From Gnetum montanum (Eukaryota; Plantae; Gnetophyta): a stretch of DNA of 64,000 bases. The stretch covers positions 494,963-558,962 of the forward strand of contig MNCI01000952.1 in NCBI GenBank assembly GCA_015680685.1, written 5' to 3'. The translations under genes and the position numbers were made by a program. Of this stretch, positions 1 to 64,000 are shown in pieces. Positions within the stretch are counted from its first letter, which is position 1; each line of letters begins with the position of its first letter. Below the pieces are notes generated by a model that did not search any database, had not been told where the DNA came from, and was given only the letters and a program-made list of their open reading frames with translations.

Positions 1-720
1 CTCTCCTTTCCTACATGATTGGAAATTGGTAGCCAAGGTTGACTATCAAAGGAAAGTCATATTATAGTTAATTATAGAGATTATCTTTCAAAATTTATTA
101 GAAAAACACACATCAAAAATCAAAAGAAGATTTGGAAGATGAAATGTGTATGCACAAATTGAATTAAGAGAAGCTAATAATAAGTTTCAACAATAACAAA
201 GCTATCTAATGCTATATGAGATAAATGACAAATAACATTGAGAAGTATTGTTATAGCTCCTTACAAAATTTGAATATATTTTATAGTAAAAATTATGAAA
301 TAGAAACATACTGGCATCAATTTTCAACACTTCTTAGTGACTTTATCCATTCATTGGAAAGAAAAAAGAAGAACCACCGAAAACTAGGGAAATAATGTAA
401 AATGTTACAAATATAAAAAGTTCAAGAATCATAAGGAAAGCTTGAAAGTTTGCAAGAAGCATAAGAATAATGTAGATTTGCAACCAACAAAACTTCTAAG
501 TCATAATGAAAAACTTAGTTTATCAATTCTACTATTGTGTAAGAATTTACCCAAAATGTTTCAGCTCACATGATGTGGAAGGATGTTGTTATAAGCTTGA
601 AGGACTTGGTTTATGTGAATCATTCTAGGAGAGCTTGGTGTAAAAACATGAAGGCTAAGTGACCAAAGTATCATAAAAATGGGATACCTTTGTAACTTTT
701 CCTTATCACTTTGAATCTTC
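1..720 (+). mobile_element. Highly degenerate Ty1/copia gag(-protease) remnant
   Basis: Frameshifted translation near 237-282 gives IEK.LL*LLTKFEYI, resembling Copia UBN2 gag (EKILRSLxxKFEYIV). A YYC knuckle-like remnant lies at ~530. Many stops. Confidence 0.35.
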
Positions 721-1177
721 TATTAGATTATTCAACAATGCATTGTTATTCAGTCACCATGGATGAAAGACTATAATAAAAACACAACCATGCATCGTTC
801 TAAAAGGATTCCGAGTTTGTTGTTTAGAAAGTTAGTGAATAAGCACCACTTTTAAATCACATTTTTATAAATGATTTAATGCATAAGCTATAGAAGATTT
901 AATTTGTTATGAAAAGTTATATGTTTCTCTGGTTGATTTGATTTTTTTCTAATAGATACGATGTTTCTCTAGTGGATTTGATTCTCTCTTCAATTTTTCT
1001 CAAGTGAATATGATTTTTCTAGAATTATCATTGTGCTATGAGGGATTCTAAATTACTCGCTTTTTCAACTAAAGTTGAAAATTTTGCTTCTTTTATCGAT
1101 ATGGAAATTTTGTTTGATTCTTAAAATATAGATTTATAAGCTGGTGAGAAAAAAATTATGATGCCTTCTTCTAGTGA

Positions 1178-1977
1178 TGATGTGGTGAGGAGTTCCATTA
1201 GATTCCATAATTCAAACTCACTTAAGAGTCAAAGATCCAAAGCAATCCCTCAATTGAATAAGAAAAAGAAATAGAATTTTATTCTTGCTCAAAGGAAATG
1301 AGATAAAAACACAAGTGAAAGCATATCACTCCTCAAGGATAGACAATTAACCAATCAAATCTTCACTTAACTCACTCACACAAGGTAAGGACCATTGAGA
1401 AGATGATCTCTCACTCATAATGCTCAAGGAAAGCTACAATTCTCATACTATGCTAAACTCTAAACTTCTCAAGATTGGTATACATAAGACATGCTCTTTG
1501 ATGCCTCAATCATCCTTTTATAACTGCTTGAGTGATCATTGGCCTTTTTAACCATTGCTCTTCCCTTTAAGATTTGTGCCCTTTTCAAAAAATGACTTTT
1601 ATCTAGACTATGAGGGCTTGTGGATCACAATCAACTTGCAATCTTAGACTCTGCATTGACCGTGACTTGTAGTTTACTTGCATTGATAAAATTCTTGAAT
1701 TTTTCTTATCTATTTTAGCATCAATTACTATTGACTAGAACTTGCATTTTGAGATTGTGACCCTAATGCAACTTGCATGAGCTTACAACTTACTACCTAA
1801 CTCTAGAAATTACACTTGCTCACAATTTTAGCAAATTACGGCTAACTATGATCCACTGTAGCTCATAGCTTCTTTTCCAATATTTGAAACTAGGTCAAAA
1901 CACATCCACAAAGCTTCAAAACACAAACAAACACTTCCTAAGACTCCTAAGACGCAATGAGGATGGCCATTACATCA
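1178..1977 (-). repeat. Probable 3' LTR of the minus-strand chromovirus element
   Basis: Bounded by TGATGTGGTG...CATTACATCA (imperfect terminal inverted repeat, TG..CA) directly downstream of the integrase/chromodomain. A minus-strand TATA-like tttataa lies at ~1517. No clear PPT and no partner LTR in the window. Confidence 0.5.
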
Positions 1978-4900
1978 AGAAGGTAGGTTGATCTCTTCAT
2001 CATCTTCTTCATCCTTAAAAAGATACTTGACATAAGTAAGTCCTATAGTTGGGATAGTATCAAGCCTTTACATGACCAAATCATTCTCATGAACCCATAT
2101 GACATTCTTAGGTTCTTCACCACTCTAATGCATTAAGTACTCATACATCTTCTTTTCTCTTATGCTCCTTGCCTCTCTTGCTTGCAACAAAGTTGGCTTC
2201 CTTGATGACTTCAATGGAGTTTGACGTTTAATTGCATCCTTGAAAGCTTTAAGACTATCTTGCAAGTCTAATGCAAGAACATTGCCATGATATAGACTCA
2301 AATATTAAACATTAAAAACATAACAAATAAACTAATCAATAGGTAAATCAATCTCATAGGTGTTGAATACTAATTCTTCTTGACATGAGCTTGTATAAAT
2401 AAACATTACTTTACCTTTATTTGCTCAAATGAATTCACATAAACTCTCAAATCTAAAATGCAATTTTCCTCTTACCTTAACTAGCCTTGATGTCATAATC
2501 CTTGGTCTGCTTCTCTAAGTGAGCTTTGACTTGTTGATGCAATTGCTTCATTTTCTTAGCAAAATTAGTACTCAAAAAGATACAATTATTAAATTTTCTC
2601 AATTCATCAACCATCTTTGATGAAAAACCATAAATTACAACAAATGAACACTTACTAACATTAGCATGAAAAGCATTATTGTATGAAAATTTAGAATGAG
2701 CTAACCTATTCTTCCATATTTGAGGTTGGTCCTTACACAAACATCTAAAAATGATTTATTAACAACCTTAGTTTGCCCGTTGGTTTAAGGGTGATAGGCT
2801 ATAGAGAAGGACAACTTGGTTCCCAAAAATTTCCAAAGTAACCTTCAAAAATAACTTGTAAACTTGACATTTCTATTACGAACAATATTGAATGGAATGT
2901 CATGAAGATTAAAAACATGCTAAAAGAATATATGATCAACCTGAAAAGCATTACTACTTCTCCTACATGGAATAAAATAAGCTATCCTTGTAAATCTATT
3001 AATCACAACAAGAATCGAATCATGACCAAATCTTATTCTTGGAATGCCACAAAGTCCAAAGAAACACTTTCTTAAGGAGCATTAGGGATTGAAAATGGTA
3101 GATAATGTTCATCAACATCTTTCCCACTCTTAAACTTTTGATAAACATATAATTCTTGCTCACTAATTCCAATGTTTTTTTTTGCCCATGTGTTCAACCA
3201 TGTTACTATGGTGCTTTTATTCAAGAATCTTTAGCTTGAAGTCACACTATGGAATAAAAATTTTTCCATTTTTGAAAAGAATATCATGGTGGATATGGTA
3301 TAATTTCCTTCTATCAATCCTTTACAATAATGAAGAACTCAAATCTTTCCATACCTTTTTAAAATCAGTATCATAAGTATACAAATTTGCAAAAGAGCTA
3401 AAACCATTTACCTCAATATTAGAATAAACAACATGAATTTTTGACAAAGGATTAGCAGTAATATTAGATTTTCTACTTCTATGTTGTAAAAAAAATATAT
3501 GAAATTCTTAGAATTGCTCAACCAATTTCATATGATTAACACTTAGTTTCTCTTTAGAATTCAAAAACTAAACTATCTCATAATTATTAAGCAAAATAAA
3601 TTCAATTCCTAATAAATATTTCCTTGAATATTTAATGGCTTGAAGTATAACATATAACTCTTTCTCATATACACTATAATTTTTCCTATATTAATTCAAT
3701 TTTTTAAGAAACTAATGTACTAGGATTACCCTTTTGTGAAAGCATACCACTCATAGCAAGTCCACTTGCATTCACCTTCACTTCAAAAAGCTTGGAAAAG
3801 TTTAGAGTTGCCAAAACAAGAGCCCTATTAATCTTTTCCTTTAAAGCTTGGAATAACTTTTCCTTTGCATCATTCCACACAAAAGCTCAGTTCTTCAAAC
3901 AAGGTAACATAGGCCATGCAATAGAACTAAAATATCTAATACATATCCTATAGAAACTAGCTAAACCAAGAAAAGATCTCACCTATTCCATATCTCTAGG
4001 TGATAACCACTTCTTAATTGTCTTGACCTTGCTTAGCTTCATCTTGACTTAATTCTTGGAGACCACATGATCTAACTAGATAATTTCCTTCTTCATGGCA
4101 TGACATTTCTTTGCATTGATGACCAATTGAGCTTCATGTAACTTTGAGTACACCATACTTGAGTGTTGTACATTCTCATCTTTATTAGAGTTGTAAACCA
4201 AAAAATCATCAAATAAAATGAAATAATATTTACTAATTAAATTCCTTAAAACATCATGCATAAGTCTCATGAATGTGGCTAGAATATTAGTTAGCCTAAA
4301 AGGCATGACTAACAAGTCATACAAATCATTTGAAGTTTTAAAGGGACATCTTTCATTTATCTCTAGGTCTAATTATAATTTGGTGGTATTTACTTTTCAA
4401 ATCAATCTTAGAGAAAATATCAACATTAGTCAAAACATCAAGAATGTCATCTATCCTAGGAATAGAAAACCTATATTTAATTATTATTGTATTTAAAGCT
4501 CTAGAATCAATGCACCTTCTCATTTCATTCATGTATTTCTTAGGAACTAAGACTACTTGAACAATACATGGGGAAATGAGCTCCTTGACAAAGCCGCTAG
4601 AGAGTAATTCACTTGCTTGTGAAGTTTCTCCCTTTGATGTGAAGTCATTTGGTAAGCCCTCTTATTTGGGATGATAACTGTAGGCATAAAATTAATTTGA
4701 TGTTGGACTAATCTTATTAGTGAAAACCCTTCCAATTTTTCTTTAAAGACTTCATCAAATTCTTATGTTAAAGGTGACATCACTGTTGGAAGTTAATTTT
4801 GTGGCTCCTTTTCACATGTTGTAATAGTAGAAATAATCACTAAATCATGCCCAAATTCTTCATAAGATTTTACATATTCTTTCTCAATAAGAAAAATCAA

Positions 4901-5440
4901 AGAACCATTCATGGAAACATTTTCTTTGTATTGTTTCAATGTCATGGAAATCAATTGGTGTATCTCATCTTTTGTGTGGACTAACCAAACATTTCTTGCA
5001 CCATCAAGAGTAGCCTTGTTATGATAATTCCAAGGTCTACCAAGCATGACATCAATACTATCTGTGGAAAGAATGTCACATTGCACTTGGTCTTTAAAAG
5101 ATTTAATCTTAAAAGACAAAATGCATCTTTCCTTCACTTTTTTAGAAATGATCTTAAGAGAGAGGAGAAATTTCTTCAAGCCAAGCATGCTTATTGCCTT
5201 AGAGGTAATAACATTCTCCTGGGTACCATTATCTATTAAGGTGTAAATCCACTTGCTACTAGAGACACATGTAACCTTAATTCTAAAGAGCATTTTTCTT
5301 AAAGGATCCTTACTAACATTGACATTCCCCATAAAAGACTTAATTTCGCTCACATCTTGAATCATGCGAGCATTAGAATTAGCATAATTTGAAGAGTTTC
5401 TCTTCTTTAAAGTTTGACATTCATGGTTCTTTGAACTAGA
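1978..5440 (-). mobile_element. Degenerate Ty3/gypsy chromovirus (CRM-like) pol: PR-RT-RH-IN-chromodomain, 5'-truncated
   Basis: ORF 4793-5365 is protease (LIDNGTQENVI, DVMLGRPW). 4553-4735 has QHQINFMP..PNKRAYQM. 4076-4324 is RT (LVMPFRLTN, FDDFLVY). Integrase HDSILVVIDRF..AYHP*TNGQT spans ~2770-3030. Chromodomain-like YEYLMH*SGEEPKNVIWVHE lies at ~2085-2147. Confidence 0.85.
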
Positions 5441-5449
5441 TAATTAAAT

Positions 5450-5900
5450 GTGATATTGCATATTACTATCTTCCTACCTGGATTGGTAGTAGCTCTATCT
5501 TGTATGGTTTAGTCCATAATGAGGCATATGCTCATTAATGTTGTGTGACTATAACTAAACTAGATGGAAATATAGATAAAAATTAATTAATGAATCTAAT
5601 TAATAACAAAAAAATAAATCTTAAGCTAGTTTAAAGGCCATGATTGTTCATTAATAACTTATTGTATATGTCTTGAAATAGGATAACTATCGTTAGGATT
5701 ACCAAGTGATACACTATTGGGCCTACCAAGCAATAACATTGCTAGGTTACAAAATGGTTACATATTACACTTGAAATTGGTTGCATTTATTTTGCTAAAT
5801 TCTATGTGTAAGCACAAAGGTAACTAGATTAGATATAATTTATATCTAAGGTGGCTGAAAGCATATGACCTCAAATGATTAGCTCAAGTAAGTCTTACCT
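5450..5900 (-). repeat. Fragment of an Athila-like LTR, related to the LTRs at 12756-13675 and 53831-54750
   Basis: gtatggtttagtccataatgaggcatatg (~5502-5530) matches gtatggtttagtccaaagtgaggcatatg (~12917-12945). Shared aggattaccaag/aggttacca repeats. Confidence 0.6.
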
Positions 5901-6556
5901 TTGAAGCAAATGCTACCTTGAAGAAGATTGATAAGAACATAGAAAGACCATTGTAGAAAACAAAATTTCCTTACAACATGGTAGAAAATGCTATCTCCTC
6001 CTCTTTATCCTCCATTTCAAACTCGTGCTCTTGATTGAAAATTTTTTAGGTTAAGCCTACTTTCATAACTTGCAGTTTAGCTTTGAATTTTTTTATTTTG
6101 TCTTCAATGTTTTTTTCTCTTGGTTTTTGCAGTCTTCTTATTTGCTCCTTTGCTTATTTTCTATAGTTGTTTGTGGTTTTTTCTATTTTAGTTTATTTAT
6201 TTATTGTTTTATGTTAGTTTTGGGTGTATGTTTTATAGGTGAAGTGATAGTGGGTAGATGTTAGATGATTACTAAGTTAGGGATTAGTTAGTTATAGCAA
6301 TTTTTGTTAGTTATTTTGGATTAAAAGGGGTGGTTAGATTTGAATTTGAAAATTTGTATTGGTGTTGATAGTTTTGGAAGGATGATTTAGAATTGTATAT
6401 AAGGTTTGTAGAAAAAAAAACATTTTTCTAGAGATGGTAGTAATTAGTTAGCAGGTGAATAATGGGGTTTGTTTTGTGCTTGTTGAGAAAGGGTTGCATA
6501 GTTTTTGGGATAGGGTGACATGAGATTATTGATATTTGTGGTTAAAGGTACCTTAG

Positions 6557-7435
6557 TGATAAAACCTTTGTCTTTGTTAGCTATGATATTGTAGCTCTAC
6601 ATATGTCATCATTGATGCGATGTAGTGGGCCATGGTCATGCCTATAAATACTAACCCATCATCATGTTAGAAAGAACTTTCACCAACAGTTAGCTAGATT
6701 CTTGTAGTTTGTTTTCGTAACTTAGACTTAGCGATAGAGTGAATGCCTATAGTGTGGTGTTTAATAGTTATACAAAATCTTTGTTTGAGTGAATTATTCT
6801 TGGACACAATTCATGACTGGAAATAAAGATTGAGATTGTTTGTCACAATTACAGCATCTCACTTAGCTTAATTTTTACTTAGTTTAATTTTACCTTTCAG
6901 CATGTTTACTTTTCTAAATTCATTTATATTTTCCAAGTACTTTACTTTTTTAATGTCTTTTAGTGAGGCGATATAAGTACGACTAGTTTCAAGCACGAAG
7001 TGTAATTGTTTGGTAAACTAGTAGTGAGTTCACTTGATTCACGTAGTAGTGGATTTACTTAGTAATTCTAGTGATAATTACATGAGCCCTTGACATGTAC
7101 GACAAGCTAGGAATGAATACTTCTCACCATAGGCTAAATCAAATTTACATTTCTATCATACTTAGACTTAGATTTTATCCTTAAACTTTATCTTCACTAT
7201 TATTATGTTGGCACTTAGGATAAGTAAAGTCAAACAACATTAGTGTATCATATGGCTCACCAAGAGTTAAATCATACAACTTGCACTTTGCTAACTCAAC
7301 GTTAGAAGATAACGATCACAAATTGAACATCAACTACTAGCATACTTATGTTGGTCATTTATGGATTATGATCAAGTTGCATATGTACACTCTTGACTTG
7401 TATGGTTGTGTGTTGGAAAACCTAACCACTCATCA
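6557..7435 (+). repeat. Element A 5' LTR
   Basis: Direct repeat of 38725-39613. TATAAATA at 6643. Ends CATCA before the PBS. Confidence 0.92.
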
Positions 7436-7436
7436 T

Positions 7437-7454
7437 TGGTGTCATTGCCAAGGA
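7437..7454 (+). promoter_or_regulatory. Primer-binding site of A (Athila-type, tRNA-Asp-like)
   Basis: TGGTGTCATTGCCAAGGA, a deaminated version of the Athila consensus TGGCGCCGTTGCCGGGGA. Confidence 0.8.
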
Positions 7455-7578
7455 TGTGTTAGTGTTTACTAAGTAGTTGAATTTAAAATTTTTTTTATAT
7501 AAAGTATCACAAAGTACATCCTTTCATACTTAAAACAAAATTTCACAAGTACACACACTTAAGCACTAAACAATTAAC

Positions 7579-10500
7579 ATGGCTTCTATAATTAAAGAAA
7601 AATCTCCACCTACTACTGAATTACATGAGAGTCATAACAAATACTACAATGAAGAAGACTGAAGCGCATTGATGTAAACCAAAATTTCCTATGCTCACAC
7701 TAATCCCAACTATCCTAATTTTACATTTGTTTTTCACTAGGATGAACAACTCAGATGGAGAAATTTATAGGATAACATTGTCTTGCTCTAGAACATTTGA
7801 CACCGTCAATGCTTCAAGTAATCCTTATGAGGTTAAACCTTGGTCATGTACAAGAAGGTTACCACATCATCAAACACATGACTATGCCATACTAGCCAAC
7901 AGAAGATTAGGAAAGAAGGGATGCCATCATGGAGACAAGACATGAACATAACAGAAAAGAAAGCACCTCAAATAGTTGTCCTGGAAGAAAAACAAAGATG
8001 TTATGTTTTACCTTAAGAAATTTCATCAAACTCATGAGTCTCACTCTCAAACACCAACTATTTGCGTTGAAGATTCCATGAAAATAAAGTTGCATTTAGC
8101 TCTTGTAAAAACTCCTTGAAGAGATAAGGAAGACCTGAAACTTAAGAGGAATTCAAGGCCTAAGACCTCCACTAAATCTCAAAGGGATGAATCAAGGAGT
8201 CATAGAAGGAGGACTAGCTGGGACTGTTCTCCATCTCCTTCATCTTCTTCCTCACATTCATCTACAAATTCTAACAAGAGAAAATGAAGATTGAGGGATC
8301 ATGATGGGAAAAGACAAAGGGACCATGAGAGACATGCATATAGAACAAGGCATCCTAATGAAAAGGAAGATAGTTATGATGAATGAAGAGAAAGGATCAT
8401 GCAAGAGGACAAAGAGCATCATGAGCATTGAAGGTGTTACTACTACAACAAAGCTCACAAACCCAAAGACTATGAATAATGTCTACTTGCCACTTGAAAC
8501 ATGATTAACATTAGGGAAGCAGTGTATATTCCTACTAGACATGTAAGGAATAGTTGCATTAAGTGACTATACATGAGTAATATTCCAAAATTTGAAGACA
8601 GATACAATGTAGAACCACAACAACATCTTCAAGCCTTCCATGGTGCTTGTGCTTTGCAAAATATTGAAAATGATTGGTAGAAATTAAATTTTTTTTATAG
8701 AACACTCATAAAGAAATAAAAGAGCTAGTATCGATCCTTAGAACCAGAATTATTTCGAAGATGGAGTACCATGCTAGAGCTCTTTAATGACAAGTATCAA
8801 ACCTATTCTAGAGTGTCTAACTTGAGAAAATAAATCCAAGGATGGAAACAAGGGGCACATGAATCCCTTGATGTAGCAATGGAAAAATACTATTCACTAT
8901 TACATAGGTGTCTAGGCCATAGATTTTCAAAAAGGGAACAAATTCGACACATCATCGATGGGCTAAGAAATAATACTAGAAAAAATCTTGGGGTATATGC
9001 CCAAGGTAGATTATCTAAAATGATAGCTCATCATATTCAAAGACTCATTGACCAAGTGGAAAAAGAAGAAGGAGAGTTAAGGAAAATAGAGTATGTAGAA
9101 GAATATAAGAGAAACCTAGCGATAAGGAAAATGGACATGAGAATATGTGAATCATAAGAAGAAGAAAATTTAGAAGGTACGATCCAATGGAAGACTTTAC
9201 CAAATCAAAAATTAGTTAATGACATTGCAACCAAGGTAGAGAAAATATGCGATTTTGTGGATGAGAAATTTGCTACATTATTAAAGATAGTAGAGAAAAA
9301 GACTAAACAAGACCTAAACTGAAGTAAAGAAAAGAAGAGATAATGAGTGAGAGAATTACAAGAATAAAGGAAAAGTTGTTGCAATGGAGGAAATAATGGA
9401 CTCTAGCTCAAAAGATGATGAAGGATGTAAAGTGTGCTAGTATGAACATTCTAAGGGATGTTTCCCTATTATGGCCCACTTACAAGAGTCTGGGACATAT
9501 GTACTTAATCCAATTCAAGAAACAAATGCCTAGATGGTTACCTTATCCACAAGGTAATTTTCAATAGCCCTACCAGCAAGCATACTATCCAAGTGGGGCT
9601 TATCCTCAACCATAGGTGCAATACCAACAATAGTGGCAACAACCACAAGTGTTGGGAATACTACCGCTAAGCTAATATTATCCACATAGGCATCTTGATC
9701 CCTACGATTACTATGTATAATGTTCAATCTCTCCTAGGAAAACTTCAGTCTATACCTTCTCTCACTACTATCCACTAGAATATGATAGACCCACTACCTC
9801 ATGAATGAATCTAAATTCTTACATATCCCAACTAGTAGTTGGTTTTTCACTTCAAGCTCCTAAAAGCTTACCACCCGTATTGCCACCAATCATGCAATGA
9901 GAATTGCTAACAGAACCCTAGCAGAAAATTGCTATATGGTAGTTAATACACAAGAGGATGTGATAACAATTAAACCCAAATCTAGGAAACATCCCTTTTT
10001 TAGGATAAGTATAGAAAAGGTTCAAAAGATGGGAACTTTACCTAACTCTACCCCATCTACATGTACTCCTCCAAAAAATACTATACTTCCAATATCATTA
10101 GAGAAGAACCTAGCAACTATCATGCTCACTCAAATAGTCATGCATTGGATCAATGTAGGAGCACTTCCCAAAAAGAGAATAGACCCTAGAAGTCCCTTAA
10201 TTTATCTCCAAATAGTAGGACATAAACCATGCAAGGCTCTATTAGACTTTGGGTTAGTAGTAAACCTCATTTCACAAGATATGTATAAGGCTTGGAATCT
10301 TTCCCTACTAAAGAAGAGTGACATTTGTTTAGAGCTTCCCAACCAATCAATTGTTATACCACTTGGACAAATAGAAGATGTAATCACTACCATAAGTGGT
10401 TGGTCATATCCTATTGATTTCCTAGTCATCCATATGGGAAAGAACAAAGGGGAATTTTCCATAATCATGGGAAGTGTATGTCTTAGCACCATGGATGCTA

Positions 10501-12755
10501 AGCTTAGAAAAAGAGACTTGTCCTTAGAAATCTCTAAGCAAGATGAAGCCAAAATTATCTAGAGATGCAGAGTTCCATGTATCACATGTAGTGATAATGG
10601 GTGCGATTATGTGCAAACAATTTTGACCACAATACATGATGCCATTACAACATGTAATAGATGTATAGAAGACATGTCTATCCAATAGTATTTGTATGCA
10701 ATGGCCACTAGACAAGAAGACACCTAGTGGCTGATCATTGAAAAAGAAGTAGAATCTAGTATATGCATAGAATCTTTGAACAAAATTACAAGTGCCTATG
10801 TAAATAAATAGACAAGTTAGAGTAGCTAAGAAGATAACCTCTTTATATAAATTTATCACAAGAGGAGGTTATTAAATGGAGATAGTTAGAGATATTAGAG
10901 AAATACAAACTAGAACCTCTAGAATTAAAAGCCCTACCAGATGCATTAGAATATGCTTTCCTAAACAATAAAAGATTGGTAATCACAAATGCCAGTCTTG
11001 TTAAAGAGAAAAAGAGAAAAGTATTGAAAGTGGAAAATAAATGGTTGATTGCATTGGCATAGTCGTATAATGAAATCACCTGTATTGATCCACACATCTG
11101 TCAACCTCAAATTTATATAGATCCAATCATTAAACCACATCGCCAACCTGAACGAAGATTGGCTTCTATTCTTAAAGAAGTTATGAAAAAAGAGTTGGAA
11201 AAACTATTAAAGGCAAGATTTATGTATCCCATAGCAGACAGTGAATGAGTTAGTCCATTAGTCATTGTTTCAAATAAGAGAGGTAAGTGGAGAATCTACA
11301 TTAACTTCCGATTGTTGAACATGGTGATGTTTAAGGATCATTTCCCTCTATCATTTATTGACTAAGTTCTAGACACCATTATAGGACATTAGCATTATAT
11401 TTTTTTGGATGGATATAGTGGGTACAATTAAATATGCATTGCATCAAAAGATTAGGAAAAGACCACATTCACCAATCCATGGGGGACGTTTTGTATACAA
11501 GAAAATGCCGTTTGGTTTGTGTAATGCCCTCACTACCTTCCAGAGACTTGTATTAAGAATCTTTTAGAAGCATAATGGTAATGGAGTCAAAGTATTTATG
11601 GATAGATTTTCCACATATGGGCTAGATTTTCAACTAGCCTTAGACAATTTAGAGCAAGTCTTAAAAAGATGTGTTGAAACTAATCTAAAGCTCAATTGGC
11701 AGAAAAGCCACTTAATCATTCAAGATGACATAGTTCTAAGATATAATGTATCTCATAAAGCAATAAAGGTAGATCTGGAAAAGATTAGAGTCATTCAAAA
11801 TATCACTTAGAGGCCACAAACTCTCAAAGATCTCAAATCATTTCTTGTCCACATAGGATATTATAGGAGCTTTATTGAAAAATTTTCAAAGAGTGGAAAA
11901 TCGCTAGTGGAATTAACAAAGAAAGATGCACCATTTTCAATGGACAGAGCAAAGTAGGAAAGTATTCAAAACCTTAAAATAGAAATTGATTGAGACACTA
12001 ATCCTCCAAGCTTCAGATTGGTCCAAACCTTTCCACATTATGATAGATGCTTCAAATTACGCATTGGAAGTAGGGCTAACTCAACTTGATGATAAAAAAC
12101 AACCTTATTATATACACAACACCAATTGAAGCATCATTGAGGCACAACTCAATTTCACCACTATAGAAAAGGAGGCTATGGCTATGGTGTATGTGCATGA
12201 GAAATTTAGATACTATGTGCTTGGGTATCCTATTTGTATCAAAATTGATCATAGTGCTATTAGGTTTCTAATGAATAAACCAGTGGTATGTCCAAGAGGG
12301 ATAAGATGGCTAGTTATTTTACAAGAGTTTGACATAACAATGATTAATAAAAAAGAAACTAAAAACGTTGCAGTGGAACATTTATCAAGACTAAGATGGA
12401 AACCTTACGAAAATGATAAACAAATATTAGACTAATTTTCCAATGAAAAAATATTCACCAAGACCATAATGGTTGTAGACTTAATAGAGAATTCATGGAC
12501 TACTAATTACATATTGTATCTCACCAAACAAGAACTTCCTATTGAATGGGATAAGAAACATAAGGAACATTTCTTTCACAGAGTAAAAAGATATATGGAA
12601 ATTAATGGAAACCCTTACAAGATATGTGTTGATAGGTTTATAAGATGGTATGTTCCAAAATAAAGTCAATAGAGAGTCCAACAAGATGCACATGAAGGAT
12701 CATGTGATGCTCACTAGTCAGGAAGAAGGACAACACTAAAACTAATGATGGTAGG
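7579..12755 (+). pseudogene. Element A gag-pol part 1 (gag, zinc knuckle, PR, RT, RNase H, IN N-terminus), disrupted
   Basis: Gag at 8580-9160. CKVC*YEHSKGC at ~9426. PR KALLDFGLVVNLI..YPIDFLVI (ORF 9897-10562). RT FLDGYSGYN at ~11402 and VFMDRF at ~11592. RH IMIDASNYAL at ~12037 and IRWLVILQEFD. Confidence 0.9.
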
Positions 12756-13675
12756 TAATGAGTGGCGAGGTAGCCCTACGCTCAACCATACGAATCACAA
12801 GTGTTCATGCATGATTTGGTCGAATTACATGGATGGGACTAGTTGTGGCATCTAGATTGCTATGCCTTGATCGCAGTTTGCTATCTTTCCACTTAGACTA
12901 GTGGTAGCTTTGTCATGTATGGTTTAGTCCAAAGTGAGGCATATGATTTTTATTATTTTATATTTTATTGTTCTATGATTAACAATAGGTTGAAACTTAA
13001 TTTATAATCAATTCAACTAATCTAATTGCTAATTAATAATCAACTACCCTAACATAAGTATCTAACCCCACTTCCCGTGCACATCTTGAACACATATAAC
13101 ATTGCTAGGTTACCAAATGTTAAGCATTACTAGGATTACCAAGAGTCATATGCATGCTTGAAGTGATCATACTTATGTGCTTAATTAATTAACATGCATG
13201 AAAATGTAAATGTTAACTAAGTACATGAAAAGTAAATTGCATGGAAAGTAAATCTAATCTAAGTCAAAGTGCTGCAATGAATAATAATCAATCTTGGTCT
13301 TATTGCCACTCATGGAATATGTTTAGGTACATTGCTAGTTGAATAAGACTTTGTACAACTGACTCAAATCCACTCTGTGGGCACTCACTAACTATTCTCT
13401 AAGATTACAGAATAAAATTGCAAGAATTCAACTACTCTATTAAAAAAACTATGAAAAATTAATGCAAAACTATTTCAAAACTGACTTCAAACAGGAGACT
13501 AAGCACTATATTTATAGGCTAGAGTATATACCCTGACATTGGATACCTGACATCATGCTAAGACCTTGATGTCACGTACCTGATGTCAAAACTTCAACAT
13601 CATGTACTTGACATCGGAGCAAATAGAAAACAACGATTCATCGGATGTCAAGGCTAGGCAAATCATGACTCATCA
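12756..13675 (-). mobile_element. Solo LTR (Athila-like family) inserted antisense into the integrase of A
   Basis: Ends T(A)ATGAGTGG...ACTCATCA. Near-TSD GTAGG/ATAGG. Removing it restores integrase MVG|YFWPTIF. Similar to the reverse complement of the element C LTR. Confidence 0.9.
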
Positions 13676-14486
13676 ATAGGTTACTTTTGGCCTACTATAT
13701 TTTCTCATTGGTTTGTACATTATTATGAGAGATGCTAAAGAGATGGACGATTGAACACTAGAAATGAAGGGCGATAACAATGGATACAACCATTAGAACC
13801 CTTTGATATTTGGAAAATTTACTTTATGGGACCCATCATGTTAATGTCAAATGGAAAGTCCTAAATCATAGTAACTATTGATTATTGCACAAAATCAGCA
13901 GAAGCAGTTGTAGTTAAAGATTGCATAGCCAAAACAACTACCAAATTCTTTCAACAACACATGGTGAATAGATTTAGAGTACCATGCATGCTCATATTAG
14001 ATAATAAGAATCACTTCATAGGAGCTACATTTAAGAAGCTAATGCAACAACTTGGGGTTAATCATAAACTAACTACACTTTATCATCCCTAAGAAAATGG
14101 TCAAGTATAAGTGACTAACAAGGGAATCATAAGGATGTCAACTAGAATAGTTAGTTATTATAGGAAGGACTGAAATACTAAACTTAATAATGCTTTATAG
14201 GTACACGAATCAACTTGGAATCTTCCTATAGGGTATTCATCCTATGAGTTAGTTTATGGCAAACTACCTATCTTGCCAATCCAAGCAGAAATAAATACCC
14301 TTTCCACTACCATTATTGCTTAACTTAAGAGAATGCCTAATGAATCTTTATCTCTTATATGAAAATTGATTGGTGGCTCAAATGAGTAATGAAGTCCACA
14401 AAAAGTGCTTCAAATGTAGAAATGTTGCTAAAATAATATAAGTATTTATCAAGCCAGGTGATAAAGTCCTTTATTATAATCCTAGT
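13676..14486 (+). pseudogene. Element A integrase core
   Basis: YFWPTIF; PFDIWKIYFMGP; RFRVPCMLILDN; YHP*ENGQV*VTN; PGDKVLYYNPS up to the B insertion. Confidence 0.88.
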
Positions 14487-15315
14487 TGATGAAGCATTAT
14501 AATAGGTTGCATTGACGGGCATGCGTCAACGCAACCTCATCAATGTAGCCTATCTAAATGAATCCACTAGCTACATTTATGGCGCATTGTGTTAGTAGCA
14601 TAGTGAAGCCCTTGCAATTTGTTTTTCTAAAAGTTGGAATATTTTCATTTGAATGCCCATAGTGTGGGTGAAAGAGATTGTATGAAACTTTATTTGAGTG
14701 TAAGATACTTGAATACATTGGCACAGATGACAATAAAGTCAAGAATTTTGACATTCATTGTAGCACTTGGATTAGCTTAATCTTCCTTACTAGCACTTTA
14801 TTTTCCATGCGTTTTATATTCCAAGTCATAGATACTTAATGTAAGTAATCATGAATGCATAAGTATGACCACTTCGAGCATAAGGTATTGTGCTTGGTAA
14901 TCCTAGTAGTGATCATTTGGTACACCCAGTAATTGTCATTTAGTAACCTAGCAGCATTTATATGAGTTCGGGATGTTTGCGGCAAGTGGGAATGACTACT
15001 TTTATTAGAGTAGTTAGCCTTTAGAATAGTTAGGTAGTTAAAAAATTAATCATTAGATATTCATTTTTCCATATAGAACTTAAGATAAAAATATAAAAAA
15101 TCTAAATAAAAGAAAATATCATATACCTTAACTCACATTTGATCATATGTATAGCACACAAGTGTGAGTTAGGAAAATAATGATAATATGACCCCTTGGT
15201 TCATAATTTTTGACTACAGGAAAACTTAGAAAGTAAGTTTGCAGAATTTAACCAGATCACTAGTACATGCTTATGATTAGTATGGTTGGGTGTAAGGTAT
15301 ACTCATTGCTCATGA
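14487..15315 (+). repeat. Element B 5' LTR
   Basis: Direct repeat of 32399-33269, followed by degenerate PBS TTGACACTATTTTTTAGGGA. Confidence 0.9.
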
Positions 15316-15466
15316 TTGACACTATTTTTTAGGGACTTAGTTTAGCTAAGTATGCCGAGTAGGATGAAACTATGAAGTTATAAAAAGAGGTTGTAGACAC
15401 CATTCAATGATCAACTATTAAAAGATTACAACATTTAAAGGCATAATATTTTTATTAATCACTAAT

Positions 15467-18400
15467 ATGTCTTCTCACAAGGATAAATATCTACTACATA
15501 TGGACAAATCTAATCAACAACAGGGAGTCTCAAAGAAGTCCCAACAACTAAAAGTGATCACTATTTTCACCTTTATCTTACATCAAGATGAACAAATGCA
15601 TTGGAGGGACATGGAAAGAAACATTGTGTTGCCTCTAGATTGATTTGCTCTTTCTATGTTAATGAACAATCTCATCAAGTTGGTTATCATTGCACTTAAA
15701 TTTGAATATGAAGTCTTAGACTATACCTACAAAGACTATCATTCCATCGAGGTCTAGCTTAAGTAGGATCGGTAGCTGGAGGTGTGATATGAGGTCTCTA
15801 AAGGAAAGAGGATCTAAACAAAATTATTCTTGTAGTAGCAAAAAGAGGGCAAGGATTTCTTTTCTAGCCAATACCAGTACATAGATTCTCCTCCTCTGTA
15901 TAATGAGAAGATCCAAAACCAAAGGTTACAGTTAACTCTAGAGAACCTTCATGATGGAAAAGCTGGGTCTCATGACCATACGGCCTCAAAAGATAAGAAT
16001 CCTAGCCATTTATCTAAGGGAAAGGATAATAATCAAAAGAATAACAAAGAAAAGCATAAGGATTGGGAAAGGTACTAAAGGAGGGAAACTAGTAGGCATC
16101 ATTCCCCTAGTTCTCCTTCTTCTTCATCCTCATTGTCCTCTTTGTCTTCTTCCTCAAAATTTGAAAGGAGGAATAGGAGTTGAGATAAAAGGAGGGGTAG
16201 TCGAGATTAAGATGGAGATGATTGGCAAGATAGAAATGATTGATGATCCCACCAAAATGATTAGGATCAGAACCAAGGACAACCACAAATGGGAGAGGAG
16301 TGTCATAGAGACTGAAGACATAGCAAACCTCATCATAGACATCATGATCATGAAAGGGATCACTGTGATTATCATGACCATGATGAGCCTTTGTTGGCTA
16401 CTTGGAATATGCTCAACATTTTATAGGCAGTCAGAATTCTAATAAGACATTAGAAAGATAGCAGAATTAAGAGACTAGGTATGAATAATATTCCTAGGTT
16501 TAAAGGGGACTATACTTTAGATCTGCAAAATCATCTGTAAATCCTTTCATGATACTTGTGCCTTGAAAAACATAGAGAATGAATGGAAAAAGATAAAATT
16601 ATTTTTATAGACACTTATTAAGGAAGTAGAAGGATGGTACTAGTCCTTTGAACTAGAATTCATTGGCCAGTCAAGTACTATGATATAACTCTTCAATGAT
16701 AAGTACCAAATGTACTCCAAAGTGTCTAACTTGTAGAGGTAGATCCATGAATGGAAATAAAGAAATATTGAGTCCTTGGATGTAGTCCTTGGTAGGTACC
16801 ACTCTTTATTGCATTGATGACTAGCCCATTGGTACTCCCAATGGGAATAACTTTACAATATTATAGATGGACTTTGAAATGAAATAAGGAAAACCTTTTA
16901 GGTTTATACCTAGAGAAGACTTTTTGAGATGAGGGCCCATTAGTTTCAAAGGATAATTGATTAAATGACTAAAGAAAAGGGGAGTTGAAAAAGTGTGAAA
17001 GTACAAAGGAGTATAATAGGGATCTCTCCATTCATAAAAGGGAGATACATTTCTGTAACTCAGATGGGGAGGTACCACTTGATGAAGTGATACAAAGAAA
17101 GACCTTGTCGATACAAAAATCTATCATTGAGATATTGACCAAAGTACATAAAATGTGGGACTCCTTGGATGAAAAGTTTCAAATAGCTCTAAAAATTTTA
17201 GAGGAATGAAAGGACCAAGGGAGTAGTGGTTAAAAAAGAAGGAAGAAGAAGGACATAGAGTAGGGTTATTATCAGAGCAAGGGGAAGGCTGCAATAGTTG
17301 AAGAGGTTGCAGGTTTTGAAATAGATGATGATGGCTATGAGATTTTCTAATATGAACATCCTAAGGGATGTTGCCTAGCGCTATTGCATCTACAAGAGTC
17401 TAGGATGTATGTGTTGAATCCCAAGTTTTCAAAGAGATAAGCATTGAGATGGTTGTCTTGTTTGCAAGGCAATTGTAGGTAGCAGTTCCACCAATCAACG
17501 TACTATCCAAGTGGAGAATCTTCTCAACCTCAGGAGTAGCATCAATAGTGGGAACACCTACAATCATGAGGAATGCCACCACCATAGTAGTAGTATCCCT
17601 ACCAACAACAAAATCCTTATGGATATTACATCTAGCAACCTGTGTCCTACATGACTCCTCTGGCCATGCTTCCATCCCTTACCATTACTACCCTCCTGAA
17701 TATTACAAAGCACCTTCTCTAAGGAGGAGGGGGGGTTGGGGGAAGGGGGATGGTTTCCTTTCCCTTTTCATCCTCCACATCATCTATCAACTCTTACATC
17801 ATAACCAACTATACCCTTGTCACCTACTCCATCCATGTGGGGTGGAATTCCATCACAATCACAATAGAGAAATGTTGCAAGGGTGGTAAATCTATAGCTA
17901 GATACCCATTCGAGTGGTTTTGAATCAAAGCCTCATAAGAGACTATTCTTTAGAACCGACAAGTCAAAAAAATCCTCATAGGCGGGTGTGGCTATTAACC
18001 CTACCATCTCTACCTTTGATGATACCATTGAGTCACCTTCAAACCAAAAGACCTCCAATATCCGCACTATTATGTTGATCCATGTGGTCATTTATTAGGT
18101 CAAGGCTGGTCACCTTTTTAGGAAATAATCTGATACTGAGAGCCCTCTCATTTATTTACAAATTGTAAGGAATGAACCATGTAAGGCTTTGTTGGACTCA
18201 GGTTTTGGGATGAACATAATCTTGTAAGAAATTTACGAGGCCTACAACTTACCTCCTATGAAGAAGAGCAACATTAGACTTAAGTTGGTTGATTAGTCCA
18301 TCACTATTTCTCTTGGGCTACTAGAGGACATTGTGACCATCATTTTTGGGTGGTATTATCCTGCTGATTTCCTTGTCATCCATGTGAAAAATTATAATGG

Positions 18401-21400
18401 TAACTTTCCTATCATCATGGAAAGGACATGGTTGAGTGCTATTGATGTCAAAATGGGGATTAGAGACCTTTCCTTGGAAATCTTCAAGGAAAATAAATTT
18501 GACAAAGTGGGGAAGAAGAGGATTCCATGCATCATATATAATGACATTGGGTGCCATTGCATGTAAAAACTATGAATGGTCAAAGATACATAATTCCAAG
18601 TATACAATAAATGTGTTAAAATGGTGATCATTCAAAGGTGCCTGTATATAGTAGCCACAAAAAAAGAGGGTACCCAGTGGTTGATAATAGATCACCAAGT
18701 TGAATCCACCATGCGCATGGAACCATTGGAGAGCCTCACTAGTGCCTATATTAAAAACATGGATGAAATGGAGTAATTCCATTATGAACTCTCCCACACA
18801 TAGAGAAACAGATTGGGGAGAGTTGGAGATCCCTGATAACTTTAAACAAGAGTCCCTTGAATTAAAGGCTTTAATGACAACTATGGAATGTGCCTTTCTT
18901 ACTAATGGTAAGTCGATAATCATAAATGCCAACTTTACTCTAGAACAAAAAATAGAAGGTATTAAAGGTGGTAAACAAATGGCCAACAACCTTTGTGTGG
19001 TCATATCATGAACTGATAGGAATAGATCTGTGAATATGCTAACATCACATTTATACAACCTCCTCCATTAAGCTAAAGAGGTAGTCACAGAGAAGATTGG
19101 ACCCCAAACTTAAGTAGGTTGTCAAAGAGGAGGTTAGACAACTCCTCAAGGCTAGGTTCATCTACTTGATTGTGGATAGTGAATGGATTAGCCCACTCAT
19201 TATTGTATATAAGAAATGGGGGAAATTGAAAGTTTGCATATACTTTTAGCTGTTGACATGGTAACCTTCAAGGATTACTTTCTGTTGCCATTTGTTGATC
19301 AAGTGTTGGATACCATAGTAGGGCATTGATATTACAACTTCTTGGATGATTATTATGGCTATAACAAAATCTTGATAACATTGAAGGACCAAGCTGAAAC
19401 TACATTAACAAGTCAATGGAGAACTTTTGCATACAAAAAGGTGCCATTTGGCCTTTGCAATTCTCTTACTATATTCCAATGCTTGATGCTTAGTATCTTT
19501 CAACAATATATTGGCAGTGGGGTAGAAGTCTTCATGGATGACTTCTCTACCTATGATGCTACATTTGAGTAAGCTTTAGACTATCTTGAGTAGGTTCTTC
19601 AAAGATATATGGAAATTACTTTAAAGCTTAACTAATAGAAAAGTCACCTGATGATCCAAGAAGGGATTGTATTGCTGCATAGAAGTTTAAGCAAAGGGAT
19701 TGAGATGGGCTTGAAAAAAGTATGGGTCATCCAAGGAATCACCAAGCAACTCAAAATGATTAAATATGTAACGTCATTCCTTGGCCACTCTAGTTATTAT
19801 AAGCACTTCATTGAGAACTTCTTGAAAATTGCTAAACCATTGGTGGAGCTAATAAAGAAGGATGCACCTTTCACTTGGACCAAAAAATGTGAGAATGCAA
19901 TCCAATAGTTAAAGAAAAAGCTTGTGGAAACCCTAATTCTCCTATTCCTGATAGGTCCAATTCATTTCACATTATAACTAATGCATCCAATTATGCTTTG
20001 GGGGTTATGCTTACATAATTGGATGATCAAAAACATCCTTTATGCATTAATTGTATAGGTCAAAGCATCATGGAGGCATAATTAAACTACACCACCATGG
20101 AGAAGGAGCTCATGGTGATGGTGTATGCCTTAGAAAAATTGAGGCACTATGTGCTTGGATATCAAGTTTTTGTATACATAGATTGTAGTGTTATTTGGTT
20201 CCTCATGACCAAACCAATGGTGAGCCCTCGTGTCATACAGTGGCTAGTAATTCTACAAGAGTTTGATCTCGCCATGGTGAGCAGGAAGGGAACTAAGAAT
20301 GTGGTCACTAATCACTTGTCTCAGTTATGATGAGACAACAAAGAGGGTGAGGAGCATTTATTTGACCAATTTTTAGATGAATTCCTCTTTGCCAAAACTA
20401 TTGAAATGAAAAGTGCCAAAGGTACTAATTAGTACAAGGAATTCCTCTCCTATCTACACACAAAAGATGCCATAAGAATGGGATAACAAGAAGAAATAAC
20501 AATTTCTTCACCAAGCCAAACACTACATGGAAATGAGGGGCAACCTTTACAAGGTTTGTGCTGATAGCTTGGTATAATGGTGCATGCCAAATGATGATTA
20601 ACTTCAAATCCTTTAGGACACTCATTAAGGTCAATGTAGGGACTATTACACTAAAAGGAAGATAACCATTAAAATTCTCATGGTAGGACATTACTAGCCA
20701 ACCATCTTTAGGGATGCTCATCAATTCTCTTGTTTGTGTGAATGCTACCAATGTGATGGAGGGATGACTGTACTAATGAAAGGGCACAAATAGTGGATTC
20801 AACCACTGGAGCCTTTTGATCTTTGGGGCATTGATTTTATGAGGTCCATCAACCCCATGTACAATGGAAAGACATACATCATCGTGGTAGTTAACTATTG
20901 CACCAAATGGGCTAAAGTTGCCATTTTCACCGATTGTTCATCCTCTACAACGATATAGTTTATGTAAAAGAATGTGATAAATAGGTTTGGTATGCCAAAA
21001 GCACTTATTTCTAATAATGGAACACATTGTACAAGTGCAAATTTTTGGAAATTGATGCAATGCTTATGGGTGAAACACAAAGGAACAACTCCATACCATC
21101 CTTAAGCTAATGGTCGAGAAGAAGTCACAAATAGGGAGATAACTTAGATAATAACACATATTGTTAGTAAATATAGGAAAGATTAGAGCACAAAACTTAA
21201 TGATGCTCTTTGGGCTTATTGGTCAACTTGAAAACTTCCTATCAGTTATTTCCCTTATGAGTTAGTGTACAAAAAAAATATCAACTTTTCCAATCCAAGT
21301 AGAGCTCTATACACTTTCAACAACTTGTGAACTTGACCTCGATTTGAGTCTAGCACAAAGAGAATGATTAATGACGTTGAATGTGCTAGACAAAAATTGA

Positions 21401-21553
21401 TTAGTAGTCATGTTCATGAATGAAGGGCATAAGGCACACACTAAATAACATCATGGCTTAATGATAAAAAATTTAAATTTTAACTAGGAGATAAGGTTCT
21501 TTACTAGAATCCCATGCATATACCACAACACACAAAATTTTAGATACTATAAG
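15467..21553 (+). pseudogene. Element B gag-pol (gag, PR, RT, RH, IN), disrupted
   Basis: PR KALLDSG at ~18183 and YYPADFLVI. RT DDYYGYNKI..VPFGLCN..VFMDDF (ORF 19342-19572). RH (ORF 20097-20330). IN PFDLWGIDFM at ~20812. Confidence 0.9.
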
Positions 21554-24500
21554 TGTTAACCTTTCGATGTGTTAAAATTTTAAGTAAAATGGAGTACAAG
21601 GATGCTTGTATGATTGTGTGGTTGATTGTGTTTGTAGGGAAAGAGTGTGGACAAGGACTTTATAGACCTCAAGGACTTACAAGTGAAGATGACATCATGA
21701 AGACCTTGGAGTGAGACAAGGAAGACATGAGGAATTTTAAGAACTTCGACAAGGAATAAAGAATTCAAAGAGCAAAGGAACGTGAAGAAAGATGTATCCA
21801 AGAAATAGAAGACATCTTGGTAGAATTGAAGGCAACATATGAGAACACATCTTTGCAAAATAGTAGACATATTTCTAAAGAGAAAGACATCTTTCATTAG
21901 AAGAAGACATCTTTGCAGAATGAAGGACAATTGTAGAAAGATGTCTTTCACTAGAAGAAGATGTCTTCCCAGAATAGAGGCCAGATGCATAAAGATGTCT
22001 CAATCATGAAGAATATGTCTTTCATGATCATTAGTTATCCATTACATGAGTTTTAAGATGAATTTAAAAACATAGTAGATATAAGAAGACATCATTATCA
22101 TTGGAAAATGTGCAAGATTTTGTATTTTCATTGTGTAATCATCAAGCAATCATTGTATTCATTATTGTTTCTCATGGTACAATCATTTGTCTATTTGTAA
22201 ATTAGTCAAAGTGAGCTATGCCTCAAAGTGCAAGGATCAATAAACTCAGTTACATTCTTTCTTTGTAATTATTGTTCTCTTTTGTTTCCCTATGGGTTGA
22301 TGTGCTTTTTGTGGGAAGACATCTTGATTGAGCTTATCGAGATCTTACAAGATTGATGTTGGTGTAGCACCACAATACTCTAGAGAAGAGCTCAAGTTGT
22401 AAAGGTTATGGGATCTTGGAAACCACTTTCTAAGCTTGTTGGGGCCTTGCAAGGTTGAGTGGATTCATAGTGTCGAATCACTCCATTATAGAGCTTAGAG
22501 CTTGTATAGGGTGTGGTACCCTTCAAGCCACATTTGAGAGTAACAAAGTCTAGAGGTGTGCTTACAAACTACCCTCTGAGTGTGGAATCCCCAAGTTGGG
22601 GAACCATGTTAAATTTGGTGTGTACTTTTTCTCAAATATTCTTTATTTTTAAAAACTTATTCATTCTCCCCCACCTTCTAAGTTCAATGATCCACAAGTG
22701 GTATCGAAGTTTGGTACTCTTCTTCATCATCAACTTCAAAGAGTGAACAATAAAGGGGACTTCTTATACAACGCTATCCATGTTCAACATATTTGACTTC
22801 ACCTACTGGAAAGATAGAATGTAGGAATTCTTTGAATCCATGAAGTTTGAAGTTTGGGAGTCAATCCTTGAAGGCTACACTTCACTTGTCAACAGCTCTA
22901 CTAACATCATTAAGCCTTGCAACAAATGGACTCAAGAGGAGAAAGATAAGTTCATGTTTGATTCAAAAGAAAATAATTATTTATTTTTTTCTTTGAATAA
23001 ATTTGAATTTAATAGAGTAGCAGGATGTAAAATGGCCAAAGAAATTTGGAAAAATTTAGAAGCTACTTATGAAGGAACATCTACTATCAAACAATCTAAA
23101 TTGTTAGTTTTGCAAAGCGAATATGATAAGCTCAGAATGAGAGAAGGTGAGAAAATAAAAGATTACTTCTCTAGAGTGAATGATATTGTTGTAGCTATTA
23201 GAGGCATAGGTAAAGTTTTTCTTGAGAGTGATGTCATCATCAAAATGATCAGAACTCTTTAATTGGAGTTCAAACCAAAATTCACAGTTATGGAAGAAAT
23301 AAGAGATTTCTCAACTTTGAAATTTGAAGAACTTAAAAGTGCTTTCATCACCTATCAAATGAATCTGATAAGAAAAGAAGCCATCCAAGAAAGACCTATT
23401 GCTCTGAAGATTATCTCCAAGGGGAAGGACCTTAATGAGCATGATGAGGGTAGTGAAGATGAGATTGCCTTTCTCTCAAGAAAGCTACAATGATTGCTAA
23501 CAATAAGAAACAAGGATGCATTTCAACAAAGAACCAATTTGTTCAAAGGTGGAGAAAAAAGGTAAATGTTTTTTTGAATTTTAACTTAGATTTCTCTTCT
23601 ATAGAATGTTGGGTTTGTGGATGAAGAGGCCATATGGCCTTCGAATGTCCTAGTGATAGCAGGGTACAATCAAAGAACATATCCAATGATGAGGAATCAA
23701 AAAAGACCAACTTTTATACAAGTTGGGATGATGGTGAGTAAAGTGAAGAAGAAGCATGCAATTCTTCTAAAGATTCACATCTCATATGAATGGCACTTAT
23801 AGATGAAAATTCTTCACATATGGTTGACCAAGGTGGTAAGTGTGATAAAAAATATAGTGAAATTTTTCTTTTCCATTATTTGATTAGGAAGGTAAAGAAA
23901 TTTGTAATTTCTAAGCTAGATGCTATTCACATTGAAGTGAAAGGAGAGATCTTAGACATAAAGGCTAAGATTCAATAACTAACCTTTTTAAATAAGGATT
24001 TTAGAAAGGTTCAAGAAGAGAAGTATCTTGAAAAATAGCCAAAGAATTTTGAAAAAGTCACATAGGAAAATTCAAGCTTAAGCATAATCAGATTTGATAA
24101 CATTGTTCATGAGGAGAATACTTTATTTGTGTGTAAAAAATATGGTAATAAGCAAATCCTTAACTATTCTCATGATGATCAAAAAAATAATGATGCTTGG
24201 TCTTGTCAAAAATGCTTTGGTAAGAAAATTTTGCAGGCACCAATAGCTAAAAATGAAGAGAAGTGGAAAATTCAAAATGATGCAATAAGTGATCAAGGGT
24301 TCTTTTAGAAAGACCATGAATAAATAGAGGCATCACATATATGATCTAATGAAAGAGAACCTAAGGATGAGGAGGTACTTCATGATAGGGGACCTCATCT
24401 CAAACTCCATTAATCTTCTCTTCACACTTGTAACCAAGGTAAGTCAAGGTAGGTTTTTGTCTCGTTGCTTGCTAGTTAATAAGTACATGAGTTGAGAAGT

Positions 24501-27177
24501 CCAAAATTGTTTGTGTCATGTCTAGATTAGAAAACTGTTGAAATAATTTTTTGGAGTATCTCTTATATTCATTTTGAGCTTGATGCAATTTATGAAAATA
24601 TGTAGTGTAGCACTTGTATTGCTTTCCTTTGGGCTTTTATCTTGTAATATTTTTAGTTGGCTTTTTGTCTTGCTTTCAATCCTACATGATTTGTACTTCT
24701 TGTGATGATCTGGTTCTAAGATCATGCCCTTTGGGATAGTTTAGCCATTGTTGTGATAAGTCATGATTTTTTAAGTAGACATAACTTTGAATATTCTATC
24801 CATATTATTGATTAGAGACCTTAGTATTTACATTTGATCTTTATGCTAACTTATAGTTGTAGTGCTTTGGTGCTTTACAACAATTACAAAATGATCTTAA
24901 AAGCCCAAGAAGAGTTGCACATGTGTAGGGGGAGCATGTTCCTCATTATCTATCTTGGAGGTCATTAATGTAGGGGGAGTCTTTAGAGACTTCTGCCAAA
25001 AAGCACTCACATAGCAATATATCATAATGAGCAAGGATTCATGTCATGCAAGGGTATGGTATAGTATCCATGGTTAAAGAAGATTTAAATGTTGGTTAAG
25101 TAATCTTACAGACATTTTACCTTGTGCTATCGTTTGGTTACTGTTTGAACATTATGTTAAGATTCTATTTGGCTATTTTTGGGCATTCGCTTATTTTGAT
25201 TTTAGTATTTTTCCTTCTTCATGAGAATTTATTTTTTGCTTACAGCTGTATCCTTTCCTTCTTGCCATATAATTGCCTTCATGATGCTTTCATAAGAGTT
25301 GAGTATTTATAGAATCATGACATGTTGGCTTACCTTATGAGTTTATTGATTTAAAAGGATAGGTTATTTGATCCTTAAAATTTTGGTTTTGATAAGGGTA
25401 TCTTCTTTCTTGTTTAACATTTTCAACCCTTTGAAGTTGTGCTAAGAGATGTATATAGGATCTTGATATATAAGTTTTAATGAGATATTTAATTCAAGCT
25501 GATAGGTTACTTGATTCTATATGCTCAATCTTTGGTCATTGGCATTTGAATTTATTTTCTCTTAAACATTAATTACAATTTTTTAGTCATGTTTAAATTT
25601 GTTATGGCTTATTCTTTCTCAAGGACAGATCTTAATGAATTGAAGACAACATACAAATTAAATTTTTAAGTTTGTGTCTTTTCACCTGACTTCTTTGCTT
25701 TTGTATTTTAGCATGCTATGAATATATCTTCCCTTGAGTACTTAAGCATCTCTTTCTTATTTAGACTTCATTGATGCAAGAAGTAGTTGTATTTCTATTA
25801 ATGAAATGTTGACAAAATTGCTTTGTGATGTACTTGGAGATAGAGATTGTGTTTAATGCATATCTTTTATGACTATTGATAGTTATGATTAAGTATTATT
25901 GGCATATTGTTCCTTTTTGATAGACTTGTGTGCTTTTTGTTGTTGTTGTTCAAAAAGGGGGAGAGTATAGTTATGGAAATATTTGGATATTTTTATGTCT
26001 AATAACCCATTTTCTTAAGTTTTAAAAATCACCAAAAAGGGGGAGATTGTTGACCTTTTGGTGTGTTAAAACATTAAGAAAATAAAATACAAGAATGCTT
26101 GTATGTTTGTGTGGTTGATTGTGTTTGTAGGGAAAGAGTGTGGACAAGGACTTTATAGAGCTTAAGGACTTACAGGCAAAGTTAAACAACATTAAGACTG
26201 TGGAGTGAGACAAGGAAGACATGAGGAAGTTTGAGATCTTGAACAAGGAATGAAGAATTCAAAGTGCAAAGGAAGGTAAAGAAAGACGTCTCCAAGAAAT
26301 AGAAGACATCGTGGTAGAATTGAAGGCAACATAGAAGAAGATGTCTCTAAAAAACAATAGATATCTTTCAATAGAAGAAGATGTCTTTGTAGAATGAAGG
26401 CAAGTTACAGAAAGACATCTTTCACCAAAAGAAGATGTCTTTCTAGAATGGAGGCCAGATGTAAAAAGACATCTTAGTTATGAAGAAGATGTCTTGCATG
26501 ACCATTAGTTAGCCATTGCATGAGTCCCAAGATGAATTTTGAAACATAGTGGCTATAAGAAGACATCATTCTCATTGGGAAATGTGCAAGCTTTTATATT
26601 AGCATTGTGTAATCATCAAAAAATCATTGTATTCATTATTATTCCTCATTGCACAATCATTTATTTGTTTGTAAATTGGTCAAAGTGAGTTTTGCCTCAA
26701 AGTGCAAGGATTAGCAACTTAGTTGCATTCTTTACTTGTGATTGTTGTTTGTTCTCTTTTGTTGCCTTGTGGGGTTGATGTGCTTCTTGCAAGAAGACAT
26801 ATTTAATTGAACTTGTCGAGATCTTGTGGGATTGAGTGTTGGTGTAGCATCATAATACTCCAAAGCAGAGCTCAAGTTGTAAAGGTTTTGGATCTTGGAA
26901 ACCACTTTCTAAGCTTGTCAGGACCTTACAGGGTTAAGTGGATTCATAGTATCAAATCACTCCATTGTGGAGATTAGAGCTTGTATAGGGTGTGGTATCC
27001 TTTAAACCACATTTAAGAGCAATAAAGTCTAGAGGGGTGCTTGCGAACTACCCTTTGAGTGTGGACTACCTAAGTTGGGGAACCATGTTAAATTTGGTGT
27101 GTGCTTTGTCTTAAAGATTTTTTTATTTTGGGAAACTTATTCATCCCCTCCTCCCCTTCTAAGTTCAATGATTCACA
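21554..27177 (+). mobile_element. Non-autonomous (gag-only) Sirevirus-like Ty1/copia element nested in the integrase of B
   Basis: LTRs 21554-22696 and 26048-27177 (TGTT...CACA). tRNA-iMet-type PBS TGGTATC at 22699. PPT AAAAAGGGGGAGAT at 26034-26047 plus upstream PPT copies. Near-TSD ATAAG/ATGAG. No RT/IN motifs found. Confidence 0.9.
22780..23990 (+). pseudogene. Copia/SIRE gag (UBN2-type) with zinc knuckle
   Basis: FDFTYWKDRM at ~22792. ORF 22840-23262 contains EFNRVAGCKMAKEIWKNLEATYEGT. CWVCG*RGHMAFECP knuckle at ~23607-23651. Confidence 0.85.
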
Positions 27178-27330
27178 ATGAGAAGGACCTTATATTATTT
27201 ATGAAACTTTTCCTTTTGGGGCCATGATGATTTACCACCCTTCCAGCCTAGACAAGCAGTTGCTAGTCAACATTCAACAAGTATAAACTTTCTTTGAATT
27301 AGGGCTAAGTAACATGGACATCCCAACTGA
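27178..27330 (+). pseudogene. Element B integrase C-terminus (GPY/F motif)
   Basis: EGPYIIYETFPFGA..LLVNIQQV*TF resumes right after the Copia insertion. Confidence 0.8.
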
Positions 27331-28828
27331 TGGACAAGCACATTCTATCTTGCAGATCTCCTCCTTCCAACGTAGTCATGGGAGAGATGGCCACCCATGT
27401 TAAGATTTTGTGATGGTTACTCTATTTTTCAACCTTTTTTTTACATTGTTCCTTCTAAGTGTTTCAATTTTCTTGAATATTTTGCATTTAATTTTGTATA
27501 TTTATTTTTATTAACTTCCCTTATGTATTTTTTTCTTATTTTTTTGTTCATCAAGAATCTTGCACTTCTTCCATAAGTTGCGACTACTACTGGAAATTAA
27601 TTTCATACTATATTTCATGTTTGTATTGATTATTCAATGACTTGTTTTCACCTTAGGATTGTGTCATTGATTACTGGAGCATTAATTTTATTATGGTATT
27701 AAGTAGTGAGTTCACATAATCCATCCATTCCACTAAATTCTATGGGATTTTTTCATTTTAGAAGCATGAGGTCCTTTCATAATTGCAAATTAAAAAGAAT
27801 CAATGATCTTGGTACTTAACAGACTTAGAAGGAATCAAGTGGAATGGACAAGGGTGTGACTTCAAAGGGATTTTTCACCATCTATACCTCACTTCCTTCT
27901 TGATTTTTATGGGTATTCTCATTAGTCTCTCATCACTTCTATTGTTGACCAATAACAGGAAGCATGCCTTTGCATGGTGTGGTTCCCATGAAAAAAAAAA
28001 ATCAGCACATGGTAATCCAAAGCACACTCCTTAGATACAATAATGAGCTACAAGAATTAATTATGGGGCTGGAAAGACATGTTACCCATGCCTAAAGGAA
28101 TCCCTTTAACTAAGGTCCTTCCTATCTTATTACTTCTCTTTTCTTCTCTAACTTGGAGTGGTGGTTGTCTTGAGGGGGTGGTCATGAACTCTTGTTGGCT
28201 ACATAGTCAGAATATGGTAATGTGAAGTCTTTGAATGTGGGAGGACTTGGTTTCAACCATTAATTAGATAGTATCTTGTCATCTTAAACATAAGTTCTAG
28301 AAGGACTTCAGGTAACTGAGATGCAAAACTTTGTTTTAACTCTCTCTTTTCTATCCCTTTGTTGTCATCAACCATCTCACTACCTCCTATCATGATTAGT
28401 TAATGTGTCTATTTTTGTCTATCATAACCTTTTGATGATCTCTTTCGTGGATTTGATTTTTAACTGCCTATGATCATTAATCATCCTTGATGTCTACAAA
28501 CTCCTTGCTACAAGGGCATGCATAGACATTAATGTCATGAGCCTACTTTGAGAAGGATCCACTTGCATATCTCTTGGTCTTATTTTAGTTAAACTTCCTA
28601 TCCCTTGGTTATTTTTCAATCAATCCCATCATTTCATCTTATAAAACATCCTATTTTGCAACATTTCAGCATCCTCATTTTTATCCAAATCTCCTTTTTT
28701 CATCATATCTAATACACTCTTCCATGTTTTTGTCATCCTTATTTTCTTTTTTAGCTTCTTTTAGACTCTTTTATCATCCTAAAACTCTTCCAAAATATTT
28801 CATTTTTAAATGGGAAAAATTGCTTAAA

Positions 28829-28880
28829 ATAGCTACATCAATGCATCCTTGTTGATGCAGCTAAAAAACAGTATAAATAC
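28829..28880 (+). promoter_or_regulatory. Putative internal promoter of B ORF2
   Basis: CATCAATGCA..TGTTGATGCAGC motifs like those in the B LTR U3, followed by TATAAATA at 28872. Confidence 0.5.
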
Positions 28881-29309
28881 ACGTAAAATGTGGTCATTTC
28901 CCTACCATTTTTCTTCAAATAAGAGAGATTTTTTTGCAATTTTTAAAGCCTAGAGACCTTCTAAGTACTCTAACTTGCAAATTTCTTATTCATTTCATCT
29001 TGTTCTTTGATCCTCGAGCTACCAATGGTAAACATTACGTTGTGAAGGTCACAAACCTTTGGTTTATGATAGAAAATTTTTCAAGAATTTTCTAAGTTTC
29101 CAAGGTTTACCTATTAAAATAATATTAAAATATTCATCCTAGATAGGGTTAAACCTTACAAAAAAAAGTTTGGTAGCTGATTAATAAAATAATAAAGTTA
29201 CTATGATAACTAACAAACCTAAGTGTAACTCGATCCAATGAGAAAGGTACCAAAAGGACTTAGGGTTATAAACTAAAATGCTAATCTAGGGTTACATTTA
29301 TGATCATAG

Positions 29310-32160
29310 ATCACACCAAAGAAGGGAGCACCAATAGTGGGACCTTCCCAACTGAGGGAGAAGTAGCCATGAGGAGGAAGGGGCTAGTAACAACCAAAAT
29401 AGCCCTAGGAACAAGAGGCCAAAGCTACACATGCAACAAGACCTCTTCAAAAGGAGCTTGAAGTGGAATTTTTTCGACCAATTTTGTTTGCCAAAGCTAG
29501 CCAATCTAGGTAGGATGAGGATCCAAGACTAAGATCTAACCTTGAGGTCACATTAATGGAGGCCTACCTAGAGAAGATTTGAACCAAGGAGGCTTAGAGT
29601 TTAGTTCTCTAGGAATTGAACTTTGAACCCTTTTTAGGATTGACATAAGAGGAAGTATACACTTAATTATAGGGGTCTCCAATGTGGCCCATTCTCTCCT
29701 ACCATGTAGAATGGTACATGGGGAAGACCTACCTATTCTGGAACAATTGACAAGGATATGCATCTATTAAGATTAAAGAAATTATAGTCTTCTACTCGGT
29801 TGAAGCCATTGCGAAGGTCCTTGGTTTGCCTGACACTAGGGCAATATTTGTAAGAAGTATGGACCTAGGTAGATTTAGAAGTTAAGAAAGAGTGGATCTA
29901 GTATTGCTATGGAGCTGATTGTAAGTAGTACGATGTACTCACAAAGGTAGAGCATATCTATTTCAAGATTATAGCTTATTAGCTAAACCCATGGTGAGGC
30001 CAAGCAAGGTTATAGCCTTCTCCACCCATGCATGTGCTACTCTAAGTAGTAAGTTTCTTGTCAACCTTTTATAGCTTATTTATCTCAAGATAGAGAAGCT
30101 CTTTAAGTAAAATGAAAAAGGAAAGAAGACACTCCCCTTTCCATGTTTCATTAGAAAACTTTGCAAAATAGAAGGCATAGTGCACTATGCCAATGATGTA
30201 GTTCATCATGCTCCTATTGCATCTTGGCAAGAGATGATGAAGTATAAGGTAGCAGGGAAGCTACAGGAAGAGGAGAGGCCACCACCATGATCACTTATAG
30301 GAGAAACCATCCTAAAGGTGTTTGTAATTATAGAAAGGCTCTAGAAAATATATGAGTGGTAGTTGCAATAATAGTAGGGTTTAGTAGGTGGTGGGGAACC
30401 ATCAGTTTACCATCTAGCACTTAACCATCTAAACAAAGTCACAAGGACTATCAGTTGACTAGAGGAAACTACCCCACTATTCTCCACACAAAGAAATTAG
30501 GTGTTTGCTAGAAAAAATTCTAGCACTCAGGAAGTTATAGTGTCCATCCATGGATAGGAGTTTCTTGAAATTTTTGGGAATGCCAAAACTTTCTTAGTGT
30601 GCCTGGAGGAAGGTGAGGGGGCACCTATCCTAGTGATGCCACACTAAGAATAAGAAATAGTGATAGAGGTGGTGGTCAATAGGGTTTGTAGAAACCCTAA
30701 ATGGTTCTATAACATCTATCCTAGACATAACTATAATGACACATATTCAAACATTAGTAGGAGAAAAAAGTGATCAGTTGAGTGCAACCCAACATGAAGA
30801 AGTGTTGGCAAGACCAATTAGATCCAGGAAACTACTTCTAGAGATCTTTTGATCTCTTGGATGAAATAACAACAACCTAGTCAAAGCTGCTAGAGATGAA
30901 GAGCAAATTTCTCATTGCCAACGTCCAACTAAAGACACCCACCATAGAAAACTAATGGTTGGCTATTGAAGTTATAAAGTTGCAGGTCCATCTCTTCGAC
31001 CCCATCATTTTCAACCCAGAGCTCATAAAAGATGAAGCTTTCCAACAACTTTAGCACAAAATAAGGGAGATTAAGAATATAAATAAGGCAATGATCTTTG
31101 ACATGTCTTTGTTGGAAGCCATGACCTTTAACACCAAAAAGAACTTGTTAGAAGTTCTCAAAAAAACTTGGTTCTCACCAAGGATATCCATTGCCTGCAT
31201 AATATCAAACAAAAAAAAGGCTAGATGGTCAAATTTGTTTAATAGTAGCAAGAGTAGCAAGTGAAGGTGAACCTTGATTTAAGAAGGTTGGTAGTAGAAA
31301 ATCAAAATCTCTCAATGGAGGAAGTTTAAGTGATTCTTCAAAAAATAGTCATTGAGGTAGTCACTTGGAAAAATGAAGCCTTGAAATTTGAATGAGTTAA
31401 AAATCATTATAGGGACTAGGTTGAGATCCTTAAAGAGGTAAATGAAAAGAAAATTCAACTATCTAAGATAAAGATGAATGAGGCCCTTCAGCAACTCTAG
31501 TAAAGAGGTGATGTGTGGTAGCTAATATTTGATGGCCTAAATGCATATAACAAAGCCAAAATTTGATTGAAGAGTTGCAAATCAAGGAGATGATAGAATA
31601 CATTGATCTTGTTAACCTTTGATATGCAAACTTGGCTATGTTGACATCGAGAAGGCTAAGAACAAAATTTGAAAAGTAGGTGGCTAATTCCTACCTCTTA
31701 TACAAGGTAGAATTCAAGCACCATAAGGAAACCAAGTAGCAATTGGAGATAACCAACACAAAGCTTGAAGTTCTTAGAAGAAAATTTGCTAACCAACGAT
31801 CTATTGTTGAGAACCTGGCTAGGACAATGAATGACTACCACAAGTTGTAGAACTTAGTAAAGACATTTGACATCAAACATAAACAATTTGTAGCTTGATT
31901 CATCAATGCCAAGTAAATGTTCCCAACGATCCTATGCCCATGGGATATCCTTATGCCAACCCATATTGGTGATGCTGTGTGGATTGTGTATGACCCACAC
32001 AATTGAAAAGATGAGATGAAAGCATTACTAGATGCTTTTAGGCTTTCTTTAGTAGTTGTAGCAATAGTAGGTTGACCTCAACCACCTCCTTTGTCACAAG
32101 CGTTGGATCCTAGTGAAGGACCTTCAGTGTCCTAGGAGCCTCCACCTCCTAGAACTATTT
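29310..32160 (+). pseudogene. Element B second (env-like/Athila ORF2-type) ORF: Transposase_32-like N-domain plus long coiled-coil, disrupted
   Basis: IKIKEIIVFYSVEAIAKVLGLP (~29767), LPFPCFIRKLCKIEGI (~30132), W*LIFDGL (~31516), ILCPWDILMPTHIGDAVWIVYDP (~31929). Colinear with A ORF2. Confidence 0.7.
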
Positions 32161-32398
32161 GAGAATTTGTCCTATCTTCAGTAACTAAAATAGACTTGCT
32201 AAAATTTTTGTAAAAGTGTCCAATTTTGTTGTCATTGACACCAATTTTATAATATTGTAAAATTTTACACTCAAAGTTAGTTAATTAGTTAGTTTATTAT
32301 TTTTTAGTTAATAAATTTCATATTTTTCTAATTTTTGTAAAAAGATCAATCCTACTTTTGCTCACTTGAGGATGATTTTTTAGTCAATTGTGAAGGTA

Positions 32399-33269
32399 TG
32401 ATGAAGCATCATAAATAGGTTGCATCGACAAGCATGCATCGATGCAGCCCCATCAATGCATGGTGTTGATGCAGATGTGTTGATAATGATGCAAGTGTAG
32501 CCTATATAAATGCATGCACCAACCACTTTTATGACATCTTGTGTCAATACCATGATGAAATCCTTATAGTTTTTCTTTCCTAGAGTTAGAATATTTTTCT
32601 TTGAGTATCCATAGTTTGAGTAAAAGAGATTGTACGAAACTTTATTTGAACACCATGTACCTAAATGCATTGGCATCAATGACAATAAAGTTGAGATTTC
32701 TAGCATTCATTATAGCACTTGGATTAGCTTAATCTTTCTTACTAGCTCTTTATTTTCCATGCATTTTATATTCTAAGTCATATATACTTTATGTAATTAA
32801 CCATGAATAGATAAGTATGACTATTTTGAGCATAAGGTATTGCACTTGGTAATCCTAGTAGTGGTCATTTCGTATGCCCAATAATAGCCACTTGGTAATC
32901 TAACAATATTTATATAAGTTTGGAATGTGTGTAGAAAGTAGGAACAACTAATTATGTCAGGGTAGTTAGCCTTTAGAATAGTTAGGTAGTTAAAAAAATT
33001 AAACATTAAATATTCATTTTTCCACATAGAACTTAAGATAAAAAATATATAAATTATAAATAAACAAATATCATATACCTTAACTCATATTTAACCATAC
33101 GCATAGAACACATAAGTGTGAGTTAGGAAGACAATGATCACATGACTCCTTGATTCACAATTTTTAACTATGAACAAACTTAGAAACTAAGTTTGCAAAA
33201 TTTGATTGGATTGCTAATACATGCTTGTGATTCACATGGTTAGGCATAGGGTATACTTGTTGCTCATCA
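32399..33269 (+). repeat. Element B 3' LTR
   Basis: Preceded by CTTGAGGATG..AGTCAATTGTGAAGGTA. TATATAAA at 32503. Confidence 0.9.
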
Positions 33270-33440
33270 CTAGTCATGTTCTACAAAATGCTAAGTTTCA
33301 AAATATATGGGAGAGATCTTATATCATCTATGCTACATACCAATTTGAAGCCATGCAAATCTATCACCCAACAAGCCCACAAAAACTTATCCTTGTCAAT
33401 ATTTGACAACGGAAACCATGTCATAACTTTCCTTCCTCTT
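33270..33440 (+). pseudogene. Element A integrase C-terminus
   Basis: HVLQNAKFQNIWERSYIIYATYQFEAMQIYHP..LILVNI (ORF 33221-33406), a GPY/F-region homolog. Confidence 0.8.
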
Positions 33441-35100
33441 GCAAAGATTCTACCATGATTGCAAAACCATTCATTACTCATTCAATCTTCCAAATATCCA
33501 CTTGTAATGATAGTCTAGGGGATGTCAAGTTTTACACCTAGATACTAAATCCTCTTTTCCAATTCTTGTTATATTTTTTTTGTTTCTTACCAAATTTTTA
33601 CATTCTTTAATATCTTTTTCCATTTCTTAACCATTTTTCATTCATTAACATCTTTTCTATTTTTATACATTTTTCTATTCTTACTCTTATTTTTGTTGAC
33701 TTTTCCAATAAAGTGTAAAGAAATAAAATAAGATGTAGTTCCAACAATGATAATTTCACCATATGTTATCAAATCATTAAAGGACTGATTATATGTGTAG
33801 TGACCACATCATCCATCCAATTATTTCGAATAATAAGAAGTTCTTACCATGGACATACTGACATTCATTTTACTTTAAAATTAAAATAAACATATGATCA
33901 TTATTTTTAGATAGAAAAGTAAAGAACCACGTAGGAATGAAAAGGGTGTGAAATCAATGATATTTGTAGATTTTCTAAAGTAGCTACTATGAGTCTTATC
34001 CTACTATTAAGTTTTATTATTCACTTGAGTTCTAACAAAAAATGGAAGTATGTTTAAAATAAGTGCTGCCTTACCATGTCACTGGAAAGACATGTTNTAA
34101 AATAAGTGCTGCCTTACCATGTCACTGGAAAGACATGTTACCCATGCCTGAAGGTAGTCCTTTGGTAAAGTTGACACATTAATAACATAATAAATGCTTA
34201 AAAATTTCAAGGTTTCTTAGACTCACATTAGTTATGGGGATAGAAAGACATGCTACCCATGCTTGAAGGTACTCCTTTTTTCTATGGCCAAGTCTTCTTT
34301 TTAAAAAAATTAAAGTGTGTTGTTAGTAAACTTCTTTCTTGAATTTCTTTGCCAAGTATTAGTACTCCTTGCAGTAGTGGTAGTCTTGTAGTTGTTAGTT
34401 TTGGGATAATGCAATGTGATGTCACTGGTAAGTGGTATCAACTTAGTTTTACCAGTGACATCAACTTAGTTTTGATCTTGGAAAAAAGGGCTAATGATTA
34501 CTTTAACCATACATCACACACAAAATTCATTATGCCTATGGTAAGATACCTTATGTTCCATTCTTTGCAATGCCTTTTACTTTCATTCCAACTTACTGCT
34601 ATATACAATCATAATTTAATGATTTTGCATAATATAGTGTTATTTTCTTATTAAGGAAATACCAACATGTGTGTTTTGGAAGACAAATATGTTTTACATT
34701 CAACTCCTTAAGTGCCTACACATACTTATGGGTGTGGTTATACAAGGGCACTAAGGGTTGGAGCTTGCTTTGGGGAGGATCCACTTGTATAAATCTTATG
34801 CTTCATCCTGATGACCAATTCCACATCATCTTGTACCTCTAGAACACTTAAATGATCATTGTTACTTTCCTATCTACTCATCTTCCATAATATATTTGTC
34901 AATTTTTACCAACCATCTCCTATAGACATCATTGACTTACGTTGCCTAAATTCTTTTCTTCACATACTTTTGAAGATAAATCCTTACATTTTGAACATCA
35001 TCCATGATCAAGAACCTTTTAGACCATCTTTATACCTTCTAGACTATATATTTCACCTAATTTTTCTATCGAAAATCTCTCAAAATATCAAAAATTTTCA

Positions 35101-35195
35101 AGATAACATCGTAGCTATAATGTATGATTCCTTGTGACATTGCATTGAAGATGTCATATCTATAATGTATCCCATATAAGCCCCTATATATACAT
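35101..35195 (+). promoter_or_regulatory. Putative internal promoter of A ORF2
   Basis: ATCGTAGCT and TCATATCTAT motifs shared with the A LTR U3 (38757-38780), then TATATATA at 35185. Confidence 0.5.
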
Positions 35196-35746
35196 GTGAG
35201 GAGTTGAAATTTTTTTTCATTCTTCTCATTTCATGCATAGGGAGTTCATGATGTTTTTTCTAACCCTCTGACACCCGAAATTCCAAGTTTCATAACTTTA
35301 CCATAGCTTCAAATTATGTGATTCATGAATCCTCTTGATCATGGAGTGACCAACTCAGTCATGGGGAAGAGTGTTGTGCGTAATTTGTATGATTAGCATC
35401 AAAATTTTCTAACACCTAGAAGAACATATTAAGGGTAAGAACAATAAGAATTGATTATATTCTAAATAAATAACCAAATAAAGGCTAATGAACTTAACAA
35501 TCTTTTCCTATTAACCATTCAAATACATGTAAAATAAGAAATTAACCATTGTGAGAGGTTATGAAAAACAAAAACACTAAGAATACAACAATTAAGGATT
35601 TCTTTTCAAAATTTTCAAAATTTTTCTAAAAAGTAATAAGAAGAATGGATTTTGATCAAATCCAAGAATCTAAGAGAGAATTATAAATCATTAGAAACTT
35701 ATTTGAAATCCTTGGGTAATTTTAAATAGATTCTTTATGATTGGAG

Positions 35747-38510
35747 ATGGATCCTAAAAGACCCGTAGCGAAAGGACCCTCACAACAAAGGGGCAAGAGA
35801 CCTACAGGAAGAGGACAAGCTAGAGAACAAACTCCACAATTTGAATAAGAGTCCTAATCCTATAGTATCCATCATCCTACACCTGCAATGGAAAAATCTA
35901 TGCAAGCTGAAGCTAAGGTACCACCTACTTAAGAATAAGGACAACACCTCATGCTATTGAATGAGTGCCTCCAAGCCATTTAAGAAAAGTCCATCATGTC
36001 CACAATCATTGTGGAATTCAACTTTGGATCATTTATAGAGTTTTCTCTTGTTGTGTTCAAGAGAAACTCCAAGCGTATCCTATTTAGCCCATACTATCAT
36101 GCAATGGTGAACGGTATCTAGAGAAAGTAGATCAATTTTGAAAAAATAACTAGGATGATGCTACTATTAAGATTGAAGGAATCATAGTGCCATATTTAGT
36201 AGAGGTAATAGCTAAGGCATTGAATCTTCCCAATGTCAAAGCCAAAATTGCATAAATATCTACAAGTTCTAAGACATATGCAAAGAAGTTATGGGTATGA
36301 AGGGCTTACAGAACAACTAAGAAGTAATAAAATGGATTGTCTATTGTAGAGAAGATTTATTTCAAATTTGGAACCTATCACATCTTCCCAACTAAAAGAT
36401 TGAATAGAACGTCCACCTATGCTACTAGAGGAAGCACCATCCTCATGGGAAAATTCCAAGAAAACATGGATCATTTATTATTTTTGGAAATCCAAATGAG
36501 ATTTAAGGAAAGAAGGTAAAGAGACTCACATTACAATTCTCTTGCCTTATTAGAAGATTGTGCAGATAAGTAGGAATTCTAGGATATACTAGTGATGTTC
36601 CTCAAAAAGCCCAGAATGCATCCTATGTTACGATCTCAAAGCTAGTGGCTTCCAAGAAAGATCAACTGGAGAAGCCATTGGGCATTGAGGGAGTTGTAGG
36701 ATATACACCAACAAAAAATGTCCTACCATTAGGATTAGAGTAAGTAGGACCTAGTGAGTCAACATTAGTTGGTGATAAACCAAGACTAAGCACTCCACTA
36801 GCATAGTAAGATCATAGACCCTCCATGAGTCACTTGAAGCAAATTTTTAAAACTATAAGCTAGGAAAATATAGAGGTCTTTAGTATGTATCAAGTAAGAG
36901 ATAATCCAAGAAGGTCTGCAGTATCAATAGGACCCGCTAGTTGTGAAATTTTATTATAGGTAGGAAAAGATGAGGATTGGACACAATGGATATATGGAAA
37001 CACTGCATCCTTTCAAGTCATGTTTGAAATAGGAGAAGGATCCACAATGGTGGTTATGTGACATTAGAATGTAGTAGGAGTAGTAGAGATTCTCATAGAT
37101 CATATCAAAGAATCCTTTAATATTTCTGTTGTGTAACCAATAGATATAACTAGAGCCAAGGATGTTGAAAATATAGCCAAAATATCCATGCTTCCATAAG
37201 AACATGAAGACATTTTAGATCGATTGTTGTAGAATAGGCTAGTGATGCAGAATATTTTTGATATCCCTATTGATATCACAACAGTGCAATTTGAACTCAT
37301 TTCAACTAAGGGCAAGTTGATGATAGTAGAGACTAGGGCATAACACACAAAGAATGAAGTGTAGAGGCTATAAGAAAAATCAGCTGCATTGAAAGCAGAG
37401 AGACAAGACCCTACATGACACATTATGCTAGACCAGCTATAGCAATTCAAAACCAAATAGATAAGCCAAATAATAGCTAGAAATATCCAAACAGAGATGG
37501 AGATGGAAAAGGCAACATGGAATGCCTTAGTGGTAGAAGCACAAACTTATGCTTATGCTAAAGCCTTAACTACCATAAAGGAAAAAAAATAAAGGAATTA
37601 CTACTGAAAACATGAGGTTGATAGACATTGAAAAGTAAAAGAATGTCCTAGAAGAAAGAATTCATTAATTGAATAAGAAGTTTGTCAGAGTCAACCTTGA
37701 TATGAGAAAATTAGCTAAAGAGAATAAGACCTTGTCAATGAAAGAGTTCACAAATATAATAAAATTTAGCTATTGAAATTAGCACATCGCAGAATGAGAC
37801 TAAGAAACAGGAATGACTAAAAGAACATATTTGAGATTAAGTGGGCATGCACATGTAAATAAATGAGAAGGAAATCTAGATAACCAAGGCAAAGATCAGC
37901 TCAATCATAACATAAAAATTTGATTGGTAGCTAATCTTGGATGGTCTTTCCCACGTACATTAAGCTAAAATCAAGAATAAAGACTAGTAGATAGAGGATC
38001 TAATAGAGTACATGGGATTAGCAAACCTTTGTTATGCTAATCTGGTTATGTTAACAATAGGTAGGCCTGGAACCAAACTGGAGCAACAAGTGATCATAGT
38101 ATATGCACTATATGAGAAGGAGTTCACACATAGAAAGTATGCAGAATAGAAGCTACACATTACAAACTTCGAGTTCTAGGTGATTAAAGCTAGTTACCAG
38201 GACTAAAACGATGACTAGCAAATCTCACTAGGAGAATGAGAAAGATAGCTGAAGCATTTGAAGAAGAAAGAGATAGTTCATAGCTTGGTATGTGAAGATC
38301 AACAGAATGTTTTGACAGCTATCATGTTTATGGGAAGTATTGACTCCAACAAACATCGTTGAATTTGCCTAGACAGTACATGATCCAAGATCTAAAGAGG
38401 AGAAACTTTGGGCATTACTTAACAAATATAAATTTCAAAAGCCCAATGATAAAAAATAATAAGTTGATGGAGGAGCCACAACCACCTAGAACATAAAGGA
38501 TACATAAAGC
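35747..38510 (+). pseudogene. Element A second (env-like/ORF2-type) ORF, disrupted
   Basis: Starts MDPKRPVAKGPS after an acceptor-like TTGGAG. IKIEGIIVPYLVEVIAKALNLP (~36166), LQFSCLIRRLCR (~36531), CYANLVMLT (~38030), LSCLWEVLTPTNIVEFA*TVHDP (~38319). Confidence 0.7.
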
Positions 38511-38724
38511 TTTAATGATATATTTTTTTTCAAATGTGTCAATCATGTGATGCATGATGATTTTGTAAACATCACTTGAACCATAATGCAACATTCATAC
38601 TAGAGTTGGTTATGTAAATAAGTCATAGTATCCAAGTCTACTTATAATACCACAAATTTTATAAGGAACTCCATCCTCCTTTTATTTTAACTTGAGGATG
38701 AGTTTCTAGTCAGTCGTGGAGGTA

Positions 38725-39613
38725 TGATAAGACCTTTGTCTTTGTAAGGTATAATATCATATCTATGATATCGTAGCTCTACATATGTCATTGTTGATGC
38801 AATATAGTGGGCCATGATCATGCTTATACATATCAATCCATTGTTGTATTAGAAATAACTTTTGCCAACACTTAGCTAAATTCTTGCAGTTTATTTTCAT
38901 AACTTAGATGTAGCGATAGAGGGAATGCCCATAGTGCGGTGTTTAAAAATTGTATGAAATCTTTGTTCAAGTGGATTATTCTTGGGCACAATTCATGACT
39001 AGAAATAAAAATTGAGATTTTTTATTACCATTACAACATCTCACTTAGCTTAATTTTTAAAAATTCTTATTTTATCTTTTAGCATGTTTACTTATGTTAC
39101 TTACACTTTCTAAGTACTTTACTTTTTCAATGTCTTTTAGTGAGGTGATACAAGTATGACTAGTTTTGAGCATGAAGTGTAATTGTTTGGTAATCTAGGA
39201 GTGAGTTCACTTAATTCACTTAGTAGGGAATTCACTTGGTAATTCTAGTGATGATTATTGTGAGTCCTTGACATGTACAATAGGCCAGGAATAGATACTT
39301 ATCGCCATAGGCTAGATTAGATTTACATTTCTATCATACTTAGACTTAGATTTTATCCTTAGACTTTATCTTCACTATAATTATGTTGGCAATTAGGATA
39401 ATTAAAGCTAAACAACATCAACATATCATATGCCTAACCGAGAGTTAAATCATACAACTTGCACTTTGCTAACTCAACGTAAGAAGACAATGATCATGAA
39501 CTAAACATCAACTACTAGCATACTTATATTGTCCATCCATGGATTACAATCATGTTGCACATGTATACTTGTGACTTATATGGTTGAGTGTTGAAATACC
39601 CAATTGTTCATCA
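38725..39613 (+). repeat. Element A 3' LTR
   Basis: Direct repeat of 6557-7435, preceded by CTTGAGGATG..AGTCGTGGAGGTA. Confidence 0.92.
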
Positions 39614-40276
39614 CTTATTTTTTTTATTTTTTTCAAGTGTTATTATTGTAATGATCGAAAACATTGGTGGCTAGAATCACCAAGGGGTCAATAGACGCAC
39701 AACCTTAACCCCACCGCCGTGTAAGGGCCTTGCTAGAAACAGAGGTAGAGCATCCTAGATGGTCTTGTTGATTAAATAGGAACTTTGCTAGTTGCAACCA
39801 GGGTAGTGGATGCAACTGGGAAGTGGTGTGGTTAGTCGAAATGCAAATGTAAATAATACATAGTATAGCATGACGACATGTAAAAAAAGGTGTGGAAAGA
39901 TGTAAGAAAAATGCAAGAAAATGCTAGAAATGGGAGAGAGAAATGGAACACTACCCCAAATGGGAGTGTAGTTAACTCCAAAAGGATCTTAGAAGGTACA
40001 CAATGTACAATAGGCACAGTGGAAGCATAGTCATAGTCTCGATGGTGTCGGGCCGTGAAGTCTGGTGCTCGCCGTGATGAACTGTGCCTACTAGGATGGC
40101 TGTAATGGTGTACCATGCAGTGTTCTACAAGGTTGCAATAGGGCTGTAGTGGGTTGTGATGTGTAACTTTGTCTCTCTACTAGTGTGGTGTGCTCTAGGT
40201 CTCATTTGCCTAAAGATGCTAAGTGCCAAGATGTCAAAATGCCAAATGCCAAGTGCTTAAAAAGGCTCATGTTCAA

Positions 40277-40500
40277 GTAATGCCAACCACTTGGGAATGC
40301 CAATAGTTGGGGAATGCCAACTATTAGGAAATGTCAACAATTGAGGAATGCCAATAGTCAAGGCATGCCAACTTTTGGGGAATGCCAACAGTCTGGGAAT
40401 GCCAACAGTCAGCGAATGCCAACTATCGGGGAATGCCAATAGTCAACGAATGCTAACTGTTGGTGAATGCCAATAGTCGAGGAATGCCAATTGTTGGGGA
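40277..40500. repeat. GGGAATGCCAA(C/T)AGT motif array (~21-bp period) in the D 3' LTR
   Basis: About 10 copies of (GG)AATGCCAA are visible. Confidence 0.85.
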
Positions 40501-41898
40501 AGTGCTGGATCTGAGGTGAAGGCTAATGCTAAGCTCTAGAGGATTTTAGAGGTTGTTGGAGGCTTCTTTGCAATGCCAAGCTAGCTACACTCTAGAGCAT
40601 AACCCAACACTTGGAAGAAATTGCAATTGCAATGCTGAAGCTTAAAATTGATGGTGTTTTAATGACCCCTCTTTGTTGATGTTTGGAGGAATGGCCCGAG
40701 AGATGTCAACAAAGAATTGCAAAACACCACCGCAAATGTGGCACTAACATTGCTCATCAGTATAGGATTGGATGTCGTTCCACCATGTTCAAGAGTGTTG
40801 TGGATAAGGGTATGTTGAGGGAAAAGGGATCTAGGTAATGTGCTAGGGAGATGAAATGTAAGCAAAGGAAATAAAATGGAAATAGTGTATCCTAATGTAA
40901 GATGTGAAGTCAACATAGCTGATGGTGACCATGGCATGGAGTGGCTTGCCCTTGAAATGTTGACCTCTCATCGGAGTGCTCATGAAAGAGTTAAAGTCGA
41001 TCCATGGTTGGGTCGGTTGTGCAACTGCAACATTGTCAATTTGCTTGGGGATGTGTTTTTTCCCGTTCTACTTTTCTTTTTCTTTTTTTTTTGTCTATTT
41101 TTTGCTTTTCTCTTTTTTTTTTCATTTTTTCTTTGCTTTGCTTTGTTGCAAGGTGAATCTCCATTGGGTTCGGCTTACTACTAAGCTGCAAGGTGTGGGC
41201 CATCGAGTAGATGGGCTTTACTTTGATGCAACTACATCATGTCTGTAGGAGAGGTGTTTCCACCTAGGGATGAGGTGCATTACATCCACTTGGGCCTTGA
41301 CCAGCCAATAGAGGCTTCCCATGGGATGAGTTGCGTTATGTCTACCATGGGTTTTATGGTTGACATGAAGAGAATGCCATATGTGTCATTGTGCATATGC
41401 ATTAAAGGGATGTGCAATAGTGAGTATGCAGGGGATGAGAGGATATTGGGATGAAGGAGTGGATGTGCGTAGGTTGTAATAGGGTGAGGAGGATGTGCAC
41501 TCTTGAGTGGCTTAACTAGTCCAATCATGCACATTGGAGCAATGTGGTGACTTGTTGCTACAATGAGATGCATCTATGCATGACTGTCTTTGAGGCTTCA
41601 TCCAACAAACACAACTTTGAGAAGACAAGAAAACCATACAACATAAAATGAAAATGTAAATGCTAGATGTGAAGATGCTGCAAGTGTTAGACACAAAGAT
41701 GTTGCAAATGTGTCAAATGTTGCGCCAGTTGCAAGTGCTCAGGAAGCTAATGAAAGTGCCAAGGTGATGATGCTGCAAGCGCTCCAAAGATCGCACCGAT
41801 GGTAGGTTCTTCCAAAGATCAGCAAAATGATAAGAGGCGATGATGTTGTGAGTGCCCCAAGGATTTCACCAATGGTAGGTGCTCCAATAGATTAGCAA

Positions 41899-42130
41899 CA
41901 TGCCAGTTTAAAGTCCTGGCAGATCGTGATGTGCTAGTTTATAGTCCTAGTAGACTATTGGATGCTAGTTTAATGTCGTAGTAGATAGTGGATGTTGTGC
42001 CAATTTAACGCCATGACCCAAGGATGACCTATTGTGCTAGTTTAATCTCATGACCCAAGGATGATCTGTGCTAGTTTATATTCATAGCAGACTGTCTATG
42101 CCAATTTATAGTCATAGCGGACTAGTGCTT
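41899..42130. repeat. ~30-bp tandem repeats TGC(C/T)AGTTTA(A/T)..TC.TAG in the D 3' region
   Basis: About 7 degenerate units. The same core recurs at 45300-45385. Confidence 0.75.
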
Positions 42131-42699
42131 ACCTTACTTGTGTGAGGTGCAATGTTGCATGCATAGTCATGTTGTGTGCCTACAAGATCCTGCAAAAATC
42201 AACTAGAAAAACAACATCAAGCAAAAAATATGTAACAAAGTTAAAATGCATAAATCAAAGGAAGGTAATGTAGAAAGTGATAGTTTTAGGCCGTTCAGGG
42301 CTATGGGCTAGTTTAAAGCCTTTTCAGGCCATGTGTTTTTTAGTTTTATGTTTTTCTATTTTTATGTATTTTTTATGTTTTTCAAATGCAATGTGTAAGC
42401 TAAGTTGATGAATGCGTAAACAAAGTAGAAATGTGTAAACAAAGAAAAATGCGTGATCTAAGTGAGCAAGAAAAATGTAAATGTGTAGGCTAGTGTGATG
42501 CAAATAAAAGTAAAAAATGCATGGCAAGTGGAGGCAAGGGGTAGGCAGGCATTTAGCACATTTTGGCCAAGGGAAAGTCCTGGCCATGTAGTTTCTTCCT
42601 AACCAGGTGTGGATTAGGGGGCTTGTAAGGCTTAGGATCCTCTAGGAGGCTGTTGTCTTCAACCACTCATTTGGGTATGTTAGCCTTAGGCATTGCGTT

Positions 42700-45270
42700 G
42701 GTTGCTACAGATGCATCAGCAAAAAACTCCACTTCCGACACTTGCACCATGTCTATGTTGTGGATAGCTGAAAAGGAAGCGTTATCACCATGGATGATAA
42801 CTTAACCACCTTCATATGGAAGGTGGACTTCTTGGTGAATGGGAGAGGAGACAACTCGTAGTTGAGCTAGCCAAGGCCTACCCAAGATTAGGTTGAAGCT
42901 TGACATCTCCTCTATGATATAGTGAAATATGCATAGGTGGGGAATTGCTCTCCTACCACAAAGGCTAAGTTGATTGTACCCCTAACAATGACGCATGATC
43001 CATTGAAGGATTTTAGGCACACAGTTTTGGTTGGCCTGATTTCATCTGCTAGGCCTAACTTGTCAATGATGGAGTACAGGACTACATTTGTTGCTGCACC
43101 ATCATTGACATGCACTCTACGAATCATGCACTGCCCAACACATGCTAATGGATAGTGGAGCTGTAGTGACCTCCCCTCTTTTGGGGTTGACATTGACTGC
43201 ATAATTATGGAATGCTAGGAATATTGAACTCGATTCTTGTGGTGTAAGAGGTAACATCATTACATAGATGGATGCCTCATCTGCAAGGATGTCCTCTGTA
43301 ACAGGAACGAAGGCCAACATTCAAGCCAATGCTTGGTGGTGAGTAGATGAGGTCATGACCAAGTTGTACAAGCTTAATGTTGTGTTCTTTTGCTTGAGCC
43401 TTTGTTTCACATGGGTTAGTGTAGCTATGAAGTCCTTGTCATCAACTATTGTGTTGGCCTTGACTTCCTCCATGCAGCTTGAGAGATAGATCTCTCATGG
43501 AGGGGACTTGGGCTTGAGTTGTTTGGCCTGATTGGGGGCAAGATCCCTAGTGTTCGATTTTTGCTTATTAGTTATGGCATTTTCTTTGGCCATGGGGGTT
43601 GTGAGGCACTTGTTCATCCTCTTGCATTGCCATTGATAGGCCTACCTAAGTTTCCAATGGGATTAGCCTTCGAAGGAAGAGAGGTTAAGCTGTTGCCTAC
43701 TGTTGGGCTTTGGGTAGGTGAGGGGCCATCATGTTGTGGCACCCTTATGACAAACGATGGTTTAGGAGTTGTTGCAGGGCCAACTTGTTGTGGCACCTTG
43801 ATGACAAAAGGTTGCTTAGCAATTATTGTTGTTGCATCATTCCAGTTTAATGTCTTAGTGGACAACTGCTATGGAACCTTGACCACAAAGGGTGTTGTGG
43901 ATGCTTAAGGTGGCACTTTGATAACCAAGGGAGGCCTCTTACTTGTGGAGGTTGAGGCAATCCTTGCCTTACTAGGAGGCATGTGGATCACAAAAGGTTG
44001 TTGGATAGGTTTAGACTTACCACCTACACTGATGGAGTTTATGACATATGGGGCATCATCTGTGTTGGATTGGCTCACTATGTCAAGCACTAGTTGGCCC
44101 TATTTTATCATTCTTTGTAGGTCATCCTGCAAATCACAATAGTTGTCTGTACTATGGCCAGACAGCTGGTGGTAATGACAGTATTGGTCCAGTTAGAAAT
44201 GTTGTGGGACTACGGGCTCGTTTGGTACTGCTAAGATAGGGTTTCTTAGTAGTTCGAAGTACCTATCATGTTTTTGGTAGGTAATCTTTAATACGTGTTT
44301 GTATTGGATTCGCCCAGCTTTCAAGAGTTGATCCAGTAGTCTTGAGGGTTCCATCGGTAGCGGTGTATACTTTGAGTGATCCTTACACTCAAAGTTAGGC
44401 CTTGGGGTGACCCCTGCTGATGTAGGTGAGTTGGCACCAAAGTTGGTGACTTTGTGAGTTGGGGCCTTAGGCTGCTTAGCTATTGGACCTTGGTTGGTTG
44501 ATTTTGTGCTTATAGCCACTATTTCCATTGTTGCATTTTGCTTGCGCACATCTTGGTTTCTATAGGACATGTAGGCTAGGTCATTGCTAGCTTGCACTAC
44601 CTCTTCTATGCCTTTTGATTGAGCAAAGGCTTGGCTAAGAGACTTTGGGTCCAGGTAATACAGTTTGGCCTTGACGAAGTCATTCACTACATCCTTGAAG
44701 ATGGCCAATAGGTGCGTCTCTACTAAGGGTTCATGCATTTTGCTCAATGCAGTGTTCCAACATTGGAGGAATTTTGGCACAGGCTCTGGGGGCCCCTGCT
44801 TGACCTACATGAGCTAGTCAAGGATTACTTCAAGCTTTAGGTTGTACCTGAAGCGTGTCACAAACTAGCTTATGAGATCCTCTAAAGAAGAGATTGAGGC
44901 CTTGGGTAGCATATGATACCAATTTAAGGCCTTGCCAGTGAGTGACATAGGGAACACATGCATGATGGCATGTGGCTAGGCTTGAAGGAGCAAGCACTTA
45001 GATTGGAATGTAACCAAGTGTGCGTTGGGGTCTCCTTCACCATTGTACTTGGTGAGTTAAGGAAGTTGGACCCCAGTTGGAAGAGTTAGACGTGGTACCG
45101 TAGGACTTATGGGATCATCCTAGTAGAAGTCCACCACCTTGTCGGTGTCGAAGGCAGTAGCCTTGAGTTGGTTGATCTCCTCCATCAAGCTTTGGATTAA
45201 CTAGAATGCTTGATCCAAGGTTGGGGATGTGCTAGCTGGTTGCATTGGTTGGGCTTGTGTTGGTTGCATA
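42700..45270 (-). pseudogene. Element D gag-protease
   Basis: KYNGEGDPNAHLVTF (~45050-45005). Retrotrans_gag ORF 44193-44780. PR RRVHVNDGAATNVV (ORF 42912-43202). SFNLILGRPWL (~42900-42868). Confidence 0.85.
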
Positions 45271-45299
45271 GCATAGGATCAAATTGTTGGTTGTGGGGT

Positions 45300-45630
45300 T
45301 TGCCAATTTAATGTCATAGCAGACAATCGTTGCCAGTTTAACGTCGTAGCAAATAGTAGTTGCCAGTTTAACATCATAGTGGACGAGTTTAGTTGATGCA
45401 TTGACTGAGTGATGGATGTAGTGTAGAAAAATGACTGACTAAGTCTAAAAATGCAAAAATATGGCCAAGTGTGGAAACTACAAAAAATTGACCAAGTGTA
45501 AAATTGTAAAAAATTTGGCTAAGTATGAAACTGCAAAAATTTGGCTAAGTATGAAAATGCAGAAAAAATGCTAAGTATGGAAATGTAGAAAAAATGCTAA
45601 CTGTGGAAATTGCTAAAAATGGCTAATTCT
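45300..45630. repeat. Tandem repeats in the D 5' UTR (3x 30-bp TGCCAGTTTAACGTCGTAGC unit; ~26-bp AAAATTTGGCTAAGTATGAAACTGC units)
   Basis: Directly visible. Confidence 0.75.
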
Positions 45631-47769
45631 AGTGCTACACTTGCTACGCTTTGAGAACTTTTTATGCTCTCCAAAGCATCTAGAGTTTTGAATGCAATGG
45701 ATACGTTTGGGCTTTCATCCTATGGGGTTCTACGGAAATCAACAACTAGGACAAATCTACATCAACCGGTGGTGGAGAGAGCATGTGGGACAATAATAAA
45801 AAAATGCAGAAGGAAATGGCGAGGCCCTTCTTCTAGCACCAAAAAGTTGTAATAACCAAACACGTTAGTGGCTAAAATCACCGAGGGATCAACGGATGCA
45901 CAGCCTTAACCCCGCCTCCATGTGAGGGCCTTAGTGGAAACAAAGGTGGAGTGTCCTAAGTGGTCTTGTTGATCAAATAGGAACTTTGTCGGTTGTAACT
46001 GGGGCAATGGGTACAACCAGGGGGTGGCATGGTTAGCCGAAATGCAAATGTAAATAATATGTAGTACAACACGACGACATGTAAAAGAAAAAGTGCAGAA
46101 AGATGCAAGAAAAATGCAAGAAAATGCTAGAAATAAGAGAGAGAAATGGAACACTACCCCAAATGGAAGCATAGTTAACTCCAAAAGGGTCTTAGAAGGT
46201 ACATAATGTACAACAAGTGTAGTGGAAGCACAGTCACAGTCTTGGTGGTGTCAGGCTGTGAAGTTTGGTGCTTGCCATGATGAATCGTGCCTACTAGGTT
46301 GGCTATCATGGTGTACCGTGATGTGTTCTATAGGGCTACAATAGGGCTATAGTGGGCTATGATGTGCAACTCTATCTCTCTGCTAGTGTGGTGTGCTTTG
46401 GGTCTTGTTCGCCCAAAGATGCTATGTGCCAAGATGCCAAAATGCCAAATGCCAAGATGTTGAAATACATTCTCATTAAAGTTTAGATTTTCTCATCTAA
46501 TTTTTTCATAATTAAATTATAATTTTTCCTCTTAAATATATTTTCACTGAAATTTGAGCTTGAATTTCATCAAATGTACATTTTCAACAATTTGAATCTT
46601 CATGATGCCTAAATTAGAATTTCTCAACTCAAGGGTTCACAAAATAGTATGAAGATCCTCCCACCCCTCTCCATAGAGATTCTGTCCAAATTTAAATTTT
46701 TCCACCTAAATATATTCCATGTCCACAAATTAGTGTGAACATCCTTCCAATTAGTAAGTTTGAATTTATAATTTTTTATGATAAAATTAGAATTGGTGCC
46801 TAATTTTTTTTGGTAATTCAAATCTTCATGGTGCTCAAATTATAATTTTCTACCCCAACTATGTGCAAAACCACAAAATAGTATGGACATCCTTCTACTC
46901 CTGTCCATTCAAATTTTGCTCAAATTTAAAGGTTTATCCTTCCAAATAGATTTGCCTCTTGGTCAAAATAATATGTTGTAGATATAAATTTTATTAATGA
47001 AAAAGACAATGATGCTAGTTATAGCTCTAAATAGATTGGCCTCTCAGCTAAAATAAAATGTTACATATATAAATTTTATATATGCTAAAAAGGAAATGGT
47101 GCTGGTAATAGCCCTAAAGTTATGGCATATGATTGATTAACTATGAGGTATTAGCTTAGTGATCCAGGTGTTGGCCTAGTAACCCCAAGTTATAGGTTGA
47201 GCTGTTTCATAATCATTGAATTATAAACTTCTATAATCGTAGAAGTAGTTCAACTAGAGCTCCTTGTGTTTTACATTGTGTAGCCACAAGAAAGCCAAAG
47301 GTGGTCCTAAATCTCATGTTGTTACAACCTACAAGGGTTATTTGATTGTTTACATTGGTAAACACTAAACAATAATTAGTAATGTATGTGTTACATTTTA
47401 TATGCAAATTTTGACCTATGTTGCTAGAAATGCAATGGATTCATAAAGTTTCACATTTTTTGTTGTGAAAACGAGATCCCATTTCAAAACATTGTCACCC
47501 ATGAGTAGTTACTGTGACTTGCTGGTCAAAACATTTCATAGTACACTGAAATGTTTTGGACACATTTCATTTCCTTTTGTTTCATTTTTTTAATTTTTTG
47601 GCTTCAAATATATGATATAGAGGGATACAAAGTGCTTTATTCTCAACTACTGCATATGCATCAAACTCTCTTGAATTAAATGAAGGTCTATATGGAATTG
47701 AATGTTTTACCAAATGATAGATGTGTGAAAGGGAAAAGATGGAGGGAAAGAAAAATTTCAACCACTTCT

Positions 47770-48760
47770 ATGGCAAGGACAATAATGAGCAACACATGCA
47801 AGTGAACCATTTGGGGCATGTGTTGTTAATGCTGCTATTGCTACTGCTTTTGTGTTGCTCTCCACGGCCATGCATTGTTAATGTCAACTCTATGGTAAGT
47901 ATTCTTTTAAAAAATACTACATTACCTTTGTAACAACCACTCTGCTTTGCAAAATTGGCCAAATGGTCGATTTGGGGACCATTTTTGTACATTACCTCTT
48001 CATTGGTCTTTCTTTTACTTACATGCTTCCATTTGAGTCGAAGTTTCTTATTATAGTAAACATAGTATGTGATGTATGTGATCGATGTAAATGTTAGCTA
48101 AGCCAACCATTTTTATTATTATTCATTCACTTGCAGGCTTACCATTTTGTCGTAGTGGATTCGAACAAGTTGAATCTCAAGTCAAGTAAGAACAAATATG
48201 CCTGCACTTCTGCCCACAGTGTTAGCAAACTAGCACACGTAAGCCAATCTCCTTTGGGGAATACTACACTCATACTATTATTTTCATTATATTTCATTGT
48301 TTTATTTTGCTTATGTATGATATGTATGTATGCATGCATACATGTAGTTAATGTTTTTTTGGATGCTATCAACAAAGCTCCCTTTGGAATCATAAATTGA
48401 CATTGTTACTATCCATCTTGGGGTTATTAGCATAACTATGTTGAGTAAATCTAGATCCTCAATTTTGAAGAATAAATTATAGAGTATGATATTCGTGACA
48501 CAACCAAAATCTAACACACACTTTTTAATTTACGACATTGTAGATAGTATTTGTTGATAGCCATTACAAGGACAAGTCTTTTTGGAGGTTCAAAGCTGCA
48601 TAAGGTAAGACATTTAATTTTTTTAGGTTATAATCATTACAACAATTTTAAATCCTATAATTTCATTTCATTCTTTTCTCTTTTTCTATGAATTTCTTAG
48701 TTTCTATTAATTATCATGTCCACCAGGTGCAAAAAGTGTACTGTATTATGCAAATTTTGC
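47770..48760 (+). pseudogene. Fragment of a FOREVER YOUNG (FEY)-like short-chain dehydrogenase/reductase gene
   Basis: Exon ending 47894 (EQHMQVNHLGHVLL..IVNVNSM|GTAAGT). Exon 48137-48238 (AYHFVVVD..SKLAH|GTAAG). Exon 48348-48440 (LMFF..KLPLES*IDIV, with in-frame stop and broken donor). Exon from 48727 (GAKSVLYYA). No N-terminal TGxxxGIG exon seen. Confidence 0.8.
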
Positions 48761-49848
48761 AAAAATAGTTCTATTGCTTATCTTCTTATGTAGCTTTTCA
48801 TTGTGCAGTGCATTCATATGCATCTTTTGTTCATAGTGAATTCATTTTGATGAGCTCATGCTTATGAATAAAGGGCACTAATTTTTAGTGTAGCAATTTA
48901 CAAATTCAGTGGAGTAAAAAACCTTGTATTAAGTGTATCAAAAAGGAGCTTGTTTTTGTACACATTCAACTTTTGGTTTTGCTTACTGTATTTGCCCGAA
49001 ATTGCAACATTTATTCTCATCACTTTTTAATAAAACCTACAATGAACTTTTAAACTACAGGTATTGATGTTTTCATGTTATCTTAATTCTTTGTTTTAAC
49101 ATTCTTTATTATTTTTCTATATTAGCATTTTCTATTTTCTCCTTTGTTTTAGCATTCAAGAATTCTCTCTATGTTAGAAACATGGTTCAAGGTTCTGTGT
49201 TATTTTTTCTCTATCAACATTTTCTATTTTTAACCTCTAGTTTAGCATTCACGCATTCTTTATGTTAGAAAATCTTGGACTTTACATCTTCCAAAGAAAA
49301 ATGAAACTTACTGTTTTTTGGGCTCTCTTTGTAATTTTTTGCATGACTTTTAAAACTAAAACTTGCAATGATCTATTAAGATTTTATATTATCATCAATA
49401 CCATTCTTAACTTTAACAATTTGTTTTATCATCTATTATAATGTTTTATTTTTACCTTAGAAAATTTATTTATTTCATTATCCTTCTCTTTGAGTTGTTT
49501 TTCTAAAATACTCTCCATTTCATGAAATTTATCAACTGCTTTTATTTAGCAATTTTATATAATCATGCAAGCCTTGAATCTTATGTCTTAGCTCAAAATT
49601 TTAATTTTTTTTATTAACCTGATCTTCATCCTGACTGGTAACATCCCTCTTAGCTTTGGAAATTTAGTCTCTTGTTCGGATGACTATTTATGATAATGTG
49701 TTCAGGTCAATGTAGTAGTTTATATTTCCTATGATTGGTCATGGAAAGTGAATGCTTGACATATATTTGTCAAGAGGGGATATATATTAGCTTATGTTTT
49801 GGATTTGGCCTTTTGCTATGATAGATATACATACGAAAGTCCTAAATT

Positions 49849-49864
49849 GAGAGAGAGAGAGAGA
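49849..49864. repeat. (GA)n microsatellite
   Basis: gagagagagagagag. Confidence 0.8.
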
Positions 49865-50029
49865 GGGAGGGAAGAAATAAAGGTTCTGTAATATAACATG
49901 ACTCCCAACCTTCCCTATCTTTTAGGGTAAGAACAACTTAGGGAGCATCTAATATGCAAAACTAAATGGACATAAATAAAAGTAAATATAATGTATTTTC
50001 TAGTTTAGGAAGTTAGATGATTATGCAAT

Positions 50030-51098
50030 TAGTGTGGACAAGAGGTTCTCCATGTCTTGTGCATTAAACCATTCATGAACTTCGGCCTTCATGATCTCTT
50101 GGTTCATTTGCACCAAATTCCATAACAGATATCTGTCCACAAAAAAAATACCCAAAACAAAAAATAGTTTAGATTAGGGCCACAATCTTTGGTGAAAAAG
50201 ATCTATCATAAACGCACATTGGAATATTAGCCTTAATCAAAGAGAAGGGAAGAAAGGCTTACTCTTTCCTAGAAAGAACACAATCATTAGCTTTGAATTT
50301 CAAAGAAGGGTAGAAATCACCACTTCCATCATCAAGATAGAATAACTTCTTATCATTCCATAAATTTCCTAGCTCCTCTATGATCATTCCCTAAAAAATT
50401 TACATCCAAATGTTAAAATCGACTTGACTTGCAACATTTATGAAAATAACACATACATACATATATATAAAATTCTAGAGATTTAGACCTTACACATGTT
50501 GGGAGGGCACAAGGGGTAGCTGTGAGGAGGTCTAGTGATGAAGGGATGATAGGGCTTAATCCTGAGCTATCCATTCTCCTCCATAGTTGCAGGGTTGGTC
50601 TTGATCTTTATGAAGCACTGTAGAAGCCCATGGTGGGCAATAATTATCTTTATGAAAAGCATGTTTGCATCACTCACACTTCTCAAGTCACACTTGTTTA
50701 GTCCAAAAAATCATAAACATTAGTACAATGATTTTTCTTTGACAAATAGAATTTCAAACACTCGATCATGATGTGAATCCAAAGCATTAAAGCAAAATAG
50801 AAAACAATATTCAAGCTCAATTATGACAAAGCATTCATTTCATGGTATAAAATATAGCATTATGCCTTGTAGAGACAACATTCTAAGATTATAAACAACA
50901 ATAGATGTATGTAAAAAAAAGTGTATACAAAATTAGAAACAATAAATTTGTAACAAAGAGAAAGAGATCCACTCATCCTTGCAAATGAAGACACTTGATG
51001 ACCCTGATAGTAGTAGGATAAAGAGGAACTATCTTTGCTACTTTCTCAATATCTACAAGTATTTTTCCTTCAGCATGTAGCTCCCCCATCATCTTGTC
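50030..51098 (-). pseudogene. Pseudogene fragment of a PHOSPHO1-family HAD phosphatase (PS2/PECP1/PPsPase-like), exons 2-5
   Basis: 51098-50977 DKMMGELHAEGK..IRVIKCLHLQG. ~50693-50489 CDLRSVSDANMLFI..TNPA..G*LRIKPYH..CPPNMCK. 50390-50263 GMIIEE..YLDDGSGDFYPSLK..RK. 50132-50030 YLLWNLV..EVHEWFN. It has an in-frame stop, a mutated donor, and no DxDxT exon 1. Confidence 0.88.
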
Positions 51099-51269
51099 CT
51101 AAAATTTTACAAAATTTTGACACACCAATCAACCATAATAAGAAATAATGCCCAATTTTGAATCTTAATGCTAAGAACAAAGAGTCAAAATATGTGACAT
51201 AAAATCTTCCACCAAACCATTAAAAGAAAGGAAAAAAGAAAGAAAGAAAGCATCAACCAAAACATCTCA

Positions 51270-51690
51270 TTAAGCAAAAATACTTTAGGGGCACCATTCC
51301 TCAAATTGCAAATCTCAAGTCATTGCAAATCCTGAATCTTGCAAGAAACAAACTATGAGGCAACATTCCAAGTGAGATATCCCTTATGAATAAGTCACCT
51401 GGCTATCTCCTAAGATTAAGAAATTGTTCAATTTGTGGAGGTTGCACTTTGGTAGAAACCTACTATTATGTAAAATTTCTTTTGAGATAGCAAACAACCC
51501 TATTTTTTAGAACCTTGTCCTATTAGCAAACTATCTATCCAGACCAACACCACCAAAGGTTGTGGGTATAAAAACCATTGTATTTAATTTGGATTTGTCA
51601 AAAAATGCTTTGTTAGGAAAGGTGCCTCTAGAAATATTAGGATTGCAAATGGTATTTTTTATAAATATTTCAAGCAATCATCTTATTACA
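51270..51690 (+). pseudogene. Fragment of a plant extracellular LRR receptor (RLK/RLP) gene
   Basis: FRGTIPQIANLKSLQILNLARNKL*GNIPSEI (~51284-51378) and NLDLSKNALLGKVPLEILGLQMVFFINISSNHL (ORF 51562-51900) fit the LxxLxLSxNxLxGxIP consensus. Confidence 0.8.
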
Positions 51691-54600
51691 TCTTGCATAA
51701 ACAACTCATTTCCAAATCCCATGTTCTTATATCTTTCTTTGAGAATCCATCATACCAATTTCATCATTTTTGTCTTCAACAGTTCTACACTTAGCTATGA
51801 GCATTTTTTCATGTTTACTTTATGTCCTAAACTTCAATGTTGCAAGAATGTCTTCAAGTTCCTTTATCTTTTTTTCTTAAAGCAGTCTTCAAGTGTGTAA
51901 ATTCTTTCTTGTCTTTTTTGCCTTAAGAGAAGGAGGCTTCAACTATAAATTCAATTCAAATCATGAACCCCAGACTTTATTTTAACTCTTATTCCATTTT
52001 AGGGAAATTAATATTAAATGTTTTCATATTTCTCTTTCCTTTTTTGAACTATTTCTTTTGTATTATTTTATATTATGAAATTCAATTGTAGGATGCTTTA
52101 GTGTAAAACTTCTCTTTTCCTAAAAAGACTTTTAAATTTATTAGTCATTTAGTTAATACTTTTACTATTTACAATGCTACCTAATTATGAGATAGAAATT
52201 TTCTATATATTTCTAATAGTTACAATAGGAACATGCTCTCTTTACACTATCTCACTTTCAACCATTAAGTTTTACCTTTTTTTTTCTCCATAGCAGCTAG
52301 TTTGTGCTTTGAGTGCTATATATGATTATGCAAATGTGCAACTTTTTCAATGATAAGGCTAGGATGGTGGTGATGTTATAATGATGATCAAGTTGTAAAG
52401 CAATACAAATGAACGACTTGAACTAACCATGTAACCTAAAAAATTCATAACTTATAGTAAGTACATCATAAATAAAATAAAAGAATAAAATCCAATTTCA
52501 AAATATATTTTGAAAATTCTTCATTCTTATTAAGTTTAATTCTGAAAAACAACAATATAAGGACTTGTATATGTAAAAAGAATATCAAAAATATCTATTT
52601 AGGCATTTGTGTATTTCTTACAATTTTCTTGTTTCATTATTTTTTTGGTGGATAAATTACCTAGTAGGCTTCTAACAATTGGTTGCAAATAATTTAGGTC
52701 TAAAAAATTTTGGCCATTTGCAATATATATTGTCAAATCCATGTCCACATTTTTAATAAAAATTGTAATTTTCAAATCTTAAATAAGAAAGATCAAACTA
52801 GAACTTAAATGTGCTTTTTCTAATATATGTTGCAAAATTTTAAAAATGGAAGAAATGTTTTTATAATAAATATTTAATTTTATCATTGTTTATTATATAT
52901 GTTGCCTTAAACCTTAAATATATTTTGCTAATTTAGCTATTTCTAGTAAGCGATGGAACCTTATTTTTTCCAATAAACAATTCATTTTAACATATGTGAT
53001 TTTCTATTTATCCATATATTTTTCTTTTCTTTTTATTTCTTTATTATATATTTTTATTTGTTTTATGTTTTGTTTTAATCTTCTTTGTGAATAATATTGT
53101 GAATTTTTATAACAAACATATAGGATTAATGTCGTCTGAAGAAGATTTGCCTTTTGAAGAGTAAGAAGGGTATGGAGAAAAATCAAAATATCAATTATTG
53201 AAAAGAATTTTTTAGAAAAAGCTATGGACTATAGTGAATGTTAAAGGAAAATATTTTGGAGGTAAGTAATTCATGGATTTGTCCTTGTTTCAACATAAAT
53301 AGAAGTAGTTGTGTTGCACATGTTAAATGTCACTTGCTTGAAATTGGGAAAAAAGAGTAAATTTTGGTGTGTAAAAGAATACCAAAGTCTGAAAGAGAAG
53401 ATCTCATTAATCAATTCAAACATTTTGATACCATGTCCACCACCAAGATCACAGATGCACACACAAATGTCAATAATTCAATGTTAAATACTAATTTAGA
53501 AAGAATGTTTGATTCTTCAAATAGAAAAAATGTGGATGCAGCTATAGCAAGAATTTTCTGTGCATGTGGCATGCCTTTTAACATTGCTAGGTCTCCTTAT
53601 TTTAAACAAGCTATATAGATGATAAATTCTACTTCAAAAGGGTATGTGCCACATAGTTATGAAAAAAGTAGAATAACACTTTTAACTGAAGAAAAAGCTC
53701 AAGTTGGAGAAAATTTAAGAGGCATAAAGGATAGTTGGTCTATCATAGGTGTTTTTATTTTATTATATGGGTGGACACATATAACCAACAAACCACTTAT
53801 TAATATTCTTGCTTCATCTCCAAAAGGTGTTGATGAATAATGGTTTGTCAAGTGCTGTTATCATACCCTTGTTATTAGACCCCTATTATCAAACCCCTGA
53901 TATTGAGTACAAGATATTAGGTCTGATAAGTCCCGATATAGGACCCTCGATATTGGACCCCCAATATTAGGTACGTGATATCGTGGCCTGACAAGCGATA
54001 TTGGATACATGATATTATGGTTCCCGTGTGAGCCTATAAATACACAATGGGGTGCATGGGAAAGTAGTAGTTTAGTTAGAAATTAGTTTTTATTTTTAGT
54101 TCTTCTCAATCCTTTCTCCTAGTGCATGCCCACAGTGTGATAATTGTAATTGTATGACACCTTTATTTGAGTGTGATGTACTTGGACACCCACATGACCG
54201 GAAATAAAGATCGAGATTACTTCATCATTGTAGCATTCACTTAGTTTAATTATTTAATTATTTTTTATTGCTTTCTTAATTAATCTCTCTCTACCTTCCT
54301 CTCCTATCCTTGTTATTAAATGCGGAATGAGTATGACTTAATCATGAGCATTTAAGTGTGACTACTTGGTATCCCAGTAGCATACCTAGGATATGCACTT
54401 GGTAATCCCAGTAGTAGTCATACACAAAGTCCAAGATGTGTACGGATGATTAAGGAATGGATGCTTATCGCACTTAGGCTACTTTAGATTCTCTCTCCCT
54501 TTTCCTCCTAGCTTAAAACAAAGTTATTTTCCGTTGCCTCTAAAATAGTTTAGGACTACATCATACACCTCACTCTAGACTAAACCATATGTGATAAAGC

Positions 54601-54881
54601 AAATACTAGTCCAGATGAAAAGACAACAAACTGCGATCAACGAATAACTATGTAGATACCACAACTAGCCCGTCTACGGAGTTCGACTAGATCATGCGTG
54701 AAATGCTCGTATTTGTATGGTTGAGTGTAGGGGTACCTCACCACTCATCATTGGCGTCATTGCTGAGGACGATGCTGGTTATTTAGATTAGTTACATCAT
54801 AAAAGATCATTGTAACAAAGTATTAACGATACATATTTTAGAAAGAAGTAATTACAACAAGTCACACAAAAATTTACCACC

Positions 54882-57250
54882 ATGTCTCTCTCACAAGACT
54901 ATGATAGCGCAACAACTAGTAAGGCAATTCATTGGAGAACCTACAAACTATATGATGATGAAGACAAAGTTTGGAGTACTCAACTTTATGCAGGAATTCC
55001 ATATGTTCATGAGTATCCCAATGATACTCAAGGATTCTTATCAACCAACTCTGACACCTCTAGCTCATAGAATGAGGAGGCCCGAAAGGCCTAGGACCTT
55101 CTCAGTAACTAACAAGAATATATTAGGGGATGATTGGAAAACTTACAAAAGTTAGGACAAATTTTTCAGTTCTTTCTCTCCCTTTACTCCTTCAACGTCA
55201 AATCATGACACAGATGCCTATCTTTCAAGGGATCAGTGTAGAACTAAAAATCTAGCTCACAAAGAAAATTGAGAACACCAATCTAAACAAGGACAACATC
55301 ATCTCAACTCGTAAACTCACAACCTACTTAGTGACGATGAACCCCTACTAGCCACTAAGAGCCTAATGCCTATATAGGAGGCTATTCAAATATCCTATAG
55401 GCATTGAAAAGAAAGTCTTCTACCTAGGCTTGATTTAAACAACTTTCCGAAATTCTCAGGAGGCTATGACTTAGATTCATAATAGCATATACAAGCCTTC
55501 TATGATGCCTATGTATGGAACAATATTGATAATGGGTGGAAAAAAATTAAGCTCTTTCCTCTGACACTCATTGGCTAAGCAAAAGTATGGTATAGGTCCT
55601 TAAGACCAAAATCAATTCGTGGTTGGCCAACAATGGTAGAACTCTTTACTAAACGATATCAAACCTATGCCAGAGTGTTGGCCTTGAGGAGACAAATCCA
55701 AGAATGGAAATAAGGGCATCATGAAACCTTGGACATGGCCTTAGAAAGATATTGTTCTTTNTGGCATCATGAAACCTTGGACATGGCCTTAGAAAGATAT
55801 TGTTCTTTGCTAAACAAATGCCTAGACCATGGATTCTCCGAGGAAAGGCTAATGTATCACATCATGGATGGGCTTCGTAATGAAACAAGGGAAACCCGAG
55901 GGATGTATGCCGGAGGTCAACTATATGAGCTACGAACCCACCAACTCCAAGAGCTTATTAAGTGGGTAGTAAAAGAAGAAGAAGAAATGGCTAAATGGGA
56001 GAATGTTGAAAGCTCTCAATGGGATCAAAATATTGAATTAGCAAAGGTCCATAACCATAAAGAGGAGAAATCAGCTCACCTTGAGGAAGTGCAACCATTT
56101 CTACCTTTTCCAATGCAACAATAACTAGATGAAATTGAGGAAAAGATTAATAAGATAATGGAATGGGTGCATGGAAAATATGGAGAATATGCTAACAATA
56201 GTAGAGGTAAAACTATGCCAAATCAAGGAACAGGATAGGACACCACACAACAATTAGAACAAAGGGTAGAGGATAATAAGAATAAGAACTCAACTACCAA
56301 CTCCACATATCAATGTAACATCTGTCTGTACAATCACCCCAAAGGCCAATGCCCAGTTTTGTCACATTTATATGAGCATTGGGGAGGAGTGTTACACCTA
56401 GATTTCGTACAAAAATATCAAGTTCAACCATAGTGGCAAAATCCCCAGTCGTGGGGTAGGCCATCGCCAACTTGACCATATCCTTTAGATGTTCCAACGC
56501 CAAATGCTTACTATGTTCAACACCCTATTTCTCAAACCAAATCATCATCCTCTACTTCACCTCATCATTATCATTCTCTAGAATACTATCCACTCATACC
56601 CTCTCCAACAGGACCACCACCTCGTGTACCTTACACTTCTTCTCAACCTCAATATTCTCATCCTTCACCTCCTTCTACATCACCACCAGTTGTTCCAGAA
56701 GGTTTTGCACCACAGCACCAACCCATGAACATCACTTGCGCTGCTACTATCAATAGTAGTGGAGGTCCTCCACAACACCAGAAGCATCCTTTCTTTAGAC
56801 ATGACCATAGGAAGGGACCACATAGTTCTGAGACTACTGCATCCTCCCACTCAACACAAGTTCAACATTGTGGTGCATCCTTCTCCTCGAATCCAACAAC
56901 TCATGTTACCTTATCAAGGCCACCGATCAAAACTCCAACAACTATGGGGCCCAATGAATAAAGCCATGTAGGGAGACATACCAATCCTTGCATACCATCT
57001 TACGATCACAAGTGCCATAGTGGGTCAACTCCTTATCAATTAACCACATCTTATAACTTGCCCCACTATGTCAACATTAATCAAGGGTGTGAACCCCAGT
57101 TTGGACACATTCCAACCACCACATCAAAAGACACCCAATGGGTTGGATATGATTGGGTTCCAATATTTCCAACATGCATGGATCCTAACCTTCCATTTAT
57201 TAATTCTGGCCATGCTCAACCATTTAGTTATGGGGGATATCCTCCATTCT
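54882..57250 (+). pseudogene. Element C gag region
   Basis: MSLSQD..IHWRTY start. KIKLFPLTL (~55543). ORF 55729-56124 is homologous to A ORF 8879-9157. CNICLYNHPKGQCP knuckle (~56314). KHPFFR (~56782) is shared with A. No protease follows. Confidence 0.8.
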
Positions 57251-58605
57251 AACAAGCAAAATTAATAAATATTTTTCTCTTCCTTTGATCTTACAATTTT
57301 TAGTTTTTTAGTTTTTCATCTTTCAATTTGTTGTTTTATCTTTTTGGGGGTAATCTCATTAGTAAATAGAATACTCATGTGACCCACTGGTTGAGGTGTT
57401 GTTCTATGCTATCAAGTCTCGAGTAACTAATTATTTGGACAACGAGCCCATCACATCCACCCACCCATTCTATTAATAAGAGGTTCTACCTTGGGTACAA
57501 TGATATTCTTGTCATCACGAAAACTTAAAAAGTAATGTTGTGCTGATTATGCCTAGAGTGAAAATTGATGGACTAAGCGGGAATGGCCAGGGTGTGACAT
57601 CAAAGGGACTTGTGGATTCTCTTTGGTAACATCTGGAGGTGCTATCATGCAGCATGGTTGTACTAAGATCCTTGAAGATCTAGTGAAGAATGGGAGTAAG
57701 AGTAATAAAGGCACTCATAAACAAAAACCAATGCTCTTATAGGGGGTTCCATTAGAAAGACATGCATCCATGCCTAAAGGTAGGCAGCTTCTTTGGATTA
57801 AGCATTCAAGGAAAAAGAAAAGAAAAGAAAGATCAATAAAAAAGTGCCACAAAGAAATTCTGAATCACTCCTCCCTTGAATGAAATGCCAAGTGATCGTA
57901 CACCTTGTTGTCATGGTACTATTATGGTTGTTCACCATGGGATGAAACAATGCGATGTCACTGATCGGAGGAATGGACTTGGTCTTGATTTTGGAGCGAC
58001 GGGCTAATGATACATTAATCATGTCCTACACTCAAGATTCATTGTGCCCTGAGTTAGTTACCTCATGTCCCAATCTCTACAATCCCTTCTACAATTTGTC
58101 TCATCTCGCTGTTCATGTAATTATGACTTGTATCTTGTATAACATTGAATTGATATCTCATCATGGTGGTATCAACATGTTTGTGTTTTGTTACATCTAT
58201 GTAGATTACATTTAACCCTTTTAGTACCTACGGACACTTTTAGGGTGGTTACACAAGGGCATTATAGATGAAACTTACTTTGGGGAGGACCCACTTGCAT
58301 GACTTTTGTAATTTGTACTTGTTGCACACCACCACATCATTTTATACCCTTCGAGTACTTTATGGCCAACATTATTCTTTCCCTTATCATCCCTCTAATT
58401 CAAATGTTCCTATGTACCAACACATGTCCTTTCTCCTCATCCTATTCATGAATTTTATTGCCAGATTCTACCCCATTATACCTTTTGTGCCTTCCGGTCT
58501 ATTCCATGTTACCCTGAACCTCTCAAATTAACCTCAAATTCTTCATTTTTGGGGCTTAGAATTTTAAAAATTCATCAATTTCATTAATTACCCTATTTTA
58601 AATAG

Positions 58606-58700
58606 GCTATAATATTAGGTACCTAATATCAGGTCGGACATGATATCGGGGCTACACTATCAGGTATGCGATATCGTGTCAATAAAAACTATATATATGA
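58606..58700 (+). promoter_or_regulatory. Putative internal promoter of C ORF2
   Basis: Cluster of (G)ATATCAGGT/GATATCGG motifs like those in the C LTR U3, then TATATATA at 58690. Confidence 0.55.
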
Positions 58701-59196
58701 ACCCCCCCTATGCATGTCAACGTCATTTTCAATTGTTCACGTAGGGGGAGTTTTTTCAATTTTCTCCACGAACTTACTAACTTGCGCACCTCTCATCCAA
58801 TAGCCCTAACTTAATCACTAGCGCTTTGATTTCCATTCTGATGAAACCTATCTGACCTCGAATTGTTCAGCTTAGTCATGGGGGAAGGGTACACTTGTGC
58901 ATAAATTTTTCAAAATTCAACATCGCCCAAAGGATGCTATAAAGGGTAATTGACCATCAAAACATTAAACATGGTTGCCAAAATCAATTTTATCTCTTCA
59001 CCCATACCAAGAGAGTTAAATTTTGAAGCCACCTAATCAAATTGGGCCCAAGATCAAACTTTTAGGGGACATTTCCATAAAATTTCCTAACTCTAAATCA
59101 CACGAAATAAGAAATGAACCCATTAAAGGCAAAAAGTAATGTAAAAATCAAATTTTGTAAGAAACCTTACTAATAATTGACCTTGTGTGATTGCAG

Positions 59197-59643
59197 ATGA
59201 TCCCTAAACGTGGACAACAAGGAGGACCCTCCCAAGTTGTGTCCAAATGACCAAGGAGAGACAGAGAACAAGCATCTCCCAAGGAACGTGTAGAGTAGGA
59301 GGCATGATCATTTAACATCCATCAAGGACCTCCTATCACTACATAATCTGGCCAAGAAAAAGGTGGAGAGGTCAGGACCCAAGCCTATGAAGAGGAACAA
59401 CGGCTATTTGCAACATGGCATGTTAAGGCCAATCAAGTGTTCCCATAGCTGTTGTGTCCATGGACAGTGCCGACTCCATAAAACATTGGAACATTATCAT
59501 GGATGGCTCATAATCCTTGGATAGAAGAGGAGAAACGTTAGGTGCTTCTTCAATGGTATCAATCTCAAAGCCTAGAGCACAAGACAAGGGGAAGAGAGCC
59601 ATGGAGGAGCCACTACCACCAAGAACCACATGAGTTCCAATAA
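59197..59643 (+). pseudogene. Element C shortened ORF2
   Basis: TTGCAG|ATG MIPKRGQQGGPS resembles the A (MDPKR..GPS) and B (ITPKK..GPS) ORF2 starts. The conserved internal domains are missing. Confidence 0.55.
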
Positions 59644-62431
59644 ATTTTGTAATTTTGTGTCTGTGTCCCAATTTTGTTGTATTCAACTCTTTACTGCGGC
59701 ATAAACAAATTTCTAGTTAGTCAATAATCCCATACCTATCCATTGTGTAATCAATTGAGCTTGTTCCTCACTTTCTTTGACTCAAGGATGAGTTGTTATT
59801 TAGTCATGGGGGTATGATGAATCATGGTTTGTCAGGTGTTGTTATCAGACACTTGTTATTGGACCCCTGATATCAGGTACAAGATATTAGGTCTGATGAG
59901 TCTCGATATTAAACCCCCAATATCGGGTACGCGATATCATAGCCTGACAAGCAATATCGGATACATGATATTGCGGTTCCTATGTGAGCCTATAAATACA
60001 CAATGGGGCACACAAGAAAGCAGTAGTTCAGTTAGAAATTAGTTTTCATTTTTAGTTATTGTCAACCCTTTCTCCTAGTGCATGCCCGCAGTGTGATGAT
60101 TGTAATTGTATGACACCTTTATTCAATTATGATATACTTGGACATCCACATGACAGGAAATAAAGATCGAGATTACTTCATCATTATAGCATTCACTTAG
60201 TTGAATTATTTAATTGTTATTTATTACTTTCTTAATTAATTTCTCTCTACCTTCCTCTCCTATCCCTATTATTAAACGTGGAATGAGTACGACTTAATCA
60301 TGAGCATTTTAAGTGTGACTACTTGGTATCCCAGTAGTGTACCTAGGATATGCACTTGGTAATCTGAGTAGTAGTTGTACACAAGGTCCAAGATGTGTAC
60401 GTATGATTAAGGAATGGATGCTCTTGGCACTTAGCTAGTTTAGATTCTCTCCCCCTATGTCCCATGAGCTTAACTCTCTCTCCCTTTTCCTCCTAGCTTA
60501 AAACAAAGTTATTTTCCATTGCCTCTAGGAGTAGCACTAGTTTAGGACTGCATCGTACACCTCACTCTGGACTAAACCATACATGACAAAGCAGATACTA
60601 GTCCAGATGGGAAGACAATGAATTACGATCAACGAATAACTATCTAGATACCACAACTAGCCTGTCTGTAGAGTTCGATCGGATTGTGCATTAAACACTC
60701 GTATTCGTATGGTTGAGTGTACAGGTACCTCACCACTCATCAGGTGTTATTTTTATCAAGTCACATGACACTTTAGGAAATGTTAAAAATGCTGCTTCTT
60801 TAATGGGATTATTTAGTGAGGCTATAAATACAATAGGGAGAGATAATATTGTACAAATTGTCACAGATAGTGCTTCAAATAATGTGTTGGTAGGAGAGAT
60901 GATAGAGGATGAATATTTAAATATCATTTGGACTTCTTATGCAACACATTGTTTGAATATGTTATTAAAAGATATTCATAGTAATGTTAATTAAATATCT
61001 AAAGTTGTAGCAAATGACAAAAAAAAAATTCAACAATTTATCATTAATCATTCATTGTCACAAGCCATCTATAGAAAGTACTCTTCTTTATAGTTATTAA
61101 AATATGAGGAAACTATGTTTGCCTCATAATTTATTATGATCGAATGTCTCTTTAAAGTGAAACAATCTCTTAGGGAAATGGTAATTTCAGTAGAGTGGAA
61201 AAGGTGGAAATCTTTTTCAAAGTGTTAATTCAAGTTTATGTGAAGAAATTGTTAATCTTATTATTGGAGGTAGGGAGAGTTATTTTGGAAATAAGTTGAA
61301 GTTGCTTTAAAAAAATTTTATTTCATCTATGAGATTTTAAGACTTTGTGATAGTAACTCCCCATCCATGGAGAAATTTTTGAAAAAAATGGATCAAATGA
61401 GAGAATCATTGCTTTAGATTTTAGAGAATGATTCATTTTTTTAATCAACATACAAAGGATTTAGTATGGAAATGTAGTGAAAGGAGATGGAGGATGCTTC
61501 ATTTTTCCCTTCATTCTATTGAATTTCTTCTTAATCCAAAATGGTTTTATAAAAGGCCATGGATAGATGAGGAAGCTAACAAAGGTTGGAAAACATATAT
61601 TGATCAATGTTTTTCAAGTAGAGAAGATCGTGTAAAGATAAAGAAAGAATATGACATTTATATCAAATTAGAAGGGGATCTTGCACATCCAAATTGTGCA
61701 GATGATCATGAAACATTATATGCTTTTACATTTTGAAATTAGTATGGAACTCAAACTCCATTACTGAAGGAGGTAGTGATTCATGTTTTATCTCAAGTAA
61801 GTTTTCTTTTCTAAATTTTACTTAAAAGATATTTATAAACATTTTTTGTGAACTGAATATTTAATAACATTTTTTCAAAATCTTTCCTTTGTTTATGTTT
61901 GCTACCTCTCTTTCTACATATTAATGAATCTCCTTACTTGATGTTTTAATGATTTTAAAATATACTAAAACTCATTTTCTACTTAATGTATAGGCTAATA
62001 ATTAGATAACTTATTATTTGAGTTAAAGTTCTAAATAACAATTTCAACAATAACTTGAAAATCATTTAAAATTTTTTTTCTTTTCTATGTTTTTTTTAAT
62101 GTATGCATTTGGTAATGGATGTTGATGTTATTTTCTAGGCATTTTAATTCATTGTTTTGAAAGTTTTATTTACATAAAAATCTAAACAAAAGACTAAAAA
62201 TTTAACTTAATGGAGATAGACATTATACTTTGATTGAAGTGTTCTAAAGGTTTTTTTCCCTCCATATGATTGCTCCAAAGAAAACTTTTGAAGCTTTTGA
62301 ATTGCTCAAAATATTTGGCATAATGCACTACAACCAACATCTAAAATCTTATCATTTTTTAAGGGGAGTGCCTATGTTATTTTGCAGCTCAAGATTACCA
62401 ATAACCTCCTTTCAAGAACAAAGAAAATTCC

Positions 62432-63379
62432 TGTGACATCTGAAAACATCGGTGGCTGGAACACAGAGAGGTCCATAGGTGTACAGCCTAATCCTGAATT
62501 TGTGCGAGGGCTGTGCTGAGTGAAATGGAAACGAGGTGCCCTGAATGGTCTAGTCGATTAGATAGGGGCTGACATGGTGTAATAATAACTGTTTGTAAAC
62601 AGAGTTTTAATGGACTTTGTGCAGGAGTCGGGATAACGATCAAGAACAGAACGTCATGTAACGTAAATATGTAAATGCACATTGATAGTAGAAGAAAGTG
62701 CAAAAAGGTAAATGCTGAGCAATTTGAAACAAATGCTGAGAATATAGAACTAGAGTTTGAGGGTGGAGAAATGCACCGCTCGAAGATTGGGGCACACAAC
62801 TTTTAATTGAATAATGTTTGAAGTTAGTATGCGGTGTCAGACAGGCATAGTGGCAGCATGGCGATTCGGTCACAGTCTCTAGGACATCACGATCACGGTG
62901 CTAGCAGCTGCAAAAGAGGCTGAACCTGTTGGGTTGGTAGTCATCATACTGTGCGAGTGCAAGGAAGACTCTGTCACGATGCTTAGCCAAGTGTCAAGCT
63001 TAGGTGCGTGAGTGCAAGAGTGATAAAGATGCCAAGAGTGCTCTAATGCTTGATGCTTAAAATGATTTGCCAATCCATGCTAATTAGCAGGGTATTTATA
63101 GGGCTAGGATTGACGTGAGATGCAGACTGGATGCCACGTGGCCTGGGTCCCACGTAGCATGGGCATGGACAAGTCATGCTGACATGTTGTGTTCAAAATG
63201 TCAGTATCTAAGTATTAAGCTCAAAGTGTTATGCTTTGCAGGACAGGAATGGGGACTTAAAAACTACCAAACTGTGACCGCACCGCCTGGACTGCATGTT
63301 CTGGAGTCTAGAGGACCACCATGTACCTACAAATAGTGTCAAAACAAATGCAACTTGGAGCCTATGCTCTAGGACTACG
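62432..63379 (-). repeat. 3' LTR of a younger minus-strand Tat/Ogre-like element whose body runs into the gap
   Basis: Left end TGTGACATCTGAAAACATCGGTGGCTGG resembles the D LTR end (GAAAACATTGGTGGCTAG). Minus-strand TATA at ~63093-63100. PPT GAAAGAGGGGAAAGA at 63380-63394 adjoins (C/T)GTAGTCC. CpG-rich. Confidence 0.65.
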
Positions 63380-63423
63380 TCTTTCCCCTCTTTCAAGTAG
63401 GGTCAAGCATAGAGATAATTTGG

Positions 63424-63828
63424 NNNNNNNNNNNNNNNNNNNNNNNNNNNNNNNNNNNNNNNNNNNNNNNNNNNNNNNNNNNNNNNNNNNNNNNNNNNNN
63501 NNNNNNNNNNNNNNNNNNNNNNNNNNNNNNNNNNNNNNNNNNNNNNNNNNNNNNNNNNNNNNNNNNNNNNNNNNNNNNNNNNNNNNNNNNNNNNNNNNNN
63601 NNNNNNNNNNNNNNNNNNNNNNNNNNNNNNNNNNNNNNNNNNNNNNNNNNNNNNNNNNNNNNNNNNNNNNNNNNNNNNNNNNNNNNNNNNNNNNNNNNNN
63701 NNNNNNNNNNNNNNNNNNNNNNNNNNNNNNNNNNNNNNNNNNNNNNNNNNNNNNNNNNNNNNNNNNNNNNNNNNNNNNNNNNNNNNNNNNNNNNNNNNNN
63801 NNNNNNNNNNNNNNNNNNNNNNNNNNNN
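63424..63828. other. Assembly gap (N run)
   Basis: Ns followed by poly-G. Confidence 0.99.
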
Positions 63829-64000
63829 GGGGGGGGGGGGGGGGGGGGTGAATGGGGGTGCAAAAGCATAGTAGACTACTGATCTTGGCTGCCAGAGGGA
63901 CATCAGAGCTGAAATAGAGGTTGATGTCGAGTTCTAGAAGTTTTTAAAAGCATTTGGAGGCATTTCCCAAGTGTCACACTGTCTACGCTGCACAACGTGA

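Follow-up and report, generated by a model that had tools for sequence, protein, structure and literature searches.

Host Elements and Genomic Setting

The window, i.e., the whole stretch of DNA analyzed here, comprises 64,000 nucleotides of Gnetum montanum (contig MNCI01000952.1); its DNA is AT-rich, CpG-depleted and of plant type (CpG observed/expected 0.2), and it is built of nested LTR retrotransposons. Element A, Athila-like, is delimited by LTRs at 6557-7435 and 38725-39613 (83% identical); element B, an Athila-like Ty3 LTR retrotransposon, spans 14487..33269 (LTRs 81% identical); and element C has LTRs at 53831-54761 and 59815-60751 (83% identical). All three lie on the + strand and, with LTRs 81-83% identical, are old copies. 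Element B interrupts the integrase of element A and is flanked on both sides by a 5-bp target duplication; a copia element (21554-27178) is in turn nested in the integrase of B.

Elements A and B contain gag, reverse transcriptase (RT), RNase H and integrase, followed by an extra sense ORF (ORF2) between pol and the 3′ LTR, for which A and B are similar at the protein level. The Ty3 domain order gag-RT-RH-INT is supported by Pfam matches in A; B, with Pfam matches for RT and RNase H and a pol alignable with that of A, is colinear in the alignment. Element C has only gag and a short ORF2-like frame, without pol. No extra archaeal-type RNase H was found in frames of at least 55 aa or in 18 spacer frames, a search whose sensitivity is limited by the decay of the copies. 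As the lack of this domain is described as a trait separating Athila from Tat (PMC6317226), A and B fit Athila rather than Tat. Regarding ORF2, its match to Transposase_32 is weak (E 0.0016, under the curated cut-off), and in A and C it opens with a short basic stretch. The primer site of the elements looks like what we take to be a tRNA-Asp motif.

A Conserved Non-Coding Domain in Three Families

The three elements represent distantly related Athila-like families and have in common a non-coding stretch of about 1,000 bases, for which a single long interrupted RNA stem is predicted. This domain lies on the + strand at 27651..28566 in B, where it includes a fold-back, a 3′ hairpin and a terminal conserved block (block 5), at 33744..34790 in A and at 57385..58300 in C. 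It starts 135-250 nt past the gag or gag-pol stop in all three copies, C being at the lower end with about 135 nt past its gag stop. An initial annotation of this DNA had placed it after pol in three families, which holds for A and B; in C, where it is kept although this element has no pol, it follows gag. The colinear blocks which that annotation had reported were found in the same order in B (27700-28575), A (33800-34790) and C (57445-58300), and the full spelling given for block 1 applies to B but not to A and C. In the 64-kb window, the patterns of blocks 2, 3 and 5 are confined to the three domains, on the + strand, and a profile of the three copies detected no fourth one (next match E 0.036). 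The minus strand carries a further Ty3 pol at 3700-5800, along with a piece that resembles an LTR and is related to A, B and C; no convincing copy of the domain was found downstream of it (best profile match E 1.3).

Across the whole domain, A and C are 62.7% identical, versus 56.7% in the LTRs, 58.0% in gag and 46-52% in the leader and flanks, and the similarity of B (51% to A, 43% to C) is mainly within the blocks. Columns invariant in all three copies make up 0.34 of the domain, 0.25-0.30 of flanks and leader, 0.38 of the LTR and 0.43 of gag. The domain is thus more conserved than its flanks, as had been claimed, but in the three-way comparison it does not exceed the LTR or gag. Block 4 is degraded in A. 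Block 3, which contains a CATG-N-CATG self-complementary hairpin, has two true copies in A (34128, 34243) and one in C (57755); the first of the three block-3 copies of A lies in a 43-nt tandem duplication around a single N (34050-34139) that is probably an assembly artefact. The purine run of block 5 (28547-28557 in B; 34769 in A; 58279 in C) looks like the 3′ polypurine tract of the elements themselves and might prime plus-strand synthesis as an additional site; an extra polypurine tract is described in Athila4 and Calypso (PMC2829016).

The domain is non-coding, as initially proposed, and decayed protein-coding sequence is not supported. Indeed, it shows no codon periodicity, its 18 frames have no Pfam match, 3 of 18 gaps are in frame, and each frame contains 15-34 stops. 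The period test alone is weak, its lag-3 signal being seen in an RT control and absent in a gag control. Rfam gave no match at the gathering threshold over the whole window; the best E obtained with covariance models was 0.44, far under threshold, and no tRNA was found, in agreement with the earlier statement that no known RNA family could be assigned. Group I/II introns, RNase P/MRP and the plant snRNA promoter element were set aside by eye on their motifs, with Rfam negative, and a scan for sigma-70 promoters, irrelevant to a plant, was at chance level.

Wider Occurrence and RNA Reads

Pattern scans for further copies returned none in viral contigs, none and then four in metagenome contigs and six in prokaryote genomes; these 10 loci were rejected as chance matches, since none extends convincingly past the pattern or shares protein similarity with the window. 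Protein-led locus searches gave no loci, and the relatives obtained with protein queries are generic retroelements. In four DNA runs, with four organism labels, contigs match the C domain at 80% identity or above (35,096, 34,353, 3,145 and 2,582 contigs). In two of these runs, single contigs join block 1 to block 2 across unlike sequence, a kind of joint that repeats can yield. Summed contig depth on B is 45,000-204,000 in the blocks versus 340-2,500 in the flanking spacer, and both ends of the C domain are covered poorly or not at all; since the parts of a stretch cannot be ranked by contig depth, these figures are suggestive only.

Three RNA runs provided 1,265, 452 and 349 mostly partial reads on B, concentrated at the integrase end, the blocks and the LTR region; they derive from related copies and fit B only partly. 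One run contains 682 reads in which an A-run follows 28001; their first mates lie chiefly on the minus strand, a sense-type bias consistent with oligo-dT having primed at a genomic A-tract of the sense RNA, but the match extends over only about 33 nt. Neither splice joints nor sharp RNA ends were detected on B in the three runs, which fit B partly.

These data bear on whether the domain, as a catalytic RNA or an IRES (both suggested at the outset) or as a shunt, produces or translates the ORF2 message. The loop blocks are near-invariant and may engage in crossing pairings (P1 and P3, see below), as is typical of compact tertiary folds, and this would suit such a role. We nevertheless consider it very improbable: nothing supports catalysis, Rfam being without match and the three RNA runs without sharp ends or joints, and an IRES is unlikely with ORF2 700-950 nt downstream and behind a conserved acceptor-like AG.

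Predicted Architecture of the Fold-Back

Stems P0, P6, P4 and P2, together with inner stems, lie on nearly one anti-diagonal; they are therefore predicted to nest on one axis as an interrupted fold-back of about 780 nt, centered on or beside block 3, which would be near its tip. The helix symmetry centers are near 28041 in B, 34190 in A and 57776 in C. All elements of the model are read on the + strand. The outer stem P0 pairs 27651..27710 with 28376..28435 in B (33744-33803/34593-34652 in A; 57387-57446/58105-58164 in C), with duplex z-scores of -5.2/-6.0/-6.6 in B/A/C (0/500 shuffles as good in each), and it is also found by single-copy folding. P6, the top site of the unbiased scan described below, pairs 27754..27777 with 28300-28323 in B (33842-33861/34527-34546 in A; 57487-57503/58039-58055 in C) and reaches -5.3/-5.7/-5.0, again with 0/500 shuffles in each copy. 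Further inside, P4, proposed by RNAalifold, joins 27831..27840 to block 4 (28245-28254) in B and 57570-57577 to 57978-57985 in C (z -3.5 in B, -3.8 in C, 0.2 in A), and P2 joins 27858-27864 to 28223-28229 (z -3.7/-2.4/-4.1), with one A-U/U-A swap. P2 has a competitor in A alone, namely a 16-bp local inverted repeat at 34417-34463, which includes a repeated 14-mer and looks like a template-switch product.

The fold-back leaves the C-rich block 1 (27712..27734) in one of its internal loops, from where it can base-pair with block 2a (P1). The purine-rich block 2 (27841..27871) holds the 5′ arm of P2 and the motif AAGGGA. With 28353-28361, this motif can form P3, a helix that either crosses the rod or is an alternative to it (z -6.1 in B, -3.5 in C, -0.1 in A). 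The tip of the fold-back (27940..28150), which is A-rich and purine-rich in B and C, combines block 3 (28071-28098) with an A-tract and small hairpins. The fold-back is followed on its 3′ side by hairpin P5 and block 5. P5 occupies 28487..28532 in B, with homologs at 34711-34717/34746-34752 in A and 58222-58229/58257-58264 in C (z -2.4 in B, -4.3 in A, -1.1 in C), and has two two-sided changes between B and A. Block 5 (28547..28566) consists of the short purine run and CCACTTG; its pairing with a pyrimidine run at the tip is weak (z -2.2/-0.5/-2.2).

Blocks 1 and 2 and the TCCCTT segment are mostly in loops of the fold-back. As P1 and P3 cross the rod on mostly different bases, they may be tertiary contacts or belong to a second fold; the model thus predicts that the most conserved blocks either dock mutually through P1 and P3 or form a second fold of similar energy. 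P4, P1 and P3 are unsupported in A, and the inner stem region is unsupported in B (z 0.1).

The helices initially put forward fared unevenly. The stem between blocks 1 and 2 (P1) is strong in B, where TCCATTCCACT and AGTGGAATGGA form a perfect 11-bp helix (27724-34/27838-48; z -4.7), but not in A (z 0.2) or C (z -1.6). The pairing over about 800 nt with AGGA(T/C)CC, supposed to close the domain, was not sustained, the positionally aligned segment having z-scores of only -0.9 to -1.5. Two assignments had to be revised: the GAGGTCCT of B (27768) is not the positional homolog of the GAGGTTCT of C and pairs best with 28300-28310, so it belongs to P6, and the aligned homolog of the A/C motif equated with the ACAAGGGCA of B at 28510 is 28520-28531. 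Taken together, the three proposed helices have 62.8% of cells paired versus 59.4% in shuffles, 34 of 500 shuffles being as high, and the 62.8% is itself lowered by the imperfect alignment register of block 1 in A and C. Of the large folded cis-acting RNA that had been suggested, the conserved, folded, non-coding and sense-strand character is supported; the helices proposed for it are the weaker ones, and the best-supported stems, which are long-range, had gone unseen.

Tests of the Predicted Structure

Since the arms had been chosen after folding, an unbiased scan was run over all aligned 50-nt window pairs, with composition correction and z<-2 in all three copies as criterion. In the domain, 9 of 2387 pairs pass, versus 1 of 4811 in the LTR, gag and downstream flank taken together. 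The best 8 of the 9 passing pairs are at two nested sites, P6 (-4.5/-3.6/-5.9) and P0 (-4.4/-5.0/-3.9). Moreover, arms pair best with the partner of their own copy for P0, P6 and the whole arms (3/3 rows each), the 3′ arm of P6 in A pairing about equally with the 5′ arm of C; whole-arm energies are -110, -103 and -142 kcal/mol versus -87, -71 and -114 with the best foreign arm. As arms are 44-74% identical between copies, this own-partner preference is not expected from the neutral decay of an old inverted repeat.

When the 5′ arm of P0 was slid over 3,162 positions of the window, the true partner ranked 1 for C and 4 for A; that of B falls between positions of the 20-nt grid and would come 2nd by its in-register energy. 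In a single-copy long-range scan, run up to position 28320, P0 was outside the top 30. The strongest duplex in the part scanned links 16111 with about 17160, i.e., the 5′ leader of B with gag (z -5.2).

Folded alone, each copy forms P0 at homologous places, and RNAalifold adds further nested stems. The folding energy of the whole domain is ordinary (z 0.13, 0.48). Free minimum-energy folds retain P0 but not the inner rod, whose cost is 24 kcal/mol in B and 2-4 in A and C (free/rod/branched energies: B -191.7/-167.9/-191.7; A -198.1/-196.2/-190.7; C -202.6/-199.1/-200.5). In constrained folds, helices are at most 11 bp long and are split by conserved non-complementary loops. As regards a possible MITE or foldback DNA transposon insertion, the arms are highly interrupted and occupy the same site in all three families.

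At the level of single base pairs, the picture is different. The rod model has 82% of its cells paired and 19 of its 93 pairs with two-sided changes (8.8 in shuffles; 0/500 as high), the model being derived from the same sequences; the type of change seen in 13 of the 19 could result from methylation decay acting on both arms, and that of the other 6 could not. A hold-out test gave no clear excess of kept pairs that are new on both sides (25/52 in the domain, 9/22 in the LTR, 9/26 in gag), the domain could not be told from LTR or gag by a scan for ungapped helices, and single-pair covariation, with three decayed copies, was not above controls. Among variant letters listed in the DNA runs, 9 of the 16 with a confident partner are compatible with pairing. 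Conservation is hence well supported at the level of helices, and base-level covariation is not established.

Two further explanations have to be weighed against these tests. The first, a hairpin-shaped precursor of small RNAs or mere residual homology with chance pairing, would agree with the long fold-back shape, with a three-way conservation not above LTR or gag and with the failure of the pair-level tests (ungapped-helix scan and hold-out) to separate the domain. It is hard to reconcile with the window-pair scan, which does separate the domain from controls, and with the own-partner preference of the arms, and the helices appear too interrupted for efficient dicing; its probability is accordingly very small.

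In the second, the blocks would be DNA motifs, for example an internal ORF2 promoter or sites for the ORF2 protein, and the complementarity would go back to an ancient inverted repeat that template switching has renewed family by family. An internal promoter of the ENV ORF is described for Athila6A (PMC4977677), several blocks are short palindromes or present twice, the private inverted repeat of A resembles a template-switch product, and the antisense arms of A and C pair too (z -3.4 to -6.3). On the other hand, sense pairing is stronger than antisense in 6 of 6 arm tests (with arms picked on the sense strand) and G-U pairs are common in it, the helices are short with conserved non-complementary loops between them, and no sharp RNA start was seen on B, which the reads fit partly. 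We regard DNA motifs as distinctly unlikely, and a real sense-strand RNA structure as highly probable.

Possible Functions of the Domain

An acceptor-like AG (TGAT-NN-NAG|AT, + strand) is conserved at the start of ORF2 in 3/3 copies (29302..29313 in B; 35747 in A; 59197 in C), 700-950 nt past the end of the domain. Located upstream of this acceptor, the domain would stay in the genomic RNA and leave with splicing of the ORF2 mRNA. As the main job of the domain, we tentatively favor a nuclear-export signal for unspliced genomic RNA, a reading drawn from position and analogy that is plausible while falling short of probable. In the unspliced RNA, the domain would bind host export factors or the ORF2 protein, and intron-containing RNA would thereby reach the cytoplasm for Gag translation and packaging. 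In Arabidopsis, ORF2 of ATHILA elements has been described as a spliced subgenomic mRNA (PMC7197481); an internal promoter and an intron reported for ORF2 of Athila6A (PMC4977677) count against the export reading.

The same fold-back could instead be a packaging or dimerization signal, with Gag binding its purine-rich tip and only unspliced RNA being encapsidated. In favor of this role, the domain is kept by the pol-less C and is likely absent from the spliced ORF2 mRNA; the tip is A-rich and purine-rich in B and C, and block 3, with its self-complementary CATG-N-CATG hairpin, is duplicated in A. Except for block 3, however, the sequence of the tip is variable, and the packaging signals of most LTR elements are in the 5′ leader, which counts against this role. 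A precedent for binding at the tip is the coat protein of CaMV, reported to bind the top of the leader stem-loop (PMC5902531). Packaging, which is not mutually exclusive with export, is the main rival reading, although on balance somewhat unlikely.

Alternatively, the domain could act on RNA stability, either by protecting from nonsense-mediated decay the long 3′ region that follows the gag-pol stop or by damping the use of the ORF2 acceptor. Its start 135-250 nt past the stop in all three copies, whether this is the stop of pol or of gag, the roughly 3.5-6 kb of transcript downstream and a precedent in Rous sarcoma virus (mentioned in PMC10309623) all agree with this proposal. The size of the domain and its conserved loop blocks nonetheless seem more elaborate than such a role would require, and we judge it quite improbable.

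Returning to export, a more ambitious form of this reading, which we consider rather unlikely, would make the domain a kilobase RNA machine, its rod folding back via two loop-loop pairings or switching between two folds and being read by the protein of the spliced ORF2 message, as in a Rev/RRE-type switch. If this were true, plants would have a Rev/RRE-type switch between spliced and genomic RNA, and the long-unexplained "env-like" ORF would have a function; the role of the extra ORF of Athila is presented as unsettled (PMC7264820). According to a 2025 review, the export of LTR-retrotransposon RNA has not been studied directly in plants (PMC12786077). If the model is true, the domain would also count as one of the larger cis-acting RNA structures reported from retrotransposons. 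Searches of the open full-text literature yielded no account of an element of this sort in plant Ty3 retrotransposons.

Relation to Known Systems

The MusD transport element (MTE) and the IAP RNA transport element (RTE) of mouse are, like the domain, structured cis-elements of LTR retroelements; they act in RNA export and are located downstream of pol. Export of unspliced RNA by the MTE is reported to need long-range kissing and pseudoknot pairings (PMC12786077, PMC5767303). In the domain, long-range stems are supported, and the crossing pairings P1 and P3 are predicted and weak in A. The domain differs from MTE and RTE in its length of about 1 kb, its construction on a long fold-back and its plant Ty3 lineage; they were compared by description, with no Rfam match. 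As for the receptor, none of the NXF1 type is known in plants according to PMC8421220.

In the HIV Rev response element and in the CERV of the Caenorhabditis elegans element Cer1, which serve export as well, an element on the unspliced RNA is combined with an accessory protein from a spliced message (PMC10309623). Here, the protein of ORF2 would have to bind the RNA in a system of this type; ORF2 is a weak Transposase_32 match, its copies are broken, and C has a short ORF2-like frame only. A large stem-loop with a purine-rich top binding the coat protein is also described in the 35S RNA leader of CaMV, a plant retroelement (PMC5902531), and this leader acts as an export-enhancing element (PMC8421220). 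The CaMV stem-loop is however in the 5′ leader and serves ribosome shunting, whereas the domain is after the gag-pol stop with the next ORF 700-950 nt away.

Between pol and the 3′ LTR, several plant elements contain conserved non-coding sequence in the same general region as the domain, i.e., tandem arrays in Retand, repeated motifs and extra polypurine tracts in Sirevirus and Athila4, and MIR854 hairpins in ATHILA6A (PMC11963269, PMC10085913, PMC2829016). These are tandem repeats, short DNA motifs and short hairpins, and the portions of these sources bearing on them describe no kilobase fold-back common to several families. By analogy, the domain may work like a known kind of element, a likeness of action that does not amount to membership in any family.

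Other Features of the Window

The short ORF2-like frame of C (59197-59634) has two successive counterparts, the start of ORF2 in A (35726-35884) and, apart from it, a segment close to where A and B end on the 3′ side (38252-38493 and 31860-31997, respectively). This split match hints at a second exon or a third ORF in full elements. Two consecutive halves of a DUF659 domain, which we take to be hAT-type, lie on either side of C (53619-53837 and 60695-60991), so that C is inserted into a DNA transposon. Within the pol of A, a reverse-oriented LTR-like insertion of a related family (12738-13726) is probably a solo LTR. At 39646-46482 lies an element of higher GC, with terminal repeats 82% identical, a 17-nt tandem array (40279-40501) and no convincing Pfam match. 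Finally, the LTRs of A, B and C have a weaker duplex in common, at 6968/7368, 14853/15248 and 54323/54683 (z -2.5/-1.8/-3.3).
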